Assembly: GCA_903928445.1 (NCBI GenBank)
Contig: CAIYRB010000194.1
Location: forward strand, 25,301-89,300
Origin: an uncultured Pseudomonadota bacterium
Lineage (GTDB): Bacteria > Bdellovibrionota_B > Oligoflexia > Oligoflexales > CAIYRB01
DNA: 64,000 nucleotides
Direction: 5' to 3'
Part shown: positions 1 to 64,000 of the stretch, piece after piece
Numbering within the stretch: the first letter of the stretch is position 1
How the letters are laid out: each line of letters begins with the position of its first letter
Notes under the pieces: generated by a model
The model's database searches: none
Told to the model about the DNA's origin: nothing
Seen by the model: only the letters and a program-made list of their open reading frames with translations
Program-made: the position numbers and the translations under genes

Positions 1-135
1 AAGCAAGACGATGACCGCAACGGCCCACGCCATGGGCGTCAACCAGCGTATTTCTGTTAGGGCTGAGCCCGCCGCGGTGCCGATGGCCGCAATCAAGAGG
101 GCCAAAAACGGAAGAATGAGCAATCCTGGTTTCAA
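1..135 (-). CDS. Partial ORF (N-terminus only, runs off the window start): membrane-anchored protein downstream of the ABC-2 permease, possibly a GldG-like auxiliary component
   Basis: Own minus-strand translation from TTG at 135 gives LKPGLLILPFLALLIAAIGTAAGSALTEIRWLTPMAWAVAVIVLL, open to position 1, with a hydrophobic helix. It starts 6 nt after the permease stop and is below the ORF-track length cutoff. The function guess rests on gene order alone. Confidence 0.25.
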   Translation of the reverse strand, partial: MKPGLLILPFLALLIAAIGTAAGSALTEIRWLTPMAWAVAVIVLL

Positions 136-141
136 TGCGAC

Positions 142-909
142 TTACCTCCAGCGCTGCGAGTCGAGCACGACGTTCGTGAAGAAAAGAAACAGGGCGCCAA
201 AACAGAGAAAATAGACGGTGTCGCTAACCGTCAGCATGCCCTTTAAGAACATGTCGAGGTGATCGGTGGACGCCAAATATTTCAAGGTACCGGCCCACCA
301 GCCGCCTGTGCTGCTGATGCTAGGAGCAATCCAGTTGAGAACTAGCAGCAGAAACAAGCCAAACATAGTGAACAAAAATGCCATGAACTGATTCGTCGTC
401 ATCGACGATACCCAGAGGCCAAAGGCTAGCTGCGCACACATCAGCAAGAACACACCGGCGTAAGAAGTCAGGATGACCCCCACGTCTGGATTACCGTAGA
501 CCTTAATAAACAGGGGGTATACCGCGGAGCACACCAGCACCAAGGCAAGCACGCCGACGACCGCCAGAAACTTGCCAAAAACGATCTGGGTCGGAGTGAT
601 CGGCGACACCTGCAATAGGCGAATGGTCTGATTGCGACGCTCCTCGGAAAAGGTTGACATCGTCAGGGCCGGGATCACGAGAATGAGGATAAAATGCAGA
701 TTATAAAAAAGCGCCTTGAGAAGCTGCTCCAAGGTCGGTGCCTCGCCACCATACATCGGCGCCTTCTGCGTCATTTCGACAAAGGTATTGAGGAAGTTAT
801 AAAAAAACAGGCCCATCAGGAGAAGAAAGAGAAAAAAGATCGCGCTGCCCTTTGGCGAGGCAAAGTTGGCTTTTATATCACGCCAGGCAATCGTCAACAC
901 TGCACCCAT
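142..909 (-). CDS. ABC-2 type transporter permease (GldF-like)
   Basis: Polytopic hydrophobic protein immediately downstream of the ABC ATPase. I moved the start to ATG at 909 because a GGAGG Shine-Dalgarno lies about 8 nt upstream; the ORF track starts at GTG 924. Confidence 0.8.
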   Translation of the reverse strand: MGAVLTIAWRDIKANFASPKGSAIFFLFLLLMGLFFYNFLNTFVEMTQKAPMYGGEAPTLEQLLKALFYNLHFILILVIPALTMSTFSEERRNQTIRLLQVSPITPTQIVFGKFLAVVGVLALVLVCSAVYPLFIKVYGNPDVGVILTSYAGVFLLMCAQLAFGLWVSSMTTNQFMAFLFTMFGLFLLLVLNWIAPSISSTGGWWAGTLKYLASTDHLDMFLKGMLTVSDTVYFLCFGALFLFFTNVVLDSQRWR

Positions 910-948
910 TCGCAACACCTCCACACTTTTGGCCGATGGCCAAATGGA

Positions 949-1875
949 TTATTGAGTCAGCTGGAAGAAGACCTCTTCCAGGGACTTCGTCTTAAGCGCC
1001 AGCTCTCGCAGGCCAAACCCACCGTCGATCATCTTCCGAGCAACGTTGTCTAGCACCGCCTCGTCGACGCCACCACCGAGACTAAACTCCAGCTCGTGTT
1101 CGGCCGCATCGACCAAGCGCGGATGCTGGGCCGCTGCCAACTCGGCCAGCTCAGACACGGCAGCTGCGCCATTCCTAGCCACCTTAAGGCGGTAGGTTCG
1201 TCCTGACTTCATGGCCTGCGTCAAGTCTTCGTAGCTCCCTGTCTGCACCACCGTGCCGTTATGAACGATGATTAGATGATCGCAGGTGTTCTGCACCTCG
1301 CTCAAAATATGCGAACTCAAGATGATGGTGTGATGCCCTGCCAACGAGCGGATAAGCTCTCGAATCTGCACGATCTGGTTGGGATCCAAGCCTTCCGTTG
1401 GTTCATCCAAAACAAGCACGTCGGGATTGTGTACGATCGCCTGGGCCAGGGCCACGCGTTGGCGATAGCCCTTGGACAAATTGCCAATCAACCTTCGCCG
1501 CACGGCCCCAAGGGACAGCTTCTCCAAGGTCTCGCTAACCCGACGCTGCAACTCGGTACCGGGGATCTTGTGCAACCTACCAGCATAGGTGACGAACTCC
1601 TCAATCCGCATCTCCGGATGCAATGGCGCGACATCCGGCAGGTAACCGAGTCGGCGCTTTACTTCGAGTGGCTGCTCGGTGATGTCAAAGCCGGCGATCG
1701 TGGCGGTACCCGCATCGGCACCAATGCATCCACACATAATATCCATCGTTGTCGTCTTGCCGGCGCCATTGGCGCCGAGGAAGCCGACGATCTGACCTTT
1801 ACCTACACTAAAAGAGACGTTGTTCAAGGCCTGGACTGCGCCATAGCGCTTTGATAGACCGCTCACCTCAATCAT
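949..1875 (-). CDS. ABC transporter ATP-binding protein
   Basis: Walker A GANGAGKTT, signature-like LSKGYRQR, Walker B VLVLDEP, H-loop SSH. The likely start is MIEVSGLSKRYG; the ORF-track N-terminal extension to 1932 is probably not translated. Confidence 0.9.
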   Translation of the reverse strand: MIEVSGLSKRYGAVQALNNVSFSVGKGQIVGFLGANGAGKTTTMDIMCGCIGADAGTATIAGFDITEQPLEVKRRLGYLPDVAPLHPEMRIEEFVTYAGRLHKIPGTELQRRVSETLEKLSLGAVRRRLIGNLSKGYRQRVALAQAIVHNPDVLVLDEPTEGLDPNQIVQIRELIRSLAGHHTIILSSHILSEVQNTCDHLIIVHNGTVVQTGSYEDLTQAMKSGRTYRLKVARNGAAAVSELAELAAAQHPRLVDAAEHELEFSLGGGVDEAVLDNVARKMIDGGFGLRELALKTKSLEEVFFQLTQ

Positions 1876-1999
1876 TAAGAGATCCCCCCACTTGCCAAGA
1901 TCGCGCGTATTGAAAAGTCTAAGCTCTCTCATCAGCTATGAAATATCAATAAGAGCCCATCTTAGGCCTTGGCTCCTCGGAGTCAAGGGCGGTCGCCAG

Positions 2000-2989
2000 T
2001 TAAAAGGGGCGTCCGATCACACCGATGGCAGCTTGGACCTGCTCGAGCTTGCGTTGCGCCATCACCCGTGCCGAGCGCGAGCCACTAAGTAACAGGTCAC
2101 GCATATCATCAGGACGCTTGAGCCAATCGAAATAGCGCTCTCGCATCGGACCAAAGACTAGCTTCAATTGCTCGATCAACGCCAACTTGGCGTGCCCATA
2201 GCCATAGCCACCGGCGCGGTAACGCTCTGCCATGACGGCCGACTCATTCGGGCTTGAAATCAGCTTGTAAAGCGTGAAAACAGTGCAGGTCACCGGATCT
2301 TTGGGCTCAGACAGCGACTGCGTCCCGGTGACGATAGACATCACTTGCCGCTTCCACTCTGCATCAGTCGCAAACACAGACACCACGTTATTCTTCGACT
2401 TACTCATCTTCTCGCCGTCGGTGCCTGGCACCAAAGCTAGCTCGTCCGAAATTTTTGGTTCTGGCAGGTGGAGTATGGACCCATAACGATGATTGAAGCG
2501 TTGGGCAAAATCCCTGGTCATCTCTAAATGCTGCTTCTGATCCTGACCGACAGGCACGACATCGGCATCAAAAAGCAAGATGTCAGCCGCCATCAATACG
2601 GGGTAGTTAAAGACCCCCATATTCACGTCCTGGCCTTTGGCCTGAGCGTCCTTGAAAGAATGTGCCCTGGTCAACATACCAAAAGGCGCCTGACAGCCTA
2701 GTATCCATGCTAATTCACAGACTTCGGGCACGGCCGACTGGGCGTATAACAGCCCTTTATGCGGGTCAAGACCACAGGCCAGGAGGGTCGCCATCATCAC
2801 CAGCGACTGTTGCCGTAGATCCGCCGCCGAATCGGCTCCGTTAAGGGCATGCAGATCGGCGAGAAAAAAGAATAAATCATAACTTTCCTGAAGGTCTAAC
2901 AGGGGCTTATAAGCGCCAAAATAGTTGCCCAAGTGGGGCAATCCGGATGGTCTCGAACCGGTCAAAACACGTTTTTTCTGCTCGCTCAT
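2000..2989 (-). CDS. trpS: Tryptophan--tRNA ligase
   Basis: Class I aaRS motifs: HIGH-like PHLGNYFGA and KMSKS (EKMSKSKNN). Length and overall pattern fit TrpRS. The likely start is MSEQKK, with GGAG upstream. Confidence 0.93.
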   Translation of the reverse strand: MSEQKKRVLTGSRPSGLPHLGNYFGAYKPLLDLQESYDLFFFLADLHALNGADSAADLRQQSLVMMATLLACGLDPHKGLLYAQSAVPEVCELAWILGCQAPFGMLTRAHSFKDAQAKGQDVNMGVFNYPVLMAADILLFDADVVPVGQDQKQHLEMTRDFAQRFNHRYGSILHLPEPKISDELALVPGTDGEKMSKSKNNVVSVFATDAEWKRQVMSIVTGTQSLSEPKDPVTCTVFTLYKLISSPNESAVMAERYRAGGYGYGHAKLALIEQLKLVFGPMRERYFDWLKRPDDMRDLLLSGSRSARVMAQRKLEQVQAAIGVIGRPF

Positions 2990-3168
2990 TGGCACTCCGG
3001 ATCCCTTATAACGGCCGACTATAGCCGGCCGGCGCAAAAAAATCATCTGCCTATCTTCTCCCCTGGGCGAGAACCTGTTAATATTTAAGAGTTAGTTAAC
3101 CATCGGACGGTAAGGGCTTGGGTTAGCAGCCAGGGCCACCACGTTCCATAGGACAGGAGACACAAATC

Positions 3169-3477
3169 GTGGAAGGTACGCTCACCAAAGATGCTCTCAT
3201 CGAGATGATTCGCGACAAAGTCGGCTATCCTGTCAAAGAGGCAAAGGAAATCCTCGAGATCATCCTCGAAGAGATTAAGCTGAAGTTGGAGGAAGGCAAG
3301 GAGGTCAAGATCTCCGGCTTTGGCAAGTGGACGGTGAAGGAGAAACGTTCGCGCCCAGGTCGTAACCCACATACAGGCGATCGCATCGAAATCTCAGCGC
3401 GCCGCGTGGTGACGTTTCACCCGTCGGATAAGCTACGGGATTCCGTCAACCGCTCGTTTGAGAACGAAGCTCCTTAG
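3169..3477 (+). CDS. ihfA: Integration host factor alpha-like / HU-family DNA-binding protein
   Basis: GFGKWTVKEKRSRPGRNPHTGDRIEISARRVVTFHPSDKL matches the IHF-alpha arm (GFG..R.GRNP.TG..I.I.ARRVVTF.P). GTG start with AGGAG 9 nt upstream. Confidence 0.85.
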   Translation: MEGTLTKDALIEMIRDKVGYPVKEAKEILEIILEEIKLKLEEGKEVKISGFGKWTVKEKRSRPGRNPHTGDRIEISARRVVTFHPSDKLRDSVNRSFENEAP

Positions 3478-3515
3478 GCCCATAAGACGTGGCCGAGCGC
3501 CAGACGCTAGTGCAT

Positions 3516-3539
3516 CTTGCCGTGCCCTTCCGTGGCAAG
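3516..3539 (+). terminator. Weak stem-loop downstream of the ihfA-like gene
   Basis: cttgccgtg-cccttc-cgtggcaag forms a 9-bp stem that includes two G:U pairs, followed by a weak ATTT. No strong U-tract. Confidence 0.3.
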
Positions 3540-3560
3540 ACGATTTGACGGGGGCGTTAC

Positions 3561-3950
3561 ATGTGGGCATGGATCGGCCGCCTTTTGCAACTGTTGCCTC
3601 TACTAACTGCGATGTGTTGGAGCTGCTACCCAGCTTTCTTCACCGTCTGGGCTATTGCCACTGCCCCCGATCTGACTCTTGGCCAAATGGAGTGGCAAGA
3701 TCAAAATCAGAGCCTAGCGTTGCGCCGCAAGGTACAGCGGCATTTCCTCGCCCATTCGGTATACCTTCCGTTGGAAGATATCACCACGGCGCCTGGGCCC
3801 AACGCGGCTAGCGACGACCCTTCTTTACTCATGCAAAATGCCTGCGGTCAGGGTAGACTACTCGTCTGGCTCCCCTTTAAATTCAATGTGCCGATCGCCG
3901 GCGAAAAGGTCATCGAGTGGTGTTGGAAACCGCAGACGAACGACGTGTAA
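3561..3950 (+). CDS. Hypothetical membrane-anchored protein
   Basis: N-terminal hydrophobic segment (LLQLLPLLTAMCWSCYPAFFTVWAIA) followed by a soluble part. It looks more protein-like than the overlapping frame 3458..3811. No recognisable domain. Confidence 0.5.
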   Translation: MWAWIGRLLQLLPLLTAMCWSCYPAFFTVWAIATAPDLTLGQMEWQDQNQSLALRRKVQRHFLAHSVYLPLEDITTAPGPNAASDDPSLLMQNACGQGRLLVWLPFKFNVPIAGEKVIEWCWKPQTNDV

Positions 3951-4708
3951 ATGGTGCGGCACCTACGCTACGTCCCTCGCAGCAGGCGAGCGACAAACTC
4001 TGGCCGCTGCTCGCTCGACTGGAGGGCGAGGCCGTCAACATCGATGACCTTATGGAGTGGTTCATCGCTTGGACCCATCAAACCTTTGGTACCGCCGAGG
4101 TCGTTAATGGTTCTGAACGCTTTTACCTTGACCATGGCAAGGTCTTCCACGACGACAGCTTTTATAACGCTAGGACTGCTTACTTTTTTGATCACTTTAT
4201 CTTTGCACGCCGGGTCAGTAGCAACACCATCCAGGTCCGGACTGCTGAAGGCATCACGCCGCATGAGCTCCTTCTTGCCGAAGTCGCGGCACTTCAGGAG
4301 GCCATGCCTCAGCACTTATTTGAGCGGATGCAGCGCCTCAGCGATTTTCGTCATTCGCTATTTCAGATTCTAAAGGTGACCGACAAGTCCATGATGATTC
4401 AGGACTTGATCTCCCCCGGCAAGATCTCGGTGACAGCTAAACCACAAGAAACCTTCCGCGGCCTTGAGAAAAGAACGATTTTTCAGGCTTTCGTCTTTCC
4501 TTTTGACGATACCCATCAACTTAGTAGCGGCATCGTCATACATCCCCAAAAAGCCAATTGGCTGATCAAGCGATGGGTCAAACAGCAGCGACGGAAAGGC
4601 GATTTCACCGCGAAAGCGCTGCTGTCTCGCCTAGCTGCGGTGCAGATTCGTCACCTCCGTCATCGCCATGTGCACCCGAAATTGATCTACCAAGCGATTA
4701 AGGACTAG
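3917..4708 (+). CDS. Hypothetical protein (start uncertain)
   Basis: Long ORF with genome-typical codon bias directly upstream of pilB, no recognised motif. The GTG start at 3917 overlaps the previous ORF by 34 nt. An ATG at 4052 is an alternative start. Confidence 0.55.
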   Translation: MVLETADERRVNGAAPTLRPSQQASDKLWPLLARLEGEAVNIDDLMEWFIAWTHQTFGTAEVVNGSERFYLDHGKVFHDDSFYNARTAYFFDHFIFARRVSSNTIQVRTAEGITPHELLLAEVAALQEAMPQHLFERMQRLSDFRHSLFQILKVTDKSMMIQDLISPGKISVTAKPQETFRGLEKRTIFQAFVFPFDDTHQLSSGIVIHPQKANWLIKRWVKQQRRKGDFTAKALLSRLAAVQIRHLRHRHVHPKLIYQAIKD

Positions 4709-4773
4709 AAGACTCGTCCTCAACTTTTCTCGACTTACAGCCGAACAACGGGGGTAGGGAGAACTGGGGGCCT

Positions 4774-6495
4774 ATGTCCAATCCGTTAAAAACCTATCTC
4801 TTAAGCAATGGCTTGATCAGCGATGCTGACTACACGCGCGCTGAAGCCGTCAGCGCCAAAGAAAACGTCACCATCATGCACGCCATTGAGTCCATCCAGG
4901 TCGTCGCGGAAGATACGCTTCTCGACGCCTTTGCCAAATTCTACCGCCTACCGCGGACGAACTTGGCGGAAATGGACGTACCTAGAGCGATTATCGATTT
5001 GATTCCAAAGGATCTCGCCGTGAAGCACCGCGTGGTGCCCATCGATCGGGCTGGCAACAACATCATTGTCGCAATGGGTGATCCGCGTAACCTCGATGCC
5101 ATCAACGCCATTCGCTTCTCCGTCGGCTTCTTTCCCAAGCCGGTACTGGCCAGTGAACAGCGCATCACAGAAGCCCTACACAAGTATTATGGCAAGACGC
5201 TGGATATGGACTCCCTTGGCGACGGTATCGAGGTCCTGCCCAACAAAAGTCAAAAACAAGAGCGGCAAGACATTTCATCGGGTGATAAGGGTGACGGCCC
5301 GATCATAAAGCTGGTCAACCAAGTTCTCATCCAATGTTTACAACGTCGAGCCTCCGACATCCATATCGAGCCGTATGAATCATACCTCCGTATCCGCCTG
5401 CGAATAGACGGTGTTCTACACGAGATCGCACGCCCTCCCATCAGCATGAAGGCGGCGCTAATCTCACGCATTAAGATTATGGCGTCGCTCGACATTGCAG
5501 AAACCAGGCTGCCGCAAGACGGCGCCATCAATATCACCATCGGCAGCAAGCCCGTTGACTTCCGTGTCAGTTCTCTTCCGACAGTCTACGGCGAGAAAAC
5601 AGTGATGCGGATTTTGGATAAATCAGCCCTGCAAACCGACATGACCCAGTTGGGCTTTGATGTCGAGGAGCTTAAAAAGTTCAAAGATTCGATCCACCAA
5701 CCCTTTGGCATGGTCCTAGTCACTGGCCCAACAGGTTCGGGTAAAACAACGACACTCTACTCGGCGCTGGCCGAATTGAACCAAGAGTCTGACAATATCA
5801 TGACCGCCGAGGATCCAGTCGAATACAACCTCGAAGGCGTTAACCAAGTGCAAATGAAGTCTGACATCGGCCTGACCTTTGCTGCAGCACTGCGTTCCTT
5901 TCTCCGTCAAGATCCTGACATCATCATGGTCGGAGAGATCCGCGATTTGGAAACCGCAGAGATCGGCATCAAGGCCGCACTCACTGGCCACATGGTGCTT
6001 TCAACCCTGCATACCAACAGCGCACCCGACACCATTTCAAGGCTGCTCAACATGGGCGTGGAGAGCTTCAACCTGGTGTCCGCCTTAACCTGCGTTACGG
6101 CGCAGCGACTCGTGCGCAAGATCTGCGATAAATGCCGAATGGTCGACGAAAGCATCACGCCACAACTGATGATTGAACTGGGCATCCATCCGCAATATGC
6201 GAGCAGGGTTCAGGCCTTCAAAGGCGCTGGTTGCCATGCCTGCAGTGGCACTGGCAACAAGGGCCGGATCGCGGTGCATGAGGTCTTAAAATTAAGCGAC
6301 CCGGTACGCGAAGCTATCCTCGCCAATGCACCGGCTATGAAGATCAAGAAAATTGCGATGGCCAACGGCATGCGCTCGCTGCGCCAATCCGCACTCAACA
6401 AGATGGCCCAGGGCATCACCAATGCTCAGGAAGTCACTAAGACGACGGCTCCCGATGGCGATGACGAAAGCCGTCAAAAGGCAGGAGCTGCATGA
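4774..6495 (+). CDS. pilB: Type IV pilus assembly (extension) ATPase PilB / GspE family
   Basis: N-terminal T2SSE_N-like domain, Walker A GPTGSGKTTT, Walker B DPDIIMVGEIRD, His box GHMVLSTLHTN, tetracysteine motif CDKC...CHACSGTG. Confidence 0.92.
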   Translation: MSNPLKTYLLSNGLISDADYTRAEAVSAKENVTIMHAIESIQVVAEDTLLDAFAKFYRLPRTNLAEMDVPRAIIDLIPKDLAVKHRVVPIDRAGNNIIVAMGDPRNLDAINAIRFSVGFFPKPVLASEQRITEALHKYYGKTLDMDSLGDGIEVLPNKSQKQERQDISSGDKGDGPIIKLVNQVLIQCLQRRASDIHIEPYESYLRIRLRIDGVLHEIARPPISMKAALISRIKIMASLDIAETRLPQDGAINITIGSKPVDFRVSSLPTVYGEKTVMRILDKSALQTDMTQLGFDVEELKKFKDSIHQPFGMVLVTGPTGSGKTTTLYSALAELNQESDNIMTAEDPVEYNLEGVNQVQMKSDIGLTFAAALRSFLRQDPDIIMVGEIRDLETAEIGIKAALTGHMVLSTLHTNSAPDTISRLLNMGVESFNLVSALTCVTAQRLVRKICDKCRMVDESITPQLMIELGIHPQYASRVQAFKGAGCHACSGTGNKGRIAVHEVLKLSDPVREAILANAPAMKIKKIAMANGMRSLRQSALNKMAQGITNAQEVTKTTAPDGDDESRQKAGAA

Positions 6496-7625
6496 ACTAC
6501 ACCCTTCCCCAACTGCTTAAAGCGCTTCTTGATCAAGGCGGCAGTGACCTACATATCTCAACAGAGTCCCCACCAAGACTGCGCATCGACGGCAGCCTGT
6601 TGCCACTCGACCTGCCTCCGCTTACACCGCAAGATACCCGTCAATTATGCTATAGCGTCCTAACTGAAGAACAAAAGAAGGACTTCGAAACCCACAAGGA
6701 GATCGATCTCGCGTTTTCAGTGAAAAACATGGCCCGCTTTCGCGCCAACGTATTTCATCAGCGCGGGCAGGTCGCAGGAGTCTTTCGCGTCATCCCATTC
6801 AAACTGTATTCACTTGAAGAGCTGGCCCTTCCGCCGTCGATCAAGGATATCTGCAACACCAACAAAGGACTCGTCTTGGTAACAGGACCGACGGGGTCTG
6901 GTAAATCAACGACTCTAGCCGCGATGATCAACTACATCAACGAAACCCGGCGCGACCACATTATCACCATCGAAGATCCTGTTGAATTCATGCACACCCA
7001 TAAAAATTCGATGGTCAATCAACGTGAGGTCGGTAGCGACACGACGTCGTTTGCTCGAGCTCTAAAAAGCGTCCTTCGTGAGGACCCAGACGTCATCTTA
7101 GTCGGCGAGATGCGCGACCTAGAAACCATTAGCTTGGCTTTGACTGCAGCTGAGACCGGGCACCTGGTCTTTGCGACCCTTCATACCAATTCTTGCATCT
7201 CAACCCTGACACGTATCATCGACGTCTTCCCTCCGCACCAACAGGTACAAGTGCGCATTCAATTAGCCATGTCGGTAAGCGCGGTCATCGCGCAAACACT
7301 ACTACCAGCGGTCAATGGTGGGCGCGTCATGGCTATGGAAACGATGCTGCCGAACAAGGCCATTCGCAACCTCATTCGTGAGGATAAGCTGCACCAAATC
7401 TACTCCTCGATGCTGACTGGTCAAGACACTAGCGGCATGCAGACGATGAACCAGTCTCTTCTCAATCTGATTGATCGTCGCTTTGTCACTGCCGAACTCG
7501 CATTGGAACGGTCTCCTGAGCCGGAGGAGCTCCAAGATATGCTAGACAAAAGGGCGCTGCGCGCTAGCACCCCAGGCAAAGTCGGGCCGCAGCAGCGCGG
7601 ATACACACCAAAAAAGGGGGCGTAA
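6492..7625 (+). CDS. pilT: Twitching-motility (retraction) ATPase PilT
   Basis: Walker A GPTGSGKSTT, DPDVILVGEMRD, GHLVFATLHTN, PilT-signature AIRNLIREDKLHQI. ATGA overlap with pilB. Carries a charged C-terminal tail. Confidence 0.9.
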   Translation: MNYTLPQLLKALLDQGGSDLHISTESPPRLRIDGSLLPLDLPPLTPQDTRQLCYSVLTEEQKKDFETHKEIDLAFSVKNMARFRANVFHQRGQVAGVFRVIPFKLYSLEELALPPSIKDICNTNKGLVLVTGPTGSGKSTTLAAMINYINETRRDHIITIEDPVEFMHTHKNSMVNQREVGSDTTSFARALKSVLREDPDVILVGEMRDLETISLALTAAETGHLVFATLHTNSCISTLTRIIDVFPPHQQVQVRIQLAMSVSAVIAQTLLPAVNGGRVMAMETMLPNKAIRNLIREDKLHQIYSSMLTGQDTSGMQTMNQSLLNLIDRRFVTAELALERSPEPEELQDMLDKRALRASTPGKVGPQQRGYTPKKGA

Positions 7626-7634
7626 GCCAAAAAA

Positions 7635-8921
7635 ATGGCCGAATTTAAATACAAAGCCAAAGACTCCTCCGGCCGCACCAGATCCGGCAAGGTGTCCGCT
7701 CAATCTAAAGCCCAGGCCAGGGCACTGATCACTAGAATGCGCCTGAACGTACTGCAAATCACCACGACAAAGTTGGATAATAGCGGCGGCAAGAATAACG
7801 GCGATGACGGGACAACACCGATTCTAGGCAATATGATTGTTAAGGACAAAGATGGGAAGATCCAGCTCCAGCTGGGCGCCTCGGAGCCCAGTACCAAGGA
7901 TCTCATCGTCTTCACCAAGCAATTTGCGACGATGATCGGCAGCGGTGTGCCCTTGGTCCAAGCCATTGGCGTGCTTGCCGAGCAGCAGGTTGTACTCTCT
8001 TTTGGCCGAACCTTGAATAAGATTCGATTTTCTGTAGAAAACGGCGCCACGCTGAGTGAGAGCCTCGAAGCCTATCCAAAGATTTTCGATAGCCTCTATG
8101 TCTCACTTGTCCGAGCCGGAGAAGCTAGCGGCAATCTCGACACTATTTTATTAACCTTAACGGTCTATCTTGAAAAAGCTGCAAAGATTAAATCCCAGGT
8201 CAAGTCCGCGATGTTCTATCCGCTGATGGTCGTCGCCGTTGCCGTCATCGTGATCACCGTATTGCTGGTCTTCGTCGTACCAATCTTTGCGAAACAATAT
8301 TCTGATTCTGGCAAGCAACTGCCTTTTATGACTGCCATGGTCGTCAACGCCTCGACCTTCATCACGACGCACTTCCTAATAATACCTGGCGTTGTCTTCG
8401 GCACATTATTCGCATTCCGAGCCTATATTAGAACATCACAAGGGCGGGCCATCCTCGACGACAGTCTGCTTCGACTTCCCGGGTTTGGCGTACTATTTCG
8501 CAAACTCGCCGTCGGTCGATTCTGCAATACCATGTCCACCATGCTCACAGCCGGACTAAACATCTTAGAAGCCCTGACGATCTGTGCCGCCTCTTCGGGC
8601 AATATGACAATCGAGAAGTTCGTGCTCGGCGTTAGGGGCAAGATCGAGCAGGGCGCAAAATTTTCGGAAACCCTAGCTGAAGGTGGTTTGATTCCGTCCA
8701 TGGTGACCTCCATGGTTGCCGTTGGTGAAGCCACCGGAGCTCTCGATGATATGTTGGTAAAAGTGAGCCAGTTTTACGAAGATGAAGTTGATGTCGCCGT
8801 CAAGACCTTGCTGTCCATGATCGAACCGATCATGATTGTGGTCATCGGTGGAATCGTCGGCTTCATCGTCATCGCGATGTATCTGCCGATTTTCGACATG
8901 GCAAGCCTAGGCTCCGACTAA
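7635..8921 (+). CDS. pilC: Type IV pilus inner-membrane platform protein PilC (GspF family)
   Basis: Duplicated GspF-type domains with three TM segments, in the typical pilB-pilT-pilC order. The N-terminal region has a Gly/Asn/Asp-rich insert. Confidence 0.9.
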   Translation: MAEFKYKAKDSSGRTRSGKVSAQSKAQARALITRMRLNVLQITTTKLDNSGGKNNGDDGTTPILGNMIVKDKDGKIQLQLGASEPSTKDLIVFTKQFATMIGSGVPLVQAIGVLAEQQVVLSFGRTLNKIRFSVENGATLSESLEAYPKIFDSLYVSLVRAGEASGNLDTILLTLTVYLEKAAKIKSQVKSAMFYPLMVVAVAVIVITVLLVFVVPIFAKQYSDSGKQLPFMTAMVVNASTFITTHFLIIPGVVFGTLFAFRAYIRTSQGRAILDDSLLRLPGFGVLFRKLAVGRFCNTMSTMLTAGLNILEALTICAASSGNMTIEKFVLGVRGKIEQGAKFSETLAEGGLIPSMVTSMVAVGEATGALDDMLVKVSQFYEDEVDVAVKTLLSMIEPIMIVVIGGIVGFIVIAMYLPIFDMASLGSD

Positions 8922-9139
8922 ATTTCCCAGTCCATCTGGCAATCGCGGCAGCGATACTGCAATTTCCCACCTTTGATGGTCACTGACTCCAGATCCTTTT
9001 GGCGGCATCTGGGACAGGTGACCGCCTGGTGATTATGGACGCACGTAGACAAGCGGCATCGCAGGCCGCCAGCCGACCCAGAGTCAGCCACGGCAGGCCC
9101 TTGACAAACAGGGCACCTTTCAGCTTCGCGACGGTTCAT
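8918..9139 (-). CDS. Small double zinc-ribbon protein
   Basis: 73 aa with CPVC...CRLSTC and CPRC...CRDC cysteine pairs. Convergent with pilC; the two genes share a 4-nt stop overlap. Confidence 0.5.
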   Translation of the reverse strand: MNRREAERCPVCQGPAVADSGSAGGLRCRLSTCVHNHQAVTCPRCRQKDLESVTIKGGKLQYRCRDCQMDWEI

Positions 9140-9286
9140 GATAGCCTCCCTTAAATGGCAGAGTTCACCGACTATTATGCGGCCTGCCAGTGCCCGTCGT
9201 CAGCCATTTTCACTAGCCCAAGGCCGAACCCACCTGGACCACTCGCAGGTGTGAAGCTTAGGGCCTTTGCCACGGAGATCCCCTAG

Positions 9287-10855
9287 ATGAGCAAACACGG
9301 TCCCACAGCGATGATCGCTGCGTATATTGATGGACAATGGCAGCAGGGAAGTACCGCTTTGCCATCTCTGAACCCGGCCGATCTACGCGACGAGGTCGGT
9401 GTTTTTGCTGACGCCAGTAAAGATCAGGTGCGTCAGGCGGCGTATGCCGCCAAGGCAGCATACAAAAGCTGGGCAGCAACGCCCGCGCCGGTGCGCGCTG
9501 GGATGATTCAGAATTTTGGCCGCCTGGTCGAAGCGAATAAAGAGGCCCTAGCAAGAGTCGTTGCTAGAGAGATCGGCAAGCCGCTGCGTGAAGCCCTGGG
9601 CTCGGTTCAAGAGGTCATTGATACCGCCAATTTTTTCGTTTCTGAGGGTCGCCGCTTATACGGTCAAACGATTCCTTCGGAGATGCCGAACAAGGAATGC
9701 TTCACTTACCGCCGACCGATCGGCGTCTTTGGCTGTATGACAGCGTGCAACTTTCCGGTCGCAGTACCAGCATGGTATTTCATTCCAGCGCTGGTCGCCG
9801 GCAATACCTGCGTTTGGAAGCCCAGCGAAGAAGCCCCCTTGACCAGTTACTTCACCACTGAACTGTGGGCCAGGGCCGGCTTGCCCAAAGGGGTATTCAA
9901 CACCGTCTTTGGGGCAGGACCAACGACTGGCGCGGCAATGGTGGAGCTCATTGACGAGGGAGTCTTTGACAAAATCGGCTTCACCGGATCGACAGAGGTA
10001 GGTCGACGTATTGGCGCCGCCTGTGGCCGAGCTTTGCAAACCCCTTGCCTCGAGCTGGGCGGGAAGAATCCAATGATCGTCTGCGCCGATGCCAACATCG
10101 ATCTCGCTGTCGATGGCGCATTGTTCTCTGGGTTTGGCACTGCAGGGCAGCGCTGCACCTCGCTAGGGAATCTCATCTTGGACGAAAAAATCCATGATCA
10201 ATTCATTGAGCGCCTCATCAAACGCACCCAGACCTTGCGCATCGGGGAGCCTTTTTCCGCCGAAAACACCTATGGTCCAATGATCAGCAAGCGCTTTCTG
10301 GACAATCACCTTGGTCATCTGAGCACCCTCATCGCCGCTCACCATGAACTGCCCTTGGGTCGCGGCGGCCACATCGGTCATGGCGTCGAATGGGCTCACT
10401 TTGATGGCGATGCCAAACACGGTTTATATGCTCGTCCAAATATCGTGCTGAACGTCCGCATGGACGATGCCATCTACTCGACTGAGACCTTTGGCCCACT
10501 CTTTAACGTCTTAAAGTCGAACGGCATCGATCAGGCCATGGAGATGGCCAATCGTCATGGATACGGTTTATCCTCGGCGATCTATACAAACGATCCGCAG
10601 ACCATCTATAAATTTAAGACGGAGATCACGGCTGGAATGTCGAGCATCAACAACTCGACGACCGGCGCCGAGGCGCACCTCCCATTCGGCGGCAACGGCA
10701 AAAGCGGCAACGGTGGCCGCCAATCGGGTATCTGGGTCCTCGATCAATTCACCAAATGGCACGCCATCAATTGGGATATGTCGGGGAAACTCCAACTGGC
10801 GCAGCTGGACACCGCCTATGTAGAACCTGACTTAAACTTTCGCATAAAGATGTAA
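9287..10855 (+). CDS. NAD(P)-dependent aldehyde dehydrogenase family protein
   Basis: Catalytic Glu motif ELGGKNP, catalytic Cys motif GQRCTS, C-terminal PFGGNGKSG. GGAG upstream of the ATG. Confidence 0.9.
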   Translation: MSKHGPTAMIAAYIDGQWQQGSTALPSLNPADLRDEVGVFADASKDQVRQAAYAAKAAYKSWAATPAPVRAGMIQNFGRLVEANKEALARVVAREIGKPLREALGSVQEVIDTANFFVSEGRRLYGQTIPSEMPNKECFTYRRPIGVFGCMTACNFPVAVPAWYFIPALVAGNTCVWKPSEEAPLTSYFTTELWARAGLPKGVFNTVFGAGPTTGAAMVELIDEGVFDKIGFTGSTEVGRRIGAACGRALQTPCLELGGKNPMIVCADANIDLAVDGALFSGFGTAGQRCTSLGNLILDEKIHDQFIERLIKRTQTLRIGEPFSAENTYGPMISKRFLDNHLGHLSTLIAAHHELPLGRGGHIGHGVEWAHFDGDAKHGLYARPNIVLNVRMDDAIYSTETFGPLFNVLKSNGIDQAMEMANRHGYGLSSAIYTNDPQTIYKFKTEITAGMSSINNSTTGAEAHLPFGGNGKSGNGGRQSGIWVLDQFTKWHAINWDMSGKLQLAQLDTAYVEPDLNFRIKM

Positions 10856-10948
10856 CTATATATTATTATTGTATCTTCTCAGATATTCCAGGCCATCCTT
10901 TAAGCCCGACCCGGCTTCTGCCGACGACCTATCTGGAACCGAAAGTCC

Positions 10949-12139
10949 ATGATCCCAGTCGTCGGAGCCGGCGTGCGCACGCTTGTAATGTCCCTTTTTT
11001 GGTCGTTCCTCTTGTTTGGAGGTATGGCGGCCTATTCTGAGCTGATTGCCAACAGCCGGTTTCTCGCACGTTCCGATGAGGTCTTGCGGCGAGCCGCTCG
11101 CTTAGAGCCCAGGGTCGAACCTTTAGTGGCCGAGCGGCTACAGGCCGAGGCGCGCCGCCGCGCGGCGCTGTACGAAGAGGAGATCGAACGCACTCACCTA
11201 GTCGATGGCATGGTCGTGAACTTAAGCGCCAAGGGCCATATGATGGACCAATGCGATAGCCTCCTATTCTCCTCGCTACGTTACGTGAGCTTGGTAAAGC
11301 TCGACCTTAAGACGCAGGCCAATAGCGCTTGGCAGGCCATCGAGCAATCACAAACAGATGGTCGCTGGCTACGCCACCCGCGCTGCTCGCGTAGTACATC
11401 ACGCGACATGATCCTAGGTGTCCTCATTGCTATGTCGCAAGCGCCAGAAGGGTTTGGTGAGCACCTTTCCACCCTGATGCGGTTAGTGGACAACAACGAC
11501 GGCTTTTTTGGCTCTGGCCCAATCTACGTCAGCTACCTATCTCCAGGCTTAGCCCGCTTTGTCGCGCTTTTGGCCGAGCGCCAAGGCTACCCGACGACCA
11601 AGCTGCCAGAAATCATCCGCGCCGGCTACTCGACAGCCGAACTAGAGGTTTTGGTAACCCAACGTGGGTTTGAGTCGCACTTGGGCGCCCTAACAGCATG
11701 GCTTGAGCTAGAACTCACGGCCAAGGTGCCTTTGGATCTGAGCGCATCGGGCACGATTTCAGAATTAGTTGACCGCATAGTCTCACCCTTTGCCGCTGAT
11801 TCCCTGAACAGCCAGCGCCTTGGCTGGATCACCGACCGACTAATTGCGGCCGATCCATCGAACCTGTTCTTTCGCTACCTCAGGCTTCGGGCGGCAGGCG
11901 CTTTGACAGTGACGGCTCGTATGCACATGCTTAATGAACTGCTAAACATGCCGCACTTTCCGTCCGACCGCCTGCCGATGAACTGCGACCGCTCGGCCGA
12001 CTACCTTTGGCAACGAGAAAATCGTGGCAAAAATCAACAGCCCTTAGGCTGCAATGAGGAATACAATGGCACCGATTTTCTCTGGATGGCGGCACTACTA
12101 CTGGAGAACCTGCCAGACGCTGGCTTGACCAACCACTAA
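10949..12139 (+). CDS. Hypothetical protein with N-terminal membrane anchor
   Basis: N-terminal hydrophobic helix (LVMSLFWSFLLFGGMAAY) and a largely helical remainder. No confident domain. Confidence 0.6.
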   Translation: MIPVVGAGVRTLVMSLFWSFLLFGGMAAYSELIANSRFLARSDEVLRRAARLEPRVEPLVAERLQAEARRRAALYEEEIERTHLVDGMVVNLSAKGHMMDQCDSLLFSSLRYVSLVKLDLKTQANSAWQAIEQSQTDGRWLRHPRCSRSTSRDMILGVLIAMSQAPEGFGEHLSTLMRLVDNNDGFFGSGPIYVSYLSPGLARFVALLAERQGYPTTKLPEIIRAGYSTAELEVLVTQRGFESHLGALTAWLELELTAKVPLDLSASGTISELVDRIVSPFAADSLNSQRLGWITDRLIAADPSNLFFRYLRLRAAGALTVTARMHMLNELLNMPHFPSDRLPMNCDRSADYLWQRENRGKNQQPLGCNEEYNGTDFLWMAALLLENLPDAGLTNH

Positions 12140-12182
12140 GTGGCATACTCTGGCTAAACGATACGCCGCTGGAGGGTGCACT

Positions 12183-12887
12183 ATGCCTGTATCGACTAGG
12201 ACCAAAAGCCTCATGCGCCTCGCCGCTGGCGTTTTGATACTTGGACTTCTAATCATCAGCGCCAAGAACCTAACCATTCCCAGCTGCGGCGACATTCAAC
12301 TCCACCTCGAACGGTGGGGGTTATGGGCGCCCGTCGTTTTCGTACTAGCCTACGTGATCGCAACCATTGCATTTATTCCTGGCCTCGTGATTACCTTGGT
12401 CGGCGGCCTGGCGTTTGGACCTTGGCTTGGTACACTGCTCGTACTTATTGGCGCCAATATTGGGGCGCTACTGGCCTTTCTGGCATCGCGTTTTTTTGCC
12501 AGGGAGACCATCGAGGGCCTGCTGAGCAAACAAGCTTGGTTTGCCAAATTTAAAGCCGCGATGACCAGCGACGGTCTAAATTATGTTTTATTTATACGAC
12601 TAGTACCGATCTTTCCATTTAATGGTCTAAATTATGCTTGCGGCCTGGTCCCACTTAGGGTGAGAGACTATGTCATCGGATCCTTGATAGGTATGCTACC
12701 TGGAACATTTGCCTATGTTTACCTGGGTGCCGCTGGATGTAAATTGATCGATGCCGCACTCGGTGGTGCTCTACATCTTGGGGACTTACCGCCTGAGGTA
12801 AGAAATAAGCTTTTGATTGCCATCCTGTTGCTGGCTGTCTTGTCGCTGCTACCGTTAGTCATTAAGAAGCTTCGCGCCAAAGGTTAA
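12183..12887 (+). CDS. TVP38/TMEM64 (DedA-superfamily) membrane protein
   Basis: FIPGLVITLVGGLAFGPWLGTLLVLIGANIGALLAFLASRFFARE is typical of the family, with multiple TM segments. Confidence 0.8.
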   Translation: MPVSTRTKSLMRLAAGVLILGLLIISAKNLTIPSCGDIQLHLERWGLWAPVVFVLAYVIATIAFIPGLVITLVGGLAFGPWLGTLLVLIGANIGALLAFLASRFFARETIEGLLSKQAWFAKFKAAMTSDGLNYVLFIRLVPIFPFNGLNYACGLVPLRVRDYVIGSLIGMLPGTFAYVYLGAAGCKLIDAALGGALHLGDLPPEVRNKLLIAILLLAVLSLLPLVIKKLRAKG

Positions 12888-12907
12888 ATCAAGGGAGGGA
12901 AGGGCAT

Positions 12908-13786
12908 ATGATGACCATCACATCCTTGGACCTTGCCTTTGTCGAGCAAGCGGCCAAAATGCTCGAACATTCTAGTTTTCTTATGCGCGTCAGTACCTTT
13001 CTCGGACGACCCATCGAAGCGGCAACCGAGCGTTTACCGGACAAGGCCCGCAGCCTGATTACGCAGTCGGTGGATAGAGCGCTGAAGGGCTCGCTGCGTA
13101 TGGCGGTATCAACGCTAGAAGGTGGCAATCAGGAGTCTGTCGCGACTGCGAGTCAAAGCACGCCTACTGCCAAGAAATGGGTGCACACGGCTGCCGCAAT
13201 GAGCCTTGGCGCCATCAGCGGCGCCGCAGGTGGATGGTCTTTGGTGCTGGAATTACCTGTCACCACCACGGTGATGATGCGGTCGATGGCGGCCATGGCA
13301 CAGGCCGCCAATTTTAATCCGCGTGATCCTGAAATCGCCCTAGAAATTTTGTCGGTTTTTGCCTACGGCAGCCCAATGGTCAAACGCGGCGTGAATATCC
13401 CAGCAGAATCGACATTCTTCGCCGACCGCGCCGCACTGAAGATGCTAATCAAAGAGAGTGCTAGCTACGTCGCCGGGAAAACCGTTCGACAAGTGCTAAC
13501 CTCTCTCGACGTCGGTGGCGCTCCGAGGCTGGTTGAATTTATGAGCATCCTGTCTCGACGCCTGAACTTTGTTGTCAGTGAAAAGTTCTTAGCGCAGGGA
13601 CTACCGATCATCGGAGCGGCCGGGGGGGCCATGCTCAATGGACTGTTCAACGACTACTATAGCAATGTTGCATACTACGTCTTTGGCCTCCGCCGCCTAG
13701 AGCTGCTCTACGGCCCGGAGGCCATACGTCAGGCCTATGAAGATGCTGCGGCACGCTTAAAAATAGACTCTAACCCGATCGCCTAG
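12908..13786 (+). CDS. EcsC-family protein (tentative)
   Basis: The N-terminal pattern [33 protein letters not shown] and glycine-rich hydrophobic segments resemble EcsC-family proteins as I recall them. Strong RBS GGGAGGGAAGGG. Confidence 0.55.
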
Positions 13787-14325
13787 ACCTTACCGCCGTT
13801 TGGAAAGGTCCTTTTATACAGCTCGATAGACTCGTTGATGATCTCAAACGCACGATCTCGGTCGAAGAAGTCCTCGACCACCACCGCCTTCTGCTCGAGC
13901 ACTTTATAGTCCTCAAAGAAGCGCCGAACTTCTTTGAGGCGATGCGGCGGCAACTGCTTAATCGACTCGTAGTGATTGTACTCAGGATCATGTGCGTGCA
14001 CGGCGATGACTTTATCGTCCTCTTCCCCTTGATCAATCATCTTCATGACCCCGATGGGTTTCACCATCATAATCGACAGGGGGAAGATTGGCTCTTGCCC
14101 AAGGACTAAAACGTCCAAGGGATCGTGATCACCACAATAAGTCCGAGGGATAAATCCATAGTTGGCCGGGTAAACCACCGAGCTAAAAAGGATCCTGTCG
14201 ACATTGATAAGGCCGCTCTTTTTATCCAGCTCGTATTTAACTTTAGACCCTTTAGGCACTTCGATGACCACTGGGATCACATGTGGAAATTTATCGCCAA
14301 GGTCGACGTCATGCCATGGGTGCAT
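13783..14325 (-). CDS. ppa: Inorganic pyrophosphatase (family I)
   Basis: [44 protein letters not shown]. Confidence 0.95.
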
Positions 14326-14563
14326 TGGACTGCTCCTACTGTATTTATCAGTTATTGCTATGAAATTTTACTTTCGAGTGCATTTTGACCGGTATCCAGG
14401 GTGCCCAAATTAAGCGCTACAGCAGTCCTGGTCAACTCGATACCGGTCATTTAGCTGGGACCGAGCGCATAAAGGCCCGCTTGTAGGCAAAATGCTGGCT
14501 TTCGCCCCGGCCGTCCACTAATGTCCGGATCCAGCGTCACGTTGCATCTTAGGAGTCCTAAAT

Positions 14564-15541
14564 ATGGCCATCCATCCGAGTTTCTTCTCTTTAGTTATGG
14601 GCTTAGCCCTCGGCGCGACAGGCCCCGCAGCGGCAAAAAGCTACAAGCAAGGCCAGGACCAGTTCACGGTCGACTACACCTATACCGTTCCCCCCTTGGC
14701 GAAGGGCGATCAAGTAGAAGTCTGGCTACCACTTGCCAGCACCGATGCCTTTCAAACCGTGGGCGCCACGACCACCGCCCCTGGACTCGCGGTCGAATCG
14801 ACCGTCAACGCCAAATCTGGCAACCATTTCCTGCACGCTAAAGCCGATGCATCTGCAGCTGGAAAAAGCATCACCGTCGCCTACACCGTAACTCGGCGGG
14901 AAAAGGCGACCTACCCTGCTGCTGCTGAAGTCAATGACCCAGCCTACCTGCGCTCCGAACCGCTCATGCCGTTGAATGACCGTTTCAAAAAGCTCGCTCT
15001 TGAGATTACCCAAGGCAAAACATCGGCCGAAGAAAAAGGCCAGGCGATCTACAATTATGTACTCAAAGAAATGCGCTACGACAAATCCGGCAGCGGTTGG
15101 GGGCGCGGCGACGCGGTTTACGCTTGCGACTCGAAAACGGGCAATTGCACTGACTTCCACGCCCTATTCATCGTTCTCGCACGTTCGGTCGGCATTCCAG
15201 CCCGATTTGCCATCGGCTTTACCATCCCCAGCCAGGCCGACGTTGGGCCTATCGAGGGATATCACTGCTGGGCCGAGTTCGCCGCCAACGGTTCGTGGAT
15301 TCCTGTGGATATCTCCGAAGCGTCGAAGGACCCTACGACTAAGGACTATTACTTTGGCCATCACCCAGCAAATCGCTTCCAGCTCACAAAAGGCCAGCAA
15401 ATCGAACTAGTGCCAGCCTCAAGCCAAGGCCCCTTGACCTTTTTAGTGCACCCCTATGTTGAGATCAATGGCAAGGCGGTCAAAGGCGCCAAAGGGACCT
15501 ACGCTTTTAAACGACTGGCGGCACCTCAATCGAAGACCTAG
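14564..15541 (+). CDS. Secreted transglutaminase-like (cysteine protease fold) protein
   Basis: Signal peptide (MGLALGATGPAAA). Cys-His-Asp triad context: TGNCTDFHALF, GYHCWAEF, PVDISEA. Confidence 0.8.
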   Translation: MAIHPSFFSLVMGLALGATGPAAAKSYKQGQDQFTVDYTYTVPPLAKGDQVEVWLPLASTDAFQTVGATTTAPGLAVESTVNAKSGNHFLHAKADASAAGKSITVAYTVTRREKATYPAAAEVNDPAYLRSEPLMPLNDRFKKLALEITQGKTSAEEKGQAIYNYVLKEMRYDKSGSGWGRGDAVYACDSKTGNCTDFHALFIVLARSVGIPARFAIGFTIPSQADVGPIEGYHCWAEFAANGSWIPVDISEASKDPTTKDYYFGHHPANRFQLTKGQQIELVPASSQGPLTFLVHPYVEINGKAVKGAKGTYAFKRLAAPQSKT

Positions 15542-15549
15542 TACCAAAA

Positions 15550-16641
15550 GTGACCGAGCGCCTGTCTAGCACAGAGGTGATTGATGTCCTGTGCCGGTTG
15601 GGCCCACGACCGGCGTTGATCGATGTACGCTCGGAACTTGAGTTCGCGAAGGCAGCGGTGCCAGGTTTTGTTAATTTACCGATCCTCTTTCAGGCAGAAC
15701 GCCACGAAGTCGGCATTGCCTACAAACATGAAGGCCAAAAGGCCGCGATTGATCGCGGCACGGAGCTGGTGCTACCGGATCAAGGGCGACGAATCGAACT
15801 CTGGCGCCAGGAGATTGCCCGAGCTCCAGTGGCCGAAGCCATAGTTACTTGCTGGCGCGGCGGATTGCGTTCGGAGATCGCCTGCACATGGTTGCGAGCA
15901 GCGGGTCAGCAAGTCTACCAGGTTGAGGGAGGCTACAAAGGACTGCGCCACGTCCTGCTTGAGGTCACATCTTGCCCCCCACCCTTGGTGGTCATTACCG
16001 GTCTCACAGGCTCTGGGAAGACCCAGCTGTTGCAATCCCTAGGCGGAGGTGCGATTGATTTGGAGAAGGCCGCACGGCATCGCGGCAGTGCCTTCGGCGG
16101 CTGGATCAACCATTCGCAGCCGGCACAGGCGACCTTTGAAAACACCGTGGGCCTAGAGATGATTCGTCAAAATCGACAATTCGATGCGCTGATGTGCGAA
16201 GACGAAAGCCGGATGATCGGTGCAGTTTCACTGCCCGATTCATTCTTTGCCATGATGAGCAAGGCGCCTCGGGTCATCATTGACGAGCCACTTGCAGTTA
16301 GGACGGAACGTATTTTCCGCGACTACCTGGAGTACCCAGCGCATCAGGGAATCACTGCTGAGCAGATACGACAAAAAGCGGTCGAAGCACTCGATGCAGT
16401 GACTAGGCGACTAAGCAGCGACGCAGCGATGATCCGCACAATCATGTTGGAAGCCTTTGCCAAGGGGCTGAACTACTGCGACCACGAGCCATGGCTCGCC
16501 GCGATTCTGACCAGATACTATGATCGAGGCTATCACTACGCTGCAAGGCACACGAAAGACCTTCCGGTCCTGTTTCAAGGCGACCTCGCTAGCTGCACCG
16601 ACTGGTGCAAAGACTACGTAAAGAACCACAGAATCTCATGA
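15550..16641 (+). CDS. selU: tRNA 2-selenouridine synthase
   Basis: Rhodanese domain with active-site CWRGGLRS and P-loop GLTGSGKT. The N-terminal half aligns by eye with E. coli SelU (YbbB/MnmH). GTG start 8 nt after the upstream gene. Confidence 0.88.
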   Translation: MTERLSSTEVIDVLCRLGPRPALIDVRSELEFAKAAVPGFVNLPILFQAERHEVGIAYKHEGQKAAIDRGTELVLPDQGRRIELWRQEIARAPVAEAIVTCWRGGLRSEIACTWLRAAGQQVYQVEGGYKGLRHVLLEVTSCPPPLVVITGLTGSGKTQLLQSLGGGAIDLEKAARHRGSAFGGWINHSQPAQATFENTVGLEMIRQNRQFDALMCEDESRMIGAVSLPDSFFAMMSKAPRVIIDEPLAVRTERIFRDYLEYPAHQGITAEQIRQKAVEALDAVTRRLSSDAAMIRTIMLEAFAKGLNYCDHEPWLAAILTRYYDRGYHYAARHTKDLPVLFQGDLASCTDWCKDYVKNHRIS

Positions 16642-18866
16642 CAAACTCGCTGCAGACATTCAAACAGCGGATCGTTTTGGTCGGTGGGGGACATGCTCAC
16701 GCCGTCGCGCTACGGATGTTTGCCATGGCGCCGCTTCGCGGGGCAGACATCGTCCTCATTTCGGAGACTAGCCGCAGCGCCTACTCGGGGATGCTCCCTG
16801 GATTTGTCGAGGGGCGCCACTCGGAAGGCGAGATCTATATCGACCTCCGCCGCCTGGCTCTTGCCAGTGGCGCGAAATTCATCCAGGCCAAAGCCAACGG
16901 ACTCAATCTGGATACCAAACAGATCCATTTCGAGGACCACCCGGCACTCGCCTACGACGTACTCTCCCTCAACGTCGGCAGCACACCAGCGCTTGACGGT
17001 GTACCGGGTGCAGCGACCTGGGCCGTACCGGTTAAACCCATTGCGCCCTTTCTTGAACACTGGACCCAGCTAGTCGGGCGCGTCGCCGCAGGCGCTGTAG
17101 GGGAACGCATCCTCATTGTGGGCGGAGGAGCGGGAGGGGTTGAACTGGCATTGGCGATGCACGCTCGTCTGCAAGGTCGGGCCATCATTACGTTGGTTCA
17201 GGCTAGTGAACACCTGCTACCGACACAGGCTAAAAGCGCAGGAGCCACCCTCAAACGCCGCCTGCAAGCGCGCGGCATAGACCTCCGCCTTGGTTGGGAA
17301 ATCACCAGGGTCGAGCCGGGCCAAGCGTTTACCTCGGTCGGACCTACTTTAGCCTTTACCGCACTCTATTGGGTCACGAATGCAGCTGCACCGACTTGGC
17401 TCAAAGACACAGGACTGCAGCTCAATGCACGTGGCTTTATTCGGGTTGGACCAAGCCTTGAATGCCTAGGTCGCACCGGCGTCTTTGCCGCCGGTGACTG
17501 CGCAGCATTCGACACGGCAGCGTTGCCAAAGGCAGGAGTATTCGCAGTTCGTCAAGGACGTCCTTTGACACGAAACCTCAGGCGACTACTCGAAGGTAAA
17601 CCGCTGCTACCAAGCTCACCGCACCATGGCTACCTCGCAATCATTGGTACGGCAGACGGGAGCGCCGTCGCGACTAGAGGCCAATGGAGTCTGTCTGGCA
17701 GATGGATCCGAGGAGTTAAAGACTACATCGATCGTCGTTTCATCGACAGGTTTACCGCACTTCCAGTGTCACGGCCGCTGTCCATGGCAGCGGTCCCACC
17801 ACCTCCAACGCCAGCGATGCGGTGTCATGGTTGCGGCGCAAAGGTAAGCGGTGCGGTGCTTAGCCAGGTACTTGGCCAGATCGAACGGGATTATCCTGCA
17901 ACCGTGAGCGACAAAACTTTGACTTGGGGTCTTTCTGCCCGAGAAGACACTAGCTCATTCACGGTCCCAGCAAGCGCGCAGTTGCTCCAGTCTATCGACT
18001 ACTTTCCGGCGCTGGTGGATGATCCCTTCCTCGCCGGTCGTTTAGCTTGTATCCACGCCTTTAGCGATATCCTTGCTAAAGGCGCAAGGCCACACAGTGC
18101 TCACGTACTGGCTGTCTTGGAACAATCAACGCCACGGCTAACGGCCAATATCCTCTATCAAACCTTAGCAGGAATCGCCACCGAGCTTATTCGCTTCAAG
18201 GCACAGCTCTTAGGAGGGCACACCGCTGAAGGCTTGCAAGCATCCATCGGCCTGATGGTGAATGGCGTCGCGAAGTCACCCCCAATTCCCAAGACTGCCG
18301 GCCGACCCGGAGACGCCCTGGTCCTGACAAAGCCGCTAGGCACAGGCCTCATCTTCGCCGCTGCAACGCAAGGACGTTGCCCTAGTCCCCTGGTCGATGT
18401 GGCTCTGGCGAGTATGATGCAAACGCAATCCGAGCTACTGCCGCTGCTTGGCCACGCTGCAATTCATAGCGCTACGGACATCACGGGATTTGGCCTACTA
18501 GGACACCTGTGCGAAATGTTGCGCGATGAAGCCGTTGCCGCTGTCCTCACAGCAAGTGCTATACCCTGCTTGCCGGGGAGCCGGGCATTCGCTTTGGCCG
18601 GCATCGCCAGCAGTTTGTTTGCCGAAAATAGCCGCGTCCTCGATGCTGTGGAGTGGCCAAAGGACATGGATATGCGGCTAGCCGCATTGTGGTGCGACCC
18701 GCAAACTTGCGGCGGACTATTGCTCAGCGTCGACCCTACCCATGCAGCTAGCTTAGTGGCCAACATGGCCGCCCTCGGCTACCAAGGAGCCACGGTTATC
18801 GGCCATCTGAAACGGCGCGACACGGCTTCCGCCAAAATCACCTGGACAGATGCCGTCAACCACTAG
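16638..18866 (+). CDS. selD: Fusion protein: FAD/NAD(P)-dependent pyridine nucleotide-disulfide oxidoreductase (N-terminal) :: selenide, water dikinase SelD (C-terminal)
   Basis: The N-terminus has the Rossmann motif IVLVGGGHAHA and a second motif ILIVGGGAGGVELA. The C-terminal half starts at MRCHGCGAKVSGAVLSQVL, the SelD Gly-rich loop with Cys and Lys in the E. coli Cys17/Lys20 positions, and continues as a PurM-like fold. The start at ATG 16638 forms an ATGA overlap with selU. Confidence 0.88.
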   Translation: MTNSLQTFKQRIVLVGGGHAHAVALRMFAMAPLRGADIVLISETSRSAYSGMLPGFVEGRHSEGEIYIDLRRLALASGAKFIQAKANGLNLDTKQIHFEDHPALAYDVLSLNVGSTPALDGVPGAATWAVPVKPIAPFLEHWTQLVGRVAAGAVGERILIVGGGAGGVELALAMHARLQGRAIITLVQASEHLLPTQAKSAGATLKRRLQARGIDLRLGWEITRVEPGQAFTSVGPTLAFTALYWVTNAAAPTWLKDTGLQLNARGFIRVGPSLECLGRTGVFAAGDCAAFDTAALPKAGVFAVRQGRPLTRNLRRLLEGKPLLPSSPHHGYLAIIGTADGSAVATRGQWSLSGRWIRGVKDYIDRRFIDRFTALPVSRPLSMAAVPPPPTPAMRCHGCGAKVSGAVLSQVLGQIERDYPATVSDKTLTWGLSAREDTSSFTVPASAQLLQSIDYFPALVDDPFLAGRLACIHAFSDILAKGARPHSAHVLAVLEQSTPRLTANILYQTLAGIATELIRFKAQLLGGHTAEGLQASIGLMVNGVAKSPPIPKTAGRPGDALVLTKPLGTGLIFAAATQGRCPSPLVDVALASMMQTQSELLPLLGHAAIHSATDITGFGLLGHLCEMLRDEAVAAVLTASAIPCLPGSRAFALAGIASSLFAENSRVLDAVEWPKDMDMRLAALWCDPQTCGGLLLSVDPTHAASLVANMAALGYQGATVIGHLKRRDTASAKITWTDAVNH

Positions 18867-19301
18867 ACGCCACCCGCGGCCGCTGGCATCAGCTTGGCCA
18901 AATCAGGCAAAAATTCGATCTTTAAGCGCGTTATTACCTGCCACTACCGGTCCGAGTCGCCGCAAACCGCAATACTGCACGACGCGCCAGGCCTAAACTT
19001 TATCTCGATCTTACCGCTCCCCATATGGCCAACGACTCGGCCCAGGAGGAGTACTGTGGATTCGCGCCAAACTTTTTTCCGAACATGCTTTGTGCTGGGA
19101 CTCCCGGCATGGCTGCAAGTACCTTAGGGATCGCCATCAAAGAGGCGCCTATCCGCGCCAACACACCAGAACTTTTGGCATTACAAAGCGAGGACTTCGA
19201 CGAGTCGAATCAACCACAAAAGACGGCGAATGCCTTGGCCATCTTGGGCGCTGTATGCGTGCAAAAAGGTGCATGAGCTCAGTTGGCTTTTATAATTAGT
19301 C

Positions 19302-19319
19302 GCCGGGGTCAGCCCCGGC
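19302..19319. terminator. GC-rich stem-loop between convergent genes
   Basis: GCCGGGG-tcag-CCCCGGC forms a perfect 7-bp stem, 28 nt downstream of the glycosyltransferase stop on the minus strand. The flanks are AT-rich (ttttataatt) but there is no clean U-tract. Confidence 0.35.
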
Positions 19320-19346
19320 AACCGTCCAGCCTCGAGGCAACCTAGG

Positions 19347-20630
19347 TCACCCGCCAGTAGTGTCCTCGTGGGCCAAGGTCCTACTGCCCGGTCGACGAGA
19401 CGGCTGGGTAGCGGCACCACCAAGTCGAGCTTCGATCAGATCCGCAGCACCTTTTGAGCCTCCAGCAGCAATCACCTGCGCTTGCATGCCCAGCACGTTA
19501 GCCTTGATCACGGCGCTTGCAGCAACATCCTCAACTGCTTGAGCAATGAGCTCGCTGGTAAAACCAGTGCGCGGCAGATAGACGCCTAGCGCCATCGCAT
19601 CGACGCGACGGGCGGTAATCTCCTGCTCCTCGATCTGTGGAATCACCACCATAGGCACACCGTTTGCCAACGCCTCCATCGTAGAGTTCATTCCACCATG
19701 CGAAATAAACAGATCGGCAACTTCGAGCAGGGCGACCTGCGGGATATGCGCCTTGATGGTAAAGTTTGCCGGGATCGGCCCCAGGCTGGCGGGATCCAGT
19801 TTGGCGCCGATACTCATGACAACGCGCCATTTCGATCCGGAAAAAGCCCGAATACAATCGAGATAGAACTGCGTCCACTCATGATAAAGCGAGCCAAGCG
19901 AAATGATGAGGACTGGGCCTTCTCCTGGAGGCAGCAAGTCGATCGCCTCAGTCGGATCAACGCTTCGTACACAAGGTCCGACAAAATGGAAGCGTTCATC
20001 AAAAGTCTCACCATGCGGCTGAAATCCGCGTGGCATGAACACCAAGTTGTCTGCGGCTACGGTCGTGAATGCATCGAGCAACGATAGCGGGCCGCAGCCA
20101 GCCTTAGCACAGACGCCATCGACCATAGCCTGAGCCCGAGCAATCTCTTCTGGACTAGGGAAGTCGTATTTACCAAATGATTCGCGAATCAGGTCATAGT
20201 GCTCATTCGATGCATAAGTCGTAAAAAACTTGATGGTTTTAATCCCAAGTTGCTTTGCAACGACCATGGTTGCCATCGAGACGAAGTCGTAGATGATCAA
20301 ATCCGGAGGCCTGGCTGTCAGCTCTTGCACCAACACCGGCAAGGTCGTAGCGAACTCAGCCAAGACACGAACGGTGGTCGACAGGGCCGCAGGAGGAGGT
20401 ACGCCACGCTGTGCAGCGTCGGCCTGAGCAACAGCATGCTCGGCTGATGAATGTCCGATCGTACTGGGATAAGCGACAAAATGAGCACCTGTTCGGATGA
20501 TCTGCTCGGCGAACTCTGGGGTGCTGTAAAAATCAACCGAGTGACCGCGACGGGTCAATTCTTTGACGAATCCAAGGGTTGGATTGACGTGACCATGCAT
20601 ACCGATATTGATTAGAGCGATTCTGGACAT
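19347..20630 (-). CDS. GT-B fold glycosyltransferase, GT1 MGT/UDP-glycosyltransferase family
   Basis: N-terminal MHGHVNPTLGFVKELTRRGH and C-terminal donor-binding motif HGGMNSTMEALANGVPMVVIPQIEEQ, both typical of macrolide/UDP-glucosyltransferase-type enzymes. Confidence 0.85.
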   Translation of the reverse strand: MSRIALINIGMHGHVNPTLGFVKELTRRGHSVDFYSTPEFAEQIIRTGAHFVAYPSTIGHSSAEHAVAQADAAQRGVPPPAALSTTVRVLAEFATTLPVLVQELTARPPDLIIYDFVSMATMVVAKQLGIKTIKFFTTYASNEHYDLIRESFGKYDFPSPEEIARAQAMVDGVCAKAGCGPLSLLDAFTTVAADNLVFMPRGFQPHGETFDERFHFVGPCVRSVDPTEAIDLLPPGEGPVLIISLGSLYHEWTQFYLDCIRAFSGSKWRVVMSIGAKLDPASLGPIPANFTIKAHIPQVALLEVADLFISHGGMNSTMEALANGVPMVVIPQIEEQEITARRVDAMALGVYLPRTGFTSELIAQAVEDVAASAVIKANVLGMQAQVIAAGGSKGAADLIEARLGGAATQPSRRPGSRTLAHEDTTGG

Positions 20631-20834
20631 GCTGCCTGCACCTTTACAAAAAGAGGTCGCGGCTCGCTTCGGGGGGAACGATACTAACGGAGCGCTTAAT
20701 GGAAGGCTAACCGATCACGGATTTTCTGTCATCGCGATTAAGACAGATACGCTGTAAGCGCACAGGCTTAGGCCTTTAGCGAGGCCGAAAAAAGCAAAAG
20801 CAACCCGCTCATCGGATTGCACATGGAGCCAGTA

Positions 20835-20919
20835 TGGTGCGATCGAGAGGACTTGAACCTCCACGCCTTGCGGCACCAGTCCCTCAAACTGGCGTGTCTA
20901 CCAATTTCACCACGATCGC
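20835..20919 (-). tRNA. leuU: tRNA-Leu (anticodon GAG), CCA encoded
   Basis: Manual fold: acceptor GCGATCG/CGATCGC, anticodon stem CCAGT/ACTGG with loop TTGAGGG, long variable arm, T-arm GGAGG-TTCAAGT-CCTCT, then A-CCA. 85 nt. Confidence 0.95.
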
Positions 20920-21003
20920 ATCTAACATCAAAAACAACTGGCCCGGCCCAGTACTAGTACAACCTGGCGGAAGAGGAGACCGCCCGTTGGTCACAGATCG
21001 AAC

Positions 21004-21336
21004 TTACTTGGCAGCTGGCACGGGGGTTGGAGCCGGTGCCGCGGGTGCCGGCGCTTGCTCGCCTGCCTGCTGCTTAAGCCTCTGTTTCAGTCCTATATCA
21101 CCGCCTTTGCCCTGAAGCACGGTGAGAGTGATTGAAGTCAACATAAAGATCCCCGCCGCACCGTAGGTCAGCTTGCCTAAGATCGACGTTGCTCCGGTCG
21201 CACCGAAGACTCCGGAACTATTACCACCGCCAAAGGCAGCGCCCACTCCACCCTCGTTGCCACCTTGAACCAACACCACCAGGATCATGAACAAAGCAAC
21301 GATGACATGGATGATTTCGATTAAAACTTCTGCCAT
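21004..21336 (-). CDS. secG: Preprotein translocase subunit SecG
   Basis: MAEVLIEIIHVIVALFMILVVLVQGGNEGG...GGGNSSGVFG is the typical SecG pattern, here with a Pro/Ala-rich C-terminal tail. Start trimmed to MAEVL. Confidence 0.9.
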   Translation of the reverse strand: MAEVLIEIIHVIVALFMILVVLVQGGNEGGVGAAFGGGNSSGVFGATGATSILGKLTYGAAGIFMLTSITLTVLQGKGGDIGLKQRLKQQAGEQAPAPAAPAPTPVPAAK

Positions 21337-21430
21337 CAACCTACCTGCTTTCCCTCGTAATGCATGAGCACTTGCTGCGAATATACCACGGCCGCTCAAA
21401 AGAGGATGGACCTTTTCCTGATGGAGTAAA

Positions 21431-21506
21431 TGGTGGCGCCTCCCAGAATCGAACTGGGGACACGAGGATTTTCAATCCTCTGCTCTACCGACTGAGCTAA
21501 AGCGCC
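21431..21506 (-). tRNA. tRNA-Phe (anticodon GAA), CCA encoded
   Basis: Manual fold: GGCGCTT TA GCTC AGTCGGTA GAGC A GAGGA TTGAAAA TCCTC GTGTC CCCAG TTCGATT CTGGG AGGCGCC A CCA. 76 nt. Confidence 0.95.
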
Positions 21507-21557
21507 ATTGGCCCCGAAAAGGAGGTTATTATGTATTATTCCCACCTGTGATAGTCA

Positions 21558-22433
21558 ATGAATAACTCGGACCCTGGAGAGCAAATAATGACCGATTCCC
21601 TAAGCCGCCCCTTGATCATCGCCGGCCCTTGCGCGGCCGAGTCCTTCGAGTTGATGGATACGGTCGCCGCCGCCCTCGTCAAACTGTCGCAAGAATTGCA
21701 ATTCGACTATGTGTTTAAAGCCAGCTTCGATAAGGCTAACCGCACCTCCCTGAGCAGCGTTCGCGGCGTCGGCCTAGAGGGCAGCTTGCAATGGTTCAGC
21801 GATATCAAGGCAAAGTACGGTGTGCGCCTATTGACCGATGTGCATGAAACCTATCAGGTGGCGCCAGTCGCCAAAGTCTGCGACGTCCTGCAAATTCCCG
21901 CCTTTCTCTGCCGGCAAACCGACCTTGTCGCAGCTGCGGCCGCCACCGGCCGCAGCGTCAATATTAAAAAAGGGCAGTTCATGGCGCCGGCCGCTATGGC
22001 CAGTATCGTTGACAAGGCTCGCGCGAGCGCCAAGCAAGCAAAAGTAGAAAGCGATGTATGGCTGACCGAACGCGGCGTCAGCTTCGGCTACGGCAATCTC
22101 GTCGTCGATATGCGGGCGCTACCGATCATGGCCAAAACAGGCGCACCCGTACTCCTCGATATCACTCACAGCACACAACTTCCTGCCGCAGGCGGCGACG
22201 GCGGCAGCGTGTCTGGAGCCCAGCGCCATGTCGCACCGGTGCTGGCCCGGGCAGCCACAGCCACCGGCTATCTGTCGGGATTCTTTCTTGAGGTCCATAC
22301 GGATCCGCCGCGGGCCATCAGCGATAAGGACGCCCAGCTGACGATTGCGCAGGCATCGGTGTTACTGCGGCAGATCGTCCCACTATGGCGACACTGCCAG
22401 AGCCTCGCGGCGATCGACCAAGAGTTCGCTTAA
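21558..22433 (+). CDS. kdsA: 3-deoxy-8-phosphooctulonate (KDO8P) synthase
   Basis: YVFKASFDKANRTSLSSVRGVGLEG and overall co-linearity with E. coli KdsA. The start could instead be the ATG at 21588. Confidence 0.92.
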   Translation: MNNSDPGEQIMTDSLSRPLIIAGPCAAESFELMDTVAAALVKLSQELQFDYVFKASFDKANRTSLSSVRGVGLEGSLQWFSDIKAKYGVRLLTDVHETYQVAPVAKVCDVLQIPAFLCRQTDLVAAAAATGRSVNIKKGQFMAPAAMASIVDKARASAKQAKVESDVWLTERGVSFGYGNLVVDMRALPIMAKTGAPVLLDITHSTQLPAAGGDGGSVSGAQRHVAPVLARAATATGYLSGFFLEVHTDPPRAISDKDAQLTIAQASVLLRQIVPLWRHCQSLAAIDQEFA

Positions 22434-22536
22434 GCATCTGTAATTACGTAGCTCTTTGTGGTTTCAGAGGAAAATCTACACCAGGCTTGAGCAAAGCGGC
22501 GACGGACACGCTGCGTTGTCTTAAAATTTCCTCATG

Positions 22537-22565
22537 GTGACTTTGTCATGATAGTTAAATATAAT
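22537..22565 (+). promoter_or_regulatory. Candidate sigma70-type promoter (-35 GTGACT, 17-nt spacer, -10 TATAAT)
   Basis: A perfect TATAAT at 22560-22565 and a 4/6 match to -35 at 22537-22542 with a 17-nt spacer, inside an AT-richer 315-bp gap. If real, it excludes the ORF-track start at 22548. Confidence 0.3.
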
Positions 22566-22748
22566 CAAACAAAAGCACCAATCCAATCCACACTTGAACA
22601 AGGTAACCGTTTGCCACTCCCGAGAAAAATCTTAATCCTTAGCCTGACTCGTCGTTCTTCCCCCAATTCAGCCACCCAACCTAAGGCGCTTCTATGGAAG
22701 CACCTAGCTCGTGTTTACTTGCATATCCTCGTTCGCTCGCTTCGCCTC

Positions 22749-23354
22749 ATGTCCTACCGTGTCACCACGGTCACGGAAGCACTCGCAGCTCCAGTAGGTC
22801 GATTTGCCTGTTTAACCTTCGATGTCGCCGACGAGCATTTGCTAACCGAAGTCTTGCCGGGGCTGGACCGTTTACGCGCGCCTGCGACCTTGTTCGTCCC
22901 CACGATGCCGACATCGGATCAAATGAATTGGGGGGCGATCCGAGCGTTGGCCATGAAAGGCTGGGACATCGGCAGTCTCGGCCACGAACTTACCAATTTG
23001 ACCGATCACAGTTATGTCGATCAACGTCGCTCTGTGATGCAGTCAAAAGCACTTTTGACCGATCACCTCGGGGCACCACCAAAGCTTTTTGCCTATCCAT
23101 TTGGGGCCTATGATGCAACGACCGTGAGCTGCGTGCGCGATGCTGGCTTCATCGGGGCAGTCACCTTGAAGCGTGGTCGCAACGATGAAGAGCTCGGTGA
23201 CCAAGCTTCCTTCCATCTGCGACGCCTGCCACTGCGCGGCTCGCTTCTTAGAGACCTTCCCTACATCATTAAAACGGCTTTTTCACCTTCTCTCCAGCCA
23301 CTGCGAAATACGCCTGGGCATGACAGCGTACCGTCGCCAGGAGTGGGACTGTGA
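22749..23354 (+). CDS. Polysaccharide deacetylase-like (NodB homology) protein with divergent motifs
   Basis: LTFDVADEH in place of TFDDG, plus GWDIGSLGHELTNLTDH and LFAYPFGAYD. I prefer the ATG at 22749; the ORF-track start at 22548 adds 67 low-complexity residues in AT-rich sequence. Confidence 0.5.
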   Translation: MSYRVTTVTEALAAPVGRFACLTFDVADEHLLTEVLPGLDRLRAPATLFVPTMPTSDQMNWGAIRALAMKGWDIGSLGHELTNLTDHSYVDQRRSVMQSKALLTDHLGAPPKLFAYPFGAYDATTVSCVRDAGFIGAVTLKRGRNDEELGDQASFHLRRLPLRGSLLRDLPYIIKTAFSPSLQPLRNTPGHDSVPSPGVGL

Positions 23355-23788
23355 CTTTTTCAATCTCTGGACTTAACCACCTCGGACTGATCGTCGAGGA
23401 TATGGCGGTAGCACGCGAGTGGTTTGTCGGCACCTTGGGCCTTGAGATCAGCGAGGATCGTGGCGAGCTGCTGTTTCTGCATGTCGGTCGGGATGTTTTA
23501 GCCATTAAAACCCCGCGCATGGCTGTGAGCAAACCGGAGCATGGCGGCGAGACGGTCACCCCAGGAGCCGCTAAGGCTGGCTGGCAAACACTTGACCACT
23601 ATGGCTTCTTCGCATCCTCGGCCGAGGAGGTCGACCAGTTCGCCGCACACGTCAGTGCGCACGGAGCGACCATACTGAAGGGCCCCTATGATCGCAGCGA
23701 TGGCCGCAGTGTGTATTTTCGAGATCCTCTAGGGAACGTTGGCGAGTACCTATTCTATCTGCCAAAAAACTCCGTCAAGGCGCCGTAA
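23351..23788 (+). CDS. VOC (glyoxalase/bleomycin resistance/dioxygenase) family protein
   Basis: LNHLGLIVEDMAVAREWFVGTLGLEI and C-terminal SVYFRDPLGNVGE. GTG start overlapping the previous stop. Confidence 0.75.
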   Translation: MTFSISGLNHLGLIVEDMAVAREWFVGTLGLEISEDRGELLFLHVGRDVLAIKTPRMAVSKPEHGGETVTPGAAKAGWQTLDHYGFFASSAEEVDQFAAHVSAHGATILKGPYDRSDGRSVYFRDPLGNVGEYLFYLPKNSVKAP

Positions 23789-24620
23789 GTACGGCCAGCA
23801 AATCGTCGAAGGCCGCCGCTTGGCCCCACCATAACTGTTGCGACAGCCTCGCCTGCTCGATCAGCATGGGACCACCATCCTGAGCCGGCAGTCCCATCGC
23901 CACAGCAGCGTGATACAGCGCTGAGGGCTTGCGGTAAACTAGGTCGCAGACAGTGCCCTTAAAACCCGCCAGGGCTGGGACCAGGAAGCCAAGATCATCG
24001 CCTAGCTGCGGCGCACTGCTGGCTTGGATCAATAAGCACGACTCGTCACTTGCGACAAGCGCCTGCTGCAGGGCATCACAGGTCCACGCAGCAAAGCGCA
24101 GCGTGGTTTGCGCCGCAGCGGTCAAAGCAGCATCTCGGTTCGCACTGCGCCGAACGATGCAAAGATCTGGCCTCGGCCCAATCTGCTTGGCCATAAATGC
24201 AAGGAGAGCCGTGGTGACGCCACCAGATCCAAGTATGATCACCCGGGTGAACTCAGCCAAGGGTCGGCCCAAACGAGCAAGCCCATGGGCGAATCCCGCA
24301 CCGTCGGTGGACGTCGCCTGCCAGCCACCACGGCCTCGAAACAGCGTGTTGACGGACTTTAGACCGCAGTTCGGAAATAGTCCTGCAACTAGTTCCTTGT
24401 GCGGCGTCGTGACGTTAAAGCCAACACCCCCCCAATGCCAAGCCAACCGTAAAAACTCCGCCACGTCCGCAGCGGGCATCGACCATGGCAGATAAATCTC
24501 GTTGCGCGCCAAAAGCTGCACCGCTCGATTGTGCAAAGCAGGCGACTGCGTGTACGAGATGTGCTCGCCAATCAGTCCCAGCAGCGTCGTTTTGCCATCG
24601 ATGGCTTGAGGCATCGCCAC
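23775..24620 (-). CDS. aroE: Shikimate 5-dehydrogenase
   Basis: LLGLIGEHISYTQSPALHN, GFNVTTPHK, NTL...W.ATSTDG, ILGSGGV. Confidence 0.85.
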   Translation of the reverse strand: MAMPQAIDGKTTLLGLIGEHISYTQSPALHNRAVQLLARNEIYLPWSMPAADVAEFLRLAWHWGGVGFNVTTPHKELVAGLFPNCGLKSVNTLFRGRGGWQATSTDGAGFAHGLARLGRPLAEFTRVIILGSGGVTTALLAFMAKQIGPRPDLCIVRRSANRDAALTAAAQTTLRFAAWTCDALQQALVASDESCLLIQASSAPQLGDDLGFLVPALAGFKGTVCDLVYRKPSALYHAAVAMGLPAQDGGPMLIEQARLSQQLWWGQAAAFDDLLAVLTAP

Positions 24621-24622
24621 GC

Positions 24623-25150
24623 CTACCCCAGTGCCAACCGCGAAGGTCCACTCAAGCGGTGAAGATAGCTCAACAAAGGCGCCTTCTGCTCGTCACATAG
24701 GCAGTCAAACGCGGCATCAACCAGAAAGCTATCCGCCTTTCGGGTGATCGGGCGGCTTCGTGCCACCACCACCGGATACCCCCCGCTGGCCTCGGGAAAG
24801 TCTGGCAAGACTCTGAGATCAATGATGATTTTTTCACCCTTAGGGAGGGTCTGGGGACTTATAAAGGTTAATTTATCGGTGCTTAGAGCGGTGACAAAGC
24901 CTGAGAAGTCGCGCGTTCCGGCAGCTTTTCGCGGCGCAACTTCAGGTTGCGCTTTTGCCGCCGATACGTGCATAGGCACAGTCAAGAATAGCTGCCGCGC
25001 CGAAGGTCCCTTAAAGATATCGGCAAGCGGCAGCTGACCAAGCCCTGCCCATAAACCAAGCAGCACCAGCACCGTCAATAGAAAGGCAAAGAACGAGGCC
25101 GAGCCCAAACCTTCCGAATGGCGCAAAAAAACATTTAGCGCTTCACCCAT
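24623..25150 (-). CDS. Membrane-anchored protein with a degenerate PilZ-like C-terminal domain (tentative)
   Basis: One TM segment (SASFFAFLLTVLVLLGLWAGL). The C-terminal beta-rich region fits the PilZ-like pattern (G.V..LS.DKLTFIS...G..I.IDL.V) but lacks canonical RxxxR and DxSxxG. Sits 2 nt upstream of aroE. Start trimmed to MGEAL to avoid overlapping ribF. Confidence 0.4.
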   Translation of the reverse strand: MGEALNVFLRHSEGLGSASFFAFLLTVLVLLGLWAGLGQLPLADIFKGPSARQLFLTVPMHVSAAKAQPEVAPRKAAGTRDFSGFVTALSTDKLTFISPQTLPKGEKIIIDLRVLPDFPEASGGYPVVVARSRPITRKADSFLVDAAFDCLCDEQKAPLLSYLHRLSGPSRLALG

Positions 25151-25231
25151 GTTTGATTCTTCCGTTATGAACACAGGACTCAGCCAAAGCGGAATTGCCG
25201 CCAACGGTCGCACCGTAGCAGGGATAGAGAC

Positions 25232-26227
25232 GTGATTCAAGTGACCGATTTTTCTGCCTACCAGCCTGCCAATGGGGCGCGCACGGCGGTCACCATTGGT
25301 AATTTCGATGGTTGCCACCTCGGCCATCAGGAGTTGATCGAGGCAACTAAAAACTATGGTCAAAGGTTTGCGGCGACGTCGACCGCCATCACTTTTTCTC
25401 CGCGCCCAGAGGCCTTCTTTCGGTCCATGGCTAGTGAGGCCCTGCTATTCACGGAGGACCAGAAGACGCGCGGCCTCGGCGAGCTTGGTATAGAGCAGCA
25501 GTTAGTCCAACGATTTGACCTGGCATTTAGCCGCGTGACGCATCACGAATTCTACCGTCGCTATCTACGCGAACAGCTGGCGGCAGCGGCCCTGGTCGTT
25601 GGCGACAATTTTCATTTTGGCCACAAACGAATGGGGGATGCGAGCTTCCTACGCCAGTGCACTGCGGCTGATGGCCTGGCTTTAACGATCGGGGACGCCG
25701 TGCAGTTTCGCGGCCAAAGTATCAGCAGCACACGCATCCGCACGGTTCTTCGCGAGGACGGCGACGTCGTTACCGCCGCCTTGATGCTAGGCCGCCCCTA
25801 TGTCCTAGAGGGCCTTGTCGAACAAGGCGATCAATTGGGGCGACGCATCGACTTCCCCACCGCCAACCTGGGCGAGGTCAAGCAGCTACTACCAAAGTAC
25901 GGCGTCTATGCTGGTTACGTCTGGTTGGAAGCAAGCTTAGGATCGGCTGAGCGACCTGCAATCACCACTCGACCTGCCAACGTCCAACCCGCGGTGTTCA
26001 ACATCGGGGTCCGGCCGACATTAGCAAGGCCCGACTCTGCAGCGCGCATCGAGGCGCATCTGTTGACTGGTGAGTTTGGACCAGATGCACTGTATGGCCT
26101 GCACGCAGGCTATTACCTTGCCCACCGCTTGCGCGGCGAGCAGGCGTTTGCCGACCTGACGGCTCTTCGCCGCCAAATCTCGATGGACTGCGAACAGGCC
26201 CGTCAGCTGCTCGGCGTGTCTACCTAA
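25232..26227 (+). CDS. ribF: Bifunctional riboflavin kinase / FMN adenylyltransferase
   Basis: TIGNFDGCHLGHQ, a typical C-terminal riboflavin kinase domain (PTANL, GVYAG, FNIGVRPT). Confidence 0.92.
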   Translation: MIQVTDFSAYQPANGARTAVTIGNFDGCHLGHQELIEATKNYGQRFAATSTAITFSPRPEAFFRSMASEALLFTEDQKTRGLGELGIEQQLVQRFDLAFSRVTHHEFYRRYLREQLAAAALVVGDNFHFGHKRMGDASFLRQCTAADGLALTIGDAVQFRGQSISSTRIRTVLREDGDVVTAALMLGRPYVLEGLVEQGDQLGRRIDFPTANLGEVKQLLPKYGVYAGYVWLEASLGSAERPAITTRPANVQPAVFNIGVRPTLARPDSAARIEAHLLTGEFGPDALYGLHAGYYLAHRLRGEQAFADLTALRRQISMDCEQARQLLGVST

Positions 26228-27750
26228 AAGACCCCAAGCGGCCAGGGGCAAGGCCCATTATCGCCGCGATCGGTGTCGCTTAGTGCCGTCTGGTTTTTGC
26301 TCAAAGGGTAGAAGGTCTGCTTGCCATCATGGACATCCAGCACCCAAACCTCCTGATCGCCAGCTTTAAGCCGGCACATATTGTCGAAGTAGGACGCGAT
26401 TGGCGTCGTGTACACGATACGGTAAGTCGTCTCCGTTGCCTGTCGCATGACCGCCATCTCAAGCATCTTATCATCGAGGCGACTGACGCTCTGATCGGCA
26501 CGCTTGCGGTCACATAACCCTCCCCCGGCAAAATCAAAGGCGTTGGTATAGCCGTCGCGATTGGTCGTTGCTGTCGCGCTTAGCCGTGGCAACACCAAAG
26601 TTGGCGCTTTGCCTGCATCGGCCGGGCCAATCGCAAAGGCCGAGCCAGCAGCGTCGTATGAATCGCCGGCGCAACGATAATAAAAGCGACCAAGCATAAA
26701 GGCGGTCTTGCCGTCATTAGTCAATGTTGCGGCAGCAATATCATAACCAGGTGTTGGACTATAACGCTGCGCCGGCGCACCTGCGGTCAGAGCGCGATAA
26801 TCTGGCTCTGAGCGCACCGGAGCCGAGGTAATGACTAGTGGCGGTGGCACGTAGTCTCCCCTTTGCGGCGTGTTGATATCATCCAATGTGCCGTCATCGC
26901 GGGTGTTAGTCCGCACCAGCAAGACGCGATCCGCGGCCGCACTGGGCATAATGCCGCTACGGATCGGAAAGCCACTAAGCCACGCCGTAGACGTCGCGGT
27001 CTGCGCCTCGGCTGCTGTGGTGAACGCCCGCTGGGTCAGGGCAACTCCGCTTTGCAGCGACTGGGGATTCACGGAACCGATCGCCAGGATGTAACCACTC
27101 GTGGCGGGAATCCAGAATACCTGCTGCACATAATCAGTGCTAGGCGACGCCGTAACCTGCGAACTCAACTCTGCGGCTGTGCCACCTCCGATGGCAACGA
27201 CGACCGCCACCGACGTTGTCTTGTCTGCGGCCTGTTTGACCCACGCCAGAAGCTTGCTGTCGGGGCTGAAACTAAAGCTTTGCTCAACCGCACTGTCACT
27301 AGTCAAAGACACTGGGTCCTTCAGGCCGGCCGCGTCCTGCAGATATAAGTCGTACTGTCCAGCCTTCTCCACCTGGACGGCGACCCACTGGCCATCAGGG
27401 GAGAGCTTGGCGAGACGTTCGTTGCCGAGGTCTTTGGCCGTAACCCGAGCTGCCGGCTGCGGCGCGGCATCCTTGGCCCATGATGCTTTGTAGGCTTTAC
27501 GTATATCAGAAACCCCGGTCGTGGAGTCGCGACCTGAAATGAAGACCACCAGGCTGCCATCGTCGCTGATCGAGGGCAAACCATCGAAATACTTCGAATC
27601 CGTGTTGGTTAACTCGCTGCCACTACGTGCAGGATCGATGCTGATAGCATTGGTTCGATTGTCGCGATGGCAGCCACCGACCAGGGTTGCTACTACGGCT
27701 GGAACCACATGAAAAAGCAAGCTTAATATTCTTTTCGGCGTTCTATTCAC
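26224..27750 (-). CDS. Lipoprotein with TolB/WD40-like beta-propeller repeats
   Basis: Lipobox LVGGC. Repeated SxDG..vaF/V motifs (SISDDGSLVVFISGRD, SPDGQWVAVQ, SPDSKLLAWV). Cys-containing C-terminal region. Confidence 0.65.
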   Translation of the reverse strand: MNRTPKRILSLLFHVVPAVVATLVGGCHRDNRTNAISIDPARSGSELTNTDSKYFDGLPSISDDGSLVVFISGRDSTTGVSDIRKAYKASWAKDAAPQPAARVTAKDLGNERLAKLSPDGQWVAVQVEKAGQYDLYLQDAAGLKDPVSLTSDSAVEQSFSFSPDSKLLAWVKQAADKTTSVAVVVAIGGGTAAELSSQVTASPSTDYVQQVFWIPATSGYILAIGSVNPQSLQSGVALTQRAFTTAAEAQTATSTAWLSGFPIRSGIMPSAAADRVLLVRTNTRDDGTLDDINTPQRGDYVPPPLVITSAPVRSEPDYRALTAGAPAQRYSPTPGYDIAAATLTNDGKTAFMLGRFYYRCAGDSYDAAGSAFAIGPADAGKAPTLVLPRLSATATTNRDGYTNAFDFAGGGLCDRKRADQSVSRLDDKMLEMAVMRQATETTYRIVYTTPIASYFDNMCRLKAGDQEVWVLDVHDGKQTFYPLSKNQTALSDTDRGDNGPCPWPLGVF

Positions 27751-27884
27751 GGTGTCTTTACCTATTACTTAGCTGCCGTTTTCCACTGGGTTTTTCTGCC
27801 CACCTGACGTAGTTTCGACCGTCGTCAGTTGGACGACGATAGCCCCGAGATCCTAATTGATTTCGCACACCTGGTAAATGGCGC

Positions 27885-29474
27885 ATGCCGCAATCTGAGC
27901 TGCAGAAAAAAACCATCGCAGCGATCGACATCGGCACCAACTCGGCCCATATGGTTCTCGCTGAGATGGACCACGTCGGTGAAATGCGCATCTTAGATAG
28001 CGATAAGGTCAATTTGCGCCTGGGCCAAGCCATCGGCGAAGACGGCAACTTGTCCGACGACGGCATCCGCCGAACGGTAGAAGCGCTTAAGCACATGGAG
28101 GAGATCATCCGTCCCTATGGCGCTACCACCAGAGCCGTCGCCACCCACGCGGCACGCGAGGCAAAGAACCACAAGCGCTTGTTCAGCGAGATCGAACGGA
28201 GCTGCGGCATCAAAGTCGAGATGATCGATGGCATCGAGGAGGCTCGCCTCGTCTTCCTCGGCATGCGTTACGGCTTGGCGCTTAATGGGGTCTATTGCTT
28301 GGGTGTCGACGTCGGTGGCGGCTCGACCGAAATCATCGCCGCCCGCGATGATGATATAGCCTTCGTCTCCTCCGTCAAATTAGGTGCGGTGACCTTAACT
28401 GAAAAGTATTTTAAGAAGGGTTACACACCGGAGGCAGCGACTGCGCTAAAAGAACACGTTCGCTCCCGTCTGGCACCGCTCGAGCAGGAAACCCGCAAGT
28501 TGAACTGCCAAAAGATGCTGGCCTCCTCTGGGACGGCAAAGGCGCTGGCCTTTCTGCATGCTCGCCTATTTGGCAACGGCGCCATGTCGGATCCAAATGG
28601 CTACGTGCTGCCACAAGCCGACTTGTTCAAAATCAGTGAGCAGTTTCTGCGCCTGCTTACGCCACAGAGGATCAAAGAGGCCACCGGGCTTGACTCGGCG
28701 CGAGCTGAGATCATCATGGCCGGCTCTGCCGTGCTGGAAGAGATCACCCGGCTGCTTGGCGTCAAAGAGTGGGTGATCACCTCTTTTGGCTTGCGTGAGG
28801 GCCTCGTCGCCGACACCTTTTACCGCGCCAACGGGTCGCGTCAGGGCGAGCTGCCAGACATCCAGTGGCATAGCGTGCTGCAATTTGCACGCCGCCTTGG
28901 TCTCAATGAGAGCCATGCCTTACACGTCAAGCGCCTGGCGCTTCGCTTGTACGAACAGCTGGCACCTGGCTGCTTTCCGGGTGCCAGCGAAGAGGCCATG
29001 CAGGCCGACATTAAGCTGCTAAAAGCCGCGGCCTTCCTGCGTGAAGCCGGAAAATTCATCAGTGCACCGCAATACCACCGCCACTCTCAGTATCTCATAT
29101 CAAACAGCCGCCTGCCGGGATTTACCGAGGCCGAGCGGCAGCTCATGGGGCTCATCGCGCGCTTCCAGCGCAAAGGCCTACCATCTGCCGACCACGCCGA
29201 GTGCGTGGAGCTGACAGCCGGCGATGTCAAGCGCCTGCGCGTCCTCGCTGGTATTGTCCGTTTGGCCGCCGCGCTCGACCGCACCCGCCAGCGCCGCATC
29301 GAGGATATCGAGGTGCAGTTTACCAGCGATCGCACCTTCATTCATCTCTGCCACCCAACTGGTAACCACCCGGAAGTGGAGCTGCACAAGGCACAGTTAG
29401 AGCGTTCGGCATTGGAAAAATCTTGGGATTTGCCGCTGACCATTGCCGCCAAGGCCATTCCCGCAGAGGCATAA
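27885..29474 (+). CDS. ppx: Exopolyphosphatase / guanosine pentaphosphate phosphohydrolase (Ppx/GppA family)
   Basis: AAIDIGTNSAHMVLAE, GVDVGGGSTEI, C-terminal HD-like region. Confidence 0.9.
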   Translation: MPQSELQKKTIAAIDIGTNSAHMVLAEMDHVGEMRILDSDKVNLRLGQAIGEDGNLSDDGIRRTVEALKHMEEIIRPYGATTRAVATHAAREAKNHKRLFSEIERSCGIKVEMIDGIEEARLVFLGMRYGLALNGVYCLGVDVGGGSTEIIAARDDDIAFVSSVKLGAVTLTEKYFKKGYTPEAATALKEHVRSRLAPLEQETRKLNCQKMLASSGTAKALAFLHARLFGNGAMSDPNGYVLPQADLFKISEQFLRLLTPQRIKEATGLDSARAEIIMAGSAVLEEITRLLGVKEWVITSFGLREGLVADTFYRANGSRQGELPDIQWHSVLQFARRLGLNESHALHVKRLALRLYEQLAPGCFPGASEEAMQADIKLLKAAAFLREAGKFISAPQYHRHSQYLISNSRLPGFTEAERQLMGLIARFQRKGLPSADHAECVELTAGDVKRLRVLAGIVRLAAALDRTRQRRIEDIEVQFTSDRTFIHLCHPTGNHPEVELHKAQLERSALEKSWDLPLTIAAKAIPAEA

Positions 29475-29476
29475 CC

Positions 29477-30526
29477 ATGGCTGTAAAAGGCGTCAAACGG
29501 GCCGCATATAAAGACCATGCTGCGGCGTTGCGCGCCGTCGCGCACGGCCGCTCCTGGGACGGGGCTTCTCGACTCATGATGGTCTATGGCAGCTGCGATT
29601 TACTGCTATCGGAGTCGCTGCGGCTGCTGCGAGACAAAGCGTTGGCAACTGGGGCCGCCATCACCTCTCTCGAAGCCCCGACGCTGACCGAGAATAGCCT
29701 GCTTGCGTTCGCGCAACAGACCTCGCTGTTTGAACCAGCAACCTTTTATGTCCTACGCAGAACGGAAAGCGCAAAGAACCTGCCTAAGGTCCTAGCCCGA
29801 CTGAAAAGCCAGGATCAATTGGCCAACCAGCTATGTTTTGTGTTTCAAGGTGACGCCCTGCCGGCCCCGTTGGCTAAGGAATTCCACCGCCTCAAGGCGC
29901 ATCAGGTACCGTGTTTTGCGCCGTGGCCAAACGAAGTTCCGCTGGTCCTGACCGCTCTAGCCGATGGCCTTGGCCTAAAACTCAACCAAGATGGCATGCA
30001 ACTTTTGTTGCAGGCGCACGGCGACGACCTCGTCAAACACGCAAATGAGTTGCGCAAGGTGGCTCTCATACTCGGACCTGAAGGCTGCCGTGAGCCATTG
30101 AGTGCCAGGATCTTGGCCCCGCACCTAGAGATGCTACGCGAAGATGATGCACAGCAACTGGACTACTTGCTGCTGCAGCATGACTGGGCCAAGGCCCAGG
30201 CTCTCGTCACCGCCTTGCTCACTCGAGGCGAAAAAGCATTGGCGCTCCTGGCTATCCTTGCCAGCCACTGCCGCAACGCCATCCGGATTGCCGAAGCCCA
30301 AGCCCGCGGCCAATCAGCTGCAGGCTTGGCCAGCGCCACCCGGCTGTCGCCATTTGTCATCAAAACCTACCTGCCGTATATGGCAAAAAATCGCGATATC
30401 AAACGCTTCGTCCTCGCATTAGGCCTATGTCAGACAGCCGACTTACAGTTCAAAAGCCGGCCTATAGCCGAAGCCTTGATCTTAGCGCGGGTCATCGACG
30501 TCTTGGCGCGACCATCCTATACTTGA
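29477..30526 (+). CDS. holA: DNA polymerase III delta subunit-like (HolA), tentative
   Basis: About 350 aa, helical, with a general HolA pattern (N-terminal LLSESL..., central FQGD..LPAPLAKE, C-terminal helical domain). I prefer the ATG at 29477, just after the ppx stop. Confidence 0.5.
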   Translation: MAVKGVKRAAYKDHAAALRAVAHGRSWDGASRLMMVYGSCDLLLSESLRLLRDKALATGAAITSLEAPTLTENSLLAFAQQTSLFEPATFYVLRRTESAKNLPKVLARLKSQDQLANQLCFVFQGDALPAPLAKEFHRLKAHQVPCFAPWPNEVPLVLTALADGLGLKLNQDGMQLLLQAHGDDLVKHANELRKVALILGPEGCREPLSARILAPHLEMLREDDAQQLDYLLLQHDWAKAQALVTALLTRGEKALALLAILASHCRNAIRIAEAQARGQSAAGLASATRLSPFVIKTYLPYMAKNRDIKRFVLALGLCQTADLQFKSRPIAEALILARVIDVLARPSYT

Positions 30527-30559
30527 TTCGCTAAGTGATTCGCTAAGTGATTTGCTAAG
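30524..30559 (+). repeat. 12-bp tandem direct repeat x3 (TGATTCGCTAAG, TGATTCGCTAAG, TGATTTGCTAAG)
   Basis: Read directly from the sequence. The first unit starts with the holA-like stop codon TGA, and all three units carry TGA in that frame. Confidence 0.9.
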
Positions 30560-30595
30560 CAATGCTTATTCAAAGCGGTCGAGCCGGGAGTGTCG

Positions 30596-31627
30596 ATGAA
30601 GCCAATTGCACCCACGTTGATTCTTGTCACGGTTCTTTTGTCCGCTTACCAGGTTCAGGCCAAAGAATCACCCGCCAAGGCAGACGGTCCCCAGCATGCC
30701 GAGCCGGAATCTTTGGGGCGGGTCAGCGAGCTGCTATTACCCCCTTTTCAACTAAGCTCCCTGACCAAAGACCTACCGGCCAACGACCTGCTTTTTCCCG
30801 ATGAACAATCGCTTATGGTTCTCGGAAGCACCGCCCTTTGGCAATGGCGCATCGGCACCAACTCGTTACAGCGCCTTGTGCTATGGCAAGACAGCGACGC
30901 TCAAACCAAGGCGCCTTTGCGCTACTTAGGTGGCGACGGTATTAATCTCTTTGTTGCCGCCGATAACACGTTGTTTCAAATCCACTGGCAGGAAAATGAA
31001 ATTTTTCGCTATCCACTTCCCCCGGGTCTAAAGGTACGTGGCTTTTCCGGCCAAGCGGATGACTACTGGCTTCTCCACAGCGGCGGCATGATGCAATTTG
31101 ATCGCTACGGCAAAACCCTGATACCCAGACTAAAAGCGACCAATTTTGCGACTGCGGAGGCGATGGCTTACGAGCCCCACAGCCATATACTCTGGGCGGT
31201 GCGAGGCAACGACTTGTGGCGCACTGATCTGAAACAAAAAGCGCCCCGGGGGCGGGTCGTGTTTTCCGCCCAACATCCGCTGCACGGCCTGAGCTTGCCG
31301 GATGGCGCCCACGGCGATATCATGACTCATACCGATCATGCAGTGCTGCGGTTTGGCGAAAGTGGCATCATGCGCCCGTCAATTCCAGTCGAAGGGTCGC
31401 GCCGGCTCATCACGATGGCGATTAGCGCTACCAACCATGTCTATTTGTTTAGCGACCAACTTTTGGAAGTCTACGAGATCCAAAAAAGGCAAGCTACTCG
31501 CTACCTTCTGCCACTCGAGAATGTTGAACAAGTCAGCGCCATAAGGCTCTCGGGTCAGCACGTGGCCGTTTTGGTGAGTGGCCGACCAAGGCTGTTTCGC
31601 CTCGACACAAGCGGTCGGAAACGCTAG
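30596..31627 (+). CDS. Hypothetical secreted protein (possible beta-propeller)
   Basis: Signal peptide MKPIAPTLILVTVLLSAYQVQA with GGGAG upstream of the ATG at 30596. Repetitive W/beta-strand-rich sequence. Confidence 0.6.
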   Translation: MKPIAPTLILVTVLLSAYQVQAKESPAKADGPQHAEPESLGRVSELLLPPFQLSSLTKDLPANDLLFPDEQSLMVLGSTALWQWRIGTNSLQRLVLWQDSDAQTKAPLRYLGGDGINLFVAADNTLFQIHWQENEIFRYPLPPGLKVRGFSGQADDYWLLHSGGMMQFDRYGKTLIPRLKATNFATAEAMAYEPHSHILWAVRGNDLWRTDLKQKAPRGRVVFSAQHPLHGLSLPDGAHGDIMTHTDHAVLRFGESGIMRPSIPVEGSRRLITMAISATNHVYLFSDQLLEVYEIQKRQATRYLLPLENVEQVSAIRLSGQHVAVLVSGRPRLFRLDTSGRKR

Positions 31628-31692
31628 GATTTCACCACCCCATCACGATCATAGGACGCCAAGATCTAAAGGTCCACGGCGAGGAACAAGCG

Positions 31693-34122
31693 ATGCGCCA
31701 AAACGCCTCGAGACAAAGACTCTGCGCCATCATCGGAACGCTTGCGTCTCTGGTGATCGTCCCATCATGCACCACAACCAATGAAGACCAAGGCGAGGTT
31801 CCTGCGACCGAGTCCGTGCCCACCTCGCCGCCCAGCCCAACTGAGGTGAGCAAAGAAGCGGCCAGCGATCCGAGCACTCCTGCTTATGCCCTACGGTCAT
31901 TGGACCGCGTCACGGCAGGACATCCCGAGCTTCTTGCTGACGTCAGCGATGTACGCGCCCTGCTCAGTGCTGCCAACAAAGCGGCTATCGGCGATAAAGC
32001 GGGCGCCCAAGCGGCCTGGTTCGAGGCGCTTACGCTCACCTCTTCGGGCTTTGGCAAAATGGCGCTTACTGGATGGCTTAAAGCGTATACGGATAACCTC
32101 GGTCACAAATCCGACCCCGCGGTCTTAGCGCGGTTGATCACCGCTGAGACCCGCAATGGCAGTGTTAGCCCCTACATGATGGCAAAGAATCTAACCAATG
32201 ATGAGGCTATCCTGCCGTTGCTGCAAAGCACCGTGCCGCAATGGCTAACGACAGACGCCGTGACCACTCCAGCCAAGACCGAAGCCAAGGCCGCAGTTTC
32301 TCCACCAAACTTAGCGACCTTGCCAGACGGGGACCCGCTCCTACATAAAATCGCAGTGAAAGTGTGCAAGGCCAGGGTTCAGACCAGCAGAAACTGGCAA
32401 GCTTGGAGCGAGTCATTGAGCGCAGAGGTCCGCGCCTATTGGCAGGCTCTGCTTGCGGACAACTGCGGCTTGGGCCCAAACCTAGCAATACAGGGCTACC
32501 AACAAGCCTATCCGCTTCTCGCCGCCCAAGCTCAGACCTTGGCCATGGCGATTGAGGCTGCCGGACGTTTGGCCGCGCTGCAGCGAGCCAACGGTTTACG
32601 AACCGAGGCAGCCACGACTTACAGCGCATTAGTCGCGTTGTGGAACAAAACCGGATTGCTCCCCGGAGCCCTCGGTTTGAGCCCTCAAGCCCAGAGCTTG
32701 CGGCGCATCGATGAAACCTTGTGGGCAGCCCGCTATCGGGCGTTGGTCGGCGACTACGAACATGCCAAGGTGTTTGCACAAAGCGCCTTAGATCAAACCA
32801 AGCAAATCGCCATCAAACGTGCGCAATTTAAGCCGCAGATACGTGAGCAGATCGCCTCGCTGCGAGCCGATGCATACCACACACTGGCCTTTCGGGTCGC
32901 CGTCGAGCAGCACCAGTTCACCAGTGCCCTATCGTTGACGCTGCTTGGCCTAGACACCCCCGACCTAGCCAAGGACTGGCGCGAACGATTGACCTGGAAC
33001 GCTGGACTTTACGACTACCTGGACGGTAATTTCGCGGGTGCCCGCAAGCGTTGGAACAGCCTACTCCTAGAAACTCAGGAGGAGTGGCTCCAGGCGACGC
33101 TAAAATTCTGGCTAGCCCGCACCTCAGCCAAGTTGGGAGACCAAGCCGGGGCACAGTCCCAAGTCGCCAAGCTGATCCATGAGCATCCCCTCAGCTACTA
33201 TGCCGTGGTCGCCTGTAAAGAGGCAGGGCTGCAAGATGGAGCGCCCCAATGGCCTAAGACCTTTGGCCCGCTGTCTGCGCTTAGTCAGACTATGGCTCTT
33301 GTCCATGACTTCCAATTACAGACCACCCGCCAGTCGGCCATCCTTCGCCCGCTCCTCAGTCGAGCGGAAATCCTCACGGCGGCAAACCTTGGACCATTCG
33401 CGCGGGAGGCCGTCAATGAACTTGAGCAAGCACTCGGACCTATTGGTGACATTCGCCAGCGCGCCCAACTCTATGTTTACCTGAGCCGCCTCCACTTTCG
33501 GGCCGGTAACTACCTGGCCGCAATCAATATCACGTCCAAGCTAGCGAAACAGGTTCCCGACTTTTGGCAGTCCTGGCCCGACCAGCTGTTGATCTATTTC
33601 GCCCAGCCCTTTAACGCAGAGTACTCCTACAGCGCCGAAACCAGCGGCGTCGCCAAAGAGGTCTTACTCGGCATCTCCAGACAAGAAAGTGGCTTCACAC
33701 CGGACATTCGCAGCAGCGCTAACGCAACCGGCCTCATGCAACTCATAGCACCTACGGCGCGACGTTTTGCCAGTGAACTCGGCATGCGAACGGACCCCCT
33801 GGATGAGCTGCTGCAAGAGCCTGCCACAAATATTCGTCTCGGCGCCCACTATCTAAAATTTCTTGGGGCCCACTTCAAAGGCTTCCCTCCAGCGATCTAT
33901 GCTGGCTACAATGCAGGCGAATATGCCGTCGACCTGTGGCTGCAGCGCCGCGGTCATAGCGATCCCCTGGCATTCATCGAACTGATCCCATTTGGCGAAA
34001 CCAAAGACTATGTCAAGGGCGTGTGGCGCAACGTGCTCGTATACCGAGAACTTGACCAAGCGAGCCTAGGCCCGGTACAGCCAGGCTTTGATTTGGGGTT
34101 TGCTGGCATTGTGGGAGCATGA
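31693..34122 (+). CDS. slt: Soluble lytic murein transglycosylase (Slt70-like), lipoprotein
   Basis: Lipobox-like VPSC. Long helical superhelix region and a C-terminal SLT domain with ISRQESGF, ATGLMQL and AGYNAG. Confidence 0.85.
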   Translation: MRQNASRQRLCAIIGTLASLVIVPSCTTTNEDQGEVPATESVPTSPPSPTEVSKEAASDPSTPAYALRSLDRVTAGHPELLADVSDVRALLSAANKAAIGDKAGAQAAWFEALTLTSSGFGKMALTGWLKAYTDNLGHKSDPAVLARLITAETRNGSVSPYMMAKNLTNDEAILPLLQSTVPQWLTTDAVTTPAKTEAKAAVSPPNLATLPDGDPLLHKIAVKVCKARVQTSRNWQAWSESLSAEVRAYWQALLADNCGLGPNLAIQGYQQAYPLLAAQAQTLAMAIEAAGRLAALQRANGLRTEAATTYSALVALWNKTGLLPGALGLSPQAQSLRRIDETLWAARYRALVGDYEHAKVFAQSALDQTKQIAIKRAQFKPQIREQIASLRADAYHTLAFRVAVEQHQFTSALSLTLLGLDTPDLAKDWRERLTWNAGLYDYLDGNFAGARKRWNSLLLETQEEWLQATLKFWLARTSAKLGDQAGAQSQVAKLIHEHPLSYYAVVACKEAGLQDGAPQWPKTFGPLSALSQTMALVHDFQLQTTRQSAILRPLLSRAEILTAANLGPFAREAVNELEQALGPIGDIRQRAQLYVYLSRLHFRAGNYLAAINITSKLAKQVPDFWQSWPDQLLIYFAQPFNAEYSYSAETSGVAKEVLLGISRQESGFTPDIRSSANATGLMQLIAPTARRFASELGMRTDPLDELLQEPATNIRLGAHYLKFLGAHFKGFPPAIYAGYNAGEYAVDLWLQRRGHSDPLAFIELIPFGETKDYVKGVWRNVLVYRELDQASLGPVQPGFDLGFAGIVGA

Positions 34123-34163
34123 TAGAACGTTATCCATTGACTTGACTCCTGAAGGGATATGCA

Positions 34164-34304
34164 ATGGCGTTGAAAACGCAGCGGGACCCGCGTCGAGAGG
34201 CGGTCGGCTGGATTAGCCTTTTGGTCGTTATGGTGCTCTTCCCAGTCATGTTTTATCTGTGTGTATTCTTCCCGATCTGGGTAGGCTTGACCCCCCGCTG
34301 GTAA
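34164..34304 (+). CDS. Candidate 46-aa small membrane protein upstream of ctaA
   Basis: Own translation: MALKTQRDPRREAVGWISLLVVMVLFPVMFYLCVFFPIWVGLTPRW. GAAGGGA lies 6 nt upstream of the ATG. Below the ORF-track cutoff. Confidence 0.35.
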   Translation: MALKTQRDPRREAVGWISLLVVMVLFPVMFYLCVFFPIWVGLTPRW

Positions 34305-34359
34305 TCAGTCGGGAATGGCTTCGCACTGACCTGGTTTATAGACTCGGACCATCACAATC

Positions 34360-35364
34360 ATGCACCAATATTCAGAGCACGAACGTGCGGACTTTAGGCG
34401 CTTCAGTAAGCTTCTAACCTGGGCCGCCTCACTCACTTTTGGTTTGATCTGCCTCGGCTCCCTCGTACGGGCCTCAAACTCTGGCCTGTCATGCCCTGAC
34501 TGGCCGTTGTGCTACGGCAAAGCCGTACCCCTGTTCGACACCCATATCTTCCTCGAGTGGTTTCACCGAGTAGTCGCCGCAAGCTTGGGCTGCCTCATGA
34601 TCACTGCGGGCGTTAAATTGATGCGCTCTAGACTACTGCGCCGTCCATTTGCCCTGCAACTATCGGCCAGCGCAGTCCTTCTCAGCATCCAGATCGTACT
34701 CGGTGGCTTAACGGTACTAAAGCTACTCGACCCTGCGACCGTTTCTGCTCACCTCGTAAACGCATTGCTATTCTTTACCGTGCTGGTTTGGATGGCCATG
34801 AGGGCCCATTCGCTGGCCACGGAGCCTGACACTCAGGAGCACATTCCAACGCCGCTTTCGATTCGCGCTGGGTTTATCGCTCTGACCTTCCTCATGTTCG
34901 TCCAGATCGGCATTGGCGGCACCGTCAGCAGCCGCTACGCAGGCCTAGCGTGCCCAGATTTTCCCACCTGCAACGGGTCCTTTATCCTGCCCCCAAATCT
35001 ACCGCAGGCATTGCAGATGCTGCACCGGGGCTTCGCTCTAATGCTGCTCATCTACACCTGTTGTCTTAGTACGTTCGGCTCACGCATTCGCTTGCCGAGT
35101 TCGGCGCGGCGCGCCGTCCGCTTGGTACCTCTGCTAGTCCTAGCGCAGATCGGATTGGGCATGATCAACATCTATTTCTCCTTGCCGATCTGGGCTTCGG
35201 CGCTGCATCTAGCGAACGCAGCAGCACTCTACAGCCTGCTCCTCCTTGCCAGCATCGATCTGTTGGCACAACGCAAAGGATACCATCACATTGCAATCTC
35301 TCGACATAACAGCGCTGCCGAGGGCGGGAAGCGTTTCGTGGCGCAGCTACCTACCACTCACTAA
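34360..35364 (+). CDS. ctaA: Heme A synthase (COX15/CtaA)
   Basis: CPDWPLCYG and a second CPDFPTC motif, conserved His in the TM helices (WFHRV, LHRGF), multi-TM. Confidence 0.85.
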   Translation: MHQYSEHERADFRRFSKLLTWAASLTFGLICLGSLVRASNSGLSCPDWPLCYGKAVPLFDTHIFLEWFHRVVAASLGCLMITAGVKLMRSRLLRRPFALQLSASAVLLSIQIVLGGLTVLKLLDPATVSAHLVNALLFFTVLVWMAMRAHSLATEPDTQEHIPTPLSIRAGFIALTFLMFVQIGIGGTVSSRYAGLACPDFPTCNGSFILPPNLPQALQMLHRGFALMLLIYTCCLSTFGSRIRLPSSARRAVRLVPLLVLAQIGLGMINIYFSLPIWASALHLANAAALYSLLLLASIDLLAQRKGYHHIAISRHNSAAEGGKRFVAQLPTTH

Positions 35365-36199
35365 ACCGACGATCACGCTGCTGGTCGTGGTGACGATTAT
35401 CCCGGCACTGCTCCTGGCCGCCAACGGATTGCCTCCGTTGCTTACGTCACTGGCAGCTTTGCTGGGCACCTATCTGGCCTCCGCTTCGGCCTCGGTATTC
35501 AACCATCTGCTCGACGCCGATCTTGACCAGGTCATGAACCGCACCCGCGACAGGCCCGTTCCGTCCGGACAAGTGTCGCCGCAGGGCGCTTTCGCCTTTG
35601 GCTCAGCTTTAGGCGCGGCGTCCCTGCTTGTGCTCTACAACTGGACGACGCCTCTGGCCACGACGGTGGCCTTCCTCGCCAATGCCTTCTATGTCCTTGG
35701 TTACACCCTATGCCTAAAGCGCTACACTGACCAAAACATCGTCATCGGTGGTGCTGCTGGCGCCGTTGGTCCGCTCATTGGCTGGGCGGCGATTACCGGC
35801 ACGATCGGCTGGCCGGCTTGGGTGCTCTTTGGCGTGATTGTGCTGTGGACCCCACCTCATTTCTGGGCACTGGCCATCAAATACAAAAACGACTATGCGA
35901 CTGCAAATATCCCGATGCTTCCGGTCACCCGCGGTGACGAAGCCACTAGACGCCAAATCTTTGCCTACACTTTGACGCTTATACCACCGATCATCGCCCT
36001 GTTTTACTTTGGCGCGGCCGGGACCTTTTACCTGGTGACGAGCTTAGCCGCGACCTTGTACTTCTGCTGGAAGGCTTGGCAGCTTTACCAAAAGCATGAC
36101 AACAGCGGCGCTATGCCAGTGTTTCATTACTCTTGCCTATACCTGTTTGCCATCTTCGGCAGCTTGACCATCGACCGCCTCCTCGGAGGTTTACTATGA
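35246..36199 (+). CDS. ctaB: Protoheme IX farnesyltransferase (heme O synthase)
   Basis: YLPLTKPTITLL, the Asp-rich NHLLDADLD...R.RP, and PPHFWALA. Start uncertain: ATG at 35246 overlaps ctaA by 119 nt, and TTG at 35291 overlaps it by 74 nt. Confidence 0.88.
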   Translation: MPASICWHNAKDTITLQSLDITALPRAGSVSWRSYLPLTKPTITLLVVVTIIPALLLAANGLPPLLTSLAALLGTYLASASASVFNHLLDADLDQVMNRTRDRPVPSGQVSPQGAFAFGSALGAASLLVLYNWTTPLATTVAFLANAFYVLGYTLCLKRYTDQNIVIGGAAGAVGPLIGWAAITGTIGWPAWVLFGVIVLWTPPHFWALAIKYKNDYATANIPMLPVTRGDEATRRQIFAYTLTLIPPIIALFYFGAAGTFYLVTSLAATLYFCWKAWQLYQKHDNSGAMPVFHYSCLYLFAIFGSLTIDRLLGGLL

Positions 36200-36342
36200 G
36201 TCAGACATTACAGATGTTTTTGCAACGCATCTTCCTCGGGCCAAGGTCAAGTTTTCGCAATGGTCACCGCCCGTGGTTATACTCAGGCTTTATCGCCCTG
36301 ATTATTTTGCTGATTGGAATGTCTGGGGCTAGGCATTATTAG
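36196..36342 (+). CDS. Candidate 48-aa small membrane protein coupled to ctaB
   Basis: MSQTLQMFLQRIFLGPRSSFRNGHRPWLYSGFIALIILLIGMSGARHY. ATGA overlap with the ctaB stop, one TM segment. Confidence 0.3.
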   Translation: MSQTLQMFLQRIFLGPRSSFRNGHRPWLYSGFIALIILLIGMSGARHY

Positions 36343-36422
36343 CCCCTTGCCAGGTTAAAATGACGCCTTACTATCTAAAAGAATGTATTTTTCCCTTTCA
36401 TGTTTAAACCGAATGCCGCCTT

Positions 36423-36644
36423 ATGATTGAAAAAATTAAAGCTCTCATTGAGGACGAAATAAACCCGCAATTACAGCTGCATGCCGGCGGTTGCGAGCTA
36501 CTCGATGTCGATGATGGCGTTGTAACCCTTCGAATGTACGGAGGGTGCTCTGGGTGTCCGTCAAGCGCCATCACCCTTTTTAATGGCATCGTGCCGATCC
36601 TCAAAGAGCACCTACCCGACATTAAAGATGTCATCCTCGGATAA
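36423..36644 (+). CDS. NifU C-terminal domain (Nfu-type) Fe-S cluster protein
   Basis: EINPQLQLHAGGCELLDVDDGVVTLRMYGGCSGCPSS is the Nfu CxxC motif. Confidence 0.85.
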   Translation: MIEKIKALIEDEINPQLQLHAGGCELLDVDDGVVTLRMYGGCSGCPSSAITLFNGIVPILKEHLPDIKDVILG

Positions 36645-36728
36645 TCAGCCCAACCAACTATTCGCTCAAGTCGAGCGCCAATCAGCCGATGATCATCCTG
36701 AAGCAAATACTTGATTCAGGAGTACAAA

Positions 36729-37187
36729 ATGCGACTTGGAGCAGCCTTAGCTTTACTGTTGCTGACTAGCTCGCCTCTACTTGGTGCGACCCCACCGACG
36801 GGCAAGGTCCATCATACCTATCCACAACCGCCGATACCGCGGCCGGCTGACCCCATGCATATAACACCCGGCGTGCAGATCCCTGAGCACCCCGAGTATT
36901 ACACCTGGCGCATCACCAACAAGCTAGCTGGAGGGAAGGCCGTGTACCAGGAAGCTGTGCCTCTCTACCGAATCAAATACCTTGAACGCACGACTCGGAA
37001 GGGCGAAATCGCAGTGGGGACGACGGTGATCCTCGACCACGTCGCCCGCCTTGGTCGGGTCCTCTACTATCAAGTGCCCGCACCGGATGCGGACCCGGGC
37101 AAAGTCCCTACTGATCCGGATGATATGGCCTGGGTTAACGGCATGTTCATCGAGCCAGTCGCCTATCAACCGCCAGCCGGCCGCTGA
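36729..37187 (+). CDS. Hypothetical secreted protein
   Basis: Signal peptide MRLGAALALLLLTSSPLLGA with AGGAG 7 nt upstream of the ATG at 36729. No known domain recognised. Confidence 0.6.
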   Translation: MRLGAALALLLLTSSPLLGATPPTGKVHHTYPQPPIPRPADPMHITPGVQIPEHPEYYTWRITNKLAGGKAVYQEAVPLYRIKYLERTTRKGEIAVGTTVILDHVARLGRVLYYQVPAPDADPGKVPTDPDDMAWVNGMFIEPVAYQPPAGR

Positions 37188-37188
37188 A

Positions 37189-37518
37189 CTAGTCCTGCTC
37201 GTCGTCCTGCCAAACAACTTCGTCATCGACTAAATCCTCGTCAATGAGTTCATCGTAGAAATCGACTTCATCAACATAGATGCGTTCGGGGTGTGCCAGG
37301 CGCTCCCGCATCGTCCGGATACGCTCAACCAATTCCTGGCGCAGCTCACTCTGGTCCACAGCCTCGACCAAACCACGAGCTAGGAGCTGCTCGGTGGTGA
37401 CCGAAAGATTTTTAAGCAGGGTTTCCGCCATATTTAGTCGCAAAATGCGCAGCGTACCGAGCTGCTCCAACATGGCTTGGTCAAACTTGCGTGTTAAGAT
37501 TGGGGCGGCATCATTCAT
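37189..37518 (-). CDS. Hypothetical protein with an extremely acidic C-terminal tail
   Basis: MNDAAPILTRKF... is helical and ends YVDEVDFYDELIDEDLVDDEVVWQDDEQD. Start uncertain (the ORF track gives TTG at 37596). Confidence 0.5.
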   Translation of the reverse strand: MNDAAPILTRKFDQAMLEQLGTLRILRLNMAETLLKNLSVTTEQLLARGLVEAVDQSELRQELVERIRTMRERLAHPERIYVDEVDFYDELIDEDLVDDEVVWQDDEQD

Positions 37519-37691
37519 GGGGAAAATCCTGTCTACAGCAGCGTTGGGAAGACTCCGGGTCGCAAACACCCACCCGAGTGTCTCAGTTCTCCCCAAGCAA
37601 ACAGCGTGCCACTACTGCGGCGACGTAACCCACTGAAAGTACGCTTGGGCTGCATGTTTACCGATTGGACAGGCGCCCACCGAAGGTACCA

Positions 37692-38477
37692 TCACATCTT
37701 CGGCCGACCTGCAATCTCAAGGGGTGACTCGGTCAGGATGACCACCTCACCGTCGCTCTTGATGCCTAAGGTGTGTTCCCACTGCGCCGAGAGGCCGTTA
37801 TCAATGGTCACGGCAGTCCAGCCATCGCGCTGCACTTTGACCTTCCAGTGGCCCTCGTTGATCATCGGCTCGATCGTAAACACCATCCCAGGCCCAAGGC
37901 GCGTGCCCTTTCCGGCTTGCCCATAGTGGAGGATTTGCGGGTCTTCATGAAACACTCGACCGATACCGTGCCCCACGAACTCCCGTACGACACTAAATCC
38001 CTGCCCCTCGGCGTAGCGCTGAATCGCAGCACCGATGTCACCGGTACGAGCCCCGTCATGCACGGCTTCGATCCCTTTGAACAAACAAGCATGTGCGACC
38101 TCTGTCAGCCGCCGTGCGACCGGCGGAATATTCTGACCGACTAAATACATCCGCGAGGTGTCACCATGGAAGCCATCCACGATCGAGGTCACGTCGATGT
38201 TGATGATGTCTCCCTCTTTCAGCTTCTGCTTGCTGCTCGGAATACCGTGACACACGACTTCGTTGACCGAGGTGCAAATCGATTTCGGAAAACCCTTGTA
38301 GTTTAAGGGGGCCGGGATACCGCCATGCTTGACGGTATAGTCATGGACGATGTCGTTAAGTTCGAGGGTCGACACACCCGGTTTGACGTAGTCGCCGATT
38401 AAGTCGAGCAAGGTCGCTGATAATCTGCCAGCGGACCGCATGGCATCAATCTCGGCATCTGATTTTAAAACGATCAT
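37692..38477 (-). CDS. map: Methionine aminopeptidase, type I
   Basis: VCHGIPS, GDIINIDVT, GFHGDTS, GHGIGRVFHE, FTIEPM, WEHT (metal ligands). Start trimmed to MIVLKSDAEI. Confidence 0.95.
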   Translation of the reverse strand: MIVLKSDAEIDAMRSAGRLSATLLDLIGDYVKPGVSTLELNDIVHDYTVKHGGIPAPLNYKGFPKSICTSVNEVVCHGIPSSKQKLKEGDIINIDVTSIVDGFHGDTSRMYLVGQNIPPVARRLTEVAHACLFKGIEAVHDGARTGDIGAAIQRYAEGQGFSVVREFVGHGIGRVFHEDPQILHYGQAGKGTRLGPGMVFTIEPMINEGHWKVKVQRDGWTAVTIDNGLSAQWEHTLGIKSDGEVVILTESPLEIAGRPKM

Positions 38478-38511
38478 TTCTGTACTCCTGAGAACTAAAA
38501 GCCTGCCCCTC

Positions 38512-40038
38512 CTATAATAGGAGACGGCGAAACCAGTCTGGGTCGCGAAGGTTGAGAGATCCGGCAGGCAGACGCACGGCTGGTCCACTTTCCAGACAAG
38601 CTTTTTGACGGAAAAGAACGGTGACGGGCTCCAACTCGCTGAGCCTCTTTTGCACCTGCTTTAGACTGTTAAAATCGGGCAGCAACGTCGTTAAACTTGC
38701 TGCATATCGCTCGAGGAGCTGGTCCAGCTCCGCGTCGCTTAGCGCATCAAATGGCCCATAAACCTTGCGACCGCGGTGAAAATTTCCAAGAAGATTAAGA
38801 CGAGGCCAGTCGATGTCAAACAGCGCCAAGGTCCCGTCAATGAGCTGGCTGTCCGCATCCTGTTTGCTACCAACCCTAAACTCCAACCGAATGCCCACAG
38901 CGGCGAAGGTATCGGCAAGTACCTTTTCGGCGAGGTTGGGTGACGGACCAGAAGAAACAAAGGTCAATGTGAGCGGCGCGCCGGCGCTGTCCAAACGCGG
39001 CGATCCAGAGGTTTTTCGCAGATAACCAAGGCGGTTCAATGCCGCCGAAGCAGCATGCAGGTCAAAACCATGGGTGGGCGTCTGGAGGTGATAACCTGGG
39101 TGCTCGTGAGGTACCAGCGACGAGGTGACCTCCGCTAACTGCGCCGCACCAGCAGCCACCAGGGCCGCGCGCGGTATCAGTGCGCTTAGTGCCCGACGCA
39201 GTCCTGGATTAGCCATAAGCCCATTCTGAGTGTTCCAGACGATCATGGCTACTTGCGGCAACTCCAGCGTTCGATCGCAGCCTGAGCCCCTATCCGAAGG
39301 GCGCTGCTCGGGCGTGCTGGTAATCGCACTGGCGTAACGCAGCTCAAGGTACTGCGGAGGTAGCTTCGCCGGCCGTTCCGCTGCTTTGTAAATCGCCAGC
39401 TGCGGCAGCTCCTTGGTCGATTTGTAGCTTTCCACGGGTAGCAATAGCAGGCCGAAGGGCTTGAGGCTGGGGCGGTACAGACCGACGCACTCAAACGCAA
39501 AGGAAGACTTTTGTCCACCATCTACCGAGCGAAAGAATGGTGCGCCATTGACAATAAACGGCCCAAACGGCGGCTCTTGCTGAAAATGTATGCTCGCCCC
39601 AAACGGACCATCGGTGCGGACTTCAAACTTTGGCAATGTCCACAGGCCATCCGAGCGTTCCGCGGCAAGAAGGGGCAGCTGCGCGCGTAAAAAGCCCGCC
39701 AGCTCCGCCCCCGTCACGGCCTGGCCGGACCACCAAAAGAGCCCTGGCCTTAGTTCATAATGGAAGACCACGGCGTCCCCGGAGCTGGGATGCTCCTGGC
39801 TGACTCTTTTAAGCAACAGCTCTTCGGATTTTTTTAGGCTGAGGTTTAAGCGCGTCAAGGCCGGGCAGATCTGCCGACCGACCACGGGATCATCACCAAT
39901 CGCTCGCTGCGGCGAAGCGCCGCTGAGGTCAGGCAGGGCCCACCCCAGCACCGCAATTGGCTGAGGGGCCGCCGATGCAACGGCCGAAGCCGCCGCCCAG
40001 ACTAAAGCCCCTACCAATATCGATATAATTTTGTTCAT
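38512..40038 (-). CDS. Periplasmic solute-binding protein, family 5 (peptide/nickel type), tentative
   Basis: Signal peptide MNKIISILVGALVWAAASAVASA. The size and the motif YELRPGLFWWSGQAVTGAEL resemble SBP_bac_5. No cognate permease or ATPase is adjacent. Confidence 0.5.
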   Translation of the reverse strand: MNKIISILVGALVWAAASAVASAAPQPIAVLGWALPDLSGASPQRAIGDDPVVGRQICPALTRLNLSLKKSEELLLKRVSQEHPSSGDAVVFHYELRPGLFWWSGQAVTGAELAGFLRAQLPLLAAERSDGLWTLPKFEVRTDGPFGASIHFQQEPPFGPFIVNGAPFFRSVDGGQKSSFAFECVGLYRPSLKPFGLLLLPVESYKSTKELPQLAIYKAAERPAKLPPQYLELRYASAITSTPEQRPSDRGSGCDRTLELPQVAMIVWNTQNGLMANPGLRRALSALIPRAALVAAGAAQLAEVTSSLVPHEHPGYHLQTPTHGFDLHAASAALNRLGYLRKTSGSPRLDSAGAPLTLTFVSSGPSPNLAEKVLADTFAAVGIRLEFRVGSKQDADSQLIDGTLALFDIDWPRLNLLGNFHRGRKVYGPFDALSDAELDQLLERYAASLTTLLPDFNSLKQVQKRLSELEPVTVLFRQKACLESGPAVRLPAGSLNLRDPDWFRRLLL

Positions 40039-40105
40039 ATAGTTTACTGTTGCAAGGCGGAGGCTGCCCGTTAACCGGTCAAATGATCGAGTCTAGGCTT
40101 TTTTG

Positions 40106-41278
40106 ATGAGAATAGAAAGATCCTTCGATGTCGTCGTCATCGGCACCGGTATCTCGGGACTCGCCACGGCATACCACCTTCAACGCCTCGGTATCCAGCG
40201 CTTAGCCATTGCCGGACCAAACCTTGAAGCGAGTGCCACTAGCCGCTCGGCTGGCCTGATTAGCGGCGGGCAAGTCGATAATTTCACCAGGATTGCGCAA
40301 GCACACACGGCAGAACGGGCCACTGCCTTATGGCGCTTTGGCGACGCGGCGTTCGATGCGCTCGTCGCCTATCTGCAGCGGGGGGGAGTTAAACACCTAA
40401 AAAACAGACGGTTGCGCCTTCTGACGAGCCCCAGTGAACAAAGGGAGGCCGCTTTGGCCGTGGCGCAGATGACAGCCAACGGTCTTTCAGCGCAGCTCAT
40501 CGCTACCAAAAGCACTGACCCAGATGGCCTCCTTGAAAGCCTGCAAAGCCGCATCCTCGGCGTCCAAAGCGACGGTGGCCGCGGCGGCTGGGTCGATCCC
40601 AAGGCACTGCTCAATAAGCTGCAAAGCGACACCGCTACGCTGCCGCGCTTGAACGTGGTCCAAGCCATTGATGACGCAGGTGGCGCTCCGTTGCTGCGAC
40701 TCATGGATGGCTCGACCATCTCCTGCGAAATCGTCGTCGCTGCAGCCCATCTCCAAATCCGCTCCCTACTTCCGGACCTGGCTCCAGCTCTCGTCAGCTT
40801 TGCCGACCAATGGCTGCATCTGTCCCTCAAGCACCTGCCCAAGGACGCTCTGGGTACCGCCTTTAGCGCCAACAACACCCATGAATGGGGGGTTTTTTCC
40901 TCACCCAACCGGCTGCGCCTAGGTGGTGCCCGCTACCTCCGGCCAATGGCTGGGATCGAAGCTACTACACCCAGCGTCGAGCCCAAGGTCACGGCGCAGC
41001 TTTTGGCGACGCTAGGCGAGATGTTTAGTTTTGCTGAAGGGGCCAAGATACTAACTAGTCACGCCTCGCTTGACATCAATCCATGCGACGAGCTACCGCT
41101 CATTGGGCCATCTTTTGGTAGCAGTCGCATCTTGGTCGCGACTGGCTTTATGGGCACCGGCCTGACCACTGGCTTTTGGGCAGGCAAATGCCTCGCTGAT
41201 CTTGTGGCCTACGGCAAAGCACCAGACCTCCCGCGCTTCCTTTGGCCCGAACGTCTACGCACTCTTTCATCGTCATAA
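40106..41278 (+). CDS. FAD-dependent oxidoreductase (DAO family)
   Basis: FDVVVIGTGISGLATAYHL dinucleotide-binding motif. The size and C-terminal GFMGTGLT are typical of the DAO family. Confidence 0.8.
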   Translation: MRIERSFDVVVIGTGISGLATAYHLQRLGIQRLAIAGPNLEASATSRSAGLISGGQVDNFTRIAQAHTAERATALWRFGDAAFDALVAYLQRGGVKHLKNRRLRLLTSPSEQREAALAVAQMTANGLSAQLIATKSTDPDGLLESLQSRILGVQSDGGRGGWVDPKALLNKLQSDTATLPRLNVVQAIDDAGGAPLLRLMDGSTISCEIVVAAAHLQIRSLLPDLAPALVSFADQWLHLSLKHLPKDALGTAFSANNTHEWGVFSSPNRLRLGGARYLRPMAGIEATTPSVEPKVTAQLLATLGEMFSFAEGAKILTSHASLDINPCDELPLIGPSFGSSRILVATGFMGTGLTTGFWAGKCLADLVAYGKAPDLPRFLWPERLRTLSSS

Positions 41279-41288
41279 CGGATGAACC

Positions 41289-41528
41289 ATGACCGAACCA
41301 AAGATTCGACCGGCGCGACTTACCAGCTGCCCGACGTGTAAGAAAAGCGTTGTCTACGACGTCGCCAACCCATTTCGGCCGTTTTGTAGTGAGCGTTGCA
41401 AAAATGAAGACATCATAGCTTGGGCCGACGAGGGTTTTCGCATCGCCGGTAAAGCCCCGGATCCTGACGAGGAGGGAGATGGCGACTCCCCACTGCACCC
41501 AAGCGCCTCGTTAGACCATGAGGATTAG
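41289..41528 (+). CDS. yacG: DNA gyrase inhibitor YacG (zinc finger)
   Basis: CPTCKK...PFRPFCSERCKNEDIIAWADE, with an acidic C-terminal tail. Confidence 0.85.
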   Translation: MTEPKIRPARLTSCPTCKKSVVYDVANPFRPFCSERCKNEDIIAWADEGFRIAGKAPDPDEEGDGDSPLHPSASLDHED

Positions 41529-41544
41529 TCGAGCGCTGAATGGC

Positions 41545-41919
41545 TTAGGACGGAGCCGGCAATGGATTGCAGGCGATGGTTAGTGCTTCGACCGGTTGGC
41601 CTTTTAGCAGATGCTCTTGCAGCACTGCCTCAATGTGTTCAGGAGTTAAATCCTTGTACCAGGTACCCTCGGGGTAGACGAGGCCAACGGGTCCATCACG
41701 ACACACTCTGAGACATCCGACGCGCGTACGAAACACCGAGTCATCGACCAAGTTCAGCTCTCGCATACGCTTTTTAAGGTAGTCCCAACTTTCTTTTCCC
41801 TGCTTGTCGCTACAGCATTTGTCACCGGTGCAGATGAAAATGTGCCGCTGGTAATGACCGATATTCAATCCTTGGACCACTGCCTGAAGGTTCTTGCTGC
41901 TTCTATCACTCTTGCTCAT
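41545..41919 (-). CDS. Thioredoxin-like [2Fe-2S] ferredoxin
   Basis: HIFICTGDKCCS...GCLRVCRDGPVGLVYPEGTWY is the typical Cys spacing and motif of thioredoxin-fold 2Fe-2S ferredoxins. Confidence 0.72.
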   Translation of the reverse strand: MSKSDRSSKNLQAVVQGLNIGHYQRHIFICTGDKCCSDKQGKESWDYLKKRMRELNLVDDSVFRTRVGCLRVCRDGPVGLVYPEGTWYKDLTPEHIEAVLQEHLLKGQPVEALTIACNPLPAPS

Positions 41920-41928
41920 CGGAGAACC

Positions 41929-42222
41929 TCATGGTTGGTGCAAACTCAGGTCACGCAACCGACGCAGGACCAGCTTGCGCAGGCCCACCATTGATTTCAC
42001 TTTAGCCTGAGCCCCAGAGCGCTGGTCTTTACCGCCAAAAAAAGGCGGCAACAACTCCGCCAGAATCAGCAATAAGGCATCGACATCGGGTGCCGCCTGC
42101 AGCCACTCGTCGATCACAGCATAGTCTTGGTAAGGGAGAAATAAGGCCTGCCCCTGACAAGCCAAAATATAATGCGCAACCAGTTCAGGAGGGCGCAGGC
42201 CCTCGACATCGACGTAGCTCAT
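41929..42222 (-). CDS. Hypothetical 97-aa protein
   Basis: ATGA-coupled to the upstream gene and 9 nt upstream of the ferredoxin. Helical, with a basic C-terminus. No recognised domain. Confidence 0.5.
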   Translation of the reverse strand: MSYVDVEGLRPPELVAHYILACQGQALFLPYQDYAVIDEWLQAAPDVDALLLILAELLPPFFGGKDQRSGAQAKVKSMVGLRKLVLRRLRDLSLHQP

Positions 42223-42752
42223 GGCTCTTGGCTACTCGTGCGCATCTGGCGCACCTGCGCCTCCAGCGTGGTCACCTTGGTACTAACGTCCTCGAGTGCC
42301 GCACTGTAGCGCTTGAGCTCTTGTAGGTGGTCATGAATGCGGACCAAATTGGCAACGCGAATCGGTAGCGACGCCAGATGCGCGGGCGCTAAAATATCGA
42401 AGTACCAATTATCCTGTACTGCAGTCGGCAGGATCTCGCTGAGGCCCTCAAAGGGAATATCCGCGAGGATCACCACGGGTGTCCAAATCGTGCCCAAAGC
42501 CTGGATCCGACCGCGTAAGCCACCCAGCCAACGCGAAAAGTCGATGGCGGCAACCTTCTGTGCGGCGATGATCAGCAGGTCGCAGTGGGCAGCCTCAGGA
42601 CCCTCCAGAGCTTTCAAGTGAGTGAGCGTGACATCGCCAAGACGCTTAAGATGCTGCTCCAGAGCCATGCTGTCGGCGTCGACCACGCGCGCTTCGGCAC
42701 TCCAGTAACAAACACGCAGGCGACGACCAGAAAAAACAGGGCTAGAAGACAT
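42219..42752 (-). CDS. Pseudo-receiver (CheY-like fold lacking the phospho-acceptor Asp) plus C-terminal coiled coil, tentative
   Basis: RLRVCYW...CDLLIIAAQ...TPVVILAD... follows the receiver beta-alpha pattern, but the acceptor position reads A (IIAAQ). The C-terminus HLQELKRYSAALEDVSTKVTTLEAQVRQM is coiled-coil-like. Start trimmed to MSSSP. Confidence 0.45.
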   Translation of the reverse strand: MSSSPVFSGRRLRVCYWSAEARVVDADSMALEQHLKRLGDVTLTHLKALEGPEAAHCDLLIIAAQKVAAIDFSRWLGGLRGRIQALGTIWTPVVILADIPFEGLSEILPTAVQDNWYFDILAPAHLASLPIRVANLVRIHDHLQELKRYSAALEDVSTKVTTLEAQVRQMRTSSQEP

Positions 42753-42786
42753 GCTAAAGACTCTTGCCGGCTCAATCCGGTGGTTT

Positions 42787-42832
42787 CTCGATTTTGGCTG
42801 GCCAAGCCGTCCCGAAAAGCGCCAAAATCGAG
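42787..42832. promoter_or_regulatory. Perfect 12-bp inverted repeat (CTCGATTTTGGC - 22 nt - GCCAAAATCGAG) in a divergent intergenic region
   Basis: Read directly from the sequence; the arms are exact reverse complements. It lies between the minus-strand start at 42752 and the plus-strand start at 42897. Confidence 0.85.
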
Positions 42833-42896
42833 CTGAGATGAACGTGCGGACGGGCATGTCACTATAACAGGGACGATTTGAAGGCAGGAGACATTT

Positions 42897-43919
42897 ATGC
42901 AAACGGTCCGGGCCAAAGCTCCGACACGGATTGATTTAGCCGGTGGTACCCTGGACTTATGGCCGATTCACCATCTGCTGCGCCATAAGGCGACCGTCAA
43001 CGTCGGGGTAACCCTGTATGCCAAGGCTGAGGTCGGGCCCAGTCCGGATGGCTTGTTTCACCTCATCAGCCTCGATCAAGAAACGGCGATTAAAGGCGAC
43101 TTTGCGACGGTCGTCGGCAATCACGACCTTCCCTTACTGGGCCTGTTGCTCGGCGCCTTTTGGTCGGCGCAGAGAGCGCCGCTAACCATCAAAACCAACG
43201 CCATGTCACCAGCCGGCGCCGGGTTGGGTGGATCGTCTTGCCTGGGTATCGCCGTGGCCGGAGCTCTGCAAAAGCAGCGCGAGCTGCATGGCCTGACGCC
43301 GTTACTTGGCGAGGCTGACCTCATCCGTGTCGTCCAGGATGCCGAAGCTAAGCTTATCCATGCACCCACTGGAGTTCAGGACTATTGGGGGGGCATACGT
43401 GGTGGCGTCAATATCCTGCGTTTTCCCTTTGGCAAGGTGGAGGTCGAGACCCTGCCGGCCGCTCAGCTACCCGGACTCACGGATGAACTCATCCTCTGCT
43501 ACAGCGGTAAATCACGCGCTTCGGCATTGAACAACTGGGAGATCTTCAAGCGCCTGTTCGACAAGGATCCAGAACTCCTCGCAGCCTTCGAGATCCTCGG
43601 TGCCACGGCAGAAGACTGCGCCGCAGCCGTCACGGCGGGTGACCTTAGGCAAACCCTGCGGTTGTCGCAGCAAGAGTGGCGTCAGCGCATCGCCATGTGG
43701 CCAAGCATCGAAACCGAAGAGACGCGGCGGATCGACCTTGCTGCGCGTGGGGCCGGCGCCGAGTTCAGCCGTGTCTGCGGCGCTGGTGGCGGCGGCGTGA
43801 TGGCTGTCTTCGCGCCACCACAGCAGCATCAAGCCGTTAAAAAAGCTATGGAACAAGTTGGTGGTCGGATCCTCGACGCCACCGTCGCAGCATCGGGGCT
43901 AAGCCTTGAAATTGTCTAA
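42897..43919 (+). CDS. GHMP-family sugar kinase (HddA/fucokinase-like subgroup)
   Basis: N-terminal RAKAPTRIDLAGGTLDLWPI and the GHMP motif SPAGAGLGGSSCLGIAVAGA. AGGAG RBS. Confidence 0.8.
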   Translation: MQTVRAKAPTRIDLAGGTLDLWPIHHLLRHKATVNVGVTLYAKAEVGPSPDGLFHLISLDQETAIKGDFATVVGNHDLPLLGLLLGAFWSAQRAPLTIKTNAMSPAGAGLGGSSCLGIAVAGALQKQRELHGLTPLLGEADLIRVVQDAEAKLIHAPTGVQDYWGGIRGGVNILRFPFGKVEVETLPAAQLPGLTDELILCYSGKSRASALNNWEIFKRLFDKDPELLAAFEILGATAEDCAAAVTAGDLRQTLRLSQQEWRQRIAMWPSIETEETRRIDLAARGAGAEFSRVCGAGGGGVMAVFAPPQQHQAVKKAMEQVGGRILDATVAASGLSLEIV

Positions 43920-45252
43920 AGCAGCACCTCTCAAGAACACCAAACTCAGTCACCCCCATGGCTCTGCGGAGGCCGTACCCCAAGTTGGTAGCCCTGCGTT
44001 TGAAAAACTGATTAAGCGGCAGATCCTCGGTCGACCACAGGAGGCGCTGGTGCGCTTTGCCAAGGGGATGGGTGATCTGTGCCTAGCTGAAATCGTGGCG
44101 CTACTGGGCACGCTTAAGGTCGACGGCGCCGATCAACCTCAGTGCCAGCTTACGCCTACTTGCATAATGATCACGCAGGTGAGCCTGCGCACTTTAGTGT
44201 CCCTGACGGCGCTGCTGACGACAGCACGCGAAGTGCTGTGGCTTGTCGGCTCAGGGCGAGCTGGATCGATCGGTGAAATCAAAGACCGCTGTGCCGCCGT
44301 ACCGTGGCCACTCCTGTTAACACGGGGGTCCACGTTAGGTTTGCGGGTGGCGTCTACGTCCAGCCATGTGTTTCATGAGGGCAAAGTCGCCGAGTTAGTC
44401 GGCAAGGCTCTAGCCAAGCACGGCATGAGCGAGGTGCCAAAGGTGAGTGCTAGGCAACTGCTCGATGTCCGCCTGATTGATGATCGCATCGCTTTCGCCC
44501 TGAGTCTCGCCGGGCGTCCACTATACCAACGTCACTATAAAAAGGCCCTGGCTGGAACCGCAACGGTGAAAGAAGATATCGCAGCCGCTTGCACTCAAGC
44601 GACGCTTCGCTTTGCCACAGAGCACCAAGGTGCATCCTACCAACCAGGTCGGATCTTGGTGCCCTTTGCTGGTAGCGGAACTTTGGGCTTTGAGGCCGCC
44701 ATCGCCTTGCGCCGTATTCCGCCGTGGATCTTTTTTGGCCCCCTTGGGGCTGAGGCTTTTCCGTGCATACCGCAAGCAACCATGAACTTTATGCGGCGTG
44801 CTTCGCTAACTAGGATGCAGGAGGCGGGAGACCGCCATTTAGAGGTCACCTTCATCGACGATGACGCGGCCCAAGTTGAGGCCTTGCGCATCAATACCGC
44901 TAACTTCAACGACCACGTTACGGCGACTGGTGGCGAAGCCACCGCATTCACGATCATCCACAGCGACTTCTTCGAATGCACCTGGCCGGCCGGCGACGGC
45001 CACCTGTTCATTGCACTGAATCCGCCTTTTGGCCTACGCCTAGAGGACCGTGCCGCCGTCGACCGACTGTATCCGCGTTTGGCAAAAACCATCAGCGGCG
45101 CTCCAGGAGCCCTGGCTGGCTTTGCCTTAGCGCCGACCGAGGCGGTCGCGCGGCGCTTTGCTTCTGGTCTAAAAGATATGGCAACGCAACTGCGTCCGTT
45201 CAATCACGGCGGCAGAACCGTGTACCTGGTCATGTTTAGCCGCGCCACATGA
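43906..45252 (+). CDS. THUMP-domain class I SAM-dependent RNA methyltransferase (RlmL/Trm14-like)
   Basis: SAM motif I PFAGSGTLGFEAA and catalytic motif IV LNPPFG. The N-terminal half is consistent with THUMP. Start uncertain (TTG at 43906 overlaps the kinase by 14 nt). Confidence 0.72.
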   Translation: MKLSKAAPLKNTKLSHPHGSAEAVPQVGSPAFEKLIKRQILGRPQEALVRFAKGMGDLCLAEIVALLGTLKVDGADQPQCQLTPTCIMITQVSLRTLVSLTALLTTAREVLWLVGSGRAGSIGEIKDRCAAVPWPLLLTRGSTLGLRVASTSSHVFHEGKVAELVGKALAKHGMSEVPKVSARQLLDVRLIDDRIAFALSLAGRPLYQRHYKKALAGTATVKEDIAAACTQATLRFATEHQGASYQPGRILVPFAGSGTLGFEAAIALRRIPPWIFFGPLGAEAFPCIPQATMNFMRRASLTRMQEAGDRHLEVTFIDDDAAQVEALRINTANFNDHVTATGGEATAFTIIHSDFFECTWPAGDGHLFIALNPPFGLRLEDRAAVDRLYPRLAKTISGAPGALAGFALAPTEAVARRFASGLKDMATQLRPFNHGGRTVYLVMFSRAT

Positions 45253-45330
45253 GCCAGCGCCGACCAGATCTTGACAAGCATCAGCAAATCTGGCCGAATG
45301 TGGCGCTTGCATAGAAGGAGAGACGATCAT

Positions 45331-45657
45331 ATGTCCGAGCACACAACCGCTATCACCGACGCGAATTTTGACGCTGCGGTGTTGAAATCCACCCAACCAG
45401 TACTTGTCGATTTTTGGGCCCCCTGGTGTGGACCCTGTGTCGCGATTGCCCCGTTACTTGAGACCCTGGCTCAGGAATACAAGGGCCAAGTCACGATCGG
45501 CAAAATGAACGTCGATGAAAACGCCAACACAGCGGCGACCTACGGCGTACGCTCAATCCCCTTCCTCGCCTTGTTTAAAGACGGCAAGGTGGTCGATACC
45601 GTCGTCGGTGCCGTGCCTAAGACCAAGTTGGTCGACCTGATCAAGAAAGGTCTGTAA
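45331..45657 (+). CDS. trxA: Thioredoxin
   Basis: FWAPWCGPC active site. 108 aa from MSEHTT, with AAGGAGAG RBS. Confidence 0.95.
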   Translation: MSEHTTAITDANFDAAVLKSTQPVLVDFWAPWCGPCVAIAPLLETLAQEYKGQVTIGKMNVDENANTAATYGVRSIPFLALFKDGKVVDTVVGAVPKTKLVDLIKKGL

Positions 45658-46328
45658 TGGCTCAGTCGCCGGGAGCGCTTTCGCGCGCCCGGGGTCGGCT
45701 TGAGCGCACCTTGTTACAGTCGGGCATGTGCCTGGCCGGAGTCGACGAGGTCGGGCGCGGCTGCCTGGCCGGACCGGTGCACGCCGGCTGTGCGATCATC
45801 GACTGGAGTAAATTTAAGCGCCTACCAAGCAAGCGGCGGCAGCTGATCAGAGATTCAAAGCAGCTGACGGCCAAGCAGCGGACTGAGCTTGTACCCCAAC
45901 TGATCGATCTTTGCCTCGAATGGCAAGTCGCCAGCGCCAGCGCCAAGGAGATCGATCGGCTAGGCATTGTCGCCGCAACCTTTCTCGCCATGCGACGGGC
46001 GATCAGCGGCTGCAAGACGCCCATCGATATGCTGCTGATCGACGGCAAATGGCCGCTAGCCGGCTACACTGGGCCCCAGCAGGCCGTCATTAAGGGCGAC
46101 TTTCTCTGCTATTCGATCGCCGCAGCATCCATTTTAGCTAAAGAGGCAAGAGACCAGTACATGCGCGAACAAGCTGGTCTGTTCCCGGCCTACGGCTTTA
46201 CCTCACATGTCGGTTACGGGACCAAGCTACACCTTGCTATGATTGAGCAGCACGGCATTTGCCCACTGCACCGGACTAGCTTTGCCCCGATTAAACCTCA
46301 CGTCCAAGCAGCGTCGCAGCAGCGCTGA
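45657..46328 (+). CDS. rnhB: Ribonuclease HII
   Basis: AGVDEVGRGCLAGPV, DSK.L, SIAAASILAK. TAATG junction with trxA. Confidence 0.92.
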   Translation: MAQSPGALSRARGRLERTLLQSGMCLAGVDEVGRGCLAGPVHAGCAIIDWSKFKRLPSKRRQLIRDSKQLTAKQRTELVPQLIDLCLEWQVASASAKEIDRLGIVAATFLAMRRAISGCKTPIDMLLIDGKWPLAGYTGPQQAVIKGDFLCYSIAAASILAKEARDQYMREQAGLFPAYGFTSHVGYGTKLHLAMIEQHGICPLHRTSFAPIKPHVQAASQQR

Positions 46329-46671
46329 CGCCGAGCACTACGTTGCCACTGCCCTGCAGCGACAAGGCTGGAGGATCCTAGCTCGCAATTTTCGCCACAT
46401 TGGCTTTGAACTCGACCTGGTCGCGTTAAAAAGCCAAACGCTGATCGTCGTTGAGGTGAAGGCGCGTCGCCACCGCCCAGACTCGGAGCGCGAACTCAGT
46501 CAACTCTTACCACGGAAAAAGCGCGAAGCCCTGCTGCGTGGTGCCACAGCAATGAGTTCGCGCCTTGAAACTACCTACAACACCATCAGGATCGACTTAG
46601 CCATCGTCTACAGGGGCGATCAAGGTCGCCCATGCATCGACTACCACGTCAATGCCCTAACCCATTACTGA
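46243..46671 (+). CDS. yraN: YraN-family (UPF0102) endonuclease-like protein
   Basis: AEHYVATALQRQGWRILARNFRHIGFELDLVALKSQTLIVVEVKAR. Start uncertain: the ORF-track ATG overlaps rnhB by 86 nt, and an in-frame TTG near 46281 is possible. Confidence 0.75.
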   Translation: MSSTAFAHCTGLALPRLNLTSKQRRSSADAEHYVATALQRQGWRILARNFRHIGFELDLVALKSQTLIVVEVKARRHRPDSERELSQLLPRKKREALLRGATAMSSRLETTYNTIRIDLAIVYRGDQGRPCIDYHVNALTHY

Positions 46672-47108
46672 GCTGGTTCAGCACCGGTGTCTTGCTGCGA
46701 CGGAGCGTCTGCACCTGGGATGGCCATGAGCTCACGCTTGCCGTGGAAGCGACTGCGAATCCGCGCGGCCTTACCAGCCAAATCGCGCAAGTAGTATAGA
46801 CGCGAGCGACGGACGATCCCCGAGGCGACCACTTCCACCGAGTCAACGAACGGCGAGTAGAGGGGGAAACAACGCTCAACGCCAACGCCGTTAGCACCGA
46901 TTTTACGCACGGTGAAGCTGGCGTCCGCGGTCCCTTTGCGGAAGCGGATCACCACGCCCTCGTATTGCTGGATGCGAAACTTTGCCTTATCCGCACCTTC
47001 CTGGATTTTATAGGAAATGCGGACGGTGTCACCCGAGCGGAAGGCTGGGTGTTGCTTGCGTTCGCTAAAAACGCGCTTTTCGAACTGGGCGATAATGCTA
47101 TTCTTCAT
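46665..47108 (-). CDS. rplS: 50S ribosomal protein L19
   Basis: PAFRSGDTVRISYKIQEG...FEGVVI...FTVRKI..GVGVER.FPL.SP....EVV..G.VRRSRLYYLR..GKAARI. Carries about 30 extra residues at the C-terminus. Start trimmed to MKNSII. Confidence 0.95.
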   Translation of the reverse strand: MKNSIIAQFEKRVFSERKQHPAFRSGDTVRISYKIQEGADKAKFRIQQYEGVVIRFRKGTADASFTVRKIGANGVGVERCFPLYSPFVDSVEVVASGIVRRSRLYYLRDLAGKAARIRSRFHGKRELMAIPGADAPSQQDTGAEPAQ

Positions 47109-47219
47109 GACAAAACCCACAGTAGCAAAGAATGTTGTGCCTAACTCAGGCATACGGGAGCAGACTACGTATCGCGTCTTGCTTGCCGCGGTCAAGGCCT
47201 GTTCCAGCCCTCACCACGA

Positions 47220-47732
47220 CTAAGCGCGCTTGCGACTGCCGACCGCTGCGGTCTTGACCTTGTCCTTGGCTTTGAACAAGAGCGCAGCGAGGCCATCGGC
47301 TTCGGCATCGGCAAATACCTGACCGAGATCCTCGCGGTCCTCGGTCCGCATGAGGGTGCGCATCTTGGGCATGAGGATTTGCTCTTCCTGCTCAAAATGC
47401 TTGACTAAAACGGCATGCAGCTCGGCTAGATGCGGGGCAAAGTCAGGCTGCTCCTCACCGCTCTTGGACCAAAGCTTCGCCAGTGACTTTAGGTGCCTAT
47501 CGATGATCGCAGCATTGGCTGCGCCAATCGCCACGAGGTTATCGGCACCCGGAAATAGACCAGCGATTTCGGGGTACAAATAGTCCTGTTCAAGGGTCAT
47601 ATAGGCTTCTAATCGCTGCGTCAGGGCAGCAAACTCCAAACGCCGCTGGTTACTACAGGTCGTGGTCTCTAGTTGACTGCAAGCCGCTGTAATAGCGTCA
47701 TGGTGGGACTTGAGAAAGTGCAAGATATCCAT
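47220..47732 (-). CDS. Hemerythrin-like (HHE cation-binding) domain protein
   Basis: LKSHHDAI..., HFEQEEQILMP, all-helical. Start trimmed to MDILHF. Confidence 0.7.
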   Translation of the reverse strand: MDILHFLKSHHDAITAACSQLETTTCSNQRRLEFAALTQRLEAYMTLEQDYLYPEIAGLFPGADNLVAIGAANAAIIDRHLKSLAKLWSKSGEEQPDFAPHLAELHAVLVKHFEQEEQILMPKMRTLMRTEDREDLGQVFADAEADGLAALLFKAKDKVKTAAVGSRKRA

Positions 47733-48021
47733 GATTGACTCTCCTCGCTGTACATCCGCTACAACCACCACAAAGACTCTGGATTCTGGCATTTAGGTTG
47801 TGCAGGCTCGCTTAGCGACTCACCCTTTAGACAAAATTCCCTAGGTAAGCAACCAAAGAATTCGTTGACAACAGCAGGAAGAATCTAGTCGATACCCCTT
47901 ATCAACCTCTAACTTTGGCGCCAGGCGGTCGCTTTCTTGCCTGGATCACCCCCGCGAGCTAAAGTGGGGCGCGGCAGCGGCGAAGGCGCCGCCACCAAGC
48001 ACCTACACAGAGGACCTAAAC

Positions 48022-49086
48022 GTGATTTCGCCGACGGTTGGAAGCATTGCCGACAGGATTCGCAGCGGCGCCGTCATCAGCACGGAGGAGGCCGAGGCCC
48101 TGTGGACGCATGCTGGCGACCAGTTGCTCAGCGAGCTAGCAACCACCGTTCGCGACCGACTGCACCAGCCGCAGACCGCGACCTATATCAAAATGGCGAT
48201 CGTCAATTACACCAACGTCTGCGTGGCCAAGTGTGATTACTGCTCGTTTTATCGTCTGCCGCACCAAAGTGGGACCTATTTACTCGACTTCGATCAAGTC
48301 TGCGCCAAGATCGACGCCTTGGTGGCCTTCGGCGGCAAGTTGGTCGGCTTTAATGGCGGCTTCCATCCGCAACTGCGACTGCATGACTATGCCGAATTAT
48401 TTTCGCGCATCCACGCCCGCTACGGTGACGACTTGGCCTTTTACGAAATGACCGTGGCCGAATTCATGTTCAGCTGCAAGCTGTCGAAGATACCCTACGA
48501 CGAAGGTGCGCAGATCCTGCGCCAAGCAGGAACCAGGTGGATCACCGGGGGTGGCGCTGAGATTTTGGATGACGGCTTTCGGCGGCGGCACAGTCCAGGA
48601 AAGTACACAGTGGCCGATTATTTCTTGGCGCAGCGAGCCATCCTCGCAGCCGGCCTTGGATCGACAGCAACCATGGTGATCGGCTTTGACGAAACACTGG
48701 CGGAGCGCCTCAATCACCTGGCCAGCCTAAGGTCCTTCCAAGACAGCGTCGGCGGCGGACTCACTAGCTTTCTGTGCTGGACCTACAAACCCTGGAACAA
48801 CGTCCTCGGCGGCACTGAATTAAGCATCACCGAGTACCTCCGTTGGCTCGCCATTAGCCGGATTTACCTGCACAATATTAGGCATATACGGACCTCCGTG
48901 CTGACCAAGAACGAAGCTGCGTTGCAAGGGCTTCGCTACGGCGCCAACGACTTCGACCTACCGACCGAAGACGAGGTGACGCAAATGGCTGGAGCCACCA
49001 TCTCTCACGACTTCACCCAAGTTCTCGCTGCAGCACGCACCGAGGGCTATGAGCCGATTCTGCGCGATGCCTTCCAGCCTGGTTAA
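48022..49086 (+). CDS. Radical SAM enzyme of the MqnC/MqnE (futalosine-pathway)/CofH-like family, divergent
   Basis: VNYTNVCVAKCDYCSFYR (CxxxCxxC cluster in the NYTN.C context), GGAEIL, TATMVIGFDET..ERL.HL..LR..QD...GLTSF. GTG start. Confidence 0.72.
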   Translation: MISPTVGSIADRIRSGAVISTEEAEALWTHAGDQLLSELATTVRDRLHQPQTATYIKMAIVNYTNVCVAKCDYCSFYRLPHQSGTYLLDFDQVCAKIDALVAFGGKLVGFNGGFHPQLRLHDYAELFSRIHARYGDDLAFYEMTVAEFMFSCKLSKIPYDEGAQILRQAGTRWITGGGAEILDDGFRRRHSPGKYTVADYFLAQRAILAAGLGSTATMVIGFDETLAERLNHLASLRSFQDSVGGGLTSFLCWTYKPWNNVLGGTELSITEYLRWLAISRIYLHNIRHIRTSVLTKNEAALQGLRYGANDFDLPTEDEVTQMAGATISHDFTQVLAAARTEGYEPILRDAFQPG

Positions 49087-49160
49087 ACAGCACCTGGACT
49101 CTTGGATAAACCAGGCGAAGTTTTGCGAGAAGAAAACTGGCCGTTCGGCCACTCATCCGG

Positions 49161-49190
49161 TTGACAGGCCCAGCCCTCGCCCGCTACCAT
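49161..49190 (+). promoter_or_regulatory. Candidate sigma70-type promoter (-35 TTGACA, 18-nt spacer, -10 TACCAT)
   Basis: A perfect TTGACA at 49161-49166 and a 4/6 match to -10 at 49185-49190, about 68 nt upstream of the M14 peptidase ATG. Confidence 0.25.
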
Positions 49191-49257
49191 TTAACCTATA
49201 CCTACCTGATTAGAATTCTTCTCCTTTCCGTGCCAAAAACCAACGGAGTGAAGGGCC

Positions 49258-50238
49258 ATGGCGAAGCCGCTGCTGGGCCTGCTAGTCTGGCTGTTTGCCA
49301 CGACGCAGGCGCTAGCGCTTGAATTTTCCCATTATCATTCGCAAGTTGATATCGACAGCTATCTGCTTCAGATGGCGCGCGAACGGCCTGAGCTTGTGCA
49401 TTTTCATCACCTCGGCAGTTCGGAACAAGGCCGTCCTATAAACTACCTGGTCATTAGCCGCGGTGATCCCGAAAACCTCCCAGCGATCTTCCTCAATGGC
49501 ACCCACCATGGGGACGAACGCGCCAGCACCGAAACCGTCCTGGGTCTTATCGACTTTTTGATCCTTAACCACCAGTCGCCGCAGCTCAAAGAGCTTTTGA
49601 GCAGCTACGCGATTTACCTCCAACCCCTGGTAAACCCAGACGGATTTGCTCTTGGCACGAGGTTCGACGCCCGCGGCTTTGATCCCAATCGCGACTACGC
49701 TTTTCCTGGCCGCAGCGAGGAGGATTCGTTCAAGACCAAGCCGATCCGCCTGGTCAAAGAGCTTGTCAGCAGCATGCGCTTTCGCGCCGCCCTGGCCTTC
49801 CATTCCGGCATGGAAGGGGTGCTTTGGGCCTGGGCGCATACCGCTGACCGGGCACCGGATCACGACCTCTACTACACTCTGGCCAAGCTCACTGCCGGCG
49901 CCATGGCCATGCCCCGCTACGTCCAGTCGTATCACGATTATCCAGCACTCGGAGAATTCATCGATTTTGTTTACATGAACTACGGCACCTTAGCGCTGAC
50001 GGTTGAAGTCGCCAATGAACCGTCACCGCCCGCCCGCGAGCTTGCGGGGGTCGTCAGGCGCGCCATCGGTGGCAGCGTCGCCTTCATGCTGGCCATCCTC
50101 GAACTCGATAGGGGCCAACTGCGGATCGAACATCAAGCGACCAGCGCTAGTACGACTTGGCCAGCTAGTATCCCGCCGGCAAAGATTGCAACCACTCGCG
50201 GACGGCAAGGGGGCGGAGCCAGCCCACTTAGTCGCTAG
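49258..50238 (+). CDS. Secreted M14-family zinc carboxypeptidase
   Basis: Signal peptide. Zinc ligands in HHGDE (HxxE), then NPDG, DPNRDY and AFHSG. Confidence 0.85.
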   Translation: MAKPLLGLLVWLFATTQALALEFSHYHSQVDIDSYLLQMARERPELVHFHHLGSSEQGRPINYLVISRGDPENLPAIFLNGTHHGDERASTETVLGLIDFLILNHQSPQLKELLSSYAIYLQPLVNPDGFALGTRFDARGFDPNRDYAFPGRSEEDSFKTKPIRLVKELVSSMRFRAALAFHSGMEGVLWAWAHTADRAPDHDLYYTLAKLTAGAMAMPRYVQSYHDYPALGEFIDFVYMNYGTLALTVEVANEPSPPARELAGVVRRAIGGSVAFMLAILELDRGQLRIEHQATSASTTWPASIPPAKIATTRGRQGGGASPLSR

Positions 50239-50314
50239 AAATTTGCCGTGGTAGGCATACTGATTTCTTTGAAATAGTCGTATTATAGACCAAAGCAATC
50301 GGAGGAGAAGCAGT

Positions 50315-50551
50315 ATGAGCGAACGGTTTAAGTACGTTCTCAGGCTATTGATGGTGGGGATAGCCTGGGTCTTTATCTTGTCCATTCGTTGGGATGGAAG
50401 GCCCATCTTCTACTCCGCCAACGAGCTACTGGTGCAAAACCCGGTCGTACGCAGCATCGACTCTGGGCTCAACGATGCCTGGCAGCGCCTGCAGCGGGCC
50501 GCCCATGTGGCCTTTGCGAAGAACACACCCGACGACACCCACTCGCTTTAA
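50315..50551 (+). CDS. Small membrane protein (78 aa), hypothetical
   Basis: Strong RBS GGAGGAG 7 nt upstream. One TM segment (LLMVGIAWVFILSI). Confidence 0.55.
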   Translation: MSERFKYVLRLLMVGIAWVFILSIRWDGRPIFYSANELLVQNPVVRSIDSGLNDAWQRLQRAAHVAFAKNTPDDTHSL

Positions 50552-50657
50552 CCTCGCCTAGCGGCGTCCTCCTCTGCTACTCTATGGCCCGAACCACATA
50601 GACTCATCTTGTCGGTTCGCAGCCTTACCCATAGACCCACAGATAAGAGGACCCGCC

Positions 50658-51224
50658 GTGGCCGTACTTGATGTCGTCCTTTGGCCTGCCCCAGTCCTAG
50701 AGACACGCGCATCCGAAGTCTCCGAGTTCAACGCCGGGCTGAGGCAGTTCGTGGCTAACATGCACGAGACCATGCATGCTGCCGGCGGTATCGGCCTGGC
50801 GGCAAATCAAGTCGGCGATCTGCGTCGCGTGATCACTATTGAAATCCCTTGGAGTGAGGCTCGCGACGGCGAGGAGCTCGAGGCCAAGGAGTGGTGGCAC
50901 AATAAGACCTTCACCTTCGTCAATCCGGTCATCACGAAAAAGGCTGGCAAGTTCAAGTTTCAGGAAGGCTGTCTCAGCTTTCCTGATCTGTTTGAATTTG
51001 TCGATCGCGCCGCCGAGGTGTGGGTCTCGGCCAAGGACGAACACGGCAAGCCCTTCGAGCTCCATGCCAACGGCCTGCTGGCCGTCTGCCTCCAGCACGA
51101 AATCGACCATATCGACGGCATCGTGTTTATCGACCGGATGAGCCGCCTGAAGGCTAATATGGCCCGCAAAAAACTCGCCCGCCGCGGTGCCCCCATCACC
51201 ACGACCGACCCGGTGAAGGCATGA
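50658..51224 (+). CDS. def: Peptide deformylase
   Basis: GIGLAANQVG, EGCLSFP, QHEIDHIDG. GTG start. Confidence 0.95.
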   Translation: MAVLDVVLWPAPVLETRASEVSEFNAGLRQFVANMHETMHAAGGIGLAANQVGDLRRVITIEIPWSEARDGEELEAKEWWHNKTFTFVNPVITKKAGKFKFQEGCLSFPDLFEFVDRAAEVWVSAKDEHGKPFELHANGLLAVCLQHEIDHIDGIVFIDRMSRLKANMARKKLARRGAPITTTDPVKA

Positions 51225-51895
51225 ATCCCATCATCGTTGCACCATCTCTTTTAGCTGCCGATTGCATGCATTTTGCCGAAGAAGTAGCCAGCGTCGAGAA
51301 GGCCGGAGCGAACTGGCATCACGTCGACGTCATGGATGGGCATTTCGTCCCCAACCTGACTTTTGGCCTACCGTTTGTTGCCGCACTAAAGAAAGTCGCC
51401 AAGATCCCGCTAGACGTCCATATCATGGTCGCAAATCCGGATGAGGTGGCGCTGGATTATGTCCGTGCCGGGGCCGACATCCTGATGTTTCATATCGAAG
51501 CCGCACGGCACCCACACCGGCTATGCCAAACCATCCGCGCCGCCGGAGCGAAAGTCGGTATCGCCCTCAATCCCGGCACGGCCCTCGAACTAGTCTACCC
51601 ACTCCTAGACGATGTCGACGTGATCATGCTCATGTCGGTGAACCCGGGCTTTGGTGGGCAAAAGTTTATCCCGCAAACGGTGGAGCGGGTAGCCGCCCTA
51701 AGCCGAGCCTTAAGCCTTCGCGGCCGGGCCAAGCAAGTCATCATTGAAGTCGACGGCGGGATCACCGCACAAACCGCTCCCCAAGTCGCGGCTGCTGGTG
51801 CGACCGCACTTGTTGCGGGCACCTTCGTCTTCGGAGCCAGCGACCGAGCCAAGGCGATCCACAGCCTGCATCTAGCGGGCAGCAGCGAGGCATGA
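51221..51895 (+). CDS. rpe: Ribulose-phosphate 3-epimerase
   Basis: HVDVMDGHFVPNLTFG, MSVNPGFGGQKF, VDGGI. ATGA overlap with def. Confidence 0.95.
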   Translation: MNPIIVAPSLLAADCMHFAEEVASVEKAGANWHHVDVMDGHFVPNLTFGLPFVAALKKVAKIPLDVHIMVANPDEVALDYVRAGADILMFHIEAARHPHRLCQTIRAAGAKVGIALNPGTALELVYPLLDDVDVIMLMSVNPGFGGQKFIPQTVERVAALSRALSLRGRAKQVIIEVDGGITAQTAPQVAAAGATALVAGTFVFGASDRAKAIHSLHLAGSSEA

Positions 51896-51896
51896 A

Positions 51897-53441
51897 TTGA
51901 GCAATGGCACGCCCTTCAAACTAGGCGAGGAGCGCCTCAGCAGCACCAAACTGGCCGAACTTGCCGCGACACCAAGGCCAAACGTCGTCGCCACGCCCAG
52001 CGCCAGGGCACGCCTAGCGCAGTACCGCAAGGGGGTTGAAGACGTCCTATCGAGCCAGGAACGCGTTTACGGCATCAACACTGGTTTTGGTTTTCTCGCC
52101 AATGTCGCCATCGAACCCGCCAAGTTGGCCCAGCTGCAAATCAACCTAGTACGCTCACATGCCTGCGGCGTCGGCGAGCCGGTTGACGACGTGATCGTCA
52201 GAGCCATGCTGATCCTGCGCGCCCATACTTTTCTGATCGGCCACAGCGGCGTCAGCTTAGGCACGATGGAGCAAATACTCCACTTCCTTGACCATGACTT
52301 GCTGCCAGTAGTCCCATGCCAAGGCAGCGTCGGCGCCTCGGGCGATTTAGCACCTCTGGCCCACCTTGCTCTTGGACTCATGGGTGAAGGCGACATCCGC
52401 TTGCAAGGACGCACCCTGCCGGCAGCTGAGGCACTGCAGAGTGTAGGCTTGAAGCCCCTGCAGCTGCAGGCAAAGGAAGGGCTGTCGCTGATTAACGGCA
52501 CGCAGTTTATGACGGCGATCGCCGCCTTTGCCGTCGCCGAAGCCCGCACCATCGCCGCCAGTGCAGATATCGCCGCGGCCATGAGCCTTGACGCAATCCG
52601 CGGCACCTTGACCGCCTTTGACCCCCGGATCCACGCAGTAAGGCCCCACCCCGGCCAGATCGCGGTTGCCGCCCACGTGTTCGGGCTGTTCACCGCCGAT
52701 GACCCGATCATGGCCAGCCATGCCGACTGCGGCAAGGTACAAGACCCCTATAGCTTTCGCTGCGTGCCTCAGGTGCACGGTGCCAGTCGCGATGCCATCG
52801 AGTACGCCGAACGAGTGGTGGATATCGAGCTAAATAGCGTTACCGACAACCCCTTGGTCTTTACCGGCGGCGACGTGTTGAGCGGCGGCAATTTCCACGG
52901 CCAGCCGATCGCCATGGCGATGGACTTTCTCGCCATCGCCGTCGCCGAGCTAGGCAGTATCGCCGAGCGGCGCATTGAAAAGATCACCAACCCGCATCAA
53001 AGCGGTCTGCCGGCTTTTGCGACTCGCGACAGCGGTCTAAACTCGGGCTTCATGATCCCCCATGTGGTCGCGGCGGCCCTCGTCTCGGAAAGCAAAATCC
53101 TCTGTCATCCCGCCAGCATCGACAGCATACCGACGTCGGCCGATCAAGAGGATCACGTCAGTATGGGCCCGATCGCCGCGCGCAAGGCCCGCCAGGTCAA
53201 TGGCAACGTTCGCAATATCTTGGCGATCGAGTTCCTTGCTGCAACTCAGGGCCTTGATCTTCTGCTGCCCTTGAAGCCCTCGGGCTTTATCGCCGCGCTG
53301 CTTGGTGAGATTCGCCTCATGGCTCCGGTGATGCACACCGACCGGTCGCTGCACAAAGAGATTGCGGCCGTCGCCCGGTGGCTGCAGGCAAATGGCCCGA
53401 TGCGCTGTGTTGCCAGGCTAAGAAATGGGATACAGTCATGA
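51897..53441 (+). CDS. hutH: Histidine ammonia-lyase
   Basis: MIO-forming GASGDLAPLAH, plus YGINTGFG. The selectivity motif reads LVRSHACGVG (Ser-His as in HAL, versus His-Leu in TAL and Phe-Leu in PAL). TTG start consistent with the HAL N-terminal length. Confidence 0.88.
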   Translation: MSNGTPFKLGEERLSSTKLAELAATPRPNVVATPSARARLAQYRKGVEDVLSSQERVYGINTGFGFLANVAIEPAKLAQLQINLVRSHACGVGEPVDDVIVRAMLILRAHTFLIGHSGVSLGTMEQILHFLDHDLLPVVPCQGSVGASGDLAPLAHLALGLMGEGDIRLQGRTLPAAEALQSVGLKPLQLQAKEGLSLINGTQFMTAIAAFAVAEARTIAASADIAAAMSLDAIRGTLTAFDPRIHAVRPHPGQIAVAAHVFGLFTADDPIMASHADCGKVQDPYSFRCVPQVHGASRDAIEYAERVVDIELNSVTDNPLVFTGGDVLSGGNFHGQPIAMAMDFLAIAVAELGSIAERRIEKITNPHQSGLPAFATRDSGLNSGFMIPHVVAAALVSESKILCHPASIDSIPTSADQEDHVSMGPIAARKARQVNGNVRNILAIEFLAATQGLDLLLPLKPSGFIAALLGEIRLMAPVMHTDRSLHKEIAAVARWLQANGPMRCVARLRNGIQS

Positions 53442-53475
53442 GCACTTTCTAGACACCTGACGCGAGGGTCCATCA

Positions 53476-53916
53476 TTGAGCGTTCTTCATCGCCACCTAC
53501 TGTTTCGCTTATCTTTGTTGACCCTGTGGGCACTCGGTGGCGTAGCTCTTGCCGAGGAGGCAAAACCGCTGCGAGTGGGCGGTGACTACCTCGTCACTGC
53601 GGTTGACCATAGCGGTGAGAGGGAGTTTCATGTCGAGTTTAAAGCGGTCACGCCAAGTGGCAAGTTCGACGTCCTGAATCTGCATAGCGATCATGTTCAC
53701 ATCGCCGTAAAGAAGGGCGAGAAGTTGCGATTATCGGCTGAAATTCTCAGCAGCAAAGGCGCCGTTGCCGAAGTTGCACAGATGGTGATCTTCCTGCCAA
53801 GCAACCTTGGGCCCACCCCGGTCTGGCTGCTGTCAAACCGTGCCAGTAACCATGAACTGCGCGCCGTCAAGTATCTCGAGATGCACTCGCCGCAGACGGA
53901 CTACGTCATCATGTAA
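53476..53916 (+). CDS. Hypothetical secreted protein
   Basis: Signal peptide LLFRLSLLTLWALGGVALA, beta-rich. No recognised domain. TTG start. Confidence 0.5.
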   Translation: MSVLHRHLLFRLSLLTLWALGGVALAEEAKPLRVGGDYLVTAVDHSGEREFHVEFKAVTPSGKFDVLNLHSDHVHIAVKKGEKLRLSAEILSSKGAVAEVAQMVIFLPSNLGPTPVWLLSNRASNHELRAVKYLEMHSPQTDYVIM

Positions 53917-53962
53917 ACTGGCGTCCGTCGTTGATGCTTAACCTTACAAGCCGGCTTCAAGC

Positions 53963-54976
53963 ATGCCACCGACAAAGATGCCAAGTGGTCTAACATACCT
54001 GCTATATACGTGGTCCGGACGTATACTGCTGCTGAACACCTTGGTGTTTTTACTCATCTGTGTTTATACCCGCAGCATCATGCTGCCAGATACTGCGGAC
54101 CTGGCCAGGCTCGGGGCCAAGGACACGGTGATGATCGCCCGGGGCGAGTTTTGGCGATTTCTGACGCCGATCTTTCTGCATATCGGACTGATCCACTTCG
54201 CCTTTAATTCTTATTTTCTCTACGCGGTCGGTTATCAGCTCGAGACCTTGCTCGGTGGTCCATGGTTTGTCGCCGTATATCTATTGGCAGGAATCTTCGG
54301 CAACCTGGCGAGTGCTGCGTTTAGCGTGACGATGAGCGCCGGCGCGTCCAGCTCTCTATTTGGCCTACTTGGCGCCGGTCTGTTCCTTGAGCGCCGCATC
54401 GGTTCGCATATCAAAGCGCAGACAGGACGAAGGCCAAAGCAGAGGGCTTACCTGATGACGGTGGTCATCAACCTGGGCTTTGGGCTGCTCATGCCCTTTA
54501 TCGACAACTCGGCGCATCTTGGTGGCTTGGCAGCCGGCTTGATCCTGACTGGAGCGATGGTCAATCTGCGTCCCAACCAGATGCAAGCTCGCCGCCCGCT
54601 GATTGGCGGCATATTGATCGCAAGTTTGATCGTGACTGGGTGCGCCATGGCTTACTACAGCATGACCCCGCGCTTCGTCGTGCCTCGCCTGGAAGCCGCG
54701 GCCGACCGTTCCGACGAACCAGCGGAACAAGTTTACCAATACTCGCAGGCCATGGCGCTTGATCCAGATGCGGACCGGATCGTGCTAAAGCGCATCCGCG
54801 CCTTTTTTGCGATGGGACGATACAGCAGTGGCCTAAATGACGCGCAGGTGCTGATCGCCAAAGGGGAGCAGCTCAAAGCTCTGAGCGAGCTGGCTGAGGA
54901 ATTGAGTCAGGAGGGCCACCCCACGGAATCGTGGGAATTACGCCGCATGCTGGCGCACGCTGGGCAAAGCATCTAA
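53963..54976 (+). CDS. Rhomboid-family intramembrane serine protease with a C-terminal TPR-like tail
   Basis: WRFLTPIFLH, catalytic GASSSLFGLLG (GxSx) and AHLGGLAAG (His). Six or seven TM segments, followed by a soluble helical tail. Confidence 0.85.
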   Translation: MPPTKMPSGLTYLLYTWSGRILLLNTLVFLLICVYTRSIMLPDTADLARLGAKDTVMIARGEFWRFLTPIFLHIGLIHFAFNSYFLYAVGYQLETLLGGPWFVAVYLLAGIFGNLASAAFSVTMSAGASSSLFGLLGAGLFLERRIGSHIKAQTGRRPKQRAYLMTVVINLGFGLLMPFIDNSAHLGGLAAGLILTGAMVNLRPNQMQARRPLIGGILIASLIVTGCAMAYYSMTPRFVVPRLEAAADRSDEPAEQVYQYSQAMALDPDADRIVLKRIRAFFAMGRYSSGLNDAQVLIAKGEQLKALSELAEELSQEGHPTESWELRRMLAHAGQSI

Positions 54977-55618
54977 TTTGGCGGACCAAGCCCGGTCATA
55001 CTGCAGACGCAGCAGCTGACGTAACTTGCCATCGATGCGCCGCGGCTCGCCAGGTGCTTGCAATAGCGCATACCAAAAGCGTGCGGCATAACGCGTCGCC
55101 TGCCAATACAGGTCATAATCCTGGGCAACGATGCGAGCGCCATCGTACAAGCGGCGCGCCAGTGGCATGAGGTGTGAGTCACCGCATTGTTGTTCAAGAA
55201 ACATGGCCGCAAAAAGCAGCTTATCGATCTCGCCTTGGCCCTCAAGCTCGAGCTTACTGACCGACCGTCCGACCGCAGCGCGATTGAGCAGGAGATGAAA
55301 ATGGCTGATCTCCTCTACCAAGTGACAAAATCCATCAAGGTTATGGTCGCCCAAAAGTTGCGTTGGATCGTGCTCGACGAGAGCCTCAACCAGAGGGGTC
55401 GTGAAATGCACGCCAATAAACAGCTCATCATCGGCACCAGAATTAACAAATACCGCCGCACGCCCTGGAGGCGGCGGTTGGCCACCGAGCGCTACGGCCA
55501 GCTGGCTTTCATCAATGAGGTGATCGGCGGCAGATGCTTGCGGTAAAAAACCATAGAACGCAGCCATATGCTGTTCCACCACCGCCACCATGGCGGCAAA
55601 GGATCCCCCGCCTTTCAT
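54938..55618 (-). CDS. Hypothetical protein (226 aa)
   Basis: Genome-typical codon bias and ATGA coupling to the upstream 205-aa gene. Contains HLVEEISHFHLL, which is not a canonical HExxH. No domain recognised. Confidence 0.6.
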   Translation of the reverse strand: MKGGGSFAAMVAVVEQHMAAFYGFLPQASAADHLIDESQLAVALGGQPPPPGRAAVFVNSGADDELFIGVHFTTPLVEALVEHDPTQLLGDHNLDGFCHLVEEISHFHLLLNRAAVGRSVSKLELEGQGEIDKLLFAAMFLEQQCGDSHLMPLARRLYDGARIVAQDYDLYWQATRYAARFWYALLQAPGEPRRIDGKLRQLLRLQYDRAWSAKLDALPSVRQHAA

Positions 55619-56232
55619 TGCTTGTCTCGCACCGGCATCGGAATCGGTGTGATGCCAGCCTTGTTTAGAAGCCGCGCCAAACGCTCAGAATGGTTGCGCG
55701 TCCAGCGGTCGTAAATGGCCAACAGATCGATTGGCTTTGCTGCGCCAGGTGTCTCTGACACCTCAGCCACCACCTCAACAATGGCATCAAACTTCTCGGC
55801 CAGGCCGCTGTAGATCTCGGTAAACTGGTCGTCTCCATGCTGGTCGCGCATAATCGTCGAGACATTGTTATAGGCAGAGGCACCAATGGCGATGTAGTAA
55901 TCGAGATTAAACGCCTTGCGGTTAAAATAGTCCTGAAAAAACCCAGCATAGTAGAGGCTCGTATCGCCAAGATATTTGAAGATCCGCAGCTTCTGTGCCG
56001 GCGGCGCCTCGACCGCCTCCTTAAGCATCAAGGCAAGGGGCGTTGCTAGTGCATCTAACTGGCCAGTCACGGTTTCGAGTTTGCCTGGGACGATAAACTC
56101 GCAGAGCAGATTGACGACATAAAATTCCACTTCGTCGCTCAGCTGCACCTGTTGGTTTGCTAAGGCCTGGGTCACCTTTTCATAGAAAAATTCGTGCGGT
56201 CGGATTAGCAACTGCAGCTGCGGCTCTCCCAT
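55615..56232 (-). CDS. Hypothetical helical protein (205 aa)
   Basis: An all-helical-looking sequence that is the first gene of a two-gene coupled unit. No domain recognised. Confidence 0.6.
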   Translation of the reverse strand: MGEPQLQLLIRPHEFFYEKVTQALANQQVQLSDEVEFYVVNLLCEFIVPGKLETVTGQLDALATPLALMLKEAVEAPPAQKLRIFKYLGDTSLYYAGFFQDYFNRKAFNLDYYIAIGASAYNNVSTIMRDQHGDDQFTEIYSGLAEKFDAIVEVVAEVSETPGAAKPIDLLAIYDRWTRNHSERLARLLNKAGITPIPMPVRDKQ

Positions 56233-56467
56233 GACCCCTCCTTAAGGCATGCGTGCGCGGACATGTCTAGCGATGTGTGGTGATACTTCATATGATCTCT
56301 CTTGTTTGGCCAGCCAGTCAATATGCTCGCCTAATAACTTATGATTCCTATCGGCAACTTCGGGGAAATCCTTTAGACTCAGCCAGGTTCTTGATCGATC
56401 CTTAAATATCCCAACTATTTCAAAATGTTAGCGCCACCCCCTATGAAGTGGGGGCGAAGCACCGGGG

Positions 56468-56863
56468 ATGGAGTGGCCGTTGAGCGAGGCGAAGGAGCAA
56501 AAAGGTCGGCGCCCCGAACCTTCAACTAGCAGCGACAAGCTGGGCTTGGAGGAGATCGTCCACCTTGCCAACCGCATTGGCCTTGAGTACGCCACGGCAA
56601 AGCGGGACGCTGAGCGTCTTGAGCTGCTCAAGCCAACGGTTCGGTCGCGCGTCACCATCCGCCTGGACGATGGGTCGCTGACGGAAGCGAAGCTGCGTCG
56701 GTTGACTGAGACCGATCCCGAATATGTCGAATTCATCGAAAAGCTCGCTCAGGCCAAAGGCGAAAGCGAGCGGCTACGCATCCGCTACGAGTCGTATAAA
56801 AACCTGTTCGAGGCAAAGCGCAGCTTGCTCAGCTATCAAAAGGCAGAGATGAAGCTGCTGTAG
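56468..56863 (+). CDS. Hypothetical coiled-coil protein (131 aa)
   Basis: High-GC3 codon use. Charged helical repeats (AKRDAERLELLK, EKLAQAKGESERLRIRYESYKNLFEAKR). Divergent from the 205/226-aa pair. Confidence 0.6.
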   Translation: MEWPLSEAKEQKGRRPEPSTSSDKLGLEEIVHLANRIGLEYATAKRDAERLELLKPTVRSRVTIRLDDGSLTEAKLRRLTETDPEYVEFIEKLAQAKGESERLRIRYESYKNLFEAKRSLLSYQKAEMKLL

Positions 56864-56878
56864 TCCCTGGAGCGGTGA

Positions 56879-57898
56879 CTATTGCCTGCTGGTTGCTGAC
56901 TTAGCTCCACCCACGGACGGAACCGGCGTCGTTTGCAGTACGGCAATTTTTTGCCGTACCTCATTCAAGCGCGCAATGAACTCGGGGTCGGCCGAGGCTT
57001 GCTTACGAAAGACCTGGTAGTAACGCAAGGACTTGTCTCGGTCGATCCCTTCGTATGCCTTACCCAGGTAGTAATGGGCTTCGGTCAGGCGCGGCCTGAG
57101 GCGCACCGCGCGCTCCATATAGGTAATCGCCTGCTTGGTCTTGCCTCCATCTAGAGAGCAGCGCCCCAGACCAAGCAGCGCACCAGCGAGAAGCGGTTGA
57201 TCTTTGAGTGCGGCGCGGTAGGCTTTAGCCGCACCCTCTTGGTCATTTAGCTCGTAGAGCACATCGCCTTCGACACTGTCGTAGAAGGCCCGAGACGCCT
57301 TTGTTGCCTGCTTCTTCGCCGTGCGGATGGTTGCCAACGCCTCTTTGCTGCGCTTCAGCTTTAGCAAGGTGCGCGACAGAATGATGCCGGTCTGCTCGTC
57401 ATCTGCGGCAACCTTTTGCAGGTCCCGGGCAATCGTCAAGGCCTCGCTGTAATACCGGATCTTAAAGAAGCTCCAGGCTAAAGGCTTGAGCGCGCGCGGA
57501 TCAGCATCATGGATCTTCAGCGCCTTCTTGTAGCGAAAAATCGCCTCAGAGTATTTATCCTGAGCCCGATAGGCTTCACCTAGGTAATAGTTTGCATCGA
57601 AGTCCTTTTCAAAGCTCCCCATCGCCTTTTCCAGATGGCGAGCCGCCGTTTTGTAATCGCCCATCTTCACCTGCACCATGCCAAGGTTACGGTGAGCCGT
57701 CATGTTACCGGGCTTTTGCGTCAGCGCCTTTTTGTAGGCTTCGGAAGCCTCGCGCAGCAGCCCATCTTTGGCATATTGGTTACCAGTTGCGACGTAGTTC
57801 TTCGCTGGCAGGGTGGCGCAAGCAACAGCCATCAGGCCGCTGGCTAAGACACAAATCAAGGCTCCACGCCGCGCAAATGCCCTTATGAAATCGGCCAT
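56879..57898 (-). CDS. TPR-repeat lipoprotein
   Basis: Lipobox-like LMAVAC. At least seven TPR-like units (A..Y.KAL...P....A...LG). Start trimmed to MADFIRAF. Confidence 0.8.
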   Translation of the reverse strand: MADFIRAFARRGALICVLASGLMAVACATLPAKNYVATGNQYAKDGLLREASEAYKKALTQKPGNMTAHRNLGMVQVKMGDYKTAARHLEKAMGSFEKDFDANYYLGEAYRAQDKYSEAIFRYKKALKIHDADPRALKPLAWSFFKIRYYSEALTIARDLQKVAADDEQTGIILSRTLLKLKRSKEALATIRTAKKQATKASRAFYDSVEGDVLYELNDQEGAAKAYRAALKDQPLLAGALLGLGRCSLDGGKTKQAITYMERAVRLRPRLTEAHYYLGKAYEGIDRDKSLRYYQVFRKQASADPEFIARLNEVRQKIAVLQTTPVPSVGGAKSATSRQ

Positions 57899-57997
57899 AG
57901 GGAGGAGACTCCAAATGAAATGAGAGAAGGCAGGAGAAGAGGGATAGCTCGATTTTATCACATAAGGGATGAATGTGGCAGGCTGCGCTCCATCGCG

Positions 57998-58327
57998 TTA
58001 TTGCGCGATGTAATACTCCTCAAAAAGCGACCAGCAGCGGCCGTTTTTTGAGTAAAATGAAAGCATGATCTCCTTTGCCCGCCATTCCTTGTAATTAGCA
58101 AGTTTGTAGCTGTAGTAGCGCAGATCGAGGGCGCCGGATTTGCCCGACACCAGGCCATCGGGGACCGGCATGAACTCGTCGATATAATAGCATTCGTTAG
58201 CTGAGTTTTTCAGAAAGGGAAGAAAGGTAGGATCCGGTCCTCCAGTCGATACGGCCGTCTGGCATTGCCACAGCGCAGCGCTAGTGACCAGGACTAGACC
58301 GAGTTTAGTGATTAAATTAGGTTTCAT
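57998..58327 (-). CDS. Hypothetical small secreted protein (109 aa)
   Basis: Signal peptide MKPNLITKLGLVLVTSAALWQC. Upstream of the TPR lipoprotein on the same strand. Confidence 0.55.
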   Translation of the reverse strand: MKPNLITKLGLVLVTSAALWQCQTAVSTGGPDPTFLPFLKNSANECYYIDEFMPVPDGLVSGKSGALDLRYYSYKLANYKEWRAKEIMLSFYSKNGRCWSLFEEYYIAQ

Positions 58328-58422
58328 TTTACGCCTCTCGCCCTGCGGGCTACACTTGCCTTTGAGCTAAATCGACAGAAAACCTAGAACCTTTAGCAAA
58401 AAGTTCTTGCACCGGAGGCAAC

Positions 58423-59580
58423 ATGCGGCGCTTTATTCCCCTGCTTCTTTCGGCTTACGCCGTCAGCTGCACGACTTCCGGCAGCCATGAAGCCACCTCT
58501 GGGTGGTCAGCACTCATGCGAGCGGACAAGGTCGAGTGCAGCACCTGGCCGCTTCGCGATAAAGATCTGCAGATCGATGACCTAAGCTGGATGAGTGGAC
58601 ACAAACCGGGGTTTTTGCTCAGCGGGCTCAAACGCGACGCCAGTCCGCTGCATTATTTTACCCCATTTGACGGCGATGAAACGGTCGATCCGAGCACTTT
58701 TGTCCCGCTGAACCTCGGAGCTCACGCTATCTTGCTCGGCGGGGGCAGCATCGGCAATCAAGCCGTGATCGTCGTCGCCCACAACAACTCGGGCAAATCG
58801 ACCTTTGATATCCGCAGCCTGCCAAACAACGTGGTGAAGTACAAAGGCGACATCGGGAGCTACCAGGTGGTCGAGGGAAGCGTCGCCCAAGCAAAAGGCG
58901 GTTTATGGCTGAGCCTTAAATCGGAGGATAATATTTACCATCTGGTCCACATCAACACCCAGCAGCCGGCCAAACTAAGCAGCAAAGCACTGCCTGCTCC
59001 CACCTTCGGTGATCAGCCGAAGGTGCTTGGCAGTGCGACCGGCGGTGGCGCGACCGTCCTGTGGAAAGAGGGCGAAGCGGGCAAACCCCTGAGGTTGCAG
59101 GAATTGACTGCCGATGGCGGCGCCGAACCCCCGGTCACCCTTGACCTCCAAGTCTCGAGCCAGCTTGAGAGCTGGTCGGCCATCTCGCACGCAGGAGCGA
59201 TTTACCTGGCTTTGCTCGACGGCGACACCATGGTCGGCCAAGCTGAGGTCAAAGTCGCTGCTGTTTACCATGGCAAAACAGGGACCTCGGTCAAATGGAA
59301 TAAGGCCGTGCCGCTGCGTGATACCCACGCCCAGGAGCCGACCCTGGTAGCCACTCGCGACGGCCTGGAGGTCTTGGTTTTGAATTGGATTGACGAGGAA
59401 AGCACTATTGCGCGATACAAGGTGGCCGGCGCCAGTCTTGGTAAACCCACGTATTCCGGAGTCTTCCAGAAGGGTGCCCGAATCCTCGAGGCCTTCGCTG
59501 GCCCAGATCTGAAGGATGCCTTTGTCCTCACCCGCAACCGCGGCGACAAGCGCTCGGCGTATCAGCTCTGCAAGATTTAA
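58423..59580 (+). CDS. Hypothetical lipoprotein (possible beta-propeller)
   Basis: Lipobox LSAYAVSC, beta-rich repetitive sequence. The large antisense ORF 58975..59712 is judged a shadow. Confidence 0.65.
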   Translation: MRRFIPLLLSAYAVSCTTSGSHEATSGWSALMRADKVECSTWPLRDKDLQIDDLSWMSGHKPGFLLSGLKRDASPLHYFTPFDGDETVDPSTFVPLNLGAHAILLGGGSIGNQAVIVVAHNNSGKSTFDIRSLPNNVVKYKGDIGSYQVVEGSVAQAKGGLWLSLKSEDNIYHLVHINTQQPAKLSSKALPAPTFGDQPKVLGSATGGGATVLWKEGEAGKPLRLQELTADGGAEPPVTLDLQVSSQLESWSAISHAGAIYLALLDGDTMVGQAEVKVAAVYHGKTGTSVKWNKAVPLRDTHAQEPTLVATRDGLEVLVLNWIDEESTIARYKVAGASLGKPTYSGVFQKGARILEAFAGPDLKDAFVLTRNRGDKRSAYQLCKI

Positions 59581-59592
59581 CAGGAGAACGGG

Positions 59593-60531
59593 ATGACTAG
59601 GCAGACTCCAGCGAAACCAAGCACAGGCGAGCTGCCGAATCCCCCAGCTAAAGAGCTGGTCACCAACCTCGCTTCCTTTAAAGCCTTTGCGGCCGATATC
59701 AAGATCGCGCACAGCGTCTTTGCCTTACCGTTCGCCATGTCGGCCTTTGTCATCGGCCACCTGCCGTTGCCGACTGTCAGGCAAGTCTTGCTGCTCCTGA
59801 CCTGCATGATCTGCGCCAGGTCGTTTGCTATGGGAATGAACCGCTTTCTCGATCGGCGCATCGACCGTGCTAATCCGCGGACCTTAAGCCGCAAAATCCC
59901 CGCCGGTCAGCTCACAGCACGGCAAGGATTCGCCTGGTCGGCGCTTGCCGGAGCCTTACTGATTGCTGCGGCCTTTGCTCTTAGCCCACTGGCCGGCTAC
60001 TGCGCACCGCCCTTGCTCGCCATCCTCGCCACCTACTCACTCATGAAGCACCTGACGTGGCTGACCCACTGGTACCTCGGCCTCTGTTTAGGCCTAGCAC
60101 CCGTGGCGGTGACTGTGGCGATGACTGGTACGGCGCCCATCTCGGTGCTGTTAGTTGGGCTTGGCGTGTGTTTATGGACGGCCGGCTTTGATGTCCTCTA
60201 CGCCCTGCAAGACCGTGAGTTTGACGTGCAGCATGGTCTGCATAGTGTCCCGCGTCACTTTGGCCCAGCCGTGACCCTGCGCGTCAGCCGTATCTGCTTC
60301 GCTATCATGATTGCGTCGCTCGCCCTGGCAGGACATCTTGCCGCCATGGGACCTTATTATTACGCCGGAATCGCGCTGATTACGGCGCTGCTGATCTACG
60401 AGCATGTACTGGTCCGAGATGCTCGGATCGACGGTCAGTCACGGCATCTGAACTTGGCTTTTTTCAACATGAATGCCTACGTCAGTGTCGTCTACTTCGT
60501 CTTCACGGCACTGGATGCGTACCTGTGGTAG
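59593..60531 (+). CDS. UbiA-family aromatic prenyltransferase (4-hydroxybenzoate polyprenyltransferase-related; MqnP-like)
   Basis: KIAHSVFALPFA, Asp-rich NRFLDRRIDRANPRT and YALQDREFD, eight or nine TM segments. Overlaps ubiX by 7 nt. Confidence 0.85.
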   Translation: MTRQTPAKPSTGELPNPPAKELVTNLASFKAFAADIKIAHSVFALPFAMSAFVIGHLPLPTVRQVLLLLTCMICARSFAMGMNRFLDRRIDRANPRTLSRKIPAGQLTARQGFAWSALAGALLIAAAFALSPLAGYCAPPLLAILATYSLMKHLTWLTHWYLGLCLGLAPVAVTVAMTGTAPISVLLVGLGVCLWTAGFDVLYALQDREFDVQHGLHSVPRHFGPAVTLRVSRICFAIMIASLALAGHLAAMGPYYYAGIALITALLIYEHVLVRDARIDGQSRHLNLAFFNMNAYVSVVYFVFTALDAYLW

Positions 60532-61160
60532 ATCTAACTCCCCATTCACGCCAGGATGCACGCATCCTGGTGGCAGTGACCGGCGCCTCAGGCTCAATCT
60601 ACGCCGAGCGTCTCGTCGATATTCTGCGCACGCGGGTTGAGCGCGTTTACCTGCTATTTTCTGATGCTGGACTCCAAGTCGTGCGTCACGAATTAAAGCC
60701 AAGAGCCGAGGGCTTTTCCCTGATCCGCGCGGCGTCCGGTGACTTAGACCCAGCCGATCGCCAGGTCATTCGCCTGCTGGATAATAACGACCTGTTCGCG
60801 CCTGTAGCCAGCGGCTCATCGGCGCCGACGGCAATGGTCGTGCTGCCAACGTCCATGGGCACCCTAGGCCGCATCTGCCACGGCATCTCGAGCAATTTGC
60901 TCGAGCGTTCGGCAGACGTCTGCTTGAAGCAAAAGCGGCCACTAGTGCTGTGCCCGCGCGAGACCCCGCTAAGCGCCATTCACCTTAAGAACATGCTCCA
61001 GCTGGCCGAATACGGCGCCTCGATCGTTCCGGCGATGCCAGCTTTCTATCAACACCCAAAGAGCATCGAAGACCTCGTTGACTTCATGGTCGGCCGGGTG
61101 CTCGAAGTGCTCGACCTACCGCACGGCCTCTACCCGCCGTGGAACAGTCGCATGCGATGA
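60525..61160 (+). CDS. ubiX: Flavin prenyltransferase UbiX
   Basis: ILVAVTGASGSIYAERL, LPTSMGTLGRI, CPRETPLS, PAFY. Confidence 0.92.
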   Translation: MVDLTPHSRQDARILVAVTGASGSIYAERLVDILRTRVERVYLLFSDAGLQVVRHELKPRAEGFSLIRAASGDLDPADRQVIRLLDNNDLFAPVASGSSAPTAMVVLPTSMGTLGRICHGISSNLLERSADVCLKQKRPLVLCPRETPLSAIHLKNMLQLAEYGASIVPAMPAFYQHPKSIEDLVDFMVGRVLEVLDLPHGLYPPWNSRMR

Positions 61161-61197
61161 CCCTCGTGGTTTCCGCCGCGGCGGCAACTACGAGGGT
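61160..61197 (+). terminator. Long GC-rich stem-loop immediately after ubiX
   Basis: ACCCTCGT...ACGAGGGT forms an 8-bp outer stem enclosing the self-complementary CCGCCGCGGCGG. It begins at the last base of the ubiX stop codon. No clear U-tract. Confidence 0.4.
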
Positions 61198-61199
61198 CG

Positions 61200-61242
61200 C
61201 TCTGGGATTTAAATAGTCCTTAAGACTCAAACGATCCCAGAG
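61200..61242. repeat. 9-bp inverted repeat CTCTGGGAT - 25 nt AT-rich spacer - ATCCCAGAG
   Basis: Read directly from the sequence; exact reverse complements. Sits 2 nt after the preceding stem-loop. Confidence 0.8.
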
Positions 61243-61340
61243 GGTTAGGGGATTGGCTCAGGACCGCGGGCAGACTGCCGAAGAGGTCTTTAGTTGACTC
61301 TTGTGGCTTTCCCAGCGACTGCACTCAGAAAGGTCCGTCG

Positions 61341-61646
61341 ATGCTCAAACAAAGTGTGTCAACCGTCTTATTTGTCGCTGGTTTTTGTGCCACGGTGCCA
61401 GCCGCGCCGTGGATACTATGGCAGCACGTGTCGCAAACCGAGGCGAGCTTACTGCTGCTCATGGTAAGTCTGCCTTTTTACGTCTGGGTGAGCGGCTACG
61501 CCTACCTGCGAGCCTTTAATGCGACCGAAGATGCGACGGCGCATCTCTACGTCTGGACACTAAACTATCTTGCGGATCGGCCCAAAGCTGGGGATAAGGT
61601 GTGGATTCTCCAACCGCAACCAGTAAAAATCCGAGTTAGGCGCTAG
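61341..61646 (+). CDS. Hypothetical membrane protein (101 aa)
   Basis: Two hydrophobic segments (VLFVAGFCATVPAAPWILW, LLLLMVSLPFYVWVSGYAYL). Weak evidence only. Confidence 0.4.
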   Translation: MLKQSVSTVLFVAGFCATVPAAPWILWQHVSQTEASLLLLMVSLPFYVWVSGYAYLRAFNATEDATAHLYVWTLNYLADRPKAGDKVWILQPQPVKIRVRR

Positions 61647-61735
61647 TCCGACACGCGCAGGGCGCTGTTTGAAATTTACCGCACATCGATTTATCATAGG
61701 AGAAAGCCACCAAATTCACCCTGCGAAGTCTACCT

Positions 61736-62656
61736 ATGCTGCGATCATCGATGCGACATCGCTTGGCCGTACTCTGCGTCATCGCCGCCGGTCTATTTGG
61801 CGGTAGGCAAAGTGCGGCCGGGGCCACGTGGAACGGCTACGAAGAAGCTGAAATGGTGCATATTTGGGCTCCCGGCGACACCCTCACTGAGCTGCTGTAT
61901 AGCCAAGGACTGGGCCGCGCAAAGGGGCCACTTCAACTCTACGGTAGCCATGGGTGGATCACCCGCAATACCGAGCGCAATAAGATTGAAAACTGGAGCC
62001 TCGTCGCGTCTGGCACGAAGATCGTTCTGGTTGCGCCGAAGGTTCTGCTGGAGCCAAGTTCAACGATGAATCATCTCGTCTTGAGCGGCCCGCCGAAATC
62101 GCCGGCGCTGGCAGCCTTGGCGACGGCTATCAACCAAGAGCAGCAATCCAGCGTCAGCGCATCTGATCAATCCGACCATGTGCTCACAGAACTCGGACCT
62201 GAGGACAATGGTTTTGCCGACCCAGACGAGGTGCAATCCGACAAGATATCACCCGCGGGTGCCCAGGCCGGCCTGTCGATTGAAGACCATCGACCACGCC
62301 GCGGCCGTCCCCACCGGTCCGTGGCTTTACCGCTTGGCCTTTGCGCCTTAGTCATCACCGCTGGAGCCATCTTGCTGCGCTGGACGGAACGGCGCGCGCG
62401 GATCCAGTATAAATTGCGCCAACAACAAGCCGAGAAAGCGGTGCATCTCGAACGCGCAGGGACTTCACGGCAAATGCTGATCGCCGCGGCAACCGCGATC
62501 TCACTTGCGGGCGGTGATCAGCACACCGTGCAGATCGCCAAGATTGAAGAGCTGCAACTTGACGACCAACCAAGCCAGACGATGTCTAAGGGTTTGTTGA
62601 AGCGGATGATTCGAGCGTGGTTTGGTCAGACAAAGGCGGCGCCGCGGCGGGCGTAG
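61736..62656 (+). CDS. Hypothetical protein with an N-terminal signal, a LysM-like segment and a C-proximal TM helix
   Basis: Signal LAVLCVIAAGLFGG. HIWAPGDTLTELLYSQGLG...GTKIVLVAP resembles a LysM pattern. TM helix LPLGLCALVITAGAILL. Confidence 0.5.
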   Translation: MLRSSMRHRLAVLCVIAAGLFGGRQSAAGATWNGYEEAEMVHIWAPGDTLTELLYSQGLGRAKGPLQLYGSHGWITRNTERNKIENWSLVASGTKIVLVAPKVLLEPSSTMNHLVLSGPPKSPALAALATAINQEQQSSVSASDQSDHVLTELGPEDNGFADPDEVQSDKISPAGAQAGLSIEDHRPRRGRPHRSVALPLGLCALVITAGAILLRWTERRARIQYKLRQQQAEKAVHLERAGTSRQMLIAAATAISLAGGDQHTVQIAKIEELQLDDQPSQTMSKGLLKRMIRAWFGQTKAAPRRA

Positions 62657-62685
62657 TCGCGCCGGCGAGGTAGGTAACCAAAACG

Positions 62686-64000
62686 TCAACCTGGTGAATG
62701 ACGTCGTGATTGCAGCGCTGCTTTCGTCGCCTCGTCGCGAGCACTCAATATCAATCTGTCTAAAGCAGCGTTGCTCTGACCAGGATCTACCGATGCCGCA
62801 CGACCAATCGCTTGTCCAAGTGCTTGGATCTCGCCGCTAGACAACGCCTGCTTGCTGCTCAGGTCTCCCACGGCCTTAAGCCAAGCTCCATCGACCGGCC
62901 GAGACGCCAAGGACCGAACAATATCGCCACGCACCTGCGGCGCACCGTTGCCAGTCTCCGTCTCGTAAGCCTTAACCAGGTAAGCCGACACCTCCGGATC
63001 AGGCGAAAAACGCAGAGAGAAGTAGGCCTGCCCACGGATCTGCGGGGAATCGGCGTGCTCTAGTACCTCGCGTATGACTCCGGTATTCTTCGGGCCTAAA
63101 TTTCCCAGCGCAGCGAGAGAATCATAGACCTCGCGCTCGGACTGCTTTTCTTTTAGCCAACTATCGATGTGCTGCTCAAGAGCAGCAGCCCGCTGCTGGT
63201 CGCCACTGTCGTCACTGGTGCGCAAGCGGCTGCCCAGCACCCCTGATGCCATCCGCGCTCGCTGCGTCGTCACCGGATCAGCTCCGTGATCGGCGATCGC
63301 CAACACGGCCTCTACCGTACCTGGAGTTGGGTGGGCAACAAATCCCAAGCTAGTGATCAGTCGCTGCTGCGCTTCAGGCTGCGCCGCAGCATCTTTAATC
63401 ATTCCGACCAGGGCCTCTTGCGCCTCGGGGCTGCCTACCGCCGTCAGGGCTTTAATCAAGGCCCGCACGCGCTGATCGTCAGGCGACACGTCGCGCAGCG
63501 CACGCTGAATAGCCGCAATACTCTCGGGATGCAGTGCCAGCCAAGACTTAAGCTGCAGATATAAATCCTGCCCCACCTCGTCAACGCCACCTTGTTGGCG
63601 CAACAAAGCCAGGAGCTGGCCTTCGTCCAGGGTCCCAATCACGGCCTTATCAATGCCATCCTTAACGTCAAAGGCTGGCTGTGCCGCCTGCGTTACGAAT
63701 TTTTGAAGCCGCTCGCGCAACCCCGACACGGCCACCTGATCTTGACCACGCCAAGTTAAAGACAGCTCAGTATGTGCCGTCAATGCGGCCGAGCCGCTGG
63801 CGGCGACTTCGTCGCCCCACCAGACAAACGTGGACGGCCCCTGGCAGCCGCTCAGAAAGGTTACATCTGACCTACCGCTAGATTGCGCCGCTGCACCTGG
63901 TAGCGGACTCCAGACTTGACTCAAGACTGGAGGCGCCGATGCATCGCGTGCACAGGAGCCACTAAATGTGTAAACGCTGGCGACCTGACTGGAACCCAGC
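62686..64000 (-). CDS. HEAT/armadillo-like repeat protein, probably a lipoprotein; 5' end runs off the window
   Basis: The ORF track starts at TTG 63924, but the frame stays open to position 64000 (own translation ...YTFSGSCARDASAPPVLSQVW, with a lipobox-like SGSC). The helical repeats have recurring ..P..R..A..AL pattern. Confidence 0.6.
   Translation of the reverse strand, partial: LGSSQVASVYTFSGSCARDASAPPVLSQVWSPLPGAAAQSSGRSDVTFLSGCQGPSTFVWWGDEVAASGSAALTAHTELSLTWRGQDQVAVSGLRERLQKFVTQAAQPAFDVKDGIDKAVIGTLDEGQLLALLRQQGGVDEVGQDLYLQLKSWLALHPESIAAIQRALRDVSPDDQRVRALIKALTAVGSPEAQEALVGMIKDAAAQPEAQQRLITSLGFVAHPTPGTVEAVLAIADHGADPVTTQRARMASGVLGSRLRTSDDSGDQQRAAALEQHIDSWLKEKQSEREVYDSLAALGNLGPKNTGVIREVLEHADSPQIRGQAYFSLRFSPDPEVSAYLVKAYETETGNGAPQVRGDIVRSLASRPVDGAWLKAVGDLSSKQALSSGEIQALGQAIGRAASVDPGQSNAALDRLILSARDEATKAALQSRRHSPG

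Follow-up and report, generated by a model that had tools for sequence, protein, structure and literature searches.

In several unrelated bacterial groups, selenium operons contain a gene for an exported transglutaminase-like (TG) protein, possibly a selenium-handling factor that has gone unrecognised. In the window analysed here (the whole 64-kb stretch of DNA), this gene stands at the head of three genes that we think rather probably form one selenium-utilisation operon. The new element is the lead TG gene; the selU and Ndh-SelD pair that follows it is itself of ordinary, well-known types.

The three open reading frames lie on one strand (+, as do all features below), at 14564-15541 (gene 1), 15550-16641 (gene 2) and 16638-18866 (gene 3), as confirmed by an ORF check of the sequence. 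Gene 1 ends in a TAG stop (15539-15541), which is followed after 8 nt by the GTG start of gene 2 at 15550, and at CTCATGACAA the gene 3 start codon (ATG, 16638) shares an ATGA with the gene 2 stop codon (TGA, 16639-16641). The initial annotation had described this same-strand arrangement, in which an 8-nt gap is followed by an ATGA overlap, and its coordinates and junctions match the sequence. An AGGAG Shine-Dalgarno motif can be read at 14551-14555, 8 nt 5′ of the gene 1 ATG, and inspection revealed no comparable motif before GTG 15550 or ATG 16638. A Shine-Dalgarno motif on gene 1 alone fits a ribosome hand-over along a single mRNA. From the spacing and the Shine-Dalgarno pattern, we infer that the three genes are cotranscribed and translationally coupled, in which case ribosomes loaded at gene 1 would pass across the 8-nt gap to selU and through the overlapping ATGA to the fusion gene. 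Promoter and terminator scans of the locus gave nothing above chance.

Gene 2 is selU/mnmH, encoding a predicted tRNA 2-selenouridine(34) synthase of 363 aa. The NCBIfam model TIGR03167 (MnmH) gives 274.2 bits (cut-off, 219.75) and Pfam Rhodanese also matches, which upholds the earlier assignment of this gene as SelU. The protein carries the rhodanese loop C101-WRGGLRS (15850-15873) and the Walker A motif GLTGSGKT (16000-16023). Among 16 SelU proteins from related loci, C101, R103, G104, G105, R107, S108, G151, T153, G154, K157 and T158 are invariant. The GTG start is backed by the orthologue in locus L168, whose start likewise follows the TG gene by 8 nt and whose N terminus is of equal length. 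selU directly overlaps the fusion gene in relatives at 65, 49 and 45% identity, and of 63 fusion loci in other genomes, about 30 have selU within 8 kb of the fusion gene; it is among the commonest genes overlapping selD.

Gene 3 encodes 742 aa from its ATG, so the fusion described initially stands, and the length of 743 given for it counts the stop codon as well. A start at an in-frame GTG farther upstream (16605) would lengthen the product to 753 aa, but the ATG form is favored, as profile alignments begin at residue 12 to 14 and the gene calls of identical and related contigs agree. Residues 1 to ∼372 (16638-17753) form an NDH-2-like FAD/NAD(P)H flavoprotein domain (Pyr_redox_2, 2.4e-25) with the Rossmann motifs GGGHAHA (16683-16703) and GGGAGG (17121-17138). 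A flexible Pro/Ala-rich linker of low pLDDT (residues ∼373-395; 17754-17822) joins it to a SelD (selenide, water dikinase) domain (17823-18866). The Pfam domains are Pyr_redox_2, Pyr_redox, AIRS and AIRS_C, and two NCBIfam models exceed their cut-offs, TIGR03169 (Nterm_to_SelD; 403.5 versus 310) and TIGR00476 (selD; 239.7 versus 125), in agreement with the two-Rossmann oxidoreductase and SelD domains proposed from the letters. The C-terminal half aligns to E. coli SelD (3U0O) at 2e-35. In the predicted structure (pLDDT, 88.7; pTM, 0.88), pLDDT falls below 50 at residues 381 to 388 and to ∼52 at residues 391 to 400, i.e., in the linker and loop, and the best fold matches of the flavoprotein half are type II NADH dehydrogenases (TM, 0.81 to 0.90), followed by sulfide:quinone reductases. 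More than 7,280 homologues have the fusion architecture.

The mobile loop of the SelD domain reads C396-H-G-C399-G-A-K402 (17823-17843). Aligned with G-C17-G-C19-K20 of E. coli SelD, it keeps Cys17 and Lys20, has Ala for Cys19 and contains no TGA, just as the initial annotation had it (Cys rather than Sec). Asp437, Asp454, Asp477 and Asp614 are present, and His473 (18054-18056) occupies the position of E. coli Asn87. In 120 of 120 homologues, C396, C399, K402, D437, D454, H473, D477 and D614 are invariant; no conserved cysteine was found in their flavoprotein half. Across 71 fusion loci, 67 have both CxxC and the His, in three more the His is present and the loop unaligned, and the remaining locus has Asn. 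At the level of sequence, family membership together with the intact catalytic residues identifies the C-terminal half as a Cys-type selenophosphate synthetase, and we regard the SelU and Ndh-SelD identities as close to certain.

Gene 1 encodes 325 aa with a signal peptide evident in the sequence (residues 1-24, MAIHPSFFSLVMGLALGATGPAAA followed by K; 14564-14635) and a papain-fold core (Pfam Transglut_core, 9.6e-30), both of which agree with the secreted transglutaminase-fold protein proposed at first; NCBIfam models gave no match. A beta-sandwich makes up the N-terminal part. In the core, Cys195 (15146-15148), His234-Cys235 (15263-15268) and Asp249 (15308-15310) fall in columns that are invariant in homologues, as does a further cysteine, Cys188 (15125-15127), in a disordered invariant loop. 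The homologues are ∼314 aa long and share an invariant GWGRGD loop; a signal peptide is present in every one examined, and no in-frame TGA was seen in them. The best PDB match of the AF2 model (pLDDT, 84.3) is 3ISR, a putative Cys protease without known function, and therefore no function can be transferred from it to gene 1.

We examined the neighborhoods of TG homologues in 80 metagenome loci sampled purely by similarity to gene 1. In seven of the 80 (six of the 46 in which each flank spans 1.2 kb or more), the TG gene lies between selA and selB in tight selD-selA-X-selB operons; in locus L121, for example, selA (3944-5287), TG (5284-6225) and selB (6225-8114) overlap. One Verrucomicrobiales MAG and one Pedosphaera MAG have the same operon with TG as X, and the selA-TG-selB arrangement is held across two verrucomicrobial orders at a TG identity of only ∼55%. 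Just upstream of the Pedosphaera operon is a probable SelW-like (Rdx) selenoprotein gene. A Pirellulaceae MAG has a selB-TG-selA-ndhSelD operon, and an Acidiferrobacterales MAG has the order ndhSelD, senB, senA, cobQ, TG, with TG ∼4.7 kb from the selenoneine cluster. The selA, selB, SenA and SenB of these TG-linked loci all exceed their NCBIfam cut-offs. Closer to gene 1, a relative at 72% identity is followed by selU, again at an 8-nt gap, and one at 53% identity is preceded by a rhodanese gene. In a rough neighbor-joining tree, the selenium-linked members spread over at least three separate lineages. No selenium gene lies near TG in the other 73 sampled loci, which represent the large soil clades; there, the genes that recur beside it encode a small secreted protein, a fatty-acid hydroxylase and a GT2. 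Because it recurs in selenium operons elsewhere, comparative genomics suggests that the TG gene is probably part of the selenium module, and a functional tie of gene 1 to selenium is the outcome we lean toward. The initial annotation was right that transglutaminase-like genes have no known selenium role, yet the homologues recur in selenium operons.

Within the window, the only tRNAs found were tRNA-Leu and tRNA-Phe, with no tRNA-Sec; tblastn of the 64 kb found no homologues of SelA, SelB, SenA or SenB, and a Pfam sweep of ∼50 ORFs found no YedE- or YedF-like proteins. The tRNA scan and tblastn are thus in line with the initial report of no Sec machinery here. SelU is indeed the visible acceptor route, a statement that holds for these 64 kb only, as other parts of the genome could carry selA and selB.

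In the mechanism that we propose, the NDH-2-like half, which itself lacks a redox cysteine, would be tethered by the flexible linker to the mobile Gly-rich loop of SelD. NAD(P)H would reduce FAD, and FAD would reduce a disulfide, selenylsulfide or selenotrisulfide on Cys396/Cys399, so that selenide made in place at the ATP site would render an external selenide donor or thiol reductant unneeded. Judged from the architecture, the odds that the reductase half feeds the CxxC loop in this way are about even. SelU would then use selenophosphate to convert tRNA 2-thiouridine-34 to 2-selenouridine. Gene 1, with its Cys-His-Asp triad and two other invariant cysteines, may encode an exported thiol enzyme that acts extracytoplasmically and upstream of SelD to capture or release selenium from an external or periplasmic compound for uptake. 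Such a supply role is suggested because the homologues sit in selA/selB, selU and senA/senB operons, to all of which SelD is common; drawn from gene neighborhood, a specific role in selenium acquisition is a tentative proposal. Several observations speak against the reading of a three-gene selenium operon: most sampled TG loci have no selenium gene nearby (73 of 80), two TG relatives at 47 to 52% identity have unrelated neighbors, the closest solved structure (3ISR) offers no function, and an exported protein has no obvious route to feed a cytoplasmic enzyme. The three-gene operon contains no transporter gene. The His at the Asn87 position throughout the fusion clade (one Asn in 71 loci), which may bear on catalysis, also counts against it.

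The absence of selenium genes from those 73 loci, with conserved soil-clade neighbors that have no selenium connection, would fit an account in which selU and Ndh-SelD alone are the module and TG is an unrelated envelope or secreted hydrolase, with the cases in selenium operons elsewhere going back to a few arrangements that were inherited or transferred without shared function. The fusion relatives at 45 to 49% identity, which retain selU without TG, agree with it, as does the export of TG when all its partners are cytoplasmic, and the Verrucomicrobiota and Planctomycetota cases could share one ancestral PVC (Planctomycetota, Verrucomicrobiota, Chlamydiota) arrangement. Against this account, TG is embedded in tightly overlapping operons such as that of L121, and the operon is kept in two verrucomicrobial orders despite the low TG identity. 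TG is also found in at least four gene orders, with three partner pathways (selA/selB, selU and senA/senB) and in four taxonomic groups. By a rough, inferred estimate, chance would give far fewer than one case in 63 random 16-kb SelD loci, and two were seen. We consider an unrelated TG gene unlikely, though a serious contender.

A selenium-tied TG protein might also serve a purpose other than supply, e.g., the processing or anchoring of an exported selenoprotein or defense of the envelope against selenium toxicity. Its export, its protease or transamidase fold, the preponderance of selenocysteine operons among linked cases and the SelW-like gene beside the Pedosphaera operon are compatible with this. 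However, selU is the partner both in the window and in its relatives, the 64 kb yielded no Sec machinery, one homologue lies near a selenoneine cluster, and the homologues show no in-frame TGA; a selenoprotein-specific role leaves the selU and selenoneine contexts unexplained, and we hold nonsupply roles to be improbable. It is more improbable still that gene 3 is a SelD-like paralogue of the TIGR04369 (fusion_not_SelD) kind, acting on another substrate and not a true selenophosphate synthetase. TIGR04369 is the best full-length NCBIfam match by E value, and the His at the Asn87 position could be read this way, but its 471 bits are well under the cut-off of 700 while TIGR00476 passes. Moreover, Cys17, Lys20 and all four metal-binding Asp residues are retained, gene 3 overlaps selU, whose product requires selenophosphate, and CxxC-plus-His fusions also occur in selA/selB operons and the senB/senA cluster.

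SelU shares with SelU/MnmH/YbbB proteins the rhodanese Cys loop and P-loop domain, with a score above the equivalog cut-off. Overlap with selD is also common in known selD-selU operons; here, selU comes before selD and a TG-like gene before selU. The SelD half has the PurM-like fold of E. coli and Aquifex aeolicus SelD (3U0O and 2YYE/2ZOD) and the equivalents of E. coli Cys17, Lys20, Asp51, Asp68, Asp91 and Asp227, but differs from E. coli SelD in the Cys19-to-Ala and Asn87-to-His replacements and from both in the added reductase and an extra Cys three residues before Cys17. The CxxC hallmark and abundance of Ndh-SelD fusions are described in passages of Zhang et al. (2008; PMC2398784), and their SelD function is predicted to be retained in a passage of Mariotti et al. 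(2015; PMC4561486). Set against those passages, gene 3 has the same N-terminal NDH-like flavoprotein and Cys-type SelD with CxxC, a shared origin in aquatic samples, a PGAP annotation as SelD and no architectural difference; additions to them are the His for Asn87, seen in 70 of 71 fusion loci, and the lack of a conserved Cys in the flavoprotein half. As the initial annotation held, the fusion type is long recognised and its reductase half has no demonstrated role: the function is "not fully clear" in the passage of PMC2398784, and our literature search found no biochemical study of that half.

With PF01841 transglutaminase-like cysteine proteases and 3ISR (Cytophaga hutchinsonii), gene 1 shares the N-terminal beta-sandwich, papain-like core and Cys-His-Asp residues; identity to 3ISR is only ∼18%, and the TG family adds two invariant cysteines (Cys188 and Cys235) and the GWGRGD loop. 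The evidence is of the same kind, recurrence beside selD/selA/selB, as that for YedE, YedF, DUF3343 and LysR_Se (Lin et al. 2015; PMC5322559), but TG belongs to a different, exported family absent from that list; a "transglutaminase-like enzyme" appears there only as a low-ranked STRING partner of YedF. The sole earlier mention we found of a TG gene in a selenium operon is the Fig. 6 legend of Kim et al. (2016; PMC4807772), which notes an extra transglut_core gene in the Sec-insertion operon of Rhodopirellula sp. P2; in the passage concerned, the arrangement is called unique to one genome and no functional conclusion is drawn. Locus L048 likewise has a Transglut_core gene within a Pirellulaceae selenium operon, and beyond what that legend reports, Verrucomicrobiota also have the TG gene, as does a gammaproteobacterial sen locus, and in the lineage of the window it stands ahead of selU.

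The three genes of the locus lie on the same strand, with gene 1 (encoding the exported transglutaminase-like [TG] protein) at 14564-15541, gene 2 (selU/mnmH) at 15550-16641, and gene 3 (encoding an Ndh-SelD fusion, in which an NDH-2-like flavoprotein half is joined by a linker to SelD) at 16638-18866. Both junctions, read in the sequence, are as the initial annotation described them, an 8-nt gap followed by an ATGA overlap: gene 1 stops at TAG, the GTG start of gene 2 comes 8 bases on, and the TGA of gene 2 overlaps the ATG of gene 3 within ATGA. A Shine-Dalgarno sequence (AGGAG, 14551-14555) lies 8 nt ahead of the gene 1 ATG, and inspection of the sequence found no such motif ahead of the start of gene 2 or gene 3. 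The gene 3 product is 742 aa long, which corrects the 743 aa first given. An in-frame GTG at 16605 was considered as its start and set aside, as neither the profile alignments nor the gene calls on related contigs support it. Promoter and terminator scans of 13700-19500 returned matches no more numerous than in shuffled sequence, so it is from the spacing of the genes that we infer that all three may be transcribed together.

Profile searches upheld the earlier identification of gene 2 as selU. Its product scores 274.2 bits with the equivalog model for tRNA 2-selenouridine synthase (TIGR03167; cut-off, 219.75) and is narrowly above the cut-off of NF008750 as well (243.1 versus 241). The rhodanese active-site loop (C101-WRGGLRS) and the Walker A P-loop (GLTGSGKT) are invariant in the sequences of 16 relatives. 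The C-terminal half of gene 3 is SelD, also as proposed, matching the equivalog model TIGR00476 over residues 394-702 (239.7 bits; cut-off, 125), and gene 3 aligns with Escherichia coli SelD (3U0O) at 2e-35. This alignment places C399 and K402 of the loop CHGCGAK on E. coli C17 and K20, the equivalences already read from the sequence. It also pairs D437, D454, D477, and D614 with E. coli Asp51, Asp68, Asp91, and Asp227, which we take to be metal/ATP-binding residues of that enzyme. The model TIGR04369 (fusion_not_SelD) scores 471 bits on gene 3, below its curated cut-off of 700. On family membership and intact catalytic residues, SelD-dependent chemistry is very probable for genes 2 and 3.

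Conservation in the fusion was scored on the best 120 of >7,280 homologues, among which C396, C399, K402, D437, D454, D477, D614, and His473 are invariant. The last of these (18054-18056) occupies the position of E. coli Asn87, so that the asparagine of SelD is replaced by histidine here, as it is in all 120 of these homologues and in 70 of 71 Ndh-SelD fusion loci (L001-L074). The CxxC pair is also present in 67 of the 70 His-bearing loci, and the loop is unaligned in the remaining 3. Standalone SelDs of the same sample, in contrast, have Asn at E. coli position 87 and Cys or Sec in the loop. Judged from these sequences, the change from Asn87 to His is a clade-wide substitution in Ndh-SelD fusions; the passages on such fusions in two published accounts (PMC2398784 and PMC4561486) mention the CxxC motif only, not the histidine.

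That gene 3 joins an oxidoreductase to SelD was confirmed by TIGR03169 (Nterm_to_SelD), which matches residues 12-372 at 403.5 bits (cut-off, 310). An assembly or frameshift artefact was rejected as the source of the fusion, since the identical protein is found on several independent contigs and >7,000 homologues share its architecture. In a "Proteobacteria bacterium" MAG the identical protein already carries the NCBI annotation SelD, and the contigs come from lake metagenomes. Ndh-SelD fusions are described in Zhang et al. (PMC2398784), where all carry a CxxC, make up ∼40% of the Cys-SelDs in ocean metagenomes, and have a function termed "not fully clear." By this CxxC criterion the motif of the clade is C396-H-G-C399 in our fusion. 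Mariotti et al. (PMC4561486) rank Ndh-SelD first in frequency among SelD fusions and predict that activity is kept. The initial annotation had held that SelD-oxidoreductase fusions are recognised in annotation and that the role of the reductase is, to its knowledge, undemonstrated, which agrees with the wording of PMC2398784; our literature search turned up no biochemical work devoted to the reductase half.

The AF2 model of the fusion is confident overall (pLDDT, 88.7; pTM, 0.88), with low confidence confined to the linker and the CxxC loop. Its flavoprotein half has a two-Rossmann FAD/NAD(P)H fold that superposes best on NDH-2 structures (Foldseek TM, 0.81-0.90), its C-terminal half superposes best on SelD, and a phmmer search with the fusion matches YjlD and the C. 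thermarum NDH-2. No cysteine is conserved in the flavoprotein half among the best 120 of >7,280 homologues, and the only conserved cysteines of the fusion are the CxxC pair on the mobile loop of SelD. Sulfide:quinone oxidoreductase (SQR)-like chemistry was therefore rejected for the flavoprotein half, which lacks a conserved cysteine and is nearer to NDH-2 than to SQR in fold. Because the flavoprotein half contributes no conserved cysteine and is tied by a flexible linker to a loop bearing the clade-specific CxxC, the simplest reading of the architecture would be an internal relay, running from NAD(P)H through FAD to a selenium-carrying Cys396/Cys399 pair, with selenide made at the ATP site. 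Such an arrangement suggests that NAD(P)H could drive, within this one protein, the conversion of oxidised or thiol-bound selenium into selenophosphate.

The pairing of selU with Ndh-SelD is already known. In Kayrouz et al. (bioRxiv 10.1101/2022.04.13.486033), selU is one of the five genes listed as overlapping selD most often. Among relatives of the fusion, selU overlaps the fusion gene at 65, 49, and 45% identity, and, of 63 fusion loci taken from other species, about half have it ≤8 kb from the fusion. A tRNA scan and homology search of the 64-kb window found no selA, selB, or tRNA-Sec, as the initial annotation had stated, and homologues of SenA and SenB, which would mark a sen cluster, were not found in the 64 kb either.

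The product of gene 1, 325 aa long, has a clear signal peptide and comprises a beta-sandwich domain and a Transglut_core domain (PF01841; 9.6e-30, 103.5 bits against a gathering threshold of 23); none of the NCBIfam models match it. The triad Cys195, His234, and Asp249 is invariant among its homologues, and the same holds for Cys188, Cys235, and a GWGRGD loop, the last being disordered in the model. The PDB sequence and fold searches gave 3ISR, a structural-genomics entry described as a putative protease, as the nearest structure. The family has >5,400 matches, mostly of ∼314 aa and many from soil, and all of its selenium-linked members have signal peptides. The possibility that the TG protein is a selenoprotein was rejected: 16 homologues all have Cys, and no stop codon falls in frame at their conserved Cys codons or close to them, a result to be read with the search patterns in mind, which required Cys and could not retrieve Sec forms. 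Two members (P0173 and P0184; L174, 8001-9524) have an extra C-terminal domain of ∼190 aa and no selenium genes nearby.

Whether gene 1 belongs with the two selenium genes was approached from both sides. In close relatives it does: the order TG-selU-fusion is kept in a relative at 90% identity, and at the locus of a TG relative at 72% identity (L168) a SelU-like start follows the TG gene after 8 nt. Fusion relatives at 49 and 45% identity keep selU and lack TG, and a TG homologue occurs in 2 of the 63 fusion loci from other species. A Pirellulaceae MAG (L048) has the order selB, TG, selA, Ndh-SelD, with ATGA-type overlaps joining the last three, and an Acidiferrobacterales MAG (DASWHF010000154; L032, 582-8454) has Ndh-SelD, senB, senA, and cobQ followed by TG on the opposite strand, ∼4.7 kb from this gammaproteobacterial selenoneine cluster. 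The SelD/SenC role in that cluster is taken by the Ndh-SelD fusion. NCBIfam models confirmed selA and selB in the comparison loci, as well as SenA (534 versus 420) and SenB (428 versus 300). For the reverse comparison, 80 metagenome loci were picked solely by similarity to the TG protein. TG lies between selA and selB in 7 of these 80, usually as selD-selA-TG-selB with genes overlapping or abutting (for instance, at 2916-3944, 3944-5287, 5284-6225, and 6225-8114 of L121); counting loci with ≥1.2 kb on both sides, 6 of 46 have TG flanked by selA/selB. The same order recurs in two MAGs, one from a marine member of the Verrucomicrobiales and one from Pedosphaera, with only ∼55% identity between their TG proteins, and a rough neighbor-joining tree puts the selenium-linked members in at least three separate lineages.

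The main rival explanation is that gene 1 is an unrelated neighbour of the selU-fusion pair. It draws on the 73 of 80 TG loci that have no selenium gene nearby and whose recurrent neighbours are uninformative, and on two further TG relatives in unrelated gene contexts; the soil-clade neighbours (a small secreted protein matching no Pfam family, FA_hydroxylase, and GT2) gave no functional clue. Weighing these loci together with the selenium operons, we consider an unrelated neighbour rather unlikely and judge it fairly probable, from gene order and predicted structure, that gene 1 is linked to selenium in some way. TG accompanies selA/selB or selU in some loci and lies near senA/senB in another, and SelD is common to all of these settings, which points to selenium supply. 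Since the protein is exported, its step would be extracytoplasmic, with the cysteine-rich active site capturing selenium or freeing it from an external compound. Our tentative proposal, for which we see a chance clearly below even, is that the TG family (Cys188, Cys195, His234-Cys235, and Asp249) may be a dedicated extracytoplasmic enzyme of selenium acquisition or processing that feeds SelD in several phyla and serves all three SelD-dependent pathways (selenocysteine, selenouridine, and selenoneine).

Several neighbouring genes of the family deserve mention. In 18 soil-clade loci the gene immediately upstream of TG encodes the ∼165-aa secreted protein with no Pfam match (e.g., L089, 5-595), and a membrane protein of the fatty-acid-hydroxylase family is often encoded just downstream in soil clades. 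A TG relative at 53% identity has a rhodanese gene directly upstream (L170, 7329-7952), encoding a 207-aa cytoplasmic protein with the loop CHFGVRS and coming after a set of NuoB/C/D-like and ferredoxin genes. Just upstream of selD-selA-TG-selB in Pedosphaera sp., an Rdx (SelW/SelT/SelH-like) domain is found in a gene call of 52 aa (L178, 2469-2627; L179, 1754-1912), probably a selenoprotein gene truncated at its UGA codon. HEAT-repeat proteins recur beside selenium genes (L005, 3014-4849; L007, 1691-3565; L120, 1338-2435), with the gene preceding selU in two relatives of the fusion and occupying the X position of one selD-X-selA-TG-selB operon.

Within the window, a DedA/VTT-domain membrane protein is encoded at 12183-12887, three genes upstream of TG. 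In Ralstonia/Cupriavidus, selenite uptake has been linked to a DedA protein. At L168, however, no DedA gene, EcsC gene, or ppa separates TG from the gene for a 396-aa protein, so the DedA gene probably represents an insertion rather than a member of the module. The 396-aa protein, which has a hydrophobic N terminus and no Pfam match, is encoded upstream of TG at 10949-12139; its L168 counterpart (2753-3943) directly precedes TG with an 87-nt gap, and the gene may also belong to the unit. On the minus strand, tRNA-Leu(GAG), secG, and tRNA-Phe(GAA) lie at 20835-21506, and elsewhere the window carries housekeeping genes (pilB/pilT/pilC-like genes, ribF, ppx, ctaA/ctaB-like genes, an MqnC-like radical SAM gene, and histidine ammonia-lyase).

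How bacteria acquire trace-level selenium and how reduced selenium is delivered to SelD are long-standing questions. To our knowledge, each of the known candidates (YedE, YedF, DUF3343, NifS-like lyases, and rhodaneses) works in the cytoplasm or is a membrane protein. The locus is a standard selenium operon with a recurrent, uncharacterised exported component, and this one small operon offers two testable handles, a reductase fused to SelD and an exported thiol enzyme that recurs in selenium operons of Verrucomicrobiota, Planctomycetota, and the lineage of the window. If the proposed role is true, the TG protein would supply a missing first, extracellular step of bacterial selenium assimilation, and its gene would mark selenium use among abundant aquatic bacteria; if it is false, what remains is a selU-selD operon of the ordinary type. 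The association appears close to unreported. Our literature search for a transglutaminase-selenium link found nothing beyond a STRING table in Lin et al. (PMC5322559), the only place there where a "transglutaminase-like enzyme" appears, and a figure legend in Kim et al. (PMC4807772). The legend concerns a single Rhodopirellula genome, in whose Sec operon a transglut_core gene is drawn; the authors term the operon unique and draw no inference on the gene.

Set beside known systems, the TG protein shares its fold with 3ISR, to which no function is assigned. The selenoneine-type locus L032 has senA and senB near selD, and no homologue of either was found in the window. NDH-2 reduces quinone and has a membrane-anchoring C terminus; in the fusion, the C terminus of the NDH-2-like domain continues into the linker and SelD.
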